A stretch of 63,112 nt of DNA, counting the filler, from Licmophora abbreviata (lineage: Eukaryota): the NCBI GenBank assembly GCA_900291995.1. It is 15 parts of 15 records of this genome, joined end to end, with 100 filler letters (N's around TTAATTAATTAA, not from the genome) between each part and the next. Parts side by side here need not be neighbours in the genome. Positions count along the whole stretch, not along the records: positions 26,584 to 35,215 come from OLMU01005801.1; positions 35,316 to 43,382 come from OLMU01005802.1; positions 43,483 to 50,176 come from OLMU01005803.1; 12 more parts are not named here. One strand, written 5' to 3'. Position 1 is the stretch's first letter; each line of letters opens with the position of its first letter. The notes beneath the pieces were generated by a model. That model searched no databases and was not told the DNA's origin. It saw nothing but the letters and a program-made list of their open reading frames with translations. The position numbers and the translations under genes were made by a program. Shown piece after piece: positions 1-63,112 of this stretch.

Positions 1-598
1 ATCGGAGATCAGTTCTTGGATCTGAGTGTCGCTAGCCGCATTGACGAGATTAGCAGGATCTCGGTGTAGAGATGGAGGCATAAGGATGGATGGTGCTGAC
101 ATTCTGCTTGGTTGAAGATTACTATAACGTCTACGTCGTAGAGTACATCATGCACTTCTTCTAAGCTTAACTTGTCAATCTGTAACACAATCTACTCCTT
201 GTACATCTGGAGAGTCGAACATTCGTGCGGAGACGTACGATAGGAGGTACCTCGTACCAGGTATCCATCTCGAGGACCAGCATCAAAGAGATATGCAACA
301 GTAGTCATCGAAACTGCCAAGCAAGAGTTTCAGAACTGAGGAGCGCCTAACGAACGGCAAAGCTTTGCTGGGAACTGGGCACGTGGCAGTAACTAATTGG
401 AATGGACGATCTTCGAATCTGGACGATGGGGATTCGTTTCGTACTTTCCAGAGGAGAAGCTATAATATTAGACTGCCGTTCATTACTTTCACCCTTCGAC
501 TGCACTCTCGCTTCCCTTTTCGCTACGGATGGGATGATGAAAAAGGAAACGGCTGGCACTCACACGAAAACACGACACCCCACAAATCATCACGCTTC

Positions 599-2026
599 TT
601 ACTCGAGGTTCATGCGGAAATTCTCTCCCAGAGATGTGATTTTGTTGGACGCCATGACAGCCTTGACTGCACCCTTGAACTTGCGCTTGGCATTGAACCT
701 CTTGAACTGTTCCAAGTTGACGCCAAGATCCTGAGCCGCGAGCGCCTTGTCGTCTTTTAGAATCCATTTGTTATGTAGCGATTCATCCCCGGACATTCGC
801 TTGGCCGGGTTGACAGTCAACAAGGCCGAGATCATATTCTTGGCATCCTGCGAGACGGACCCCCAGTATTCTTCATGAAACTCGTACTGCCCCTTGCGGA
901 TTTTGCGAAACAAGTCACGTTGATTCTGTTCAATGAAAGGGGGGTAGCCACCTAGCAAAATATACACAATCACGCCGAGACTCCACATGTCGGCCTGGGT
1001 ATCGTAGGCGATTCCCTCGAGGATTTCGGGTGCGACGTACCCAGGAGTCCCACACTGTGTGGTGAGCGAGCTGGGACTTTTGACCTTTTTGGCAAAGCCA
1101 AAGTCGGCAATCTTAATGTCCGAGTCATTGTCATTGTAGCGAAGCAAGAGATTCTCGGGCTGCGAACGAGAGAGGAGGGTGGTGCGTCGTGATGCAAGGA
1201 AACGTACGGTGGTAAAGTGAGAGGGCGGGAAGGTGTTTCTGACTGTTTGGTCTTTTCTTTGTCACTTACTTTCAAATCCCGATGCGCGACATTCTTGCTA
1301 TGACAGTACCGCATGGCTTCAAAGAGAATCTTGCAGACATCACGAGCCTCCTTTTCATTGTAGTATGACTTCTGAACAATGCGGTCGAAGAGTTCTCCCC
1401 CACTCATCTTTTCCGTGACGAGGTAGTAGTACTGCTTTTCTTCAAAGACATCATAGAGACGAATAATATGCTGGTGGCGAAGTTCAGTCAAGATTTCAAT
1501 CTCATCTTTCAAGGCAACCTCATCCTCCTGTGTCAGTTTGGCCTTGGTGACAATCTTGATAGCATAGGACTCTCCGGTCTGCTTGTGCGCTCCCTCCTTG
1601 ACGACACTAAAAGCACCTTCGCCGAGCTACAGATACAAAAGAGAAAGATGATGTGAAAGAGGTGGGAGGAAATCGTGAGCGCGTGTTTCACGAGAGAGTG
1701 TCGAGCAATTTTCAAAAAAAATCGTACCGGCTTTCCGAGCCTGTAGAGATCATTGAAGTTTTTTCCACTGCCAGAATCCTCGGCGGGTACACTGCGACGA
1801 GGCTCTCCAGCAGCGTACTACAGGATAAGAAAGAGAGAGAAGAAAGAAATTCTAGTGAGAAACGTCCGCATAAAATCAATAGACTACTAACAGATAAGTA
1901 TCCGCGAGGTTTCGGACAGGGACCTCAGTCGTCAGTGCTTTGTCACACTGACTGCGCTCCTTTGAAACGTACCGTCGGACGCGACGTGGTTTCCACCGCA
2001 TCTTCCTTACTGCAAAGACCTCCCAT
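599..2026 (-). CDS. Ca2+/calmodulin-dependent protein kinase-like Ser/Thr kinase (about 353 aa, 4 exons: 2026-1973, 1817-1728, 1626-1270, 1159-599)
   Basis: Spliced translation gives MGGLCSKEDAV..., LGEGAFSVV (Gly loop), YAIK, HRDLK|PEN, DFGFA, CGTPGYVAPE and DMWSLG. The C-terminal FKRFNAKRKFKGAVKAVMA resembles the CaMK autoinhibitory/CaM-binding helix. All three introns are GT-AG and restore the frame. Confidence 0.92.
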
Positions 2027-2556
2027 GATAGTTCTTAGAGCTGTATAGATCAGGCGAAACTGAGACAAGAACACCTCTCAGACGAACGACAGATTAGATA
2101 TGCAGGGTGCAAGTGTGAACTGAAATTTTTGATCTTGCCGCCTCGGCTTCCCTCCCGTATACTCCTACGAGGCTTGAGTACCAAACGGATCAAAGCCATC
2201 ACAACTGCTATGATAGTAAGCAGGATTGCGATGATGCCGGGTCATTCTCGCTCGCTCTCGCGCCAACGAAGAAAGACCCAATCCGGACGAATGCCGGACA
2301 TTTATGACTAGGACATAATGACATTTTCATGTTTTATAGGTACACTCGTATGATAGCGAGCATGCGAGAGAGTGAGCAGCGTCTGTTCTTTGTCCGTGAC
2401 ATGACGAAATAGTCATCACAAAACTGTGGGAGAGGGGCCCTAAGATCTTGAATCTACGAGTACAACGTATGATAGAAGTCTCCCTATTTTGCCCCCCATT
2501 GAGCTATCCTTCACTTTAGTAGCCTTGTCTGACGCACGTTTGATTGGTTTGCCAGC

Positions 2557-5310
2557 ATGGGATGCACTGAAAGCAAGGATCAGACCGCTACTGGCGCTCC
2601 TGCATCACGAGATGTCGGCGCTCCGAAATCCGCAGTGGATACGGTCCACCAGAAATCCATGATGGTCAAGAAGGACGAGATCAAACCCAAGGCACACCAT
2701 CTCAAGAACGTCTACGCCTCCCCACTTGGAGAAATTAGCGCCGACTACAAGCCTCCCAAGTATAACAAGACTTATCAAGAACGGGTCTTCTTAAGGGACG
2801 CCATGAAAATGAATTTTGTGTTCGAAGACATGAGCAGCAAGCAGACGAACGTACTGATTGATGCCTTCGAGAAGCACGACCAGGGAAAAGGAGAGTATAT
2901 CATTAAACAAGGAGAGGAGGGAGACTACTTTTACGTCTTGAAGACTGGCAGTGTCAACTTTGAAGTCGACGACGCCAAGGTGGGACAGGCATCGGAGGGG
3001 GCATCCTTTGGTGAGCTCGCCTTGCTGTACAAGGCGCCACGGGCTGCAAGCGTTGTCAGTACTACCAAGGTCGAACTCTATCGCCTCGACCAAAGGACCT
3101 TTCGTACCATTCTTCAGTCACAGACCAAGCAGGCTGACAGTAAGAAAAGAGAACTGTTCAAGCATATTTCCTTCCTGGAGGACCTCGATGAGCAAGATCT
3201 CAGCAAACTCATCGACGCCTTGGTCCCCCACCCCTTCAAGCCTAAGGAAACGCTTGTTGAGAAAGGGACGCAGGGTGATGTCTTTTACATCATACAGGAA
3301 GGGAAAGTCAAGGTGACGGACATTTCGATTGGCGGAACGTCCTACCAGGATCAGGAGTTGGGGCCAGGTGAGTCATTTAGAGTGAGGTTGTGGCTCCCGC
3401 GAAATCTCTGTGTGATTTCTCTCACGGTAAGAAACTGATGTACCCTCTTTGCACTGTATTCTAGGTCAGTACTTTGGCGAGCGTGCTCTCGTAACGTCTG
3501 AGCCTCGCAGTGCCAACTGTATCGCCAGTACCGAAGGGATCGCACTTACGGTCGATGCTGAGACCTTCAAGCTTGTCATGGGCGACTTGAAGGATCTCGT
3601 GCTCAAGGCTGGAGACAAGCGTAAATTGGTGAGTAAAAATAATGCGTGTGAAGATGCATCAACACAGCGGATTTCGTTTGATTCGACTCACCATTCGTCT
3701 CAACTAATCTTTTCTTTCTTGCCCGGTTTCGGTTCTCTCTCGTATTGAAAGGCTGCAATCAAGGTCTTTTCCGACCTGTCTCCGTCAGACCTCGCCGCGC
3801 TAGCAGGTTCCGTTGCTGACAAGACGTACAAGCAGTCAGAACTCATTGTCAAAGAAGGGGATAACATTGGAACTGCTCTACTGCTCGTGCGCGACGGAGG
3901 AAAGATTCAGATCTCGTCCCAGGATGGAAAGTATGACCAGATGGTTGAAGGAGGTGGATACTTTGCAGAGGAGCTATTGTGTCTCGAGAAGAAAAAAGGA
4001 AGCAAACTGTCCGTTCCCACGAGCACCGTGGCGCGCTATACTATCAAAGCTCTCGGTGACACGACGACTGGAGCATTGAGTTTGAAAGAGTGCCAGACAG
4101 TGCTGTCCAAGGCGAAGGCCCCAACAAAGGTGATTGGTTCAGAAATCCCTTACAAGTCTCTTAAGAAGCACAAAATTCTTGGGGCTGGAACGTTTGGACA
4201 GGTGTGGCTGGTAAGCGTCAAGGGGAAATCATCCGCGGAGAGAACCCCGTATGCTCTTAAAATCCAGTCGAAGCATGACCTAATCCAAAACGAGATGGGC
4301 AAAGGGGTCGTGCAAGAGATGAAGATCATGCGTCGGCTGGATCACCCCTTCATTATCAAGTTGATAAACACCTACCAGGACAAGCAGCGCGTCTACATGC
4401 TCGTGCAGCTAGTGCAGGGTGGGGAATTGTTCTCGGTGATTCATCGTCCGCGAAAGGATGGCGTGTCGGAGGCACAGGCCAAGTTCTATGCGGCGGGCAT
4501 CCTTGCCGGTCTCGGTTTCATGCATCGCCGCAACATCGTGTACCGTGACTTGAAGCCCGAGAATGTGCTGGTGAATAGCAAAGGGTACCCCGTTATCATT
4601 GATATGGGCTTTGGTGAGTTCAGTGTCAACGACGTTTTGAATATTCTGTGTGGCATTCATTGATTCTCGCAACTGAATGAATTTCTTTTTACTTCCAATT
4701 CGATGGACAGCCAAAGTGGTCCATAAGAAGACGTACACTTTCTGCGGGACCCCGCTCTACGTAGCACCGGAGATTATTCTCAATAAGGGCCACGACAAGG
4801 GAGCGGATCGTGAGTGAAGCTGTCGTCCTGCTGTGTCGAAGTTTCTTCGAATTTTACTCACTCTCTTTGTCGTCTGCTTGCTTTTACTCCAAAGACTGGA
4901 GTCTCGGTGTTCTTGTCTATGAAATGAGCGATGGGGAGACCCCATTTTACAAGGACGGGATGGATCAGATGACTCTGTTCAAATCTATTGCGAAAGGGAA
5001 GTATGTCCCATCATCAAAACCGATGAGCAGCGCAGAGAAGGATTTCGTGAAGCGCATTCTCGTCACGGACCCAAGCCGTCGACTCGGCTCCCTGGCAAAA
5101 GGCGTCAAAGACTTGTTCGGTCACGCTTGGTTTAGTGACATTGATTTTGAGGACCTTCAGGCAATGAAACTGGACGCTCCTTTTGTCCCGAAAGTCAAAA
5201 ACCCGCTCGATTGTTCGGCCTTCGAAGATTGGAGCCATCTTGACGATAAGGAGAAACAGAGAGATCCCCCGATTTCGAAGGCCGACCAGAACATCTTCAA
5301 AGAGTTCTAG
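2557..5310 (+). CDS. PKG: cGMP-dependent protein kinase (PKG-like); exons 2557-3367, 3465-3628, 3752-4613, 4711-4809, 4895-5310
   Basis: Two clear cNMP-binding domains ([32 protein letters not shown]) and a degenerate third (GGYFAEE), followed by an AGC kinase domain ([40 protein letters not shown]). N-terminus MGCTESK. GT-AG introns restore the frame. Confidence 0.9.
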
Positions 5311-5632
5311 TCAATCTCTCGTCGCCATCCGATGCCGTTGCTGCACATTGTTTTATGTTTTCTAGATCTAGTGGTGTAGAACCGATGAGTTCTCCACGAA
5401 AGTTTCAATTATACGACGCAGAAAAGAGATGCTCCATTAATGTGTAGACTTCGTTTCGTAGCTATTCATTTTTATCTCCACTGGCCCAACAACCACAGTA
5501 ACACTACCCCACTCCAATATCTTCTCATTCTTTCATTTATTGATTCTTTCTTTTTTCATCATCTTCCTTGTCTTTCTCATTCATGCTTGCTAAAAAGGTA
5601 ACTTGAAATTTGCTTTTTTTGCCTCGTTGTCT

Positions 5633-7123
5633 TTACATGACTGCCGAAGGACGTCGCTTTGGATGCAGTGGCGGAAGAAAGGGCGATCCCTGACTTTGGT
5701 GGCCGTTCCCTAGCTCGGTCGAGAGCGATTGCAAGGAATCCAATAGACTGTCATGAAGATTTTCAGATGACGTATAGGTGAGCGTCTCCTCGGCTGCTTG
5801 CTGCGCCATCTGGAGTGAAAAGCGTCGCTGTGATCTTGGGGACACGCTTCTCGTTGGTTTCTCAGACGGGACGTGGCTCATGGTCGAGCGACGAGGAGTT
5901 GGAGGCTGGGCACTCAGTTCAGCATTCCCCTTCTTAGTGACGTGCACGCCAGACGATTCCATGTCAAGCTCCTCGAGCTTCCTTGCCAATCGCAGCTCAT
6001 GAAGCTCTTTTTCGATTCTGGCATAGTCTTCATCACGACGGGCTATGACTTTGCGAAGGGAAGTGTTCTCACGCTCGAGGCGATCCCGAACCATGCGTGT
6101 TTCACTGAGATCAAGTTCCATGTTGAGGAATTCATCTTCGAGCTCCTTTGCTGCGTCACTCTCTTGCTCAAGGAGCTTGGTGGTCTCCTGTAGCTCCTTG
6201 ACAAGATGCTCAGAGTGAAGGTACAGCGCAGCGTATTCGATCTCTTGCTTCTTGTATTGACTCAACCAATGGTTCTCATCTTGAGAGAGCTGCGGCTTGG
6301 ACCAGCTGTGCTGACGACTGGCACGGTTCGACCCTCTCTTGTTAACGGAGAAGGCACTTTTGTTGTGGCCCTGGTTCCGGATAGAGGGCTCTTTAGCAAC
6401 GGTTTTATTCGGGACCTCATCGTCCAAGTCATCTACCGTCATGGTAATTTCCGAGGCCACGCGAACTGGAGTCCAGGCATCCACCACATCCACAGGCCGA
6501 GTAAGACCCGCGGGGCTCTGATCGCCTAGTGGCTCCTCCTGGATGGCCTCATGGATATTGATTGCAATCTTGTTCTTCATCTTGGGCTGAGGAGAACCTC
6601 CATGCTGAACTTGCGGTACCTTCTTGGAGCTATGCACCGATTTGGTATCGAGCAGAGAGTTGCTGCGGGTGAGGGGGGCCCGTCCGGACGAGGTGCCTTC
6701 CTTGAGAGATGACCGTCGCTGACTAGTAGTCTGTGGGTGACTCTTCTTTGAGGATGGCTCTGAAATGGGATCAATGGGTTGGTGAGTATGAGGGTTTCCG
6801 GAGGTCGCGTTCGTGTTGACTGAGTTATCCATGGACGGGCGACGCCCAACCAGCCTCTTCATAGACTTCCCAAAGGAGGGCCTACGCGCCATCTTCTTTT
6901 CTGGGTAGCTTTCCTCCGTTCTAGCGGAGTGGGTAGAAGAAGCGGCGACCCCAGACTTGTCGATGGTCGACGCCGAGTCCATGGATGGACGACGTTTGAT
7001 CGTTTTCATTATCGATCCAAGGGACGGACGGCGCGCAATCCTTTTGGGAACAACTTCGTGCGTCTCGGGAGCAATGTTTGGCTCGGGTGAGTGGCGATTG
7101 GCGGGTATATCCCAAGGCACCAT
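5633..7123 (-). CDS. Hypothetical protein, disordered RRxS-rich N-terminus with C-terminal coiled coil (496 aa)
   Basis: Uninterrupted ATG-initiated ORF; heptad-like Glu/Leu/Lys-rich segment in the C-terminal half; repeated RRPS motifs. Confidence 0.75.
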   Translation of the reverse strand: MVPWDIPANRHSPEPNIAPETHEVVPKRIARRPSLGSIMKTIKRRPSMDSASTIDKSGVAASSTHSARTEESYPEKKMARRPSFGKSMKRLVGRRPSMDNSVNTNATSGNPHTHQPIDPISEPSSKKSHPQTTSQRRSSLKEGTSSGRAPLTRSNSLLDTKSVHSSKKVPQVQHGGSPQPKMKNKIAINIHEAIQEEPLGDQSPAGLTRPVDVVDAWTPVRVASEITMTVDDLDDEVPNKTVAKEPSIRNQGHNKSAFSVNKRGSNRASRQHSWSKPQLSQDENHWLSQYKKQEIEYAALYLHSEHLVKELQETTKLLEQESDAAKELEDEFLNMELDLSETRMVRDRLERENTSLRKVIARRDEDYARIEKELHELRLARKLEELDMESSGVHVTKKGNAELSAQPPTPRRSTMSHVPSEKPTRSVSPRSQRRFSLQMAQQAAEETLTYTSSENLHDSLLDSLQSLSTELGNGHQSQGSPFLPPLHPKRRPSAVM

Positions 7124-7482
7124 GTTGGGAAGAAGCGAAGGAAGACGGAGATCTACAGTTCAATTTCGTCGGCTCTCACCAAAAATGTGAGCCAGTGTGA
7201 GCTCATTTGAGGACTGTTGGGGCCAAAGTATCATTCGGATTAAATATTGAATTCAGATTTATGTGACAGTCTGAGATTTATATCATGACAGTTTAGATTT
7301 ATTAAACAGTTGTGTTCGCTCATATGTACTGTTTTTCCGGCACGCCATAATAAGTCTTTACTCGTACCATAGATGTTCAGCGAGCCGAGGAGATGACTTC
7401 TTCGACCCATCGTTCTGATGGGCGCTCACATTTTATTTTCAAATTTTATCTTGACACCTTTCTTTGCACATTGCAATTCTAG

Positions 7483-8870
7483 ATGCGAAGCAAACCCGTC
7501 TCATTCAGCAAGAGTTCGCAACAAATCGTTGAGTCACATTCCTTCTCATCTCCTTCCATGTCCTCGAGCCAGGCGTTGACACTACGGCACGTCCTCAAGA
7601 AGTATGCTTCTGTTGAGGAGATCAAGCGAGCAATCAAGCAAGAGCCGAGCCTTGCAAGCAATGTCAATGAGGACGGTTGGTTGCTACTTCATTACGCGTG
7701 CGCTAACAAGACAAGCAAAGAGGTGATCCAGTATTTGGTAGAAAAGAACCCGCCAAGGGCTCGCCACGCAACTCATGATCGAGTTCTGCCGCTCCATGTG
7801 GCATGTACGAATCGGGCTACGGCTGGAGTGGTACAACTGTTGCTGAGCGCGTATACCGACCTGTTGCAGACAAAAAGCAATGAGGGAGTCTTGCCTCTAC
7901 ACTATGCCTGTTCCTCTGACATTTCGTCTACAACTGTTCGTCTCTTGATCGAGGCGTATCCTGAGGGAGTGCAGGAGCGAACTGGCGAGGGATGGGTGTC
8001 GTTGTATTATGCTTGTCGCTACAGGGTAGCCGCCAGTATCGCAAGATTGCTCCTGGAAGCCTATCCCAGGGGAATCAAGGAGAGAGATTATTATGGTGAA
8101 TATCCACTACATGTTGCGTGTCCTTGGCGACCAGGAGTTGAAGTCGTACAGATGCTGGTTGATAGATTCCCGGAAGCCGCAAACGGAAAGACGTCCTCTT
8201 CCTCGGGAAGACCCCCATCGACTGTGCAATCGAAGGAGGCGCATCACCCACTGTACTTCTCTGTCTGCAAAGCGCCAGTATAGAGAATATTTCGTTGCAA
8301 TCGGAGAAGCCTACGAGAAAAGAAAAGAAGCTGAAATGTGCTAGGTTCGTCGAGAAGATCAAATCTGCACACAATGCGGGCGAAACCCAATCTATCCTGT
8401 CGGGTCTGCGACCGTGCCCGAAGCCGGGGTGGACTGAAATGGCGCCCCTGATGGAAAAGAGGTGGGGGTTTGCAGGGGTCACCTTGGATGAGCACACTAT
8501 TCTGGTCATTGGAGGATATGATGAGAACTGGACAACGCTCAAGACAGTTGAGGGATACGACAAACGCACGAGCATCTGGAGCCGTTGGCCGGATCTGAGC
8601 TTTCGTACACGCCGCGGCGTATTGCAATGACAAAGTGTACGTGTTTGGCGGACAAATTCACGAATCACACGATTTGTTAATCCATTCCGGAGAGAGGTGC
8701 AGAGGGAGAATCTCCATCGACTGCAAGACGCTTGTTCACACTTGTATCGGCACAGGCGGTAGACAGAGGTCGACAGGACGGAGGCTGCCCATTGAGGATC
8801 GATCATTGCTTCATTTTCAATAGGAGGCGCTACTGAAAACTTTGTGTACATCCCACTGGATATCTGCTAT
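7483..8870 (+). pseudogene. Ankyrin-repeat plus Kelch-repeat gene, frameshifted and degenerate
   Basis: Ankyrin repeats (LLLHYACA, LPLHVAC, LPLHYAC, YPLHVAC). A frameshift near 8181 leads into LGKTPIDCAIEGG and a Kelch repeat (WTEMAPLMEKRWGF...LVIGGYDE). A second frameshift near 8605 leads into HAAAYCNDKVYVFGGQ, after which the frame decays. Confidence 0.7.
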
Positions 8871-8892
8871 TGTAGACCGTCGCGTGCACGAT

Positions 8893-10278
8893 TCACAGCA
8901 CTGTTGTCTTTGAGATGTCCATGTCGCTGGCGAAGAACCGCTTCCAGTTTTCATTTTCCAGTACTGCCTCTGTATCAATCGAACAGAACTTGCGGAGCGC
9001 ACTCCAGAACTCAGCTCGATGCCGTGCTTCCCCTATTGGCGACGCAGCAAACTTCGGGAGGATTTGTGCCTCGAGCCGCAATGACTTTTCCAGGAATTGA
9101 TCCATCTCTCCTGTGCTCGGACACTGAACCGGAAAGTCCCAAACAGTCAACTGTAGAGCGGATTCTTGAAATTGTCGTGCCAGATCCTCCGCCCGCCTCC
9201 GACTGTATCGTTCAATATCGATCATACCTTTCTCCGCCGCTGCAGTTACAAGCATATCGTAGTAACGAGGCAGGAGCCCTGGATTAACAATCATTTCGGC
9301 TTCTTTGCGGTCCAGATCTACGCTGTGATTGCAAGTTATGGAAGCTTTGGGCAGTATATTGCACAAAAAGTTGCTGCGAATCGACATGGGGTCATGATAG
9401 TTAAAAATGGCAACTGGCACATGGCGTTGTGTTGTGGCCATGATTGAGTCCGTAAAGGACCAAGGCTGCTTCCTATTTGGTTGGTTTTCCCTCCAATAGT
9501 TTGGAAACATAGGATCGATTGCTTGACCACCCTGGCCAGGCCACTTGGAGAGGTACTCTCGATGCTCAGGACGCTCATTTTGTTGTTTCGCGCTTTGAAG
9601 CCACGAAAAGTACCTTCGATAACCAATCACAACAAGCACATTCCAGTCTTTCTCCAATGTTTCTCTCAAAGCAATCCAATCCACTGAAGCTTTCCCTATA
9701 CCTTGAAAGTTGAACATCCGGAAGGAAAATCCTTCGTGTGACATGATGACGGACTGTTCCCGTTGCCGGTAAGGTTCCAGGTGTCGCAAGAAATTGGTCC
9801 AGCAGGTCACATTGGAAAGAGCCGCAGCAAGATCTGGATCACCCGCCCCGCGCGTAACGGAGAGACGGACTCCCTCCAGTTCACGTTGGCATGCCGGATT
9901 TTCTACCATTTTGACCATGGGACTAGCCTTGTTCTTGGCTACCTCTCCATAGTCTCCAACGTACACGTAGTGGTCACGCGCGAGGACTGACGACAATTCA
10001 TAAAGTGACCTCTGAATAGTGGACGTTGCAGTCTTGCCAGGGCCGATGTGCATGATAAAGTAAGGCTTTTCTTTGGACGATGTCTTGGTCACAACACTGA
10101 CAGGATCCTGGAATTCAGGATGCGCTCGTGGGAAGGAGGTCAGCTGGAGCCGTCTTTCGTGCGACTGTGTTCCAAACAACTCTGTCGTACTGCAGCAGTA
10201 GAGAGCTCCTGTGAGACCAGCCACCACCATCACCGGGACCAGCCTCACTAGTGCAAAGCTCCTGTTGTGTGGCCTCAT
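8893..10278 (-). CDS. Type II membrane P-loop sulfotransferase-like protein, paralog 1
   Basis: N-terminal TM segment; FIMHIGPGKTATSTIQ resembles the 5'-PSB loop; SHEGF and IGYRRYFSW motifs; intronless; first ATG at 10278. Confidence 0.75.
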   Translation of the reverse strand: MRPHNRSFALVRLVPVMVVAGLTGALYCCSTTELFGTQSHERRLQLTSFPRAHPEFQDPVSVVTKTSSKEKPYFIMHIGPGKTATSTIQRSLYELSSVLARDHYVYVGDYGEVAKNKASPMVKMVENPACQRELEGVRLSVTRGAGDPDLAAALSNVTCWTNFLRHLEPYRQREQSVIMSHEGFSFRMFNFQGIGKASVDWIALRETLEKDWNVLVVIGYRRYFSWLQSAKQQNERPEHREYLSKWPGQGGQAIDPMFPNYWRENQPNRKQPWSFTDSIMATTQRHVPVAIFNYHDPMSIRSNFLCNILPKASITCNHSVDLDRKEAEMIVNPGLLPRYYDMLVTAAAEKGMIDIERYSRRRAEDLARQFQESALQLTVWDFPVQCPSTGEMDQFLEKSLRLEAQILPKFAASPIGEARHRAEFWSALRKFCSIDTEAVLENENWKRFFASDMDISKTTVL

Positions 10279-10634
10279 CAGAGGCGCAGAAAACACCGAC
10301 TAGACTGTGAGGCCGTATAGCTTTGATCTGAACTCCCTCCAAGAGGGCACTACCAGAATGACCGGAATGTTTCACTCTCAACTTCGTAGAAACGTGAGTC
10401 ATTGACTTTCAGATGCCATCGGACATTGAGACACAGCAAGAAAGTTCCAAACACACAAAAAAGACCAACTATCACTGCAACCAACGGCAGACGTCGTCGT
10501 CGTCGTCATCGTCGTCTATCGGTAACTGGTATTACTGCAGTTCGTAGCAACTTCAGTAGTTGGGGGTGCTTAAACGCAAAGATTCCTGTTTACAAAACTG
10601 AACTGGATGCTAGGTATCCCTTGCCAATTATCCA

Positions 10635-12014
10635 TCACACTGTTACCTTCGCAATTTCCATGCCGCTGGCAAAGAACCGCTTCCAGTTTTCATTCTCCAG
10701 TACGGCCTCTGTATCAATCGAACAGAACTTGCGGAGCGCACTCCAGAACTCAGCTCGATGCCGCGTTTCTCCTTGCGGCGATGCAGCAAACTCGGGAAGA
10801 ATACCTGCCTCTAGTCTCAATGACTTGTCCAGGAAGACTTCCATCTCGTTATCCTTCGGGCACTGAACTGGAAAATCCCAGATAGTCAAGTCTAGTATTG
10901 TTTCTTGAAATTTCCTTGCCAGTTCCTCTGCTCCTAGTCGACTTTGCCGCTTCGTATCGATCAGACCTTTCTCGGCCGCTGCAGTTACCAGCATGTCATA
11001 GTTCCGAGGCGGACGCGCGGGGTTTGCAACTAGCTCCGTTTCCTTCTTATCCCGATCTAAACTGCGACTGCATGCATTGGTAGCATCTGGTAGAACCTTG
11101 CACAGAAAGTTGCTTCGAATCGACATGGAATCGTCATGAAAGTTCATCAGCACAAACGGGACGTGAGGTTGCACGGATGAGACCACCGAGTCTGTAAACG
11201 ACCAGGGCTGTTGTCGACTGTGCTGAGGGTACTGCCAGTAGTTGGGAAACAGAGGTTCCACGAGCCTCCCACCTGCGCTAGGCCAAAGCATGTTAGCTGG
11301 CAGTATTGGACTGTCGCTCTGCAACTTGGAGCTGAACAGCCAGGAAAAGTATCGTCGATAGCCAATCACCACAAGAATGTTCCAGTCCTTTTCAAGGGTT
11401 TCTTTCAGTGAAATCCAATCCAATGATGCTAGACCTATACTTCGGAACCGGGTCATCATGTAGCTGAGACCTTCATGTGACAGAATGACGGACCGCTGAC
11501 GCTGCCTGTAGGGCTCGAGCTCTTGTAGGAAGTCGTTCCAGCATGGAACCTTGGATAGATCATCCCCGACAGGAGTAAGGCTAGACGACCCTGCTCGAGA
11601 CAGTCGGACGTTTTCAAGCTCACGATGGCACTTCAAATCCTTGATTTTGAGGATGACGCGGGGGTACTTTTGACTGTTGGTGATGAAGTCTCCCAGAAAA
11701 TCGTAGTTGTCTAGGGACAGGTCATCGGCTAGGTTGGTGAGCTCTTTCTGGATCGTAGACGTTGCGATCTTGCCCGGTCCAATGTGCAAAATAAAGTGAG
11801 GCTTCTTGTTTGGTTTCTTTCTTTCCACACTCACAGGATCATGGAAGGCGTCAGGATGTGGTCTTGAGACGGCCATTCGAAGCCGTCGTCCATAAGAGGG
11901 ATGCACGCCAGTACTGAAGGAGGAGTCAGCAACGAAGAAGCAAAGGACAGCAGCTCCTACTAAAAGACCAGCCACCGGCGCCAGAACCAACGCTGCGGCG
12001 CTTTTCAGTTTCAT
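10635..12014 (-). CDS. Type II membrane P-loop sulfotransferase-like protein, paralog 2
   Basis: N-terminal TM segment; FILHIGPGKIATSTIQ, SHEGL and IGYRRYFSW motifs; collinear with the 8893-10278 gene. Confidence 0.75.
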   Translation of the reverse strand: MKLKSAAALVLAPVAGLLVGAAVLCFFVADSSFSTGVHPSYGRRLRMAVSRPHPDAFHDPVSVERKKPNKKPHFILHIGPGKIATSTIQKELTNLADDLSLDNYDFLGDFITNSQKYPRVILKIKDLKCHRELENVRLSRAGSSSLTPVGDDLSKVPCWNDFLQELEPYRQRQRSVILSHEGLSYMMTRFRSIGLASLDWISLKETLEKDWNILVVIGYRRYFSWLFSSKLQSDSPILPANMLWPSAGGRLVEPLFPNYWQYPQHSRQQPWSFTDSVVSSVQPHVPFVLMNFHDDSMSIRSNFLCKVLPDATNACSRSLDRDKKETELVANPARPPRNYDMLVTAAAEKGLIDTKRQSRLGAEELARKFQETILDLTIWDFPVQCPKDNEMEVFLDKSLRLEAGILPEFAASPQGETRHRAEFWSALRKFCSIDTEAVLENENWKRFFASGMEIAKVTV

Positions 12015-12677
12015 AGCAATGAGAGAATCAAACTACTGAAACCTTCACCACGCGTCGCCTGTAGAGAGTCCGTAGTGAAGTGCAGGTCCTAGAGCTACCA
12101 GCAAAATTCTTGTCTGACAAAGACAAACTTCGAGAGCGCAATGGGGGGGTCCAGCGCAACTTGGTGACAAAGTTTGCGACTTTCCTATTTTCGATGGATG
12201 ACCGAGACCGCAAATCTGTTGGGTCTGATGGCTGCTTCCACTTCGGTACAAACTCGCGTGCAACCTACAGAGTGTGGAGAGCCGGGCGGCACTTTTCCGG
12301 GCGTTGAATTTTGGCCGAGCTCGACATCACTCTCTCCAAAAAATGGGCTGAGGTACCGGTACAAGTTCAAGGTCGACATTGGCGCTATAGACGTATGATA
12401 CTACGGTATCTGCTGAGAGCTTCATACTGTTGTGTGACTGCGGCTACAGTCGTCATTCGCTCTAGACTGGTCGGAGTGCCGATGTATGGAATATACACAG
12501 CATCATGTTGAGTGTGCGTGCTGGACGGCTGCCTCTCGTTTTTCAATTTTTAATCCAACATGCGGTGCACATACATCCAGATCTGGGGTTACCAGAAAGT
12601 CGCGTGGGAAATTCGCATAGAAAACAATCTACCAGGTTGCACTTACAGGAGGCGGGGCTACTAGAGTTTGAACTACT

Positions 12678-13550
12678 ATGACAAGCCAAAGAACGCGGAG
12701 CGGGAGACATCCTTTCTGTGCGGACTCGCTTGCCATCACTCCGGAGCAGATGGCTACATCCCTTGTCACACCGCCATTGACTGATACGATCTCGCCTCCT
12801 AAAGACTCGCTCGTGAACTTGTATCGAGTTTTCGTATTCATCTTTGCTCAAAATCCTCTCTACCAACAGCAGTGGTAGCCTTTTGAAACTGTCTTGGCCA
12901 TGATCAATCGTCTGGCGGGGATGCCACGGACGCAATCACGGAAGCCGAAGAAGGACTACAACACGAGAAGTCTAGTAGACTGCTTTAAGAAAATGATTGG
13001 CGATGACTCTACATCTATGCCATCGGGTGAGACAGAGAGGACTGTATTTGTGAGCAAGACTCGAAATCGAGCGACGCAGACTGGTTGGTCGTCTTATGTG
13101 TACCTCGACAAGCGCTGCTCTCCGAAAGCAGTTCCGTTGGCGCAATCCGGAGCGTGGGTATCAGATGTGCGATCCAAAAATATGGAGTTGAAGACGATCG
13201 CAGAACGAGAAGTCTTCGAGACTACCAGCTTTTGGATATCAAAGGAAGCTGAGAGACTCTTTTGTCCCAAGGAAAATGAGACTGCGCAAGAGGCCGCCTT
13301 CATAGAGTTCAAGATGCTAAGGGAGACTACGAGCGACATTGGCAAACTGACAGATCTCACAATGATTCAACAGGAAAAGTATGAGCCCGGCGGCCAAGGC
13401 GAAACAGTAGGTATAAAGGAGAGGAGGACTCATGAGAGGAGGACTCATGATCTGAAGGAAAGTGGCAAGCCGGCTCCTTACAAAATCAAGGAGGAGAAGA
13501 GGGAGTACAAGCTGCGTCGAGTTGTGGCTGATATACATTCTAAGAAGTAG
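12678..13550 (+). pseudogene. Decayed ORF of unknown (possibly transposon-derived) origin
   Basis: ORFs 12678-12878 and 12894-13550 share one frame, separated only by TAG at 12876-12878. Contains a 15-nt tandem duplication at 13419-13448 (ERRTH x2). Confidence 0.3.
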
Positions 13551-13882
13551 GACTTGGAAGATCGAGGCGGATTGTGCCATCTGCGAAAAGTGTAGACCCC
13601 TGATGGTTGTGCCATGTAGTGCGGCATCGATGCAGACCTACCGGTACGACAGTAAGACATGATCAGAATACAATTCAATCGTAAGTGAGCGAGCGGCCTT
13701 ATCTGATTCGAACTTGGTGTTCATGTTCCGATTGTACCGGTACCTGAATGAATCGCCAGTATCGTAGCGCTTATTTCTAGCTAGAACCAGGCGACCCGAT
13801 CAGCAGTGCAATTTGTAGCGATAGAACAGCAGATCATGAAGATACTACTTGTCTCATAAAATATGAAATACAATCATAAGTT

Positions 13883-14722
13883 CTACCCTCCCAACCCTTT
13901 TGCCTCTGTGTTTACCTTTCCCATGGAGCTAAGCGATTTGCGTCCCCGCGATTGAAGCGTTTGCTTTCTGTCATCATGACCAACTCCTCTCAACTCTTCG
14001 GTTTCCAACATGGCTAGCTTGCTTCGAAAGCTGTGCCGCAAGTACTGCGCCGTGTCCTTAGCACTAAGACTTCGTTGCTGGAAGATAGCCCGACGATCTG
14101 GTGAGCGCGGACTCGTACGAAAGCTCTTGTTGCTTGGAGACTTCCGAAAGCTGCTGTTTGGAGACCTCCGAAAACTGCCATTTGGTGTTCGTGGTGTTGG
14201 TTTCTTGGACCACTCCTTGCGCATATCATCCATATCTTGTTCCAGTTTGAGTTTCATTTCCTCCACCTCTGCCTCCACATCTGCTTGTATCGTACGTCGG
14301 GACTGTTCGCGGCTGGCCGTCGAATCATGAACCACCGTATCTGTCTTCTGCGGGTAATACTGGTGCATTGAGGGCGGACAATGCTGCTCCTGCACATCGA
14401 AAGCTGTGGCACTTTCGGTAGAGAGGCCAGTCGTAAAGGCACCCAGGAATGACGACAGAGTTGTATTCGTAGTAGTAGCTGCCTTGTTGTTCTGCTTCTT
14501 TTGGGAAGACAAGTCCACGCGAGGAATCTCCTTGGACGAGACTCTAGGACCAGTAGGAGTATCGCCTATGCTCACAGTATGGCGAGGCCGGCCGTCAGTG
14601 CGCACAGGAGGACGAGGCAAAGCAGACGTAGCAGTAGGAGACGCAGGCGAAGCCTCCACTACTTCTTCTTCATTGAGATGGAGCAAGGTCTTCCAAAATG
14701 ATTGTGCTGGCGGTCGTTGTTG
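13883..14722 (-). CDS. Hypothetical low-complexity protein, 5'-truncated at contig end
   Basis: Frame open from the gap (QQRPPAQSFWKTLLHLNEEE...) to the stop at 13883; short coiled coil and SFRxSP repeats. Confidence 0.6.
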   Translation of the reverse strand, partial: QQRPPAQSFWKTLLHLNEEEVVEASPASPTATSALPRPPVRTDGRPRHTVSIGDTPTGPRVSSKEIPRVDLSSQKKQNNKAATTTNTTLSSFLGAFTTGLSTESATAFDVQEQHCPPSMHQYYPQKTDTVVHDSTASREQSRRTIQADVEAEVEEMKLKLEQDMDDMRKEWSKKPTPRTPNGSFRRSPNSSFRKSPSNKSFRTSPRSPDRRAIFQQRSLSAKDTAQYLRHSFRSKLAMLETEELRGVGHDDRKQTLQSRGRKSLSSMGKVNTEAKGLGG

Positions 14723-14822
14723 NNNNNNNNNNNNNNNNNNNNNNNNNNNNNNNNNNNNNNNNNNNNTTAATTAATTAANNNNNNNNNNNNNNNNNNNNNN
14801 NNNNNNNNNNNNNNNNNNNNNN
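14723..14822. other. Artificial contig linker (44 N + TTAATTAATTAA + 44 N); also at 18301, 22670, 26484, 35216, 43383, 50177, 51527, 52628, 54842, 55967, 58069, 59460 and 61195
   Basis: The same 100-nt spacer, with stops in all six frames, occurs 14 times. Confidence 0.99.
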
Positions 14823-15020
14823 GACGAGAAAGAAAAAAGAGTGCACGACCAAGAAGTGTTCGCGAAAGAGAGTTGAAGGAAAGACCTAGAAGTCTGGGGG
14901 TGTCGGTTAGAAAGTCCCCTGAATGCCAATCTGAGGAAGCTTGGAGTGAGAAAGAGCTCCAGTGAACGAGAAAGTCGAAACGCGAATTTCCACCAAACTT
15001 CCGAAATCTGGGAAAAAAAT

Positions 15021-17589
15021 ATGAGCAGTTCTCGTGAGCACTCGAGCCCAGAGGCTCATGAACAAGAGAAGAAGCAGTCTTCCCACGGAAGTATTCAGGA
15101 AACCAACAATACTAGAACTGCTGTCGTCAATGGCACCGGCGAGTCCCTGTCACTACTTCGGAGCAAGCAGCATCCCAAGGAACTTCCGCCATCCTTTACT
15201 GCTCGTATCTGGTCCACTTCGAACGACTGGAAGGGCAAAACCCCCGAGCTCACTTCCAATAGATGCTTTCGAGCACTACACGACCTCTTTCACTATACCG
15301 ACGAACATGACCAGAACCCTTTACTCGCTCTCGCCGCAGAATCTAGTTCCCATCCCTCTGGGCTACTGACTCTCTTTGCCCAGCCCTACGTTTATGCAGG
15401 CGGCGGGCTGGGCAATGTGAACGAGTGTCCTCGAGAAATGATGCAGAGCTGTCTGGCGGGAGGCAATAAGAGAGATTCACTGACCTTTGCGTCAGTCTGC
15501 ATCGTGCCGGAGTGTACGGCACTGGATCTGGCAAGTCCTGACTTTGTGGGAGTATTGGAGCTTGCCTCGGGCATACCCGAAACGCGCAGTGCCGTTGGGA
15601 CTTCCTACGTGCAACTGCACACGACTATTGCGGAACTCAACAAGTTTCTGAAAACGGGATGGACATGCGGCGAGTTTCATGTTCAGTGGAAGCCGTTTCC
15701 GTTTGGACTGCCCTATCTAATGCTACTGTGTGCTGTGACTGGCCTGAGTCTTATTGCAAGCTGTGGACTCAACCGGAAGCGGCGTGCTGCTGCTGGGAGA
15801 AGAGTGAAAAACGGCTCGCGTTTGCCTGTACCACAGCAACAACTGCGATTGCAACAAGAAGAATACTTTAATGACCACGAGGAAGAAAAGAAGGATCAGA
15901 GCGCACCATCCACCTACAATGGTCCCATAGCACCGAACGACACGGAAGACAGCCAGCGCAAGGAAAAGGCATCACTTCTGCAGGCATGGAATGTCCCCAC
16001 GCACCTCAAGAGACTGACTCGGCACCGGGCAGATACGGCTGCGTTGGACGGACTGCGCGTCATGAGCATATTGTGGGTGATTCTGGGACATGTCATGGCC
16101 ATCCAGTCGTCGGTACGAACTCTGCTATTTGATGGATGGCGAACATCGCGCCTCTATGATAGCTTACTAGCTAACTCTTCTTTGCTCAATCAATTTGTCT
16201 GTGTAGAGCGGTGGTGGATACAATAACCCGAGAGATTTTCTGCCGCCTCACGGCCTCACCACAAAGCTGGGCGGACAGCTCCTCTTTGCATCTCGTTTTG
16301 CTGTCGACACCTTTCTGGTCCTGAGTGGCTACCTCGTGGTGTGCGTCCTATTGGCAAAAATGCCGACCGCTCCGAGTGATATATCGGGAAGCCTTTGGTT
16401 TGTACAAAATTACTTCCACAATATTCCTGGCTTGCTGTTGCATCGCATCTTGCGGATCATGCCCCTCTATGCCATGACGCTTGGGTTCTGGACGCAGGTA
16501 GCGCCATTTTTAGGCAGCGGGCCTTTCTGGTATCAGTGGGAGCCTTTGCTGGAGTCCTGTCGCGAGTACGGATGGACAAACCTGCTGTTTGTCAACAACT
16601 TCTTTCCGTGGAACTTGGCCAATACAGAAACTTGTTTCTATCATTCCTGGTATCTCGCTGTGGACGTGCAGTTGTTTGTTCTGGCACCACTCCTAGTTGG
16701 TTGGTACCGACAGTCCCGAGCAAATGGACAGATGGCGACGGGGATTCTGCTGTTCCTATCAGTTGCAATGACAGTGTATCTCTCGTTTGCACGAAAATGG
16801 AGTTTGAATACCTTTGATGGAGCATCTGTCGCCCGATTCGATGTGGAGGGCTACGCCAAACCTCATGTGCGCGCTCAGTCTTACCTGTCCGGCATGCTTC
16901 TTGCAATGTGGATGAATTCTTCATCGTGCTCTAGAAGATGCTCACAGACGCCTACTTGGAAGCATAGGATGGCCATGGTGTTTGCGCTTGCGTCGTTGGC
17001 CTTTGTTACATTCTGTACTGTCACAGGTGCGTACAGTCGCCGGCCGTGTCGCTACGTGGAATGGCCCTTTCTAGACGAGTGTGGGAGCACGTGGAGTACA
17101 ACCGCCACATTCTTATATACTGGGATAAGCCGCGCTGTCTGGGCGCTGGGGATTGTTGTCATCATGATTTTGTGCCTGAATCAACAAGGTGGTTTGGTTG
17201 GTGATTTTTTGTCGTGGAAAGGATGGACGCCTTTGAGCAATCTTAGCTTTGGAGCATATCTGGTGCATCCAATTGTAATCTTTGTGTGGCAGTTGGGAAA
17301 TACACAGAAAGAGACATTCCGATTGCTCGCGTTCGGAATGAATTATGTTTCCGTGTGTGTAGTGAGCTTCGCTGCATCTTTATTGTTGTCTCTGCTGATA
17401 GAGCTGCCTTGCGCAACTCTAGTGAGACAGTACGGCAGACGCCTCTTCTCCAGGTGTTGGAAATCAGAGAAAGCTGCTAGGAACATGGAGGAGGATCTCA
17501 TCCAGCTCCTATCGAACAACAAGACTGCAGTTGAGACCCCGGAAACTTCGTACCAGTACGGCTCTGTAGGAGCAGAATCTAATAGATGA
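15021..17589 (+). CDS. NRF-6/OACYL-type membrane O-acyltransferase (Acyl_transf_3); intron 16113-16206
   Basis: Cys-containing NRF-like luminal part (CIVPECTALDL), LDGLRVMSILWVILGH, AVDTFLVLSGYL, HSWYLAVDVQLF, PLSNLSFGAYLVHP and IELP; multiple TM helices. Start codon uncertain. Confidence 0.88.
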
Positions 17590-17730
17590 TTGAGGGACAG
17601 GCCACATGAGCGCATATTCATAGAGTTGGAAGGACCAAGGCTAACAAGCTAGGAAAACATGTTGACACCCTAGATTGCCAGGTTAGAGATACTCGTATCC
17701 CTCAAAATTTTCCAGTAAGCCTGTCCCAAT

Positions 17731-20700
17731 TTATCGTGTTGTTGGAGGACGTCTTGCCCTAACGATACGACGACCCCGAACGCTCTTTGAGCCACCGCCT
17801 GTCCCGATCGAAAATCCTCCAGGAGTCTGAGCCTGCAACGGAGCTGCGTTGGGCATCACAGCGCCAAAACCACCAGGAGTGGCAGACGGCTGTGCGGCAC
17901 CGAACGGAAACCCACCTGGGGCCGGAGTGGAACCGGCGGGCGTAGTTGCCCCAAAAGCGAAAGAGCTAGAAGAGGCTGAAGGAGCGACAGAAGCTGGGGC
18001 CCCAAACATGGCACCCTGCGCGGGGCCAGTAGCGCCATTTCCCGCGAAGAAGCCGGACTGACCGAAACCGGCAGGAGCGGCTTCTTGTCCACCAAACGAT
18101 GGAGCAGCCGAAACCGCACCAAACGCTGGTGCGGTCGGAGCAATTCCTGGCATACCGGTACCGGTCGGAGCTGTCGACGGCGTCGACCCGAACGCCGGGG
18201 CTGTCGGCGCGCCAAAAGTCATAGCTGTAGCTGGATCGGCCACCCCAAACACCGGGGTCGCAGTGGCGGGTGCTGAAGCGAATGCGGGGACGGCCGGTGC
18301 NNNNNNNNNNNNNNNNNNNNNNNNNNNNNNNNNNNNNNNNNNNNTTAATTAATTAANNNNNNNNNNNNNNNNNNNNNNNNNNNNNNNNNNNNNNNNNNNN
18401 GGCCGGTGCAGCCGAGTCGGGAGCAGGTGTCGTCGCCGGAGCACTACCAAAAGGATTTGCGAATCCACTTGTGCCTGTGGTAGGTGGTCCGTTATTAGCT
18501 GTTGCTCCGAACACAAATGGTGCTGCTGGCGCAGGAGTACTCGTCATGTCTGTTGACGCCCCTAGCTGACCAGTCGCAAAGGGAGCAGGCGCGGCCTTAG
18601 AATCGCTCGATTGGCCGAACGTGAAAGCTGGAGCAGGCACAGACTGTGGGGGTGCGACAGAAGAGTCCTCTTTCTTTTCAGTTCCCGGGCCAGAGGTGAG
18701 CGGCAGGTTCGAGGTAGAAGGCGCACTTGTAGCTTCCACGCTCGGCCCTTGAAACGAGAAAGCCGGTCCAGTCGTACCAGGTGCTTTGCTTTCCTGCGGC
18801 ACGGCAGGGGCCCCAAACAAACCCGATGAGGCAGTGGCTCCAACGCCCGTGCCCGCGGAACCGGAGCCAACAGCAAGCGCAGGAGTCCTGGGCGCTGGAG
18901 CAGGTGCCGACACAGCGATAGGGGCGGCACTCGCTTCTCCATCCGCGGGACCTCGACGCTTCTTCTTGTTGCTCCCCTCCTCTTTTGGAAGTGTAACCTT
19001 CGACGAGCTACCAGCTGGCGAGAATGTGAACGCAGGGGCTGATGCTCCGACCGCAGCTGAATCTCCGCCACTTTGAGCAGCCGAAATAGCATGGTCACCC
19101 GTGGGACCCAGCGCACTCGCCTTTTCCTCTAGTGGTGGCTTCTGAACACCAAACGTCACGGCTGGTGCTGAAGCCCCAGATTTGGCAAACGGTCCCGAAA
19201 GAGGCTTCGAATCACCAGCCGGCTTTGGCGTCTCTGGAGGAGCAAACGCAAAAGGAGTCTTGGGCGCAGCTTTCTTCGGTTCATCATTCCGCGTCGGGGT
19301 GGCATTGGCAAATGGGACCGACGCCTCTGGAGCTGTAGGAGCAAATGGTGTCTTGGGCGCAGGCTCTTTCTTTTCACTCCCATCTTTTGGTGGAGTCATA
19401 TTAGAAAATGAAACAGCCTTGGTGGTAGGGGCAGAATCCTTCTTGTTTTCATCATCTGTCTTCTGCCCGAAGCTGAATCCGACAGATTTGCCATTGGCCT
19501 TCGGTGCACCCCCGAATTGAAATCCTCCAGTCCCGCCGCCACCAGTCGCCGGTGCACCAGCAAAGCTGAACCCCGAGCTCTTGCCATCATCAGTCTTCGG
19601 CGCAGTTCCAAACTGTGTATCCCCGAAAGAAAAGCCCCCTCCCTTGCTACTCGCCGTAGTGTTGGACCCCGAAGTGGCTGCGCCCACAAAGGAGAAGCCT
19701 GTTGAACCAATGGCACCAACACCACCACTGCTGCTGTTTTTCGACTCAGCATCAGCCTCGTCCGCAACCACAATCTTTACAATCTTTGCTGGCTGGTCAG
19801 TATTCCCGCACTTTTTGCAAGAATCAGCTTTTTCCTCGTTCAGTGTGTCACACTTGGGACACTTCCACGCCTCGCACGAGTAGCATCTCACTTCTGAATT
19901 CGGGTTATACGTAAAACAGAAAGGACAGTTCCACTCAACTTCTCGCTTCTTCATGAGGGTGGCCACAGCTGTCCCTCCCCATCCTTCAGAGTTCACTCGT
20001 ATTCTCGACTTGTCCGTGATCATTTCTGACGCAGCAGCCTCATCAAGTTCGAAGTCCCCTACATCATCATCATCATCTTCCTCCTCCCCCCGCTCTTCAT
20101 ACTCCCGAGGCTCCATGTAGAACTCACTCTCCGGCAGGGCGTCTCGCCCTAGTTCTTCCAGCTGCTGAACTGGTGGAAACGGAAGAGAGATGGAATGCGT
20201 ACTGACCATTGTGACTTGGCGAGACACCAGATCTACGGAGGGGTCGTCGGAAACTTGGTAGGGCCCTTGCGCCGGATAGTCGCGCGACGGCGGTGGTCTG
20301 GGATAGACATGGGGTGGCATCGCGGACGGAGGCATGGGAGTTCCCTGCCGACCCCGCGCGGACGTGCGACTTACGTGGGGAGTATGCGACTGATCGAACT
20401 GAACAGTCTTGCTCTTCTTGTTTGCCTGTTCCGGCGTCGAGCCTCTAGCAGTAGCAAGAGCAGGGATAGAGGTAGAGACGGATGCAAGGCGACTGCCGGT
20501 CTGATTGGTTCCCAACTGACGGTTGCCAACGCGAACGGAATCAAACGTCCGTGAATCTTGTGTTAGCAAGCGATGGGTCGGTCCCGTCGTGAGCGCTTCT
20601 TGTGCATCGAGCGATTGCTGAATACGTCGCACGATGGATGCCGCCTTACCATCCCGTTGTGCCTCTCGACGAGAATGTCTCCGATGAACGGCCAGGTGCG

Positions 20701-21214
20701 ATTGAGGACGGAAATGGGTGCGGCGCAGAGGAGCAGGAGCCAAGGCAGAGGAAGAAGGACCAGCTGGGAGCGAAAAGGAGGGAGCTGCTTTCCAAGGAGA
20801 CTTTCTGGTAGTCTTGGCGCCGTTGGCGGTCGGCTGACGAGGCACCGGCGACAGTCCAGATGTCATGCGAGTAGCAAGAGGTACCGGAGCAGTAGCAGTC
20901 TCGGGCACCGCCGCGGCCGTACCGATGGACGCCGCGCTCTCACGCGAAGGGAGATGGCCATTGACTGTCGTAGCGTCCTCACTCTCCGCCACAGGAGAGG
21001 CGAAGGGCGGTGAAGTCGTCTGAAACGAGTCAACCAGCCGAGACACGGAGGGACTCGTGCTGCTCCCCGTAGAGTCCCTACCAGAGTCTACGCGACGCTT
21101 TTTGACCGTGCTCCAGGGATTGAAACTGTTGAAAAAGCCCCACGCCGATCCTTCTGCCTCTTCTTCGTCCCGCGAGATTTCATCCGCTTTGCGTCTACGA
21201 GTGGGCTGTGACAT
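17731..21214 (-). CDS. FG-repeat nucleoporin with RanBP2-type zinc fingers (Nup153/Nup1-like), split by linker 18301-18400
   Basis: Zinc fingers WNCPFCFTYN...CYSC and WKCPKCDTLN...CKKC; many FSFG/FTFG/FG repeats; basic C-terminus GRRIVRARRP. The contig ends share GGCCGGTGC and merge in frame. Confidence 0.85.
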
Positions 21215-21592
21215 GGTAGACTACAGGAACGACACACAAGGAAACGGAGTGACAGAGCAATGAAAGAGATCCACAGAGCAAAGGTGATCGACATTGTTTG
21301 TGTGGCAGCGGTGCGCACTGACGCCAACGGTTTCAGGAATCTCGTCACGGACGGGGACCACCATCTCAGATAACACAGCCACACAGCCTTTCAGACAAAT
21401 GTGAGATTATATATGTACACTATTCGGATATTACATAAGTATATACTACGTGCGAACACCAAATTGTCCGTTGCTGTTCAAAGAGTCGTTGGCGCCAAAA
21501 CTCGCCTCCGCCAAAAATCACATCATCGCTTTTTCATCCGACACATCACACACACAAGCTTGTGTGTGTTTACACCAAAACCTCTGCCCAAG

Positions 21593-24500
21593 ATGGGATC
21601 TCATCCCAGCAAAGAACATCCCCCTGATGGCAATCGCCACCAGCTGCAGCTCCAGTCTCACCAGCTTCACCAGATTCATCAGCAGGCGCCTCAACGAAAA
21701 CCGCAGCAGCGCCGACTCACCCCTCACCCGTTTCGCCCACCCAATGGCACGTCTCGTCTGTACTCACACGCCGTCCGCGAGTCCAATAAGCCCACCACCA
21801 CGTCGGAGTTTCACCTCGTCTCTCCCCTCAGCGACCTCTCCGATCCCTCCTTTCGTCGTCTCGACTTGCCTACACAAACTCCGAACGAAACCACCGCCCG
21901 GCGGATTCTACTCTTGGAGAATGCACCGCCTCCTCCCATCTACCGACCGCCTGCTCTAGTAGAACGTGGTAGCAAGAAGAAAAGAAAGAGCAAGAAACTC
22001 AAAAAGGCCATCCAGCAGGCGTGGAAGGAGAGCAAACAGCGCGTTCGTCAACGGACAACGAATCGTCGCACTTCAGAGCTGCAGCCGAACGGTCGTGAAG
22101 AAAAAGCACAACGTCTCATGCATAAGCAACAGTTGGCGTTGCAGTCGAAGATACAAAAGAATCAGAAACATGGAAAGGAAGCGGATGGGTCGCCGAAGCG
22201 AGAAGGCAAAGTCAAAGTCTTGTTCAAGGGACTCGTCCACGACATCAAGGAGGGGGTGAGTCGTGCGCACGAGATTGATCGCGCAGCCAGGACAGCGCAT
22301 GAAACCAATGCAGCAAAGAAGAAAGCCGCAGTGCAGGACGCTGATCAAGGGAAGCAGGAGGCTTTGGAGGTGATGCACGCGAAACCAGTTCCGAGTAGAA
22401 GTCAGTTCAAGGCCGAGACGGCAGCCAAGTCGGACATGGCAGTTCGGGACATTAGTGCCATGCTCACGGCAACACCAACGTCCTATTTGTACGATGCAGA
22501 CGAACCGACGCCACTCCAGACGCTAGATGCGGCGTTTGCTGCCACGATGCACCAAGAAGACGAATATTTCAATCGACTGGCGCTGGTATTTGCCCAGTCT
22601 CCCTTTGTGAATCCGAGCAAGTATGCAAAAGCTGCGAGTCTGTTGAATGGCGACATGAAATCGTATGATNNNNNNNNNNNNNNNNNNNNNNNNNNNNNNN
22701 NNNNNNNNNNNNNTTAATTAATTAANNNNNNNNNNNNNNNNNNNNNNNNNNNNNNNNNNNNNNNNNNNNGAATATCAAGACATCTGCTGATCAGCCACCA
22801 CCCCAACCCATCATGACCTCGAGAATGCGACGCAGCTCGGTTGCCGTCGAGACCGTTCATAGTATGGCCGAGCCAAAGATGCAATGTCGTAAGTCCACTG
22901 TGTCCATGCAATCGACTCGAAGCGACGACGCAAAGACAATGGGAGCAACCGCGAATGTAGAACCCCGCCGTGTGTCCGAACCAGCTCCAACGTCGATTCC
23001 AGAGGTCAAGACGAACAAGACTGCTCCCGCGGTGGAAGCGCGTCGTGTCTCAGGAGAATCTAACAAGACGGCTACTACCTCCCGATCGATATTGCTTGCC
23101 GTTGTAACAAGCGCGGAGAAGCGTCGTATCTCCAAAGATCTTGAAGACTCCAAGTCCTCCCACAAGTTCCACGCAGGAGTAAACAAGAAGGACGAGAAAC
23201 TCGAGAAACAGGAGCTCATGGGAGCGTCTGCGAATCCCATCGAAACTAGCAGCGCAAACATCACGAAACACTCACAGAAGCATGAGATTGGCGATGGTTC
23301 CAGGTCTAATGGACAGAAGAAAGGCCCGAGACTTGCTGATATGCTTGCTGGTACAAAGGTACGAATTCCGTTCAAGCCAACTGCGATCGGCTCCAGTGTC
23401 TCAATTGGGAATGCACAAAGCTTTGACAGTGAAGATATGACGCTTCGCGTAACAGAGTCGGCCCCCAGTGTACTGGAAACAAGCGACTATCGAAGCATTG
23501 CGTTGTCAAAAGAGAACATGCACGCTCCCGACATGTCTAGACCAAGCAGTTTGGCGAATCTAAGCTCGACAAAGAATGATGACGCGCCGCCGATGAGTCC
23601 TGCCTACTCCATCAGCTCTGCCGTCAGTCAATCGCCTGCTGTGCCCTTGGTGTCGAACCAAGCGTGGTCGAACGCAGGGTTTCTCTTTTCTCCTAGCTAC
23701 ACTGGTGGTCAGCCTCATCTAATCCGTCATGCCGAACCTCCGAGGCGGGACTCACATGCTTATACCATTTCAACCGCCGAGTCGCGAAGCCGACTTTCTG
23801 TCGCTTCTTCGCGCTCTCTTCCTGCGTTTCACATTCCTGCCAGCCGTGCAGTTGACTCGCAAATGTTGATCAAAAACTCATATGATCAAGATGACTACAT
23901 GTCAGGAACGCATCGTATTTCCAAAGATAGCAAAGACGAGAAGCACGTTCGTTTCTCCGATATGAATGAAATGGCCGAAGGAAGTAGCCAGCCTGTCATC
24001 GAGACTATTGTTTATCCTGATATTGAGAGCAAATTGTCTGACTTGACGGATGCCACTAGTGTCGTCTCACATGATGTCGAAACATTGGCGAGTGTGCGCG
24101 AGGAGAATGAAGAAGAAACCGTTTCGATTGTGTCTGAGTCAACGGGCATCGTATCGGAGGGTCACTGGACGTACCGCGATGTCAATGGGACGCTCGTTGC
24201 CGCTACTCCAATGGTTGCCAATAAGAGAAGCACGAACGATGTTGGGCTGAGACTCGCGACCACTAAGTCTCCCATGCTTCGCTTTCAAGCAGCGAAGGCC
24301 AAGTTTGCAAAGCCTAACAAGAAAAAGAGTCCCGCTCGGAAGACACCCCCGAAGAAGTTCTCCAAGCGAAACTCAAGCGCTAGTGGAGTTGTCTCCAATC
24401 GCATTACCGAGATCAACGGACGGCTTCGAAGCGGTCGTCCGCTGGCGCATAAGAATCTCCGTCGTGACACCGGCGCAGAGGATGCTATCGCACCTCGTAA

Positions 24501-25464
24501 GCCTATTCTCGTCAACCCTTTGTTCCGGGAAGCAGAAACTAACCAGCGGTCCACAGTAGTTGAGGTTGAGACGAGTTTGTCAGAGCTGACCTTCAACGAA
24601 AATCGGAAATTGCCGCCAACCTCGTCGAACGCAGCAAAACTTTCCACAAAAATGTCTGTCCCGTTTGACAAGTCTACCATGATCGAGTCAGACCGACTAG
24701 CCGAGAAACAAAATCAGAATATTATGGAACCAAACACTGCCCCATTTGACGAGACGGTGAATATCGAACTGCAAGACAATGACGATGACTCAGTATCTGT
24801 TGCCTCGACCGAGAGTGAAGACATCTTTGATGCATTGATGAAGACGGTTGAGCAGCCTCTCCTAGGCCAGATGGATAACGAAAGTGACGGGGAGGAAGAA
24901 GATATTTTTGCAGCTGTCATGAACGGGCGCCCATCGGTCGGCTCATCAAGCACAAGTCTCTCTTCCATCCAAGGCCGAAAGTTGTCGCTGAGTGGAGTCT
25001 CCCGCCCCTCATCGATTGGTTACTCCGTGGATCACACTGTTAGTGTCATCTCTCACTCATCAACCGATGATGATGAGGAGGAGGCGTCTGAAGCACCCAG
25101 TGTCCGAACGATGGTACGTCGCCAAACGACGAGCACGACCCCAAGTCGTAGGTCGTTTCGGTCCTTTCTGTCCAAGGCCTCTTCGGTCCCCACTGTTGCC
25201 ACCGACAAGGAAAACAGTACGAGCTACCTACCGTTCGCGAACAAGAAGAATCATGTGAACCCTTGCGAGCAGCGACACCATGCGGCCACATCCCGAGGTT
25301 CGCTCTGCCTGTCCCCAGTCCAACGGACCCAATTACAAGCCCGGAAATGGCGAGATCTAGCTGCTGCGGCGAAGGAAAAGGACCGTCAGCAGCAAAAGAC
25401 GAAGCGAGGAGGAGGAGGTTTGCGCGTGCGCAACACCAATACCGGTGGTCAGTTTGCTCATTAA
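21593..25464 (+). CDS. Large disordered hypothetical protein, probably one gene spanning linker 22670-22769
   Basis: ORF from MGSHPSKEH (possible myristoylation) open to the gap, then an 883-aa Ser-rich ORF on the same strand ending ...LSPVQRTQLQARKWRDLAAAA.... The join is inferred. Confidence 0.6.
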
Positions 25465-26194
25465 TCAGATATTTATATGCATATCACAAACCATGTTTTT
25501 AATATAAAAAGTGTATTACGCATTCGAACAATGAGAGGTAGTGATGTCTTTATTGCCATGTTTTGTTTTGTTGTGCGGTCGGACTCAACGAAGGAACGGA
25601 GAAGGCTGCTTGCTCGAAGGTCGGCGAGGCACCACTCGACCAAAGTCTCACATGCGCAGTGCCGTACACATTTGTCGCACTTGTCAAAGGTGCATGAACC
25701 TTGCTTCGTGCACCCCCCAAGGTCGTCGGTCCCAAACTTGCACGACCCACGGACCATTGTGAAAAGTTGGATCGTTGGTGAACAAGCACACGGAGAGGGT
25801 AAATACGAATCATTCTCCTCCATGATGCGCTCATTTCAAAGCAGCTACCTGTCAATGCATATCGACACTCTGACTGACTCACCTCTTAGATTGTCTGTCA
25901 TACTAGGATACAATGAACAGAATGAGGATGGGCGATGGGTAATGGCGACAATTCGAATGAGGGGGCGATCTCGAATTCAGTCACGAACATGACGAAAGGA
26001 GTCGTGTGTGAATGGAACTCGTGACTAGGAAGGTCTACATATCTGGTCGAAGAAGTCAAACCACACCGAAAAAGATCCCACAAAAAAGTCAACTTGGAAT
26101 CTTCGCTTCCAATTCGAACTCGGCATCACAAGACGATGATATCCTTGCAACGGTACTAGAAGAGAGCAAGGCCTCCACTTTAAGCATTAGAAGT

Positions 26195-26483
26195 ATGAGT
26201 GATGGAAAAAAAGGAACATACGAGAGCCTAGCCTCGAAAGAGAACGAGCGCTTGTTGCCTTCCTCTTCCAAAACGATCGAGGCGTTTTCTCCTCAGTTTC
26301 GGGACCATTTTTCTCTCGAATCTCCGTCCGATACGGTGCGCTTTCGCAGCCATACCGTCCGCGTCTACAGCAGTGGCACCCAGCAGTTCCAATTGGTCGA
26401 ATCTCACGATGAAACGGTCAAGGCCAAAGTCACTTCCGATGGAAGCTCCGGATTGACCATGTTGCGCGCCTGTTATACGCTGG
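26195..26483 (+). CDS. Probable N-terminal fragment of the membrane class-3 lipase gene, truncated by gap
   Basis: MSDGKKG...RFRSHTVRVY...GLTMLRACYTL runs open into the gap; same strand as and upstream of the N-truncated lipase at 27368. Confidence 0.55.
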
Positions 26484-26583
26484 NNNNNNNNNNNNNNNNN
26501 NNNNNNNNNNNNNNNNNNNNNNNNNNNTTAATTAATTAANNNNNNNNNNNNNNNNNNNNNNNNNNNNNNNNNNNNNNNNNNNN

Positions 26584-27204
26584 AACGCCCTGCAGAGGCG
26601 TATAATCGGTCGGAGAATAGTGTGACGTCGGCATCAAAGGAGGCACTGAATGCTGAATGTCACGCATAGGCGTGAATGCCGCTTTCGTAGCATCTGCGAG
26701 AGTCGAGAAACTGCGAATGGTGTCACAAGGAGATTGCACGTGCTTATTCGCCGACATCACATCAACAAACACACCACCATCACCAGACGGGGTGGACACT
26801 GCAAAAAATGGGCGCGCGCACGCCCCGCCAGGAGCATTGCTCCCGTGGATGACCGCACCTTGGGTGGGGATCGCAACTGGAGTAACAGTTGTCGATGACA
26901 CCGGAGGATGGTCTTCACCAGACACATCCTCAACTGTAGGCAAGAATGCGGAGGAGGAGGAAGTTTCCGGCGGAGAGGATGGCATCGGAGGATGCCAGGT
27001 CGTCTTTGACATTCCGAAATGTCGCAACGAGGGAAAGCTGGGCGTAGAATTCGTACTGAAGTCTACGAGAGCCGGCGGCGTTGGAAACACCAATCCGTGG
27101 TCGTGTCGAAGAGCCGTCCGCGCCTTCGACAAAGCAGAGGAAATCACACAACGAGTGAAAGGAGAACGACAGTCACTTCCTTCCTCGAGATGCTCAAGGG
27201 ACAT
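26584..27204 (-). CDS. Retrotransposon gag-like ORF, N-terminal part (3'-truncated), with an RNase H1 N-terminal/Cauli_VI-like motif
   Basis: FFAVSTPSGDGGVFVDVMSANKHVQSPCDTIRSFSTLADA fits the FYAV..G..GVY...V.......SF.T..EA pattern; Pro/Ser-rich. Confidence 0.55.
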
Positions 27205-27208
27205 AACC

Positions 27209-27367
27209 TATCAGACCGCTAAGATCTGTAGGACTAAGCGTAAGCACTAGAGACGACAGTCAAGAGCAACAGACACTAAAAGAGTGAGAGGATCCATGGA
27301 TCCATGGATCCTCGGTCTAGCTAGTCTCGATCTCGGAGCTCGGACCTCGTGCCATCGAGGTCTGACA
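27209..27367 (-). repeat. Putative 5' LTR (159 bp)
   Basis: Terminal inverted repeat matching 8/9 bp; internal perfect 26-bp palindrome at 27288-27313; flanked by the PBS and by host CDS. Confidence 0.7.
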
Positions 27368-29151
27368 TCCTCGATCGAACTGTCTTCGTCACTGACGCAA
27401 CGTGGAATCTTGAGAAACTCTTTTGCCGTCGTCGCGATATACGTTCTGTCTTGGTGGTTAATGGCTCCTCACGTGTGACTGACGCGCAAGTTGTGTCGAG
27501 CTTGGTCTGTGCCATTCTCGGCAATGTCTTGCTGCTACTAACCTTCCTTGCGCTCTTGTGGTGGTTGGCCGATGTTTCGATTTTCGTACTGATTGTCGTG
27601 ACGGGAGTGTTACTCTATTGGAATAGACATGTAGTTCGCCGGATTTATGTGGTGTGGGATACGCACCAAGACACGAGGAGGAAACGTCATAGTACTGCTA
27701 GTACTTCTACTGGAATGGAAACGAGTTCCGGGAGTGAAGCCATTTACCAAGTTACCGAAACGCATCGTGTCACTGAACCGACAATTAAGTTGTGCTGGAT
27801 TCTGTTTGGATTCGAAATCTTGGGACTGCTTGTCTTCCCGCTATGGATGTTGGCCGATATCGGAAATTTGTCCATCATGATTCTCTTTCTCATCTTGGGG
27901 AGCTTTTCTGCGTGCCGCCATTATTTTAATGCTCCGGTTGTCCTGAGTGAATTGGGATCATTGGATCTACTCGAGGGACAGTTCATTCGCAGTCGAACCG
28001 AAGAGATGGGCCCGGAAATGGAAGAAGATGACTGGCGCGAGAAGAACCGTTTGTCCAAGATTGTCGCAAAGATATCCCAAGGTGCTCGTCGCGACACGTG
28101 GATGAGCGTAATCACTGCGTTTGTCTTGATCTTTCTTTTGCTCTTCCTATTGGCGTTTGGCCAAGGCAGCGGCAATGGAGACGTTGGCGATACGTCGAAT
28201 CTCCTTCACGATTTTCGATACGTCCCCCAAGAAGGTACTCTTCGGTACCCCACCTGCTCCTTGACGTCGGACCTGCAGATTCCTGGCTCGAACTCGACGG
28301 CAATGGCCGACTATGCGTACATGGCATCTATTGCCTATATTTCTCCAGAATCCATGCCCATGAGTCTCGATATGTGGTTCAGAGAAGGGGTCGCATACGA
28401 TGATGTTGACCTTGTATCAGAATATCGAAGCAAAATAGACTCTCGCTCGGCTGTCCACTACAAGCTTATTACATTCGCAGACAATCCAGAGTTTGCCGTC
28501 TTGACGATCAGAGGTACGCAGAATGGATGGGATATGCTGGCTGACGCACAACTCTGGTCGGCTTCCTTCTTGGCCCAAATGGTGAGGGGAATCCTGCCGG
28601 CTGGTGAAATTTGGGACCCCATTCTGGAAAACCTCGTCAACTGGATTGCAATCCTTCAAAACGAGGGCCTAAGGAAGGTTTCCTTCTATGTTCAAACTTC
28701 CAACTTTATCGAGTGGCTCCGCTCGAAGAATGCGTACCCGTCGATTCGTATCGTCGGCCACTCGCTCGGAGGGGGCCTGGCGATGATCACGGGTGCGCAG
28801 ACCAAAACACCGGCGATTGGTCTATCGGGTCCAAATACCATGATTACGAGGAGAACACTGCATCCTCCCGTGAGTACGGAAAGTCTGGACAAGTACACCT
28901 TCAACATCGTCCCTGAACGCGATGTGGTGCCCATGATTGACGACTTTGCCAAGAACATCCAAAAGATCCATTGTAGGGCAGCAAGCAACAACTTTGTTGA
29001 CTGCCACACGTCGGTTCGCAGCCTGTGCGAGATTCAGTTCACGTGCGGTTCTATGAATCGTCCAACACTTTGTGATTGTGCCTTGTACTACGGTTACCCC
29101 GAACCAGAAGCAACGGGTAGTAGGACCTTTGCGGAAGCCTGCAAGGAATAA
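27368..29151 (+). CDS. Multi-TM class-3 lipase (Lipase_3), C-terminal part; 5' end interrupted by the LTR element
   Basis: Several TM helices followed by LTIRGT, IVGHSLGGGLAMI (GxSxG), PERDVVPMID and DCH; the open frame begins at the LTR edge with no upstream ATG. Confidence 0.88.
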
Positions 29152-29599
29152 GTTTCTTTGATGCGCCGGCAGCTAGGATATTACTGTTAGTAGTATGGAC
29201 AATTTTGCGACCTATGTATGCTAATGATAGAGGAGTGAAAGTCTATGGAGTGTGTGGATGACAATAGGAATGGAGGATGGTCCTCATTCCTCATTTGCGC
29301 CGCGATTGGTTTGATTCGATTCATGTCTCGTCTGGATGGATTTTGGAAGGAATTAGGAATCTCAGGAGCTACCTGGTACACTGTTTTGTAGGGTACCGCC
29401 GTCGACGGTTGGCTCAATTTTCGGTTTTCGACTCATTTCTCTTTGTAGATGTTGTCGCTGTTCGACATTAGCTTCCGCTGTTGCTCTCGTCGCCTGACTG
29501 TATCTGCTCTGTGTTTTGGAGGTTGCAAACCTTGTTGTAGAGTCAGAGTTTACGAAGACGAGAAAGGGATTGACAAAAAAATCAAAAAAAATCACCCCC

Positions 29600-30436
29600 A
29601 TGGAGTCGTCTCAAGAAGAACAACAAGTCCGCACGACTGTCGCAGTGATGGACCGCATCATGTCCTCCAGCAATTACTATGACGTGCTGGGAATACAGTC
29701 CGTCGATACTGCTGCTGCAATCCGTAAGGCCTATCTCACTACGAGCGTTCTGATTCACCCGGACAAGTGCACGCACGATGCTCGCGCCAAGGAGGCGTTT
29801 CAAAAAGTCGCTCTGGCCTACCAAGTACTCAGTGACGCGGAGAGTCGTGCCAACTATGATCTTGTACAAGCACAAGAGAAGAAAAAGAAGATTCAGGATC
29901 GTACTACAGAGGACTCTTATTTCACAGCGACAAGCTCATCGTCATCGGCCTCACGTACCCCGTCCTACCAAGATGCGCTCTTTGTCTTTGCAACGGTGGT
30001 GGGCAACACTGCGGGACATAGCCGCGGCAGCACGGGTGCGATGATGAGCGATATGGCACAAACACTCTACTGGGCACAGCAGTGGTTGAACACGCAAGAA
30101 ACGAATGATGAGTCAATAGAACGAGGAAACGACGATACGCTTCGAAATAGCAGTAATTCTACTGCATCGGCTGCCATGGCAGTCGGATCGTCCTTACGAG
30201 TCGCATCCTCCGCGGCACGCTTGTTGGGCTTTCGAAACTCGGCGACAGCATTGGAACGAGCAGGTACAGCGACGCAAATGATGGGTGCAGGCGTTGTTAT
30301 GGCAGATCGAATGGGTGTCAATGACGCTTTGGAGAACAATGAAAGTCTGCAGCAAGTAAGGAGTAGACTATCCCGTAGTGTTCGAAATGCACTTCTACAA
30401 AAGAAGCACGAGCAGCAAGAAGGAGTGTCAAACTAG
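29600..30436 (+). CDS. DnaJ-domain protein
   Basis: NYYDVLGI...IRKAY...IHPDKC...AFQKVALAYQVLSD...RANYD J-domain. Confidence 0.9.
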   Translation: MESSQEEQQVRTTVAVMDRIMSSSNYYDVLGIQSVDTAAAIRKAYLTTSVLIHPDKCTHDARAKEAFQKVALAYQVLSDAESRANYDLVQAQEKKKKIQDRTTEDSYFTATSSSSSASRTPSYQDALFVFATVVGNTAGHSRGSTGAMMSDMAQTLYWAQQWLNTQETNDESIERGNDDTLRNSSNSTASAAMAVGSSLRVASSAARLLGFRNSATALERAGTATQMMGAGVVMADRMGVNDALENNESLQQVRSRLSRSVRNALLQKKHEQQEGVSN

Positions 30437-30871
30437 TGATGATGGCAAACGCAGAATGCATGCAATAAAGAGCGGACTTTCACTCTCATTGGTGTAGCAA
30501 GCCTAATTGAATGAATCGCGCAGCAACCATGAGGCTTAGCCAAGAGGTGAGAAGGCAATGCAGTCACTGTTGCAAAGTAAGATGACAATCATTTTCGCCG
30601 CTTCCCGCCGTCGAGATCACAAGATGGCGTGGTATCACACTGCTAGATAAGTCAAGGATGGGGACAGTGGCGAAGTCTCGATCCCTACAAGACTGTTGGC
30701 CGCTATGGGTGCCTCGATCGAAGCCATGATTGGACGGACGAAAGCGGAAAAGGACTTGTATGCTGGCCGTCAATCAGCTAGCAAAGATGATCGTAGACTT
30801 TCTGCCTACTTTCCGATTCATTCCCACCATTCTCTTCTCCTATCAACCACCACCACTGTTGCATCCTCCTC

Positions 30872-32251
30872 TCAGGTCCCAGTCAACAAGTATTTGGCTC
30901 CCTCGACTCCCATCAATTCCACAAGCCGATCCAACCACTTATAAATTTCATAGTGACAAGAGGTTCCATGTGAAAAGTACGCACGTTCCTCAAAGGCCTC
31001 CCGACTCCGCCTTGCATCTCGCCTCGCACTGTAGCGTTCCCACGATCCCAAATAGTGATGGACGTGTAGGAGACTTTCATCGAATGCCACAAGCGGTTTG
31101 GGACACTCACGAAAGGGTCGATGCGCATTTTTCGGCTTGTCTTGTTGCAAACTCATTGGATCGAGTCGACTGACGTCCACAATCACCTTGCCCCATTTGG
31201 AGGGGTAGAAGGCACCCTTTTCAGCGTGTTGATGAAATCGGAGTGTCGATAACAATTGTTGTTGTTGCATGACAGTAGTACTCGCAGTAGTAGATCCAGT
31301 GCATGTTTCGTTTTCCAAGGCACCAAACAATAGGCGTGGTACGACATGGCAGGGTGGGAGTATCGCGATCTTTTGCGCCGCGTCGAGTGCCTGTCGGACC
31401 GTAGTGATGCGTTGTTTGTGTGATGATTGTTGCTGCAGGGTTGTCAAGCGCTGTCGAAGTCGTATTGCTCGAGCAGTCGTCGTATTCCACAATCGACCAT
31501 CTTCTGCTTCTCTTTTGACTTCCTCCCTCAATACTGCTTCCTCTTCGTTCGAATACCTGTTCAAGACAATGTACTCGTCCGTGTCGACAAAGGCCACCCA
31601 CGTTTGATTGTATACATCTCTCATATACTCTGCACACGTGGTAAGAAAGGCCCTCTGCCGATGAATATAATGGTGATTCTCATCACTGATATCGACTGGA
31701 ATTTCCCCAAACCTCTCCATAAAGTCTGAATGATTCCAGACTGTGTAATGGAATAATTCATGCTGCCGATATCTGTGTAAAATGTCAGCGGGATCTTGGG
31801 TGTTGCCGAGGTCGGCCGCGACAACGACGTGTCGTAGGGGCAAGACCATGTAGTGATAGGCAAGCCATTCGGCCAAGAGCGCATTGTCGTCTCGGACCAT
31901 CAAACAAGCAGCCATAGTGCTAGTAGTAGTGTTGTTGTATGTGGTGGTAGTACTGCTAGGAGCAGTACTTGTAGTAGTAGCATTCGAGGATGGTCTGAAT
32001 GAAGTAGATAAACTTTCCTTGGAGAGATGTTGTTGCAAGACGAATTGAGAAGCATCATTAGACTGCGCTACCAAAGGAAGCCAGGAAAACGATGATTCAA
32101 GTCTGTCGTTGTTGTAACGATTTACACTTTGGTACAAATTCAGATTCATATTTTCCACTGGAAGAAACATGACCCATCCAGACAGAAGGATCGCAAAGAC
32201 AAGGAACGACGGCATACTACGCAGGCGAGGAACAAATCTCCTCCTCCTCAT
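30872..32251 (-). CDS. GT-A glycosyltransferase, GT92/Glyco_tranf_2_4-like, type II membrane
   Basis: N-terminal TM, Thr-rich stem, ACLMVRDDNALLAEWLAYHY, DxD motif WVAFVDTDEYIV, KVIVD and HHYLGSWE. Confidence 0.82.
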   Translation of the reverse strand: MRRRRFVPRLRSMPSFLVFAILLSGWVMFLPVENMNLNLYQSVNRYNNDRLESSFSWLPLVAQSNDASQFVLQQHLSKESLSTSFRPSSNATTTSTAPSSTTTTYNNTTTSTMAACLMVRDDNALLAEWLAYHYMVLPLRHVVVAADLGNTQDPADILHRYRQHELFHYTVWNHSDFMERFGEIPVDISDENHHYIHRQRAFLTTCAEYMRDVYNQTWVAFVDTDEYIVLNRYSNEEEAVLREEVKREAEDGRLWNTTTARAIRLRQRLTTLQQQSSHKQRITTVRQALDAAQKIAILPPCHVVPRLLFGALENETCTGSTTASTTVMQQQQLLSTLRFHQHAEKGAFYPSKWGKVIVDVSRLDPMSLQQDKPKNAHRPFRECPKPLVAFDESLLHVHHYLGSWERYSARRDARRSREAFEERAYFSHGTSCHYEIYKWLDRLVELMGVEGAKYLLTGT

Positions 32252-32599
32252 TGTTGTTGTTGTTGTTGTTGCTTCTTCTCCAACAACAAAGGCCGCCGCT
32301 CTGCCATGATGGTGACTTGGTGGGTCGTTGATTTTGAATGATCGAAATAATGCGCCGGTATATCCGTGACTGATTGCAGCCCGTGACTACATCACGTGAC
32401 TCAAGGAAACCCGTGACTCACGCTCAATCACACAAAAAGCCAACGGCCAACCAGCAGCACCGCACCACAAGACAACAACCACAGACCACAACACAGCATC
32501 ACTTTAGTCTACAGTTCGTACCTGGTACTCTACGGTCGATTACAACCTTCTTTCTTCTCCATCCTGCCTCTCTGTCAAACGTAAAATTAGAAAATCCGT

Positions 32600-33031
32600 A
32601 TGGTTCTAAGCGAACAGGCGGCGCGAAGCTGGTACGGAATAATGTTTTGTGTCTTTCACCCCACAAACCATTTTTACTGCATGGAGAGTGTGGTACTGTG
32701 TTGCGAGATACACATCCGACAGCAGCAGAAGCATGCCTTGTCTTACGCACACTTTCTCTTATATATATTTTACTTTAGGAAACTGGCCACGATCGTTTGT
32801 ACTACTGCCGCTGCCATTCACTGTGTCTTGTATACCGACTATCCGGAACCGCCACGAACGTATCGGCAACAACAACAGTATTACAACCATGATCCGTCGC
32901 CTCGCAAACATGTATTTACAGACTTGCAGACGAATTATAGACGGTTTCTAGACAAGCATCTATGGAAGTTGCCAGTAGTGGTACCGGTAGAGGAGCAGAA
33001 GCGAGACAGCAACGACGACCAGAAGGAGTAA
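32600..33031 (+). CDS. Small single-TM hypothetical protein (about 94 aa; intron 32632-32778)
   Basis: Removing the GTACGG...TTTAG intron gives MVLSEQAARSWKLATIVCTTAAAIHCVLYTDY...HVFTDLQTNYRRF. Confidence 0.55.
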   Translation: MVLSEQAARSWYGIMFCVFHPTNHFYCMESVVLCCEIHIRQQQKHALSYAHFLLYIFYFRKLATIVCTTAAAIHCVLYTDYPEPPRTYRQQQQYYNHDPSPRKHVFTDLQTNYRRFLDKHLWKLPVVVPVEEQKRDSNDDQKE

Positions 33032-33456
33032 TCGAAACGGGACAAAATTATCACTACTATTACCTGCTAGACGCGAAAAAGATCTCATATATAAGCGATA
33101 AGGTTTACTCTTGCTCATTATGGCACTCTCTAGATAGAGAGACTAGAGCAACCCAAGTCCAAATAGGTACTCTACTGGTGCTACTGTAGTACCCGTAGCT
33201 ATGATAAAGTGTCGTGGAAGTCAGAAGCAGCTCGGAGGAAGAAGGAGAAGAACACGGCACGAAGCGATGATGCCTTCGCTTGTATATTTTGGGGAATGTG
33301 CGGTCGCGCCATGTCTAGACTACTGGGAACCAATTAACCCCTCCATCTTGCTTGAACGGACACTTTTTTAACGAGACTTTATGTTACAAACAAACGTATA
33401 CCGGGTAGGAGAAAGTGACCTTCCACGAGACAAAATCACACGTACGTTCTTGTACG

Positions 33457-35834
33457 TTAGTGCGGCAAATACAGACATGCCACCATGGGATCGTGTCTGG
33501 AGGGTGGATTCACAAATTCCGAATTGACATGAATGTATTCTCCATCACCATCTGTGCAGAAGAACTCCGATACGAAAATGTGATCCCACGCTTGCGAGTT
33601 GCCTTGATCAATAACCGAGTATCGTTCGTTCTCTGGAATGTCCTCTGCCAAGTTCCTCAGCGCTGCCTTTTCTAAATTCAACAGCGGCGATACAAACTCA
33701 TTCTCATACATACTTCCAAGCACGATGACCTTGTTCGTATCCGTCACGATGCTGCCACTCCCACGCAACAAGGAGCGGACGCCGTTGCTCTGAGACAACC
33801 GAGCTTCGACGCCAGCATTGATGTCGTTGGACTCTTGCAGTTTCTCAATAGGCTGATTGACACCCGTTATGCTAGCAGAATTCCTCTTGTCTGTGAATTC
33901 GACACTTATGACATCAAAGACTGTGTTGGATGCGCGGTGTCGGAATAGGGCGGCGTAGGGTTCATCGAATGCCGACGCAAAGTTGAGCTGGCTTTGAATA
34001 CCATAGTCCTCCTTCAACTCGATTCGATCCTTGTTGTAGAGAATCGCCGAGTGAGGGCCGTCGTAAACATCACGGAGAATTTTGTATGTGCCGTCTCCGG
34101 GAGTGAACATTTGAATAGCGTAGATCAGCGAACCAATATCGTACGAGTATTCGAGTCCTTGTAAGGCTAGGACATCGGGAAAGCCCATGTTGAAGACAAT
34201 CTGCTCTCCAATCTTGCTATATTCGGTCGACCTCTCAAGGTTGTAAGTTCCAACCGATATTGCGTACGGGTCCGTGCTCTTGCAGCTAGTAGTGGTAGGT
34301 GTGAGTGGACTCGGTTCCACAAATCCAAAGTTTTCGGTGGGTAAAATCTCATAGTTACCATTCTGATCATCGACAACGCCAACGATATTACTCAAGGCAG
34401 CCCCAACACCCACAGCAGGAAAGGCTGCATCAAAGACAGCCTCTTCCATGACCTGGATACGTTCCGGGTTAAAGTCATGTGGACTGACATTGAGCGTACC
34501 GCGTTTACTCAGCCCGGTAGCCAACCGACCGTTGTTGTTAACTACAAACAATGTATCTCCGCCGGAAGTCGAAGAAATAGTCACTGGATCATCAATCTCC
34601 ACCAACATGCCCTCAAGACTTTCCCAGAACATCACTCCCGCCGACATGTCCTCGGTAGGAGGCCTGCGGCCTCCTTCGCCAATGATCACCGGGAAAGGAA
34701 GCGCATTGCTCCTCGAGACGATGACAACAGCATGGGCATCCAGATGAGTCGTCGGCTGATTGAATTCAATTTGGGGACCAGGAATTCTCTCCGAAACCAC
34801 CCCAGTAACCTCGACAAAGTCACCCACATGAGGTGTTGTGATGGAGCGGACTTCGATACCGTCCGATGTCGAATCATCCCCATCACCTTCAACGTCCTGA
34901 AAGAAGAATCGTTGTTCCACTGGTGACACCGCTGTCACGACACCAGGGACGCGAAAGACAGTCTGACCGATGTAGCGTGACGTGAGCTCGCTGAATGGCG
35001 GGTGAAGTGAGAAAGAAATGTAAGCACTAGCTCGAATCAAAAGAAGACATGCAAGCTCATCACGAGGCCTCCTCAACTTACTCTCCCTGAATAGCAAAAA
35101 TGCGATCCACGAGTTCGACTCCCGTGTCCAAGATTGCTGACTCCACCTCCAAGCCACACGATCGTGGAACCGGTTTACCGTTTGGTTTTGTGGTTGGCTC
35201 TGGCGTTGGTTTTTGNNNNNNNNNNNNNNNNNNNNNNNNNNNNNNNNNNNNNNNNNNNNTTAATTAATTAANNNNNNNNNNNNNNNNNNNNNNNNNNNNN
35301 NNNNNNNNNNNNNNNAGGTTTCAACGATGGTTTGGGTGTTGGCTCCGGAGTAGGTTTTAACGTGGGTTGGGGCGTTGGTTTTGGAGTGGGTTTAACCGTT
35401 GGCTGCAATGTTGGTTTCTGAGTAGGTTTTAACGGTGCAGGGGTAGGCTTTGGCGTTGGCTTGGGGGTTGGTTTCGAAGGAGGGGACACAGGCCCGTGTG
35501 GCTGGAATGTGGGCTTCGGTATGCATCAGATGAAATAAGCAGGTCGAGCACAGAGGACAAACGATTTGAAAAACGGGGTCAGTTTCGACTGCATAGGATG
35601 ATGCGGAATGTCAAGCTTCATTCTGCCACTGCTTCTCACCTTTGATGTCGGCTTGCCAGTGGTGCTCATAGACTGAAGCAGAGTCGCCCAATAAGCTTCA
35701 TCCTCCTCTGCGGAAGGGGGCGAAGGAGCAGCCGTTGTAGTTGCCACCGGATGATTCCAGAAAGTTTTTGCGTTTGCCTGATGGGACACTGCGAGGGCCA
35801 GGAGTACAAACAGAGTCGGTCGTTCTCGATACAT
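33457..35834 (-). CDS. Secreted PTPK-stalk plus ExeM/NucH-like OB/EEP protein, copy A (exons 35834-35640, 35513-35082 across the gap, 34990-33457)
   Basis: Signal peptide; KPTPKPT repeats; [65 protein letters not shown] and HVNSEF..SRHDP. Confidence 0.85.
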
Positions 35835-36533
35835 CTTCTCGCTTAAAGATCAGGGGGCATTTCGTCTTTCAGATTGTTGTTGAGAGCTCCTTGGCAGTGT
35901 GGTAGTGTGGCAATCAATGCGAGGATGCGTCGAGCTGGTATGAAAGTCAAGTCGAAGATGAAGAGATTCAACATATTTTGTGATCGCCAAATCCAAACTC
36001 AACGCCCACTGGAAATTCTCCTTAAATAAACCATCTATTCTGGCAGCCGTTGGGCGGAAATACCTCGATGACTGTTCTAAAAATCTAAAAGTCAATTTAT
36101 CGACATCCTCGCAGTTTGATAAATATATCGGAAAATGATACATCAAGCCACGAATTTTGTCCATTTTTGACAGCCAAGAGTCAGTCAAGTCAGAATAAGT
36201 ATCGCGGGGCGGGGGGCGTGTTCAGGCATCACCGACCGGCCCGAGGATTCTGACTCGACTTAAGTCGAGTCGAGTCGAGTCAGTTAGTTACATGCACCTG
36301 CTGGTACCCAAATCATGCCTCGTATGACAATCTGTGTGATTGAGTAGGGAATCGAATCTCAAAGAGATTGTCAAGCACAGAGCATCACCTTCGTTATATT
36401 ATTGTACATGTAAAACAGCAATCGCAACCCAAAGAGGGCATAGAATCTATTGACAGTCGGACCGACAGTACGTACTCCATCTCATCACTAGAGCAGTCGC
36501 TTCAATCCGTACGACACAATTACGCAAATTGAC

Positions 36534-38933
36534 TCACGAAAACTCAATGCAAGCCACCATGGGATCGAAAAATCGTTGATGAACTCCAGAAAACTCCACG
36601 TTCACATGGATGTATTCGGCAAAGGCACGCGGACAGAACTCCTCAGACATCAGAATATAGTCCCACGCCTGCGCATTGCCAGTATTGATGACCGAATAAC
36701 GCTCATAGCTAGGAATCTCAGTTGCCAAGTTCTTCAATCCAGCTCCTTCTAAGTTGAGGATAGGAGAGACCCATTCATTCTCGAAGAAACTACCAAGCAC
36801 AACGACACGGGTAGAATTGGTGACGATCTTGTTGTCTGAGTCGATTTCTCCCAAGATGAGTTCCCGTATACCATTACTCTCTAGGAGACGGTCATCGACG
36901 CCAGTATTTACATCATTGGCTTCTTGGAGCTCTTCGATGGGCTGTGCTACACCCGCAAGGGCAGCATCAAGTGATGTACCAGGACTGAACACGGTATTAA
37001 TGAGATCGAATTGCTCGCCTGTTGGCCCGAACATGAACCGGGCGGCGTAGGGTTTCGAACGGGCAAAGAAAGTGCTAAGTTGGCCTTGAACTTTGTAGTC
37101 CTCTGTTGCGTAGACAGTCCATGGATTGTAGAGAACCGCAAGAACGGGATCATTCAAGTCTTGAAGAATTCTGTACGTTTGTGGACCATCAAGGGCTTCA
37201 ACCGAATCCACCAAGGCTTCAAGGTCGACACCAGAACAGAGTTGTAGTGCAACAATGTCCGGATGTCGCATATTGAATACGAGGTGCGTCGCAAGAGCTT
37301 CATAGTCTCGTGAATACGCAATATTGTACGTAGCAACCCGCAGAGAGTGCTCTCCCTTCTCGCAGCTTGACATGGACGGCTCGATCGCACTCCGCTCCAC
37401 GACACCAAAATACTCAGTAGGAATAATTGAATAGCGCCCATCAAAATGACCGACAACGCCAACAATATTGTCGAGCTTGGTGCCAACGCTAACGTCTGGA
37501 AACTGCAATTTGAAGATGTCCTCTTGATCAATGAGAATGGTCTCTGGGTTGAAGTCATCAGGAGATAAGCTAATCGTGCCTCGCTCGCTGATCCCGGTGG
37601 CGAAAGCTCCACCATCACTGACCACAGTGATCACCCTGCGGTCGAACTTGAAGGGTCGAGTTTTGTCTACAGAAATGGGACTGTCAATCTCCACATACAT
37701 GCCTTCGAGACTTTCCCAGAATTCAATGCCAGCTTGCATATTCATCGTGGGCGGCAAGAGCCCATGCGCACCGATGAGGACCGGCGGAGGAACATCGTTT
37801 CCACTGGAGGTGATGGCGATTGAACCTGCATCCGTTGCAGTAGTAATACGAGTACTCGGCTGCTGAAAAGGTCGGTTCGGAAACTCCAAGACCTCTTCGA
37901 CGATACCGTTCACCGCCACAATATCACCGACATTCACGGGCGGAGTACTATTGGTGAAGACCTGGATTCCGTCTGAAGTAGCTGGATCACCATCACCCCC
38001 ATCAGGGTCTTGCATGAAAAACCTATCACCATTCACGGCTGTAACGACACCAGGCACGCGCAGGACCAGCTGACCGGCAAACGGAGATGTAAGCTCACTG
38101 TCGAGATGTCAAGGCAAGAGTCGTTAGTAGGGCTACGTCAGCCATTTACATGCATACAAGGAGGCACGGCACCCGAAACAAGATCTAAAACGTACAGTCC
38201 CTGAATTTCATAGATTCGATTCGCAAGCACAAGAAGATGCTCAATCGGATCTTCGAGATGCAAGTAGCACACCGAGGTGGGTCTTGGTGTAGGCTTCTGT
38301 GTCGGTTTCAGCGTCGGTTTCGGCGTTGGCTTCGGTGTCGGTTTCGGCGTTGGCTTCTGTGTTGGTTTCGATGTTGGCTTCTGTGTTGGCTTCTGGGTCG
38401 GTTTTGGCGTTGGCTTCGGCGTTGGTTTCGGTGTCGGTTTTGGCGTAGGTTTCTGTGTTGGCTTCAATGATGGTTCCGGTGTCGGTTTTGGCGTTGGTTT
38501 TGGTGTTGGTTTTGGTGTTGGCTTCGGTGTCGGCTTCGGCGTTGGGATCTGTGTTGGCTTGGATGTTGGTTCCGGTGTCGGTTTTGGCGTTGGCTTCGGC
38601 GTCGGCTTCGGTGTTGGTTGCGGTGTCGGTTTTGGCGTCGGCTTCCGTGTCGGCTTCGGAGTCGGCTTCGGCGTTGGTTTGGGAGTCTTCAAAAATGAGA
38701 AAACATCAGCGAGAACGATGGGTGTTAGTATCATAGAGATCAAGAGCAAAGGCGACGCACAGGGGTCCTTCAGTGCAAGCACGCACCATAGGAGTAGGTT
38801 TTGGCGTCGGCACGGTGCCTAGCCGTAGATACCCATCCGAAGGCACAGCAGCAGCTGCGCTGGCCAACAGGGATCCCGACTGCCTCAACAATGCACAGCA
38901 CGCCAGAAGGAGTGAAAAGGAACTACTCATCAT
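36534..38933 (-). CDS. Secreted PTPK-stalk plus ExeM/NucH-like OB/EEP protein, copy B (exons 38933-38787, 38686-38196, 38097-36534)
   Basis: Signal peptide; roughly 135-aa (PTPK/PTQK)n tract; [24 protein letters not shown]; same downstream motifs as copy A. Confidence 0.87.
38276..38686 (-). repeat. 12-nt-unit coding tandem repeat encoding (PTPK/PTQK)n
   Basis: Degenerate CCN ACN CCN AAR units; related tracts at 35316-35480, 41260-41531 and 44820-44916. Confidence 0.95.
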
Positions 38934-39449
38934 GTTCAATCAGGCTCCAATGAACTCGGCAACCGGACAAGCCCAGGTTCAGAACCATCTTTACCTGAGT
39001 TTGTCGTCGATCGCCAAATCGTCCGTTTGACATTCAACGCATGATCCTGGAGCATTAGGATTATTAATAAACGAATAGGTCATTAACGAATGGGTCGCTT
39101 GTTTCGAGGATAGTGATAAGATTTGAAATCCCACTGGGCGTGTTTCACTCCCAGGTCTCTCTCTCTTTGAACGACTCGAGACACCACACTCTCTCTACCT
39201 TCTTACAACGAGAACATGCCAAATAGTCCTCTACTCAGGTCTACCGTCGACAAGCGTAAACATCATCACCAACCATACATCGACTTATTTTATGATAATT
39301 AATAAACAAAAGAATGCAAATCTCAAGATACGTAAGCATGGTCAAGACTGATACTCAAGAAGACGTATGTACCACACAGACGGATCAGGACGTCGTCGGG
39401 GCCTTCACAGCCACTGAAGATTCATTACTGCGAATGCGCAAAGAACAGC

Positions 39450-42282
39450 CTAGGTCAACTGAACGCAGGCAACCATGGGATCGAAAGAACTGCTGGGATT
39501 CAGGAACTCAGAGTTCACATGAATGTATTCGCCATATGTCCCAGGACAGAATTCGCTCGAGACCAGAATGTGGTCCCAGGCCTGAGAATTGCCTCTGTCT
39601 ATCACAGAGTATCTCTCAAAAGAGCGGATTTCAGTAGCTAAATTCTTGAGGCCGGCACCTTCGAGGTTGAGAATAGGCGAGATCCACTCATTTTCGAACA
39701 TGCTCCCCATGACAATGAGACTTTCGGGATCCTCGACGATCGCGTTTGCAACATCGCCTCCCAAGATAAGCTCACGCACCCCGTTACTCTCAAGGAGACG
39801 AGAATTGACACCACCGTTGATGTCGTTGGCTTCTTGAAGCTTTTCAAAAGGTTGGTTGATCCCAAACGATGAAGCGCTTCCGTCCCTGTCCGTGAAAATT
39901 ACATTGATCGCATCGAAGGTCTTCCCTCGTGGCTTGAATTTAAAGACCCCAACCAAAGGTGGGGGCTCATTGAGAAAGAAAGTAGCCTGGACGGCCGCTG
40001 GTATCAATCTCTTCTCAATAAACTCCATGGTCCAGGTGTTGTAGAGAAAAGCCAATTGGTCGCTCCTATCGGCCTCGTAGTTTGTCGGCATACCGGCACC
40101 ATCGGGAAGATTATCGATTGCAGCCAAAAGTTGATTGATATCGAAGCTGCCTTGCGCACCCTGCAAAGCGATCAAGTCAGGGGATCCCATATTTTCCACA
40201 ATGTGTTTGGCAGTTTCCGTGTAGTCCAACGACTCATCAATGTTGTATGTGCCTACCAACATGGTGAATTCACTAAATCCATTTGAACAAGTCGTAGAGG
40301 AAGGCTCCAATGTGCTTGGCGAGACAACACCAAAACTCTGCACAGGGACAATCTCGTTGGGCCGACGACTCGATGCGTCGTCAACAATCCCAACAATATT
40401 GCTGAATTTAGTTCCAACGCCGACTTCGGGAAACGAAAAGAGAAAAACGTTCTCCCCATCAATGTATATTCTCTCGGGATTCCAGTCATGCGGACTCACG
40501 TTCAGTGTTCCACGATCGCTTAGGCCGGTCGCATAATGACCCTCGTCGGCAACAACATTGATGGACGTAGATGTGATTGCCGAGGAGATCGCCATAGGTT
40601 TGTTTATTTCAACAAGCATACCTTCCAAGCTTTCCCAGAACATAATACCCGCCATCAAGCTCTGCGTTGGAGGGCTTCTTCCGTGTACGCCAATCAAAAC
40701 TGGCTCCGGAAGCGAATTACCGCGTGAGTTGATAATGATCAATTCACTTGAAACCTCAATTCTTGTAGTGGACATCTGCTGAAGGATGGAGGAAGGGTTA
40801 TCAGAAACCCATTCGGTAACCAGGCCCCTCATTATGGTAACAAGATCACCGACTTGCACCGAAACCTCGACCCCGCCGAACATGCCGGTCGGTCGATCGT
40901 CGATATCGTCGTTAGACGGGTAGTAAACTTCAATGCCGTCCGACGTCCTGTCGTTCATATCCCCTCCATCCGGTTCTTGCATAATGAATCTAACTCTCGA
41001 AACAGCTGTGACGACACCAGGAACGCGAAAAACCATTTGATTCACAAACGACGAAGTTAATTCACTGTGGCAAAGGTATGAAGTGAAAGCATATAATGCG
41101 TGAGTTTGACAAAAAAGACACCTGATGCAACCGGACCGCAATCAGAGTAGTATCTGTGACAAGAAATGTACTTACTCTCCCTGAATTTCGTAAATACGGT
41201 TGACTAGGTCAATCTGCGGTTCTTCAATTGCAGGATGAATATCCAGATGGCAGACTGTAGTAGGCTTCGGCGTCGGCTTGGGAACAGGCTTTGGCGTTGG
41301 CTTGGGAGTCGGTTCAAAGGTGGGGTGTAGGGTTGGCTCGGGCGTAGGTGTAGGTGTCGGCTTGGGAGTGGGTTTTGGCGTCGGTTTTCCTGTTGGAAAA
41401 GACGTAGGTCGTGCGGTTGGCTTGAGCGTTGGGAGTCTCGTAGGATGCGGGGTCGGTTTTTGGGAAGGCTTCGGCGTAGGACCAGGCGTTGGCCTTGGGC
41501 TTGGGGCGCGGGTCGGTCTGGCAGTTGTTGGCTGTACGACAAGAAAGAGAGAAGAAACAAAGATCAGTCAGTCTCAAGTCGTCCTCACCGAATACAGAGC
41601 AAGCACTGCTGTTGAATCAGAGTTCACTCACCTTTGCAGTCTCGGGCTTACTCGAGGGTTGTAATGAAGGCTTTTGGTTCAGAAGGAGACAAGGATCAGA
41701 CTATATGAGTACCACTATTTTCAAGAAAAAAGACATGTAGCATGTAGCTTCGACACTCACCTCTGATGTTGGGACCGGCTGACAGAATGAAGACACATCA
41801 AGGCGGAAGAAGTTAGACGACGGGACGGACGGAAGAGCAAGCGACTACGGCCTCGATGGTCAAACTCACCTTTGGAGTCGGCTGCATGGCGGAAACGAGT
41901 TTGCGTATACAGAGAACACATAGTTAGAGAAGGAAAGCGAAAGATTTTTTACCACTGCTCCAGAGACCAAACATAGAAAACCGAGCCACGGGCGCAAGAT
42001 CAGTCCAGATTCTCTTTTCTCAGTTCGTCGCAGCGGCTACAGGTACAAAAAAGAGGATGGCTCCACATACTGGGTCGAAGCCGAGATTGTCATTCACGGT
42101 GACAGCGTTTCTCGACCTTCACGTGGTCGTCTACGTACCTTGGGTGTCGGCTGTGGCGCCACGGGTCCAGCGCGGACTCCTCCTGACGGAGGCGGTTCAG
42201 TCGGGACGTCCCAAAAGTCCTTTGCGTTCGCATTCCCTACAATACAGGCCACTGCCAGCAGTGTGGAAACACCGAACCTCAT
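39450..42282 (-). CDS. Secreted PTPK-stalk plus ExeM/NucH-like OB/EEP protein, copy C (exons 42282-42139, 41881-41870, 41778-41761, 41670-41632, 41531-41176, 41064-39450)
   Basis: Signal peptide [20 protein letters not shown]; micro-exons PTPK, PVPTSE and [29 protein letters not shown]; full OB/EEP module. Confidence 0.85.
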
Positions 42283-42836
42283 GACTCGTCTCTGCTCGCT
42301 GTATCTTTCTGTATCTCTCTCTCTCTCTCTCTCTCTGTATCTGTCTCAGGACCGACAACAACGGACAACTGGTGTTGCGGCCAGGCAAAGAGCACCGCGT
42401 CGCTGAAAACTGTGGCGGCGAAATTCCGGCGATTTCTGTGAGTGACGGCGCGCTTCGGACCTCGCTGATACATGTGTGATCGGCGCGCGTACTGACATTT
42501 TATATTTATGTAAAGGGGACTAAGTTATTTACTGATTTCGAGCTGGGGGATGAACAAAGTGTACTTTGCACCAGAGAGAGCCTGTCGGCACGCCGCCACC
42601 GTTCTTGAGTGATATGCTCTTTCTCACGAGCTCACAGCATAGCACTAAATTGGGAAGGAATCGATCGGCATTGGTCTAAGGCATGCCACACCTTGTGCTG
42701 CTCAGGAAGCGCAATGGGGCGGCTAGCTACAGTACGCAGATATCGTCAAACTTGAAATACAGGTAAACATCAACAACTACTCCGAGTACACTGTATGCTA
42801 CATGCTACGCGGTCGCCCGATGTTGAACTCCGGTTT

Positions 42837-45380
42837 TCATGTATACTCTTCAAAAGGGAAGTTGATACAACCAATCATGGGATCAAAACGGGAAACTTGC
42901 TCGAAAAAGTCAACGTTCACATGTATATACTCGCCAAATGTACCTGGACACAGGTCCCTTGAGACCAGGATGTGGTCCCATGCCTGCGAGATACCTTCTC
43001 GAATCACCGAATACCGTTCATTATCAGGAATGTCATCGACCAGGTTCTTCAATCCAGCGCGTTCCAAGTTAAGAAGTGGAGATACCCATTCATTCTCATA
43101 GAATCCCCCTAACACAATAACACTATCCGGATTCTCAACGATGGCATCTGTGGTGCCTCCAAGGATAAGCTCTCGAACTCCATTGCTCTCGAGGAAACGT
43201 TCATTAAGACCAGCATTGATCTCATCGAAGTCTTGCAGTTCCTCAAATGGCTGATTGACACCGAACGATGAAGCAGCTCCACTCTTGGTCGTGAATCTAA
43301 CATTGATGAGATCAAATTGTTTCTTTGCCGGAAGGAACGTAAAAAGAGCCACCTGAGGCACTTGTCCTCTGAAAAAAAGAATNNNNNNNNNNNNNNNNNN
43401 NNNNNNNNNNNNNNNNNNNNNNNNNNTTAATTAATTAANNNNNNNNNNNNNNNNNNNNNNNNNNNNNNNNNNNNNNNNNNNNATTGTTTCTTTGCCGGAA
43501 GGAACGTAAAAAGAGCCACCTGAGGCACTTGTCCTCTGAAAAAAGAATCCACCTGTACTTGCGGACCTTTGTCCATATCGAGCTGTATACGCCAGAAGTT
43601 GTACATGATACCAAAATTACGGTTGCTCCCTCTCAGGATCTTGTAAGCATCTTGGCCGTTGGACTGCCAAGACGGTACATTCCTTATCGCGTCCAGCAGA
43701 AGAGGAAACTCGAACGATGCGCCCAACCCTTGAAACGCCACAATGTCGGGAAATCCCAAGTTGTTCACAACATGGGCGGCAATTGTGTCGTAGTCCAGAG
43801 ATCCAGCGACATTGTAGGTAGCAACTGGCATGGATACTTGCGAGCCTGCACAGGTCGAGCTTGACTCTTGTAGGTCACTTGGCTCGGAAATTCCAAACTG
43901 TATGACAGGAAGAACCTCATAGGGCTCACGTCGCATCACGTCATCAACAACGCCGACGATACTGCTGAACTTGGTCCCAACGTTTGTCTTCGGAAAGAAG
44001 AACCCAAAGACGTCTTCCTCTCCAACGATAATCCTTTCAGGATGCCAGTCGTGAGGACTAACGTTGAGCGTTCCACGCACACTCAGCCCAGTCGCAGTCA
44101 GGCCACTGTCGGGAACCACGTAGATGTTTTCACTGGATGTTGTAGGAGAAATAGCAATCGGATCCTTGATCTCGACAAGCATCCCCTGCAAGCTTTCCCA
44201 GAACCGGATCCCAGCCTCCATACCCTGAGTCGGTGGGCGTCGCCCCTGTACACCAATGACAATTGGGTCCGGAAGAGCGAAGCTACGAGATTCGATAATG
44301 ATTTGATCGGGCGTCGCCACGAGATATGTTGTGGACTGGGCGAAGGGTGGGGTGCCGAGCCATTCATCCACCACAGCTTGTACAACGGTGATTCTGTCGC
44401 CGACTAGCAAGAACACGACAGAACCACTATCCCTTCGCGTACCTAGAGCACGAAAGGTGGTGGGACCAGCATTCTCTGGATCAATGTTGAAGGCTTCAAT
44501 GCCGTCTGACGTTGCATCATTCTTGTCGCCTCCGTCAGGGTCTTGTAAGAAGAATCTGTCATCGAGTGTACCCGCTGCTGTCACAACGGCGGGGACGTTG
44601 AAGACTGTCTGGCCCGCGAAGCGCGACTTGAGTCCACTGTAGTCGTTAAAAGATCATGTAAAGTAGGAAGTGAGTCTCATGGTTCCAGTGGGAGTTGGCG
44701 ACATGCTTGAAAACAAAATGAGAAACAAAAAACTTACTCTCCCTGAATGTCAAAGATTCGATTGACGAGTGGCCCCGGCGCATCAAGCATGTCACCTACT
44801 TCACCACAGTAGTACGGGTAGGATGGTTTTGGAGTCGGTTTTCCCATTCCGGTAGGCCTAGGCGTTGGCTTCGGCAAAGGGGGGCTCGTTGGTGGTTCCG
44901 TTGGAGGAAACTTCGGCTGGAGGCAAACATGACGCAAGCACAAGATCAAACACAGTTGATTGTTAGCCCACGAGTCAGAACTAAGCATTTCGTCATAGAC
45001 GTTTCTAGATCATTGTTAACTCACCTTGGGAGTCGGCTGAGTAATGAAGAAGAGAGCGGGCATGTGAAACAAACAAATGAGCGAGTGAGCAGGGCGAACG
45101 CAAGTGAACTTATCATGTCATCGATTCGGCTGTGGACTCACAACAGGTGTTGGCTGTAAGATACGTCAGAGAGGAAACAAAAATAGGAATGTGAGCACAG
45201 GTTTTCAGTTACACGATCGCACATGCATCCTCAGCGACGTACATGTGTCGTTGGGGGCGGCGGAACTGTGCCAGCACGAGGGCCCGTCGGAGTTTGGGTC
45301 GACGTATCCCAGAATTCCTTTCCACTCGCGCGTCCCATAAGCAGAACCACCGCGATCAATGCAGAAGTCGAAAATCTCAT
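42837..45380 (-). CDS. Secreted PTPK-stalk plus ExeM/NucH-like OB/EEP protein, copy D (exons 45380-45243, 45153-45142, 45036-45025, 44916-44738, 44636-42837 across overlapping contigs)
   Basis: Signal peptide MRFSTSALIAVVLLMGRASG; micro-exons PTPV and PTPK; IFDIQG|DGLKSRFAGQ. The contigs flanking linker 43383-43482 overlap by about 66 nt. Confidence 0.85.
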
Positions 45381-45814
45381 GATGGTAGATGAGTTTCTAT
45401 TGGGAAACCAATGTGCATCTCCTCGCAATCTCAACACAACAACAACCGTGAATTGACAAGCGACCGACCAGTCGTCAGAGTCGTCAGTCGCGTCCGTCGC
45501 TGAATTTTGTGTTCTAGCGACCCGAGTGGAACAGATCAGCGAGTGAAGACGCAGCAAAGCTCGACAGGCTCGATATCGCGCAGGCCAGCCGAAATATGGT
45601 ACATTATTCTACAGTGTAAATTGAAAGTGTACCAGGGATCTGTAGATGATACGTCGAGCTAACAGCAGCCACCCAAACGTTTGGCGCCCAAATTGGCAGG
45701 AAACAATCAATCTTCCTCAATTTGAAATTCGACAGGATGTCGGGTTTACCACACTGGCATGCCATTCCCCATCGACACTTCTTTTGTCGATACTTCCGTC
45801 GTCTCTAGTCTTGA

Positions 45815-46853
<1,039 letters not shown>

Positions 46854-46974
46854 CGTATTACTGTATTACTACTTGCTTGAACTGGATGAAGTACCTGGTA
46901 GTGGTGAACAATAAACACGACTCTACCAACAACAAAGAAATGACTAGCTACCTTAGATAGAATCTTCTAATAGA

Positions 46975-48606
46975 TTACCAAACCAGCAGTGTTCTGAACG
47001 ATTGGACCAAGGCCATACGGCCGTTCACGAACACCTTCATCAAGCGTCTAATCGGTGCCAGTGTCATCGTGGAGCGCCGCAAAGAAGACGAAGTGGCTCT
47101 CACCGCTTCCACCTTTTCGATATGCTGAGGTTGTGCTTTCGGAAATAGCACGGATAATCCCACTGGACTCGTAAACATGAGCGCATGATCATGTCCCACT
47201 CCCTCAACCACATGACTCTTGTGATTTGTATCGTCAATACCCACCAGTCGCAAGGATTCCATGAATCTCCAGTGTCGATCCCATCGTGAATGGCCCTGCA
47301 GCTCGTCGGCACAAGTTGTGCCCAAATCATGAGACTGACACCACTGATTCTTTCCCGTAACGTTGCATCTATCCAAACCTCCAGCCAAATAGGAAACGTG
47401 ACGTTGTCCGTATCGTTGGATGATATCTGAAACGCCCTTTTGTTGCAGTACTTGATCCTTGTAAGGAGATGGAAAGGCCGTTTGACTCGTACTGTCCTGT
47501 GCCAGCCCAAACGTCCATTCATTGTAGGCTGGGCACTCTTGTTGCCACGAAGGCGGTACTTGCCACGTCCCATTGACTCTTCGCTCCGGCGTCAAGTACG
47601 TCCACGAGCTGGGATTCGCAATGACGGAGGAAATGGCGGGATACCCATTCCACTCCAGCGACGTTAGCAACGACCATCGCTGAGTAAACTGGCCGCCTAC
47701 CGAGTGCCCGACCACAACGATGCGGCGAAGATTGGGAAAGCGAGCGTGACCGCTTGTACTGCCGGCAATAGTTGGCCCAATCATCAAGGCCCCCACCAGC
47801 CGATCCATAGCGTCAAACGATGTAAAATTCTCATATCCCTTGGCGGCAGCCCCAAATCTCCACATTCCATGACCCACACCACCAAATTGCAAAATAGGCG
47901 GTACTGCTGCGTCTCCTTCAGATGGTCCCACTACTCCATGACTGCTTTCGACGAGTTCCACCACCCCATCCGAAGCAGTGAGGAATCTGGGTGCCAGCAC
48001 CAGTATCGACTCGACATTGCCATAGTGACGTTGTAAATCTCGTGCAACCATGAGGGGACAGTAGTAATCATCTGCATTCCGCGCACCGCCGTGCACAACC
48101 ACAACCGCAAGTTCAATAGCAAAATGGAAAGAGTCGTTGTCGAACCCAGTATCGTCGTAAGTACCAGTAGTGATACTTCCATGAGAGGAGTAGTATGGCA
48201 GCAAGACGGTCTCAGTACTGTTCTGATTGGAAACCGAGATGGGCAGTCCGTGTAATGGATATAGCGATGCCGAACTGGGACATAGCGTGTACCTGGGCAG
48301 CACTTGCAAGAGAGGATCAGGCGATCGACTGTTCGTCGCCTGACAACGGCCATGCTCTACACAGACGTATCCCTTGGGACATCCAGTACGGCCATCAGGA
48401 CAACACGTGGCATTCAGACTTCCCATGTTGCTGGATATGCAACCGGAAGTAGAACTAGTAGTGTGGGCGGTGACACAGCAGGTGTTACCGTCCGGACAAA
48501 CGCCCCCTCCGTCTTTCAATGTGCATTGCTCCAATCCAAGGACTAACCTCCTCAAAACTAGAAATAATGTAAGCATCCAGAACCAAACAACAAGAGTTGA
48601 CCCCAT
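46975..48606 (-). CDS. Secreted granulin-like domain plus alpha/beta-hydrolase
   Basis: Signal peptide; CPDGNTCC...CCPDGRTGCPKGYVC; VVHGGARNADDY, GHSVGGQFTQRW (nucleophile elbow), ANPSSW and VEGVGHD. Confidence 0.8.
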   Translation of the reverse strand: MGSTLVVWFWMLTLFLVLRRLVLGLEQCTLKDGGGVCPDGNTCCVTAHTTSSTSGCISSNMGSLNATCCPDGRTGCPKGYVCVEHGRCQATNSRSPDPLLQVLPRYTLCPSSASLYPLHGLPISVSNQNSTETVLLPYYSSHGSITTGTYDDTGFDNDSFHFAIELAVVVVHGGARNADDYYCPLMVARDLQRHYGNVESILVLAPRFLTASDGVVELVESSHGVVGPSEGDAAVPPILQFGGVGHGMWRFGAAAKGYENFTSFDAMDRLVGALMIGPTIAGSTSGHARFPNLRRIVVVGHSVGGQFTQRWSLLTSLEWNGYPAISSVIANPSSWTYLTPERRVNGTWQVPPSWQQECPAYNEWTFGLAQDSTSQTAFPSPYKDQVLQQKGVSDIIQRYGQRHVSYLAGGLDRCNVTGKNQWCQSHDLGTTCADELQGHSRWDRHWRFMESLRLVGIDDTNHKSHVVEGVGHDHALMFTSPVGLSVLFPKAQPQHIEKVEAVRATSSSLRRSTMTLAPIRRLMKVFVNGRMALVQSFRTLLVW

Positions 48607-49196
48607 CCTAACAACATTCGTTTTCAAAAGAAGGGAAGGCAGTCCACAGTGGTCACTCTTGAGGCTTGTGTGATGCTCTTCGTCGCACGTATCATGTGAC
48701 TATTCATCTGAAATCGTCGTGCTTTCGTTCGTCATCTTGAGTTTTGCGACTTGAACTCCACTCACTAACTCATTCGGTTCGAGTCACGTTCTAAAGTACC
48801 GGCAAGTCAGGTCACGGATGCGACAATGTCTGACCACGCTCCTCAGCCACGTCAGCAAAAACGGAGTTGACAGATTTGCGCGGGAAATTGTGCGAGCGCG
48901 CCAGGCATTGTCCGTTCAAATTTCAAAAAATTCCCGAAAGCATCTTCAGTCTCGTAGCATCGATCCGGCGTTGGCCGCCACATCACAACTTTGTAAACTT
49001 TTGTGGTCGCGCCTGGAAGGTCGAAACGAACGCACGACGGAGCATCATCCAAAGAGATTTTGAATTCATCGGCTCCGACTGACACCATCGCAAGGGATGA
49101 CAACAACAATAACAAGTTGACACCAAAGCGCACGATAGATAGATAGATAGAAAGTGACTCTACTTGCTGGTTGAACAGTCACGTTCAGAAAGAGCC

Positions 49197-49733
49197 ATGA
49201 TGATGTTTCAAAGTGTCTCCATTCTCTTGCTCGCTTCCTGCGTGTCAGGTCAGCCATCGGCACCTTCCGCACCGTTGTCGCCTTCTGCACCATTCTCACC
49301 TTCCGCACCTTCCTCGCCTTCCGCACCGTTGTCCCCTTCTGCACCTTTCTCACCTTCCGCACCCTCGGTTGGTTCCCCAACCGCAACAGCTCCAAGTGAC
49401 GAGCCCCCAGCCGCATCACCAAACACGGCGCCCAACCAAGCTCCCGCTTCCCCTGCCGCCCCGACTGGCGGCCCCCCAGTCGCGTTACCAACAGTGACGG
49501 CTCCAGCCGCTGCTCCCACAGCCCCGAATTCTGGCATGGTACAACCCACAATGCGACCTGCTGGTACACCGACGGAAAGTCCTGTGACGCCTCCAGATTC
49601 TCCAACAGAAATACTGACTACTTTTCCTCCGGTGGCTCCTCCCCCAACGAGCGACGCTTCGAGCAGAGGCCTTCTACTTGCCGTCCTCTGCCTTGTTGTT
49701 GTTGTTGTTGTTGGTGCAGCTGAAGTGTACTAG
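49197..49733 (+). CDS. Pro/Ala/Ser/Thr-rich secreted, probably GPI-anchored, arabinogalactan-protein-like protein
   Basis: Signal peptide; 18-nt (xSPSAP) repeats; C-terminal SDASS followed by a hydrophobic tail. Confidence 0.8.
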   Translation: MMMFQSVSILLLASCVSGQPSAPSAPLSPSAPFSPSAPSSPSAPLSPSAPFSPSAPSVGSPTATAPSDEPPAASPNTAPNQAPASPAAPTGGPPVALPTVTAPAAAPTAPNSGMVQPTMRPAGTPTESPVTPPDSPTEILTTFPPVAPPPTSDASSRGLLLAVLCLVVVVVVGAAEVY

Positions 49734-50459
49734 CAAGAAGGTGCTGCAGACATACGCATCATATCTAATGCGCCACAGATTACAGCTGCAGAAAACGTGA
49801 ATGATGAGGATAGACACCAGACAGCACGTTACATCGCCCGCAAAGTCATAGTTAACGACGGACGAGCAGTACCTTGCCCAAACGTATGATAGTTGGATGA
49901 TAGACACTCACTTGGATTGTAGTCTACGAGTATTTGTGGCCATGTATTTCATATGTCGCTCCAGGACTGTTTTCTAGAGGTCACAAATGACGACAAGGTA
50001 AACATATGACGGAGAAGTTGTAGTATCATACTAGTATCATAATCATGGGTAGGCAACATCACTCTAAAACTGGTTCTCTTTTATTTAGTACCTGGTAGAG
50101 AGAGACTCAACAAATCATCGTATGATAGCATCGTAGCCAATATTATATCTCATCCTGCGGCGTCCTCCTTCAACATNNNNNNNNNNNNNNNNNNNNNNNN
50201 NNNNNNNNNNNNNNNNNNNNTTAATTAATTAANNNNNNNNNNNNNNNNNNNNNNNNNNNNNNNNNNNNNNNNNNNNGTTAACCTCACTACATGAACACTT
50301 TCATTGAAATACGAAGAAGAGAGTCGGCTGTCACCTTCGGCGAGGGGTGCCCGTCTCTGGCTACCGTCAGGCATCGTCACATTCGGGGAGCATGCCTAGA
50401 TGTTGACAAGTGAAAGAAAAAAGACTTGATCCGGCACCATCTTCACCACTAACTGCCTA

Positions 50460-50876
50460 TTAGGCACCTAGAAAACAGGTTCTCGTGCTGAGAGGATTGC
50501 ATGTCTTGGGGCAGCACGTTGCGGGGCAAGTGCGACGAACTTTCTGTCTGGAGCAAAGCTCCCTCGCCTTCGGGATCGAGACACGCTTTAGATCTTCGCA
50601 GGTTTGCCCTTTGGTGACCACGGTATTGTCATCTTCGCAGACAAACATTGGAGACTCCGTGGGGGCAAGCGACATGCTAGGCTCCGCTGTCTCCAAGGCG
50701 ACCCTTCCCGGTGTGTCGAACTCAAGGTCAAGCTCAAGGCCACGATCCTCTGGAATCTCATGCGAATCTTCCAAGTACGAACGGATGCCCTCACGGGCAC
50801 CTACAGGGCTGAACGCCATCACCATCAGCACTGTGAGGAAGAGAGCGTAGCGAACACGCAGCATGGTCTTCGGCAT
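50460..50876 (-). CDS. Small secreted protein with ShKT-like Cys domain
   Basis: Signal peptide; RGL (RxL-like) site; PSMSLAPTESP linker; CEDD...TC...C....RRTCPATC. Confidence 0.65.
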   Translation of the reverse strand: MPKTMLRVRYALFLTVLMVMAFSPVGAREGIRSYLEDSHEIPEDRGLELDLEFDTPGRVALETAEPSMSLAPTESPMFVCEDDNTVVTKGQTCEDLKRVSIPKARELCSRQKVRRTCPATCCPKTCNPLSTRTCFLGA

Positions 50877-51950
50877 GGTGGACTTCAACGTTTTACGCCG
50901 ACTGGTGATGATACTTTATGAGCAATCATGAACCGGGAGAGCTCGCTGAAAAACAAAAGACAATCGCTGTTTTTAGCGATGGGATGTTACTATACAAGAC
51001 CGTGTTGGTATTAATAGTAGTGAGATCGGCATGCGCACGATTTCAACCGTCAGTCATTTATGGAAAAGACCGTTAGGGCTCGATTGCATTTAACGGAGTG
51101 ACCTCTCCGCCCTGTACGGAAGCCGGCACAGCCTCTCTTCGGTATCGTACATATTCCCTATCGCTGGAATCATTCGAGTCGATTGAATCAAGGAAGATGA
51201 CTCACTCGACTGAATCGACTCACTCGAGTGCTTGGACGATTCGACTCATTCGAATGAATCAGAATCAATCAATCGGAAATGACAGATGCCAAATAAATCA
51301 TAAAATGATAAAATGACGATGATGATTGGGTCGAGTGCATGAGTCAGCCATTCATCTCTCTCAGCTCTCAGCAAAGATCGAATCGTGCACAGATGGATTC
51401 TCTTCGCATCTCAATATGTTCGACTAGCTGCATGCGGAGGCCAATATTGCACCGCGTCTATGCGGTAGCTGCTTGAGCTGATGTCGCATGTGACATGCAT
51501 GTATGTGACTTCTGACATGCCGTATCNNNNNNNNNNNNNNNNNNNNNNNNNNNNNNNNNNNNNNNNNNNNTTAATTAATTAANNNNNNNNNNNNNNNNNN
51601 NNNNNNNNNNNNNNNNNNNNNNNNNNTCGTTTTAATGGTTATACAAGCGCATATATATGGATTAAATACCAGAAATTTCTATACACCCGTACTCATTCCG
51701 TAGGTTTCATATGCAAACGAAGCAATCTTGCGAGGGGAGCCACGATCGGTCGGTCACCCTCTTTCGGGTTCACTTTCCCTCGTTGTATTCTCACTATTCG
51801 CCAGGTACCTTGTATTGACTCCGCGTCCACTAGAGTCCTCTATTGACAATCGAACAGGCCCTGAAAGCATAATTTGGATCCCTTGGGTGTTCACGTATTC
51901 TCGACACCGTTAGAAAGACCGAATCTTCTGAAACCATCTTGTAAAACGCC

Positions 51951-52627
51951 ATGGATATCTCGGTCTTGGCCGCCGTCGGTTCCTTTGCGGTTTCGGAACG
52001 AATTCTGAAGCCCAAGGCCACGGTATTGGTCATTCTGGGCTGTGTTCTGTGCTACGACTTAACTACGAAGACCCATGATGTTTCCGGTCTCCGAGTCTAT
52101 CGAGGTTAGTAGCCGGAACCAAGACAGAGTGAAATGCCAATGAGAAGTCATGTGCCATCCTGACCTGTTTGTTTGTTTCAACTTCTCAGGACCGTCTCTC
52201 TTAGCCTTCACACTCATGTGTTGTGCCTACTCCTTACGAACCTGGAGGCGAAACGGTGTAGCATGCGATGAGCTCATATTCTTACCGGGTACACCGCATG
52301 GGCAGACGCATGGCCTCGTGGACGAAGCGGAATCCGCATCTTCGCCACCACCGTCACAGCCTTTGCGATCGGAAGGCGACGCGGCGGCAGGTTTGGCACC
52401 GGCGCAAGCCGCGCGATCCTCGCTTATATCTCGGAGGTCCTCGCTTGGCAGCCGCGATGGTCGTGATCAGTCCTCGCTTGCGACATCGAGTCACCACCGA
52501 CGGACTAAGAGAGAACGCGCTGCTTCGGGCGACTCGACTGGTGTTGAAATGAACGCGCTCTTGAGCTCGAAGACGGGACCTCCTGATGACGGCAACGAGA
52601 GCTGGGACGATGATGACGACGATGAGG
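51951..52627 (+). CDS. EXS-family (ERD1/XPR1/SYG1-like) membrane protein, N-terminal part (intron 52105-52189; 3'-truncated)
   Basis: Spliced ...LRVYR|GPSLLAFTLMCCAYSLRTWRRNGVACDELIF resembles the YRG...W...LIF region of EXS proteins. Confidence 0.55.
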
Positions 52628-52727
52628 NNNNNNNNNNNNNNNNNNNNNNNNNNNNNNNNNNNNNNNNNNNNTTAATTAATTAANNNNNNNNNNNNNNNNN
52701 NNNNNNNNNNNNNNNNNNNNNNNNNNN

Positions 52728-54841
52728 CAAGCCAAGTTTTCGGGCAAGTCATGTTGCGAATTTGCACGGAACAAGGCAAGATCCGCCTGCGTCAACTTGA
52801 TCTCAAACATGCGCATCATACCATCTCTCACCTCGTCAAGGGAGATCGTTCCAGAATCATCGATGTCGAACTCCTCGTAAAGCTCGGCCGGGTCCCAATC
52901 GCTGACGCTCATTTTCCTTCCGAGCTCGGCCCGGCGGAAGGCGTTCGAAGCAAATCGTTTCACATCGCGGTAATATGCTCTCTCGATAACTTTGATTTCC
53001 TCTGCAAACTGGTTCTCGAGGCCCTTTCGGATGTCGAAGCCGTCGTAGTCGACAATCATTTCAATCTTTCCCTTCTCCTTGACCAGAGGATCAAGCACAC
53101 CCTTTAAGCCGTTCACCATCCACTTGATATCGTCTTCTCCGTTGATGGTGATGCCAAAGAGCTCCAAGAACATGGTGTGGTCTCTTTCATGGTACCGGAA
53201 GCGTTCGGTCAGCGAGCCGAAGAGCTCGGATCGCATATTCATTCTATCATCGACGAATATGCGAGGATCCATCTTCTTGAGGTCCGGAGAGACGACTGGG
53301 GTAAAATCCATGTGATCCAGAATGTCCTTCTGAAGGTCCACTCCGGGAGCGATTTCAATCAATTCCAAGACATCATGTTTAGCAGTGCGACGAAACACGG
53401 CCCGTTCAGTGACGTAGCAAACTTTCTGTCCCCGCCTGACGGCTTCGTCTCCACTAAACGTCTTTTCAAACACGTCCGCAACAAACTTCTTGACCTTCCC
53501 TTCGCTCTTTATGCTGAGCTGGCCATCACCGGGAATGGAGACTTCAAGACCTTTAGCCGTGAACGGAGCCATGAAGCAAATATCGCTGGTCGACTGGGAT
53601 ATATCGATAAAACCTCCTGGTCCCGTCAAGCGATTCTTTGACATACGAGACACGTTGACATCTCCATTCTTGGAAATTTGGGCCGCGCCGAGGAAGCAAC
53701 GGTCAAGTCCCCCGCCATCATAAAAATCAAACATCTGATTCATTTCCACCAACGCGGACGCGTTGTAGGATGGCCCAAAGCTCTTGCCAGAAGCTGGAAG
53801 TCCTCCAAAGACACCCGGTTCCGTCGAAAGTGTCACATAGTCCAACATGCCTTCCTCAGCAGCGACACTGGCGACTCCTTCCGGCAAGCCGATCCCCAAG
53901 TTAACAATCGAGTTGGGCCTTAGCTTGAAGGCTGCCCTACGGGCGATGAGCTTTCGAATGTCTAAGGGCATTTTAGGGATCTCATCTGACGGAGATTTAA
54001 TTTCGCCAGTTAGGGCAGGATTGTGAGTTTCTTCAAAGCTCATAGGATGAAGTGTGCCATGGTCTGCAGGGTCTTCGACGACCACCACGCAGTCCACGAG
54101 TGGACCTGGAACGACAATGTTCTTGGAGCTCAACGATCCGTTTGCTGCCAGCCGCTTCACCTGAGCAATGACAACACCACCGCTGTTTCGCGCCGCTGCA
54201 GCAATAATCTTTTGGTCGCACAGCAGCGATTCCTCCTCGGCAGTTATGTTGCCCTGCGCATCCGCGGTCGTACCACGGATAATGGCAACATTGACGGGTA
54301 ACGCTTTGTACATGAGCTGATCTTGTCCTTCAATTTGAATTCGCGAAATTAGCTTTTCATGGAGTGTGCTCTTCCTGGCTGCTTCGTTTGCTGCTCCTCC
54401 GGATATGCACGGATCGACATATGTACCGATGCCGACATCGGTGATGTGCCCAGGTGAGTGCGTGGACTGCGCACGGATCATCCGAGATACGGACCCCAAT
54501 GGGAGCGTCCAAGCCTCGACTTGCTCAGTCAGCGCTAGATCAGCCACCTTGGGTACCTGCCCATAGTGCGAGCCAATCGTTCTTCGAAGCATGGGCGGTG
54601 CACCTTCGTTGGTCTTGGCCAGGTGATTTAGCCCCCGTGCGTCCCAGTCGCCGGGTCCACCCCCAAATAGAAGAGTCAGATTACTCGGACTGCCCGTTTC
54701 TTCATATCGTTCTCCGAGTGCCTTCAAGACAGCCTCTGGCACTCCCTGACAGACAAACCCAGAAGCGCAAACGGTATCGCCGTTGCGAATCAACGACACG
54801 GCATCGGTGGAACTTATCACTTTCTGCCGGATGCGTTCGGG
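52728..54841 (-). CDS. Family I acyl-CoA:acetate/propionate CoA-transferase (YdiF/Pct-like) with C-terminal extension and EF-hand; truncated at both ends
   Basis: SGFVCQGVPE, GIGTYVDP, IIRGTTADAQGN, VNLGIGLPEGV, STEPG (catalytic Glu), FDFYDGGGLD, GPGGFIDISQ and YVTERAVF; EF-hand loop DIDDSGTISLDE. Confidence 0.92.
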
Positions 54842-54941
54842 NNNNNNNNNNNNNNNNNNNNNNNNNNNNNNNNNNNNNNNNNNNNTTAATTAATTAANNN
54901 NNNNNNNNNNNNNNNNNNNNNNNNNNNNNNNNNNNNNNNNN

Positions 54942-55966
54942 TGGGTATGAAATGCGGCCACGTGTCATGGGATTCTATTTTCAAAACGCCATGAGCAACA
55001 GCTGGATCGGGGCACAGCGGCTGGAGCCAAATTTGAAACGTCGACTGTCTCATCACTATGGAGGTGGGGACCTGACTACTCTCCAAGTCACCGCACAGCT
55101 GCGTCTACAGAATTCGGATGACTACGAGTATGGTAGACAGGACTCAATGGAAGAAGGGGACTGTAGTGCACAGTATGATTGGCAGAAACAATCCTATCCG
55201 ACGTGCAACACAATGCACGAACAGGACTTGAGCGATCTGCATGCCGGTGACGACAATCAACTGCCCGTGCAGTTCCTGGCGAACGGCTACTGGCGCGACG
55301 TCTGGATGGTTCAAGGGGTTGATGCAAGAAATGCCACATCCAGGACCGTGAAGTACGCTCTCAAGACGATGCGGTACAGGCATGATTTTGAAGAACGAAA
55401 CTATGATCGACATCGCCGTGATGCAGTAGCCATGATGCAACTGTCCAAATCTCAGTATATTGTTGATATATATGCCTTCTGCGGTAATTCGGGTGTCAAC
55501 GAGTTTTCTACCGGTGGGGATATCGAAGATCTGATCTGGTACAGTGACGAAAAAGACGAGGTTTCTGCTTCGATGCGTCTGATTGTGGCCTGTCAAGCGG
55601 CGATCGGACTGTCTCATGTGCATACCTTGGTAGGTGAGACTACAATACCAGCCATTGCACATACGGATATAACAACCAGTCAATTTGTATTAATTGACGG
55701 AATCTACAAGTTGAACGACTTTAATCGGGCCCGATTTATCACTTGGGACGTCACTAAGGATGAGGCGTGCCCGTTTCGCGTGGGAAACAATCCAGGGGCG
55801 TTTCGGGCCCCCGAGGAGTACAACTACGAGGGCGAAACAGAAAAAGTTGATTTATATTCACTGGGGAATGTGTTTTACTGTCTGTTAACGGACAGTTGGC
55901 CGTTTGAGGATGAGAAGGACGAGGATGCGATCGAACTCGTGATGCGAGGCAGACGCCCATCGATTG
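54942..55966 (+). CDS. Atypical protein kinase, PKDCC/VLK/POMK-like; truncated
   Basis: LANGYWRDVW, YALK, AHTDITTSQFVLIDGIYKLNDFNRA, FRAPEEY and EKVDLYSLG. Confidence 0.75.
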
Positions 55967-56066
55967 NNNNNNNNNNNNNNNNNNNNNNNNNNNNNNNNNN
56001 NNNNNNNNNNTTAATTAATTAANNNNNNNNNNNNNNNNNNNNNNNNNNNNNNNNNNNNNNNNNNNN

Positions 56067-58048
56067 TGACAAATGGCGAAACGAGGCGAATCGCCCGAAC
56101 AACTTCAGAACTGACAGGAGCAATTCTGGCATCAGGAGGACGGTACTGAGCCCCGTTGACAGGGTCGTCATGGATCGCCTTTGCCAAGTTCTCTAGAGTG
56201 CGCGCTGTATTCTTCACGGTTGTACGATGGATCGCAATACAGAGGGCGGATGCGACAGTCATGACACCAGGCTTCACCAGAGCGCTAGCTTCTTCACTCA
56301 TGGCAATATCGCAAAGTTTGGAGAGGGACGGTCCGAGCATGCGAACTCCGTCAAGGATGCGAAGACCGGCGGCTGCCGCTGATGCCGCATCGCGAACTGA
56401 GAGATGAGAAAGCTCAGCCTTGGAACCAGACGACTGGCCAATACCACCTTCTTTGAGAAACACTGTTTCGATGATGTCCATCGTCTTGTCGACTGCAGCA
56501 GCGACCACGTATGAGTATGCAGCCACGCATGCCTTCTGATACCAGGGAGCTACAATTGGTGCGTCCTCGTCTAGCGGCTGCTGGTTTGCGGACGGCGCCA
56601 CGACGGCACGATACACGCTCTAGATGTGCGACAAAGCCGGAAGTTAGAAGGCGATCTCCGCCGTGCAAAATCGAGCCTCGTCCTCCCAACGACTCACCTT
56701 TTCTCCAGCAACCACCACCATAGCGTGTTCGAGACAACGCACGGCATCCCTTGCCGCAATTTCCGCCTTCTCATCCTCTTCACGATCCTCAGCCCGGCGC
56801 TTCTCAGCCTTCTTCTTGCGCTCAGTCTTGAGGCGGCGGTAGTATCCGTCAACTGTTTTGAACGCAATCTGCTTTCGCGCTTCGCCATATGCATCCAGTT
56901 GCGGAAAGCCGGTCTTCAAAGCTTTCTGAGTCAAATCAGTGTATCCTCCTGATCCAACTTTCTCCGTGCGAGCTACCTTGTTGGCCGACACACCGTATGC
57001 GCTCGCAAGAGCCGACGGTTCTCGCTTGCGAGGAGGACCCAAGTGGTAGCCATCCCCACCGAGACACTCAAAGACAGCCCGCATTTCGCGGACAGGACGG
57101 GTCTCAACCGGTTGAATATCTTCATACTCACCAATGGCCTTGAGAAGATCTCGATTCTCCAAGGCGGTCGTCAGCCTATGGCGTGTCTGCGTTGAGAAGA
57201 ACAAGCAAACGCAGAGAAGTAAAATGCATGTGAGATGTGAGGTTCTCGAAAACTACCATACCAAACCAGCCATGCTTCTATCCCTCCAGGAAAGTCTTTA
57301 GAATACTCACCTCCGCAGGCGTTTCACTCAATTTCGGAATGACAGGACCGCCTTCCTTTGACGGCCGTTTCAGGCGCATCGCTTGCCCTGACGAGAGAAG
57401 ATACGAAGAAACCAGCGTGCACATACTGTTGACTCCCATTTTGTGAACACGCTCAATTCCTCCAAGAGCCGTCGGCGCAGACTTCCAGTGCTTGTGGCTC
57501 AAGAAGTAATCGAACGCATCTTTGATTATTTCCATCGAATCCGCTGCAGAATAGACGTCCTGTTCCGAAATGGCAATGATTGCGCGGACAGGCCCCCCGC
57601 CAAGATCGTCGTCCTCAAATGGATTCTTGCCTCGGTTCGCCCCACCTTTCGCCGTTTTTCCACTCTTCTTTGCCCCCTTGGTCCGACTCTTTTCCATCTC
57701 CATGACCCCCTCGTGAAGGCGAAGAATCGTTGGTTCGCAGTCACTAACCGTTTCGAATCGCTCCCGAGCTTCCCGCATGGCGGACAGCACAGCCGTAAGG
57801 TTGCTAGCCGCCAAGGAGAGCTTTTGGGAGGCATCAGATGCAGGAGATGTGAGAGACTCCAAGTGGCGAGCTCGTTTCAAAAGCCGATCACAGCAGCGAG
57901 CGCTTTCCTTGGTCGTTGTCTGCATCTTGGTCAATTGAGACGTGAGCAGCTGGATCTTTCGTTCGGCATCCGTTGTGGCATCTTTTGATCTCACGCTTGG
58001 ATTCGCCGCCTGCACTAGCGCCAGAACTGATGAGGGTGAGGACGGCAT
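56067..58048 (-). CDS. EXO70: Exocyst subunit Exo70-like, N-terminal part (exons 58048-57311, 57186-56698, 56619-56067; 3'-truncated)
   Basis: N-terminal coiled coil ..RLLKRARHLESLTSP..L..SNL..; helical body; GT-AG introns, one with a CTAAC branch point, restore the frame. Confidence 0.65.
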
Positions 58049-58329
58049 CGTGCACTTCAGAAAAACAGNNNNNNNNNNNNNNNNNNNNNNNNNNNNNNNN
58101 NNNNNNNNNNNNTTAATTAATTAANNNNNNNNNNNNNNNNNNNNNNNNNNNNNNNNNNNNNNNNNNNNGTCGAATGTCACAGTCATGGTGTATCATGTTT
58201 TGTATTCATAAGTGCCGCTACGTATATATGAATGCTTCGCCGACTTATGACCTCAACTATGGTATGAAACATTTCACGTAAATTGAATGCTCAGCAAACT
58301 CTAATGAATCCGCACCGAGTCCTCAACAA

Positions 58330-59412
58330 CTATTCTCTGCTATCGAGATACACCTTCCACATGCGCTGTAGCACCTGGTAAGCGCGCGGATCGTGTTCTT
58401 TCACTTGATCCCTGTAGAAAGGGAACCACTTGTTGTGCTCTTTGGTCCCATCAAGCCCCCCCAAGAACGCCACAGACAGCTCAGCGAAGTATTCCATTTG
58501 GTTCTCACATGCATACGCCTTCGTGGGTGTGTTGCGTCCGTGCACGGGTACACAGTCGTATAGCCTATCCTTCATGGCCTTCTTGTAACACTCGGTGATC
58601 TCGTCATTGTTGTATCCATCCTCGACGACCTTCCAATGGTACGCATGACTCAGCTCATGTAATATCAAGCCCCCTGGACCCCACTGCTTTCTATCTTTCA
58701 TGTAGTCGGCTGCTCGATAGATTTCGACACACCCGGCCTTATCAGCACTCATTCCATTTTCAACAAGCCACGCTTTACCTGGATGAAAGCAGCAAGCACG
58801 TGCATTCACGGGACAGACTGCCGGGCCATATTTCTGAGAGCGATTGATGTAAATGGGAGTTCTCTTCTTCAAGTACTTGCAAGCATGAGGTGGTAAGCAC
58901 TTGGTCACTGCCTTGACATCTGTGATCAGCTGCTTGCGAAGTCCAGGACAACCCATATCCCAACCTGGCTCCGCCCGGAAAGGCCATCCACCCAGCTCGA
59001 TTTTGTCGTAGCGTTTGTTAGTTGTATCGATAGGTTTCTTGTCAAAGACCCCCTCGCTCACGGACAGGTGCCATACGGAAGAGCCCTCATTCTGCTCCTC
59101 GTCGTTATCAGCATCCGTCTCAAGTATGCTGGAAGTACCACGAAGCATCCCCCAACATTTTTCGACTGGAGGACGTGGCCAACACGCGACTCTGTCCGAT
59201 TTCGTCCACGATATGGTCACCACATGAACTGCCGTTTCCGATTCTGGGGACTTGAGACTTAAGCAGGATGGTCGATAGCCCCCAATGACAGTATTGGGGT
59301 CTAATACTTTGGACTTTCGTACCGCATCGTGGTCCTCGCAGCATGCAAGAGCAAAGCAATGACGGACGAAGCTATGCTCCATTCGATCATTCTTAGTCAC
59401 GTGAGCATCCAT
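58330..59412 (-). CDS. HEXXH zincin metallopeptidase (anthrax LF/MtfA-like bacterial type)
   Basis: LILHELSHAYH, AYACENQMEYFAELSVAFLG and WFPFYRDQVKEHDP. Confidence 0.75.
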   Translation of the reverse strand: MDAHVTKNDRMEHSFVRHCFALACCEDHDAVRKSKVLDPNTVIGGYRPSCLSLKSPESETAVHVVTISWTKSDRVACWPRPPVEKCWGMLRGTSSILETDADNDEEQNEGSSVWHLSVSEGVFDKKPIDTTNKRYDKIELGGWPFRAEPGWDMGCPGLRKQLITDVKAVTKCLPPHACKYLKKRTPIYINRSQKYGPAVCPVNARACCFHPGKAWLVENGMSADKAGCVEIYRAADYMKDRKQWGPGGLILHELSHAYHWKVVEDGYNNDEITECYKKAMKDRLYDCVPVHGRNTPTKAYACENQMEYFAELSVAFLGGLDGTKEHNKWFPFYRDQVKEHDPRAYQVLQRMWKVYLDSRE

Positions 59413-59559
59413 CAGTTCAGTAACACTAAGAGATTTCTGAGGACGGATGGTGTAGAAATNNNNNNNNNNNNNNNNNNNNNNNNNNNNNNNNNNNNNNNNN
59501 NNNTTAATTAATTAANNNNNNNNNNNNNNNNNNNNNNNNNNNNNNNNNNNNNNNNNNNN

Positions 59560-62500
59560 ATGCGCCGTCGTGAGTTCAGCCCAGGTGGCTCTTGAACTCC
59601 GTGCGCGCTTCCTGACGGCATGGCTAGGAGAAATTGCTTCAGCGCATCCCGCGGCGGCAGCCCTGGTGGTCCATGCGCTTGTTCAGGTAAACCCTGACCA
59701 TGACTTGGGAGGAATTCCTGTATGGCTTGAGCCTCGCATGATTCCAGCGTGGGCGGTAGGGCCACATCGGTTTGAAATGTTTCCAGCGAACATGGCCTCA
59801 AGCTATCTCACACGCGAAGAATCAGAGCGTTTGCACCGGCTGGCGTTGGAAGTGAACGGGTCTCAGTTAGCTGAGTTGACAGGTATGTGCAAGTACGTTT
59901 CCAGCGTTGCCATTTCATTACGATCTTTGCTCACATGAAGTGTTGCTTTTCTGGCCGGGAGCAGACCCTCACTTTTTTGACAACGTTCCATATCGACTAC
60001 CGTCGGAGCGCTATCGCAAGTCCCCGCATGCACTTTGGGGAGTTTTGCCCTCTGTGTACAGCGATACGCTTTCCATTGATAGTAAACACCCTTTTCTGCA
60101 TAGATTGGTTACTGGAAAGATGAATCCGCGCATCAAAAATCGGCTGACGGAGTCCGTGGTTGTGGTCGACACCGATTTAAGAAAAGAACAGGAGGCGGAC
60201 CAGCTGATATCGAGCGTTTACCCGCACAGACTTCCAGGGCTGCACATGATCAGCGGCGTCGGCACCCTGTCCCGGCGTCTTGTGGACAGATCGCCCCCGG
60301 CCTTGCCCAGCCCAATGGAATTCAGGCACTTGGTTGAAACGTGTTCATTTCGGGCGCCTTCATCTCCAATTGTTTTGATGTTACTGCTTGACCCCTACCC
60401 CACAAAACAGCTGCGAGCCGGCCTTCACTCTCTCTTCTTGCCACTCTTGATTGACCCTCGGTTCAAGAGCCGTTTCGGAGCTGCTCTTGGGGCCGTTGCG
60501 TATCGGCCTCTGAGTACCTTGTTTTGTGCAGGGGTCGGCACTGACGCCGATACACCGCTTGGATTCACGGTCCAAACTTTTTACCGCGGGAAGCCTTGTC
60601 CGAGCTCTCGGCAACCCATCGGTCACCGAGAAGCTACTCCGATCAGACTTTATTGGGGACGATGAACCGAACGGTGCACCGATCGGGTTTCTTTCGATTC
60701 CAATAGCCCATTCAATTGTGAGATGTATCCACACGAACTTACTTGGGTCGACTGAGGAAGTTCAAAAACTTTTGAAGAATACCTCTGCCGGAAACGATGA
60801 GGACAGCAGCGAAGAGACAGAATTGAACAACGCCAGTCTGCTTCCGGCGCTAACGTACGTAGCGGGGGAGCACCCGTTGACGACTCAGCTTCCAGCGGGG
60901 CATGACGATGGCTTCTTGGACTCGAGATCGACGCGTCACAAGCGGCTACCGCACCTTCTTCGGGATTTGGAGTATATGGTCGAAACTCCCGGGACAGCGG
61001 TCCGTTTGCTTCTTCCGGATCACCCTCCAACCCAAGCTACTTTATCGGAAGTTGGCAGTACGGAGGATTTTGCGACTGGCACACCCGATCCGCTTGCCTT
61101 TGCGGTGACATGGGCTCGACTTCTTCGGGTCGCCCAAGGAATGGATCTGCAGAAGCGTAAAATCTCAGGGGGTAACGTCGAATATGAGCAAAACNNNNNN
61201 NNNNNNNNNNNNNNNNNNNNNNNNNNNNNNNNNNNNNNTTAATTAATTAANNNNNNNNNNNNNNNNNNNNNNNNNNNNNNNNNNNNNNNNNNNNGGGGAT
61301 GGAGGTGCCTTGGGAGCGTGCATCTTCAGCAAAGAAGCGAAAGCAGCGTCGTTGGCACCCTGAGCTTCACCGTTGGGATGCCGAGGACTCGGGTGGTATC
61401 CTTCGCCTACTGCGACAGCAGCATATAGCCTGGGCTTCCGTTGGCCACAGTGCAGCAGCTTCTGAAGCTGCTGCTAGAGGCGTTGAGGAGGTGACACCTT
61501 TTGGGGTCTTTTCTGAGACTGCCGATCCTTGGGCTGATTTCAATGTGAAATCGAAGGATTCTCATGCAATGCTTCTGGAACTAAAACGTACGCTCAATGC
61601 CACTTCCGGTCTGTATGAGGTACTTTTGATAGAGATGGAAAGAATTCTTCAGTCTCCCAGTGGCACTCAAGTTCCCTCTCGGCCCCTAGTTGGTCTTCTG
61701 CTTGCAGATATTATTGATGGACGTACATGGGCCTTGAGATTTTCAAATGGGAAGGGAATGAGCCCTGATTTCGATAAGTCGATTACTTGCTGGGCTCAGC
61801 TTTCTGCATTGATGGCATCAATGCCGTGTCACGTTGCGAGGGACGGTACGGTATCCCAACGATATGAGGCTCGCGCTACGGCTGCTGAAATGTGGGCAAT
61901 TAGGGGTATCGGAACAGACGACAAGAGAGATCTATTCGGTGACACGAACGACGCTCCCCCGGGCAACCCGCCTACTCCCTTTGCAGTCAGAAAGCTGCGT
62001 GGGGGACGGTCTGGCAGGCTTGAGGAGATTCCGTCCAATTGGGGAACAATGAACCCGTTCACTCCCAATGGAAATGGTGATGGGGACCCTACCATCACTC
62101 CCTTCCGCCCAGCAGTAGCGAGCGCATTCCTGTACACACCTCTTCTGGCTTGGGACCTGAATACTTTATCCGGAGCAGTATTTTCGACAATGCTTGTTGC
62201 GAGTTCATCTGCCGTTCCCAGCAGCCACGCCCTCTTGTCGGCCGCTCGCTCGCTTTTGGTCGCACGGATGATTCAGGCTATCGTTACGCCGTTTGGTTTC
62301 ACTGAGTCCGTCGATGTCGATGAGATCCATCTTCTGGAGTCTTGGTCAAGAGTGGATCTGGACAACCAGAAGTCAGCTCTTGCCATTATACTTTCCCATT
62401 GCCGACACATTGTCAAGTCCCGGTCGCTTGATCTCGAGACCATCGGAAAAGCCGAGCCAACCAATGCAAACTCACTTCAGCTTTTTGATGCCATTGGTCG

Positions 62501-63112
62501 AGCGATTCTCCCATTCGCTCGGTCTCTGGTGCTGTTACTTCGCGCCTGCGATAGTACGCTACGGCAGAGAAGGAAATCACAAACCAGTTCTGAAGCGTCA
62601 TCTCCCGATGACATTATCCTTTCATCTCTACTTACCAACGATGAAATAATGTCGTGCGAAGATGGCTTCTTGATTTTGAGGGAAATGCGTGGGCCGTTGC
62701 CCTCCGACTTCCTCGGCTCGCCGTCTTTGACAACCATCGGTGATTCACTGTGGGCGTTGGTCAATAGATGGATTCTCGCAGCGTTAAATATGGAGTTTCA
62801 TCATGGCTCACGCGGTGCTACAGCCTTGCCCAGATCGTCCTCAATGGAAGTCGAAAACGACAACAAACGTCCACGTCCTTCGAATGAGACTATTTCGACG
62901 GAAACTGTTGAATCTAGCGGGCTTGACATGGACACAGAAGACGAAGAACTTGTTAGGGAGAGCGACACCAACGAAGATTCAGGCGAAGAAGACCATACCA
63001 TGGAAGTCATGGAGGTCGCAGAGGAGGTCGCTCGAATGCAGAACCAAGCTGCAGGATTTCCACGATTCATCAACGAACACGATTTGATGGTAGAAGATCC
63101 CCAGGATGAGTT
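59560..63112 (+). CDS. UBR1/PRT6-type N-degron E3 ubiquitin ligase, internal fragments (intron 59883-59964, frameshift at 60574-60576, gap 61195-61294, open to window end)
   Basis: LLIDPRFKSRFG, FTVQLFTAGSLV (after removing one A), LLRDLEY and QGMDLQKRK..NVEYE. After the gap an uninterrupted frame from 61296 to the end contains PLLAWD. Confidence 0.7.

Follow-up and report, generated by a model that had tools for sequence, protein, structure and literature searches.

The question raised by this locus is what four neighbouring genes encode when their products carry a nuclease fold and lack most of its catalytic residues. On the minus strand of the window (the whole 63,112-nucleotide stretch of Licmophora abbreviata DNA analysed here), between positions 33457 and 45380, are four co-oriented paralogs, referred to here as copies A, B, C and D. 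The best overall explanation, to which we assign a probability of about 0.65, is that they encode secreted dead nucleases serving as extracellular binding or scaffold proteins.

Gene models, secretion and stalks

All four copies were modelled with GT-AG introns, with exons predicted from the sequence, and the models confirm the proposal of the first-pass annotation that the co-oriented paralogs have a common architecture. Each encodes a cleavable signal peptide followed by a stalk (a basic region rich in Pro, Thr and Lys), a pair of OB-type domains and a domain of the EEP fold; all coordinates below are on the minus strand. Copy A (35834–33457, open frames) has a signal-peptide exon (35834–35640), a stalk (35501–35316 and 35215–35082) interrupted by the assembly gap 35216–35315, and a last exon (34990–33457, stop included) encoding the OB domains and the dead EEP domain. 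Copy B (38933–36534, 733 residues) has the same order, with a signal peptide (38933–38787), a long PTPK stalk (38686–38196) and the OB-OB-dead EEP exon (38097–36534).

In copy C (42282–39450, 727 residues), the signal peptide (42282–42139), stalk (41531–41176) and OB-OB-dead EEP exon (41064–39450) are supplemented by three predicted micro-exons (41881–41870, 12 nt; 41778–41761, 18 nt; 41670–41632, 39 nt), with AG/GT at every exon border and the frame open throughout. Copy D (45380–42837, about 657 residues, with tblastn hits) comprises a signal peptide (45380–45243), two predicted micro-exons of 12 nt each (45153–45142 and 45036–45025), a short stalk (44916–44738) and an OB-OB-dead EEP part (44636–43483 and 43382–42837) whose sole interruption is the linker 43383–43482, an assembly gap with the same 20 residues repeated on both flanks.

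The last exon, of 510–543 codons, is open in every copy, and canonical splice sites are kept in all of them, including those of a common phase-2 intron. The setting is eukaryotic, with canonical introns and eukaryotic neighbours; a diatom host is supported by the adjoining Dim1 gene, whose best named matches are diatom proteins. Four paralogs of old origin stand in tandem here, in the nuclear genome of a diatom.

At the N-terminus of each copy is a signal-peptide-like segment, hydrophobic and then rich in small residues, in agreement with the secretory start that had been proposed. No clear later membrane span or hydrophobic C-terminal tail was found in any of the four; a single 19-mer of borderline hydrophobicity occurs within the folded part of copy A, and another within that of copy D. 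Each copy has four conserved Cys, whereas most bacterial relatives have none, and an N-V-S sequon is conserved in A, C and D. The earlier description of a nuclease fold displayed on a stalk holds in that the P/T/K region is present, but this region lies N-terminally and no membrane or GPI anchor is present, so that for tethering the basic stalk itself would have to grip the wall.

The stalks are basic in all copies (pI 9.3–10.6), with Lys at roughly every fourth residue. The stalk of copy B has 30 Lys in 206 residues and a net charge of +28, and within its stalk exon is an imperfect tandem repeat (38304–38680; 12 nt, four codons for P-T-P-K, 31.4 copies; Tandem Repeats Finder period 12, 74% matches). 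Such repeat-derived stalks would suit structural proteins of the wall or frustule, in which the Lys/Pro/Thr region is the working part, through silica or matrix association or cross-linking, and the dead nuclease head is a mere stable folded module or spacer at the cell surface. The available part of PMC4220933 describes lysine-rich repeats that aid biosilica association in silaffins, and an Amphora cell-wall protein, AC3362, with a repetitive Pro/Lys-rich region; PTS-rich regions are given as typical of diatom extracellular matrix proteins in the available part of 10.1101/2023.03.06.531300. Stalk length also varies widely, from 107 to 206 residues ahead of the OB motif. The stalk of copy D is short, however, and the clear purifying selection and cross-species conservation described below fall on the globular head; we consider a purely structural role unlikely.

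Nuclease descent and loss of the catalytic centre

Homology to ExeM/NucH-type EEP nucleases, proposed at first sight from motifs, is borne out by three lines of evidence. The family profile NF033681 matches copies A (E = 6.3e-22), B (6.6e-19) and C (6.9e-9), with scores of 35–78 bits that lie far below its 300-bit cut-off. A homologue search gave 70 hits, the best bacterial one reaching E = 1.9e-42 with 99% query coverage; most of the bacterial hits carry PF03372 or PF19580. The family profile also matches the SpnA chain 9sf9_A end to end (563 residues, E = 1.4e-161), and copy C alone matches SpnA with E = 2.4e-6. On this evidence, the globular part is descended from a SpnA/ExeM/NucH-type extracellular nuclease of bacterial origin.

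The four copies form one clade with three metagenome proteins, all fragments; we refer to these seven proteins as the dead clade. Two of the metagenome proteins, P0103 and P0001, are placed inside the paralog clade, P0103 pairing with copy A (SH-aLRT 88), so the duplications are probably older than a species split. The sister of the dead clade is a protein of another diatom, Epithemia clementina KAL7567265.1 (P0073; SH-aLRT 94), nested among cyanobacterial and proteobacterial nucleases.

The predicted OB-like and EEP folds are recovered by Foldseek and VIA from an AF2 model of the globular part of copy C (pLDDT 92.5, pTM 0.91). The first OB-fold domain (41057–40728, model residues 1–110; VIA Z 8.2–8.9 with the OB domains of MCM9, SSB and AsnRS) is homologous to SpnA OB3 by profile; the IxxIQG, GVVTAV, FFMQD and TSDGI motifs recur in all four copies, copy C reading GVVTAV, FIMQE and TSDGI. 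Below it is a middle β-domain (40727–40278, residues 111–260) with the FWESLEGM motif, which appears to correspond to the SpnA segment named OB4 in the available part of PMC13601614 and is the most conserved domain within the dead clade (pairwise identity 0.55). The EEP-fold domain (40277–39453, residues 261–535), from which the catalytic set is absent, matches 3l1w (VIA Z 24.1 over residues 266–535), TDP2 (23.1), ExoIII (21.6) and DNase1L3 (21.3); its top Foldseek match has E = 4.6e-11. A Pfam search for the EEP domain was positive for none of the seven dead-clade proteins and for all three active relatives tested.

Aligned with active relatives, the LQE motif has become LQG, LQL, LQG and FQG in A, B, C and D, respectively; NHF has become VEF, TVF, VIF and VRF; and GDxNE has become GSMYE, GSFFE, GSMFE and GGFYE. 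The last motif reads SRHDP, RFFDP, SSFDP and SRFDP. The first-pass annotation had all four motifs lost from every copy, which stands for the first three, and for the last in B, C and D. Copy A retains the last motif, because S-R-H-D is its commonest form in the nearest active relatives (pattern NLENHDNEDHRHD, 54 of 223 aligned rows); in copy A and P0103 the last His and its partner Asp are both kept.

Residues E592, R696, H716, D767, N769 and D810 of SpnA serve in catalysis or in metal or substrate binding, according to the available part of PMC13601614, and correspond by residue counting to model columns 300, 365, 387, 452, 454 and 495. Fourteen active relatives show no variation (100% conservation) in any of the six columns, and five of the six are replaced in all four copies, D495 (SpnA D810) alone being kept. 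Copy C has G300, P365, V386-I387, S452, F454 and F525, and copy A has G, V-E, S and Y at the motif positions. In ExeM, these same motifs contain the residues predicted, in the portion of PMC6085458 available, to bind metal (E521, D822) and phosphate (H642, N699, H823). As read from the alignment, the Glu that binds Mg, the two catalytic residues (His and Asp) and the two that bind substrate (Arg and Asn) are missing from all four copies.

Could the proteins still be enzymes, with migrated catalytic residues or a different reaction, such as that of a metal-independent or differently liganded phosphoesterase? The EEP fold matches span nucleases, sphingomyelinases, inositol phosphatases and a 2',3'-cyclic phosphatase; every copy still has the motif-I Asn (TYN) and the 'WDH' Asp, the final His survives in copy A and P0103, and polar residues invariant in the clade (D382, N456 and E510) lie near the old site. 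Against this, Gly, Val/Thr, Ser/Gly or aromatic residues now occupy the five replaced positions, the 'GGNIR' loop has been either truncated or lost outright, and some columns vary within the clade: column 387 is occupied by E, V, I, R, V, R and V, and R365 and R334 are also variable. Mean identity in the catalytic columns is 0.46 in the dead clade versus 0.97 in the enzymes, and in the ±3 shell around them 0.53 versus 0.79; the dead-clade shell is conserved no better than the domain's remaining columns (0.47; Mann–Whitney p = 0.37), unlike what a working active site would show. Residual catalysis is quite improbable. At the sequence level, the old active site is no longer under its former constraint, and this relaxation, unaccompanied by new conservation, speaks against the idea that the new binding site is a remodelled version of the pocket.

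Selection and proposed function

The copies are 48–52% identical to one another, with synonymous sites saturated (dN 0.40–0.48; dS above 2.4 or undefined; NG86 omega 0.08–0.18 where defined). Because the last exons are open in every copy despite this saturation, the array is more than chance, and the claim of intact reading frames holds. The stretch common to B and C, from which purifying selection had been proposed, is identical at 22 of 23 residues, with 14 synonymous codon differences and one non-synonymous, and no gene-conversion tracts were found among the copies. In addition, 64 positions show no variation across the dead clade and reach at least 90% conservation among active relatives. 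These codon and residue patterns show long-term purifying selection on the whole protein. Identity between dead and active proteins is 0.39, 0.44 and 0.32 in the three domains, compared with 0.68–0.70 among active ones; as this fast divergence extends beyond the EEP domain, the ancestral ligand may be lost.

A helix-loop in copy C (39677–39618, residues 461–480) is a candidate new interface, its column pairwise identity being 0.61 in the dead clade versus 0.38 in active relatives. This conserved surface helix could belong to a decoy or partner-binding protein directed at other organisms or secreted proteins, for example one that anchors secreted enzymes on the surface or titrates some bacterial factor of the phycosphere. 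SpnA is described in the available part of PMC13601614 as binding complement C5b67 components and re-binding secreted IdeS to the bacterial surface, and expansion to four divergent paralogs would be expected for diversified recognition; dN/dS, however, carries no sign of diversifying selection, with synonymous sites saturated, and such a role seems very improbable. That the array is a set of decaying, non-functional copies of a transferred nuclease gene is scarcely credible: the catalytic residues are gone and Pfam no longer recognises the domain, but this candidate was rejected as contradicted by last exons open at saturated dS, omega of at most 0.18 and the B/C codon differences, and the conserved canonical splice sites with their common phase-2 intron, the 64 shared positions, single-paralog counterparts in other sequence sets and the confident AF2 model also speak against it.

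We are fairly confident that the four copies are non-catalytic, secreted and functional. Of the proposed non-catalytic repurposing, the loss of residues in every copy and the intact, constrained frames stand, while the loss of the last motif from copy A does not. As secreted dead nucleases, the proteins would not cut nucleic acid and would act extracellularly as binding or scaffold proteins. Their binding surface would comprise the conserved OB and middle domains, which SpnA needs to bind DNA and ExeM needs for its activity, plus the newly conserved helix 461–480. The likeliest ligand would be extracellular nucleic acid or another anionic polymer, nucleic acid itself being a tentative choice. 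With the R696 and N769 equivalents gone, only the OB domains would be left to bind DNA. The net charge of the globular part, −32 to −42, makes it strongly acidic and is unfavourable for binding a polyanion, but the active nucleases are no less acidic (median pI 4.05 across 207 regions). The polycationic, probably O-glycosylated P/T/K region may hold the acidic head at an anionic surface such as silica or EPS. Our survey covers this window, and a catalytic paralog that cooperates with these proteins may exist elsewhere in the genome.

Comparison with known systems

Diatom PTS-rich matrix proteins and the HGT-derived Trailins are secreted and likewise combine a low-complexity Pro/Thr-rich region with a folded domain acquired from bacteria, although Trailins carry Choice-of-Anchor A domains rather than nuclease-derived ones, and the diatom with the array may not be a raphid pennate; in the available part of 10.1101/2023.03.06.531300 the word 'nuclease' has 0 occurrences.

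SpnA of Streptococcus pyogenes (PDB 9SF8/9SF9) has the same OB, OB, EEP order, its whole chain being covered by the family profile, and is extracellular and surface-associated, as is predicted for the array proteins. SpnA is a Mg-dependent nuclease, whereas the copies retain the D810 equivalent alone among six residues; it has a C-terminal LPXTG anchor and two further OB domains, in contrast to their N-terminal P/T/K region and lack of an anchor. No family matches the copies better than ExeM/NucH (NF033681; ExeM of Shewanella oneidensis), which has the IQG, GVVTA, FxxQD, TSDGI and FWESLEGM motifs in common with them. In ExeM the OB-like and EEP domains are both essential for activity, according to the part of PMC6085458 available. 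The array copies are without the LTD domain and GlyGly-CTERM tail of ExeM/NucH, and none of the four retains E521, H642 or N699 at the equivalent positions. Copies B, C and D have likewise exchanged the D822/H823 pair, whereas copy A has R-H at this site, in common with many active relatives.

The Epithemia protein has a signal-peptide-like start and the common 'QPFEKLQE..D(V/I)NG' insert. It differs in keeping LQE, GGNIR, (V)H, GDMNE, LDH and SDHDP (of the catalytic residues scored, it lacks one), in being recognised by PF03372, in an insertion of about 250 residues in its EEP domain and in having no PTPK stalk.

The EEP fold of copy C is also that of Crc (4jg3, Z 18.9) and Cimex nitrophorin (1ntf, Z 14.3). 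Both are single-domain proteins of unrelated EEP lineages, without OB domains or a stalk; Crc is intracellular and nitrophorin salivary, whereas the array proteins are predicted to be secreted. Crc and Cimex nitrophorin are non-catalytic binders, and they provide a precedent for the re-use of the EEP fold in binding.

The four-gene array and its host

Spanning 33457–45380 is an array of four paralogs, copies A to D, every one on the minus strand. From strong donor sites and open frames, GT-AG gene models were obtained for copy A (35834–33457), copy B (38933–36534, 733 amino acids), copy C (42282–39450, 727 amino acids) and copy D (45380–42837, about 657 amino acids), in agreement with the four co-oriented paralogs of the first-pass annotation. 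Only these four genes were recovered from the window by tblastn with copy C. A phase-2 intron occupies the identical place in all of them, separating IQG from (E/G)L(T/K)S; in P0001, a relative from a metagenome, 'EIQGRELTSPF' runs on unbroken across this site, which supports the predicted splice.

The window is draft eukaryotic sequence with 14 linkers, each composed of TTAATTAATTAA between two runs of 44 N (for example, 14723–14822). Two of them lie inside the locus, one at 35216–35315 within the copy A stalk and the other at 43383–43482 within copy D. The flanks of the latter repeat about 60 nt, differing by one T in a run of T (6 versus 7), and overlap by 20 residues when translated, so the gene is continuous and the gap an assembly artefact. 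The linked contig ends hence overlap, and the gaps represent no real missing sequence. Parts of copies B, C and D are covered, with 0–5 differences, by contigs from runs labelled marine metagenome; across 35316–43382, four runs yielded short contigs of low depth only, and no splice joints.

The neighbours are ordinary eukaryotic genes, encoding a cNMP-binding protein, kinases, DnaJ, a lipase, an acyltransferase and a secreted hydrolase, with a GT92/GT2_4-like glycosyltransferase adjoining copy A and Dim1 adjoining copy D. Together with the introns, these neighbours rule out bacterial contamination. The best named matches of the Dim1 exon are from diatoms (for example, Cyclotella cryptica, 75%; Skeletonema, 73%; Nitzschia inconspicua, 77% over 76% of the query), identifying the host as a diatom with no near relation among the named genomes so matched.

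The gene directly downstream of copy A (30872–32386, minus strand) has a product that carries a membrane anchor at its N terminus and weakly matches Glyco_tranf_2_4 (E 1.6e-6) and Glyco_transf_92 (E 2.4e-5), a candidate Golgi-type glycosyltransferase beside genes for putatively glycosylated proteins. The product of 46975–48699 (minus strand) looks secreted; its N-terminal part is rich in Cys and granulin-like (E 7e-4) and is combined with an alpha/beta-hydrolase part (E 2e-4), both matches being under the Pfam cut-offs. Two very long ORFs have no Pfam match (18353–21220, minus strand, 955 amino acids; 22726–25464, plus strand, 912 amino acids), the former lying where the GC content of the window is highest (0.55–0.56 at 18–22 kb). 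In the leader of copy A, near the main ATG at 35834, is a short upstream ORF (ATG, four codons, TAA; 35843–35860, minus strand), and just upstream of the copy C start codon, in its leader or promoter, is a (TC)n/(GA)n microsatellite with a 10-nt repeat (42295–42347). No shared promoter motif was found in the 440-nt upstream regions, in that no k-mer of at least 8 is common to three or four of them.

Secretory N terminus and basic stalk

Each copy begins with a hydrophobic segment (11-residue Kyte–Doolittle means of 2.6–2.7), followed by ANA in A and C and by ASG in D, and then by Lys. In terms of diatom targeting motifs, the presence of Lys, and not an aromatic residue, after the likely cleavage site suggests the secretory route over the plastid. 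The predicted mature N terminus, K-(T/D/E)-F-W-(N/D), is conserved in A, C and D, and not in B. No clear later membrane span or hydrophobic tail was detected in the four copies; one borderline hydrophobic 19-mer is located within the folded part of copy A, and likewise of copy D.

Preceding the first OB domain is a basic stalk (pI 9.3–10.6) of 107–206 residues with a high content of Pro, Thr and Lys. In copy B it contains 63 P, 37 T and 30 K in 206 residues (net charge +28) and is encoded by a 12-nt repeat present in 31.4 copies. This composition and repeat are those of a Pro/Thr/Ser-rich mucin-like or hydroxyproline-rich stalk, O-glycosylation being putative; PTS-rich regions are common in those diatom matrix proteins for which O-glycosylation is expected, according to the paper on Trailin (10.1101/2023.03.06.531300). 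The Lys residues are regularly spaced, one for every four residues. In PMC4220933, which cites the definition of the silaffin lysine clusters, Lys-rich repeats are described as promoting the association of silaffins with biosilica, and an Amphora wall protein is described with Pro/Lys-rich repeats. The basic stalk could serve to keep the protein attached to the anionic wall.

Embedded in the stalk regions of copies C and D are predicted micro-exons, all in-frame and of phase 0: three of 12, 18 and 39 nt in copy C (41632–41881, minus strand) and two of 12 nt each in copy D (45025–45153, minus strand). Each encodes a PTPK-like unit and has the form CCN ACN CCN AAG, bordered by CAG upstream and GTGAGT downstream. 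Judged from the gene models, they could be cassette exons setting stalk length, which would be an unusual means of building and varying a low-complexity stalk.

Catalytic centre dismantled, OB-OB-EEP fold intact

None of the five window pieces searched matches a Pfam family at E ≤ 1. The NCBIfam model NF033681 (ExeM/NucH) matches copies A (E 6.3e-22, 78.1 bits), B (E 6.6e-19, 68.2 bits) and C (E 6.9e-9, 35.1 bits), all far under the 300-bit family cut-off; the first piece of copy D gives no match and the second 14.6 bits. A search with copy B returned 70 proteins, among them the close relative P0001 (45% identity) and P0002 (29% identity over 99% of copy B); its bacterial matches mostly carry PF03372 or PF19580, with E down to 1.9e-42 over 99% of the query. 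A family profile (A3, 45 rows) covers end to end all 563 residues of the solved chain 9sf9_A (E 1.4e-161). Entries 9SF8 and 9SF9 are SpnA of Streptococcus pyogenes, of which OB3, OB4 and the nuclease domain were solved (PMC13601614, accessible text). By NF033681, P0002 and the SpnA profile, the OB-OB-EEP module is homologous to extracellular nucleases of the ExeM/NucH/SpnA type.

The AF2 model of the copy C last exon (pLDDT 92.5, pTM 0.91) contains at residues about 262–535 the four-layer alpha/beta sandwich of the EEP fold, with highest similarity to 3l1w (VIA Z 24.1, r.m.s.d. 2.6, 220 residues aligned), followed by TDP2 (Z 23.1), ExoIII (21.6) and DNase1L3 (21.3); the top Foldseek match has an E of 4.6e-11. 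Residues 1–110 resemble the OB folds of the MCM9 N-terminal domain, SSB and AsnRS, with Z of 8.2–8.9, just above the tool background and consistent in kind. The first-pass annotation had named an ExeM/NucH-type homology and EEP-like and OB-like regions, and both the profiles and the model bear it out. The ESM Atlas yielded generic EEP and ExeM/NucH clusters alone, some of them fungal, which serve as leads only.

In SpnA, E592 is assigned to Mg binding, H716, D767 and D810 to catalysis, and R696 and N769 to the substrate (PMC13601614, accessible text). Counting along the profile alignment (offset 289) places E592 at the E of LIEVQ, R696 in VRKS, H716 at the H of ANH, D767 and N769 in GDFN, and D810 in LDN, columns that are invariant in 14 active relatives. 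The residues that the accessible text of PMC6085458 predicts for ExeM of Shewanella oneidensis, E521 and D822 for metal and H642, N699 and H823 for phosphate, belong to the same motifs. At E592 (ExeM E521, motif LQE), where all 14 active relatives have E, Gly is found in copies A, C and D and a gap in copy B, or Leu in the MAFFT alignment. At H716 (ExeM H642, the N-H motif; H in 14 of 14), the copies A to D read E, V, I and R, and at R696 (motif SRKPL; R in 14 of 14) D, S, P and Q. The G-D-x-N motif has lost both D767 (S, S, S and G) and N769 (ExeM N699; Y, F, F and Y), which are D and N in all 13 active rows with a residue there. D810 is kept in all four.

The loss of LQE, NH and GDxN from every copy, reported from the first reading, thus stands. 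The loss of the last motif stands for B, C and D, in which Phe replaces the His of (D/R)-H-D (ExeM H823), and not for copy A, which keeps it (SRHDP), as does P0103: S-R-H-D is the commonest form among 223 aligned rows (NLENHDNEDHRHD occurs in 54), so this motif is intact in copy A. The dead clade comprises copies A to D and the metagenome proteins P0001, P0072 and P0103. Of the positions with conservation of at least 90% in active relatives, 33 are retained by none of its members, whereas 64 are invariant in all of them. The catalytic centre has been dismantled while the OB-OB-EEP fold is intact.

Column conservation in the seven dead-clade rows is 0.46 for the 11 catalytic columns, 0.53 for their ±3 shell and 0.47 for the remaining EEP domain (Mann–Whitney p 0.37), versus 0.97, 0.79 and 0.56, respectively, in the enzymes, so constraint on the active site has been released and the fold kept. 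Because aromatic residues stand in place of N454 and H525, remodelling of the old site into a pocket under new conservation, for example for a sugar, was considered; it was down-weighted since conservation of the site and of its shell does not exceed that of the remaining domain. Model residues 461–480 show higher conservation in the dead clade (0.61) than among the enzymes (0.38) and are a candidate new interface. Identity between dead proteins and enzymes is 0.39 in the OB domain, 0.44 in the middle domain and 0.32 in the EEP domain, versus 0.68–0.70 among enzymes; by these values all three domains have diverged.

Copies A to D share 48–52% protein identity, with dN of 0.40–0.48 and dS above 2.4 or undefined. 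Where defined, NG86 omega is 0.08–0.18, values that are upper-bound-like because synonymous sites are saturated; the ML dS of 2.5–21 is informative for saturation alone. With these low ratios and open reading frames, the purifying selection proposed earlier is confirmed, and so are the many synonymous differences in the stretch common to copies B and C, in which 22 of 23 residues are identical and 14 codons differ synonymously and 1 non-synonymously. Gene conversion was rejected as the source of this stretch, which differs at 17 of 69 bases, the best 30-codon window reaching 0.70–0.78 nucleotide identity; no conversion tracts were found between any two copies. As enzyme homologs that lack catalytic motifs and are under purifying selection, the copies are pseudoenzymes whose loss of activity is predicted from sequence.

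Origin and possible function

When 1.84 billion representatives were searched with a profile, 3511 matched at E ≤ 0.001; motif states were scored on 223 rows, of which 219 are database proteins and the other four copies A to D. The dead pattern is shared only by P0001, P0072 and P0103, for which no Pfam family is reported at E ≤ 0.01; by the same scoring, P0211 and P0069 are partly and P0065 and P0067 heavily degenerate, possibly through alignment errors. Scans of metagenomes with copy C and P0001 matched patterns and returned no stretch encoding a relative.

From a 212-row FastTree, 53 rows were picked for an IQ-TREE 'quick' tree (the 45 nearest, P0073, P0103, P0071 and five outgroups). All seven dead proteins fall into one clade (SH-aLRT 100), whose stem is long, at 1.33 changes per column. 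Sister to this clade (SH-aLRT 94) is the near-intact P0073 (KAL7567265.1) of the diatom Epithemia clementina, which keeps LQE, GGNIR, VH, GDMNE, LDH and SDHDP and, unlike copies A to D, is still recognized by PF03372. The EEP domain of P0073 is interrupted between GGNIR and (V)H by an insertion of ~250 residues (about 500–750) with a poly-Gln run and a 'INEIEPNPAGDD' segment resembling a lamin-tail domain; the insertion could be real or a gene-model artefact. For P0073 as a whole, Pfam reports PF03372 alone.

Copy A has P0103 as its partner in the tree (SH-aLRT 88), and P0001 and P0072 group with C and D in no settled order (SH-aLRT 84), so the duplications probably predate a species split. 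The named proteins around the dead clade are cyanobacterial (Plectonema, Xenococcaceae), a top profile match, P0075 of Sphaerospermopsis, being outside the 53-row tree; closer to the base are named relatives from proteobacteria (Halovulum and an unclassified Pseudomonadota MAG). On a tree rooted on chosen outgroups only, this topology fits a transfer from bacteria into diatoms, with catalysis later lost in one lineage, the direction and number of transfers being tentative.

The copies constitute a family under selection that is predicted to be secreted and non-anchored, and we infer that the proteins bind rather than cut. OB domains are required for DNA binding in SpnA (PMC13601614) and for activity in ExeM (PMC6085458), as the accessible texts describe. 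Because these ancestral substrate-binding domains are kept here and needed there, a nucleic acid or another anionic polymer would be the favoured candidate ligand; against it stand the loss of two substrate-binding residues of the nuclease domain, the divergence of all domains and the acidic head. Charge was dropped as a discriminator of DNA binding, dead and active proteins being equally acidic.

To the joint reading we assign a probability of roughly one in five: a diatom lineage would have taken up a cyanobacterial-type surface nuclease by horizontal transfer, inactivated its cutting centre and, through repeated copying of the gene, arrived at a family of 'capture' proteins held in the wall. 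The polycationic, glycosylated tail would be stuck in the silica/EPS wall, the OB-OB-dead-EEP head would hold extracellular DNA or another phosphate-rich polymer undegraded, and stalk length would be tuned by alternative use of the 12- to 39-nt in-frame micro-exons.

The rival readings, each judged less likely than a binding protein, are a structural wall protein, a residual or new enzyme, a partner-binding decoy and a relic. That the genes are a relic is hard to square with the selection on their open frames. If these were minor wall components with no specific ligand, they would still be an annotated case of enzyme-to-scaffold evolution, nothing more.

Should the capture reading hold, eDNA retained at the cell surface could help to build the matrix, be scavenged for phosphorus by other enzymes or serve to control bacterial neighbours. 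Binding of eDNA or another surface polymer would make the family a new component of the diatom cell surface and the phycosphere, and also a clean case of horizontal transfer, lost catalysis, duplication and retention, with the near-intact Epithemia relative as a comparison.

Full-text searches, mostly outside subscription journals, found no description of nuclease-derived pseudoenzymes in diatoms or in the SpnA/ExeM/NucH family, nor, within the same literature, a dead, expanded, eukaryotic branch of that family; nucleases are unmentioned in the accessible part of the Trailin paper (10.1101/2023.03.06.531300). Among the fold matches of the copy C model are Crc and Cimex nitrophorin. Both are EEP-fold proteins regarded as non-catalytic. 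Pseudoenzymes are a known kind of protein, and those derived from secreted nucleases are, to our knowledge, little known among them.

Follow-up and report, generated by a model that had tools for sequence, protein, structure and literature searches.

The micro-exon genes (MEGs) of Schistosoma mansoni, for which splice variants are documented, encode secreted proteins and carry symmetric micro-exons, in multiples of 3 nt, between conventional end exons. Their exons measure 3-81 bp and their introns reach up to 5 kb, as stated in the available part of the source (bioRxiv 10.1101/2023.06.21.545858). Another short-exon system is the PEVK region of titin, an extensible linker rich in proline and lysine, whose many short and repetitive exons are overlooked by standard annotation and whose length varies via alternative splicing (PMC6469411, in excerpt). 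Splice sites can also be supplied by tandem genomic duplication, in which the duplicated segment brings them along ready-made in a single event (Hellsten et al. 2011, PMC3265369), and the potato RdRp gene is a case of intron gain by this route (PMC4974935), according to the available extracts of both papers. Our full-text literature search for micro-exon or microexon together with diatom returned only unrelated matches.

Here, we analysed a stretch of DNA of 63 kb (the window) that contains a tandem family of four nuclease genes, copies A to D, all on the minus strand. Judged from their sequence, these are predicted secreted, divergent ExeM/NucH-like nucleases of a raphid-pennate-like diatom. 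We propose that the short segments of copies C (12, 18 and 39 nt) and D (12 and 12 nt) are probably real, mostly constitutive spliceosomal micro-exons that open the linker of these proteins.

The nuclease family and its gene structures

The catalytic part of the four copies is homologous to the bacterial ExeM/NucH extracellular nucleases. At E <= 0.001 it matched 174 proteins, of which those with a name are bacterial, and PDB entries 9sf9/9sf8 matched at E = 8e-33. The ExeM/NucH model of NCBIfam (NF033681) matched at E = 7e-9 to 6e-19, with scores of 35 bits for C, 68 bits for B and 21 bits for the relative P0001, all far below its cut-off of 300 bits. Scanning C and B against Pfam returned no family, and PF03372 and PF19580 are noted for the homologs. 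Homology to endonuclease/exonuclease/phosphatase-type extracellular nucleases extended to 1795 representatives at E <= 0.001, those beyond four diatom-like proteins being 33-43% identical. A metagenome scan for relatives yielded 49 loci, all 24-34% identical and bacterial-like, and a search for annotated or transcript-derived proteins of the same organism found none, the best protein matches being 48% and 51% identical. Apart from a small diatom-like clade, the relatives of the catalytic domain are all of bacterial type, and the introns of the family, including those that flank the micro-exons, are therefore all likely younger than the arrival of the gene.

Unlike the bacterial nucleases, the diatom copies have a putative eukaryotic signal-peptide exon, a P/T/K-rich linker and spliceosomal introns. 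By eye, all four begin with a hydrophobic N-terminus followed by small residues; the linker is placed between this exon and the catalytic domain, and a phase-2 intron sits at an identical position in every copy. The catalytic domains share only 46-49% pairwise identity, and the end branches of the family tree measure 0.7-0.9 changes per site.

A sequence-only reading of this DNA had described five short segments between AG and GTGAGT in copies C and D, with lengths in multiples of 3 and phase-0 boundaries. Extraction by coordinate recovered each of them on the minus strand (Table 1), and since the preceding exons 1 are 144 nt (C) and 138 nt (D) long, all boundaries in the C and D stalks, from exon 1 to the long exon, are in phase 0. 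The same reading held that A and B encode their repeats in long exons, and in both a single intron indeed separates exon 1 from one long repeat exon. It was also right that some micro-exons (C1 and D2) consist of exactly one PTPK unit, and that ORF callers miss them. The five introns of copy C and the four of copy D agree with its remark that this organisation is unusual among intron-poor diatom genes: Phaeodactylum tricornutum has a mean of 0.7 introns per gene and 53% of its genes are intronless, going by the excerpt of PMC5859163.

Table 1. Coordinates of the four gene copies and their features, counted from the first letter of the window
Feature	Position	Strand	Length	Details
Copy A	33457..35834	(-)		exon 1 35834-35640; no micro-exons seen
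Copy A intron 1	35639-35514	(-)		GTGAGA...AAG
Copy A repeat exon	35513-35082	(-)		split by assembly linker at 35216-35315
Copy A phase-2 intron	35081-34991	(-)		followed by catalytic exon
Copy B	36534..38933	(-)		exon 1 38933-38787; no micro-exons
Copy B intron 1	38786-38687	(-)		GTGCGT...AAG
Copy B single long repeat exon	38686-38196	(-)		31.4 copies of 12-nt unit (TRF)
Copy B phase-2 intron	38195-38098	(-)		followed by catalytic exon
C exon 1	42139..42282	(-)	144 nt	ATG, hydrophobic N-terminus, KDFWD motif; ...PQPTPK, then GTACGT
C intron 1	41882..42138	(-)	257 nt	GTACGT...CAG; CTAAC 46 nt from end; 71 nt AG-free upstream of acceptor
Micro-exon C1	41870..41881	(-)	12 nt	PTPK; after ...catgcag, before gtgagttt
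C intron 2	41779..41869	(-)	91 nt	GTGAGT...CAG; CTAAC 38 nt from end; in-frame stops
Micro-exon C2	41761..41778	(-)	18 nt	PVPTSE; after ...ctgtcag, before gtgagtgt
C intron 3	41671..41760	(-)	90 nt	GTGAGT...AAG; CTGAT 29 nt from end; in-frame stop
Micro-exon C3	41632..41670	(-)	39 nt	13 residues; after ...ccaaaag, before gtgagtga
C intron 4	41532..41631	(-)	100 nt	GTGAGT...CAG; CTGAC 40 nt from end
C long repeat exon	41176..41531	(-)	356 nt	P/T/K-rich linker; ends ...NRIYEIQG
C phase-2 intron	41065..41175	(-)	111 nt	GTAAGT...CAG
C catalytic exon	39450..41064	(-)		divergent ExeM/NucH-like endonuclease/exonuclease/phosphatase (EEP) nuclease
D exon 1	45243..45380	(-)	138 nt	...PPPTTH, then GTACGT
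D intron 1	45154..45242	(-)	89 nt	GTACGT...CAG; CTGAC 16 nt from end
Micro-exon D1	45142..45153	(-)	12 nt	PTPV; after ...cttacag, before gtgagtcc
D intron 2	45037..45141	(-)	105 nt	GTGAGT...CAG; no CTRAY motif (CTCAC, CTCAT present); in-frame stop
Micro-exon D2	45025..45036	(-)	12 nt	PTPK; after ...tactcag, before gtgagtta
D intron 3	44917..45024	(-)	108 nt	GTGAGT...CAG; CTAAC 50 nt from end
D short linker exon	44738..44916	(-)	179 nt	ends ...NRIFDIQG
D catalytic exon	42837..44636	(-)		broken by assembly linker 43383-43482, flanks duplicated

The sequence comes from a draft assembly, in which a conserved gene carries at least one frameshift. The window also contains a CoA-transferase ORF, whose best named matches, from Phaeodactylum (74%), Seminavis (66%), Nitzschia and Bacillariaceae, support a diatom-like organism.

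Splice signals around the putative micro-exons

All seven stalk introns hold in-frame stops, and the stalk region of copies C and D must therefore be spliced. The micro-exons are bounded by four CAG acceptors and one AAG, and by GTGAGT donors in all five cases. On the coding strand, this donor hexamer occurs five times in the 933 nt from exon 1 to the long exon (C and D combined), where the remainder of the window would predict 0.34 (Poisson P = 2.7e-5), and it is used by five of five micro-exons but by none of the eight other donors of the family (Fisher p = 0.0008). Upstream of each micro-exon acceptor lies an AG-free tract of 28-74 nt, comparable to the 33-79 nt of control introns and against a window median of 9 nt; the joint frequency of the five tracts is 1.4e-8. 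Six of the seven stalk introns measure 89-108 nt, where six control introns of the same family measure 91-126 nt. The pyrimidine fraction of the last 25 nt of the stalk introns is 0.60-0.84, and six of the seven, all but D intron 2, have a branch-like CTRAY motif at 16-50 nt from their 3' end. A proline codon opens every micro-exon, and their coding sequence reads like the adjacent repeats.

The loose pattern of an AG, 9-45 nt open in frame and GTGAGT is itself common, with 15 rows in the window against 6.5 +/- 3.0 in 100 simulated windows; the eight rows outside both stalks match the simulated null, and none of them begins with proline. The weight thus rests on clustering, spacing, AG-free tracts and coding content. 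Nor can the reading frame choose between splice patterns, because every competing pattern in C and D keeps it. A single sequencing run of presumed type, containing 9% of the sequence words, gave five short contig pieces on 39400-43380, with no joints and none of the pieces over 41528-42724, where the micro-exons of copy C lie.

One such pattern would treat the segments as unused pseudo-exons, relics or decoys within a single long intron of 607 nt in C and 326 nt in D. We consider this unlikely. Skipping all of them would keep the frame, a longer intron, of 257 nt, is already present in copy C, and 12-nt exons are poorly recognised in many organisms. However, relics would not be expected to keep five perfect GTGAGT donors together with long AG-free tracts, nor open frames, multiple-of-3 lengths and proline-rich coding in the midst of introns that have diverged beyond alignment. 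The nearly identical island common to paralogs C and D (see below) speaks against relics as well. Instead, because every flanking intron resembles a complete, ordinary short intron, each would be removed as its own unit and inclusion of the micro-exons would be the default, constitutive outcome.

Several observations count against constitutive inclusion and the origin proposed below: the missing CTRAY motif in D intron 2, the ambiguous 5' end of C3 (alternative acceptors give 39, 15 or 9 nt, all in frame), the absence of a duplication trace in the intron bodies, the commonness of the loose pattern and the draft state of the assembly.

Proposed origin of the micro-exons

Including acceptor and donor, the C1 and D2 islands are identical at 21 of 22 positions, and their sole difference is synonymous (CCA versus CCC). 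One repeat unit in the long exon of copy C (41312-41301) is identical to D2 at 12 of 12 positions, and the identity of C1 and D2 could stem from gene conversion with such identical long-exon units rather than from selection on the micro-exon. Moreover, the paralog tree gives no clear order for the duplications of A to D, which leaves a common origin of these two micro-exons no more than a possibility.

Both C1 (88% over 17 nt) and D2 (94% over 17 nt) are similar to the end of C exon 1, and the end of A exon 1 with its donor is similar to C1 (89% over 19 nt), all being short matches with weak E-values of 0.018-0.36. These likenesses, and the GTGAGT donor that within the family is confined to the micro-exons, suggest that the micro-exons probably originated when the junction of a repeat unit with the first intron was duplicated. 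In this model, one PTPK unit plus intron 1 would have been duplicated, possibly by unequal crossing-over between repeat units on either side of the first intron, and one-unit, phase-0 exons would follow automatically. If inclusion is constitutive and the origin is as proposed, the phase-0 symmetry would be a by-product of how the micro-exons arose and of frameshifts being selected against, rather than a regulatory device.

As in known intron gain by tandem duplication, the boundaries are alike, the end of exon 1 with its donor resembling a micro-exon with its donor. The known cases differ in that a duplicated exon gives rise to a new intron, whereas here an existing intron and a repeat unit would have been duplicated to give a new micro-exon. 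They also differ in that the intron bodies proposed to be duplicated are no longer recognisable: among 78 pairs compared there was no alignable similarity, the best shuffle p of 0.005 being nonsignificant for 78 tests. An alignment by MAFFT had hinted at a dead D1-like micro-exon in the 257-nt intron of copy C, and this candidate was rejected, as its local score was no better than that of shuffles (p = 0.5-0.8).

Could the introns instead have come from insertion of an introner-like mobile element, or from intronisation of repeat codons? The GTGAGT common to all five new donors and the uniform intron sizes would fit such an origin. Against it, the intron bodies lack the mutual similarity just mentioned, and the many similar intron copies that characterise introners are not seen in the 63 kb searched, where only matches of 12-26 nt (E >= 0.15) were obtained. 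Likewise, blastn of the intron bodies against the repeat arrays of A and B, which sought residual repeat coding, gave no match. We therefore regard this alternative as very improbable and retain duplication of the repeat-unit/intron junction as the probable origin.

Linker length and significance for the family

The sequence-only reading also supposed that exon skipping could tune the length of the stalk. The micro-exons would then act as cassette exons whose regulated skipping gives linker-length isoforms, up to eight combinations in C and four in D. Since each of the five is symmetric (phase 0-0), the frame would be kept in every combination. Exon skipping is reported in 1099 genes of a P. 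tricornutum nitrogen-starvation series (PMC5859163, in excerpt), and titin PEVK, as covered in the accessible text of PMC6469411, offers a precedent for a repeat linker made from short, alternatively spliced exons. Yet this reading looks rather improbable to us. The effect on length is small, as the micro-exons contribute 69 nt (23 of 727 codons) in C and 24 nt (8 codons) in D, and skipping would change linker length by about one tenth to one sixth. In addition, the flanking introns are complete, short and of family-typical size, with strong sites that favour inclusion, and a single long exon is enough for paralogs A and B.

Like MEGs, copies C and D carry symmetric micro-exons between conventional end exons, and their product may be secreted, as the MEG proteins are. 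However, the coding sequence of MEGs consists mostly of micro-exons and their introns are long, compared with the minor share of codons given above and introns of 89-257 nt in C and D; the diatom copies encode an enzyme with a large ordinary exon and have no sequence relationship to MEGs. Titin PEVK is likewise a proline/lysine-rich linker from short repetitive exons, although it belongs to an animal muscle protein and its exons are longer than 12 nt. By analogy with the schistosome genes, combinatorial use of the cassettes might vary the N-terminal linker in a secreted nuclease gained by horizontal transfer, which we hold to be highly doubtful. Were it true, the family would also provide a natural and dated case of micro-exons born by repeat-unit/intron junction duplication after bacterial gene transfer.

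The enzyme itself is probably little affected in its function. If confirmed by RNA, the micro-exons would rank with the shortest exons known from a diatom, and they would demonstrate that in genomes of this kind gene callers miss parts of repeat linkers. With all introns of the family likely younger than the arrival of the gene, the locus offers a compact case for the study of intron and micro-exon birth within repeats.

The tandem nuclease genes and their layout

Four paralogous genes in tandem, copies A to D, encode a divergent extracellular nuclease resembling ExeM/NucH; their large 3' exons share 46-49% pairwise identity. Homology links them to bacterial extracellular nucleases of the ExeM/NucH, or endonuclease-exonuclease-phosphatase, type: a protein search with the nuclease returned 174 proteins at E <= 0.001, of which those with names are bacterial, with PF03372 and PF19580 as the precomputed families of the matches, and a family profile compared with the PDB found 9sf9/9sf8 at E = 8e-33. 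A direct Pfam scan of copies C and B returned no families, and NCBIfam NF033681 matched nuclease copies at E = 7e-9 and 6e-19 (35 and 68 bits, below the cut-off of 300). Among 1.84 billion representatives, at least 45% identity is reached only by four proteins (the metagenomic relatives P0001 and P0002 and two fragments), with the rest at 33-43%, and a search for the relatives' DNA yielded distant, bacterial-like loci only. In a tree of 21 rows, A to D group with P0001 and P0002 (support 100/100); the stem of this clade is long, and its internal branching order is not resolved. Because the relatives outside this small clade are all of bacterial type, the sequences suggest that the nuclease gene was acquired from bacteria and that its putative signal-peptide exon, linker and introns were gained later.

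Exon 1 of every copy encodes a hydrophobic N-terminus, directly followed in A, C and D, not in B, by a K[DET]FW[DN] motif, and terminates within the first units of the Pro/Thr/Lys-rich linker, or stalk. It measures 195, 147, 144 and 138 nt in A, B, C and D, respectively; intron 1 therefore has phase 0 throughout, and in each of the four copies it lies between repeat units. A phase-2 intron of 91-111 nt occupies the same position (…IQG / ELTS…) in the four genes; the P0001 and P0002 ORFs run uninterrupted across it. As the sequence-only reading had described, copies A and B carry their repeats in one long exon each, that of B being 491 nt long with 31.4 copies of a 12-nt unit and that of A being broken by an assembly linker. 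Copies C (five introns) and D (four) stand out against the background of Phaeodactylum tricornutum, for which the available text of PMC5859163 gives 0.7 introns per gene, no introns in 53% of genes and a mean intron of 142 bp; by analogy with this species, calling diatom genes intron-poor seems reasonable. The ATG of copy C is directly preceded by a (GA)n microsatellite in the 5' leader.

Coordinates of the nuclease genes, their probable short exons and neighbouring features
Feature	Coordinates	Strand	Detail
Nuclease paralogs A-D	33457-45380	minus	A 33457-35834, B 36534-38933, C 39450-42282, D 42837-45380
C1	41870-41881	minus	12 nt, PTPK
C2	41761-41778	minus	18 nt, PVPTSE
C3	41632-41670	minus	39 nt
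D1	45142-45153	minus	12 nt, PTPV
D2	45025-45036	minus	12 nt, PTPK
K[DET]FW[DN] motif	42222 (C), 45320 (D), 35768 (A)	minus	
Phase-2 intron (A-D)	34991-35081, 38098-38195, 41065-41175, 44637-44737	minus	
(GA)n microsatellite	42299-42351	minus	copy C
Assembly linkers (two of 14)	35216-35315, 43383-43482		
Dim1/KsgA-like gene	45815-46853	plus	frame change at 46360-46390
Repeat-bearing single-exon ORF	49158-49733	plus	tandem repeat at 49261-49363
CoA-transferase ORF	52728-54841	minus	704 residues

Probable short exons in the stalks of copies C and D

Five short phase-0 segments had been proposed in the stalks of C and D, and their positions, sequences and translations proved to be exactly as given, each having a length that is a multiple of three. 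The bare pattern is not rare, and the case depends on specifics: a loose search for AG, 9-45 nt of open frame and GTGAGT behind a modestly pyrimidine-rich stretch finds 15 rows in the window, compared with 6.5 +/- 3.0 (maximum 17) in 100 simulated windows, and the eight rows outside the two stalks are consistent with this null. On the coding strand, however, the stretches that separate exon 1 from the long exon in C and D, 933 nt together, contain five GTGAGT where 0.34 are expected (P = 2.7e-5).

The seven stalk introns delimited by these segments measure 257, 91, 90 and 100 nt in C and 89, 105 and 108 nt in D, compared with 91-126 nt for six other introns of the family taken as controls; without the short exons, introns of 607 nt (C) and 326 nt (D) would be required. 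Upstream of each micro-exon acceptor lies an AG-free stretch of 28-74 nt (33-79 nt in control introns), against a window median of 9 nt, with 64-74 nt attained by just 1.5-2.2% of AGs and a joint frequency at the five acceptors of 1.4e-8. Moreover, the last 25 nt of the stalk introns have a pyrimidine content of 0.60-0.84, and six of the seven have a CTRAY motif 16-50 nt from the 3' end. All seven contain in-frame stops, and read-through is therefore impossible. In addition, every micro-exon opens with a Pro codon and resembles the adjoining repeats in its coding, and the C1 and D2 islands, from CAG through GTGAGTT, are identical at 21 of 22 positions, the sole difference being synonymous. By contrast, the intron bodies cannot be aligned with each other (best p = 0.005 among 78 pairs), and the proteins are very diverged.

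The assembly and the neighbouring genes

In the draft assembly, 15 contigs are separated by 14 linkers, each built as N44-TTAATTAATTAA-N44. Duplicated flanks occur only at the linker inside copy D, where the right flank repeats the last 67 nt or so of the left one. In a Dim1/KsgA-like rRNA dimethyltransferase gene, a one-base frame change falls in a conserved stretch; no intron signals were seen there, and the change reflects either an indel of the assembly or a pseudogene. Single-base details therefore call for caution in this assembly, where at least one conserved gene is apparently shifted in frame by one base.

The top named matches of the CoA-transferase ORF are Phaeodactylum tricornutum (74% identity across 70% of the query) and Seminavis robusta (66%), with about 65% to Nitzschia and Bacillariaceae and 85% for the best match without a species name. 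These matches point to a diatom-like organism, probably a raphid pennate. An ORF consisting of a single exon combines SAPSAP/LSPSAP repeats with a hydrophobic N-terminus and a C-terminal stretch that is hydrophobic too; it carries an 18/36-nt tandem repeat, is devoid of micro-exons, and its predicted product looks like a mucin-like surface protein.

Proposed origin and use of the probable micro-exons

A likely source of the short exons is unequal crossing-over between repeat units flanking intron 1: it would duplicate a unit together with the intron, and the outcome would be precisely an exon of one unit in phase 0 with an intron on each side. The closest known mechanism, in the available parts of PMC3265369 and PMC4974935, is intron gain by tandem duplication. 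Over 17 nt, the 3' end of C exon 1 (…CAG CCG ACA CCC AAG / GT) matches the acceptor CAG plus C1 at 88%, and plus D2 at 94%; C1 and its donor match the 3' end of A exon 1 plus donor at 89% over 19 nt. The donor GTGAGT is used by all five micro-exons versus none of the eight other donors of the family (Fisher p = 0.0008). Three points count against a duplication or at least do not favour it: C2 and C3 do not correspond to single units, the tree does not resolve the order of paralog duplication, and the intron bodies retain no detectable similarity. Introner-type insertion, which would leave similar intron copies, has no support in the window, as none were found in the 63 kb searched.

It would be tempting to speculate, as in the sequence-only reading, that skipping of the micro-exons is regulated: any combination could be skipped in frame, and the accessible text of PMC5859163 reports exon skipping in a diatom. 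The effect would nevertheless be minor, with 23 of 727 codons concerned in C and 8 codons in D, and paralogs A and B do without such exons; we consider regulated skipping quite improbable and the regulatory reading unsupported. Instead, the micro-exons are flanked by complete introns of the short size usual in this family; each of these introns would most simply be removed independently and the micro-exons retained, and their inclusion is probably the main form.

Full-text literature searches returned no description of micro-exons in diatoms. Schistosome micro-exon genes, as far as the available part of bioRxiv 10.1101/2023.06.21.545858 describes them, share symmetric exons with C and D and have a secreted product, as C and D probably do, but consist almost entirely of micro-exons and have long introns, neither of which applies here. 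The closest functional analogy, in the portion of PMC6469411 available, is titin PEVK, a Pro/Lys-rich linker with short repetitive exons missed by annotation tools. Micro-exon gene architecture as such is already known, and copies C and D would be a further instance; the five segments are very probably genuine micro-exons of a diatom gene with bacterial ancestry.
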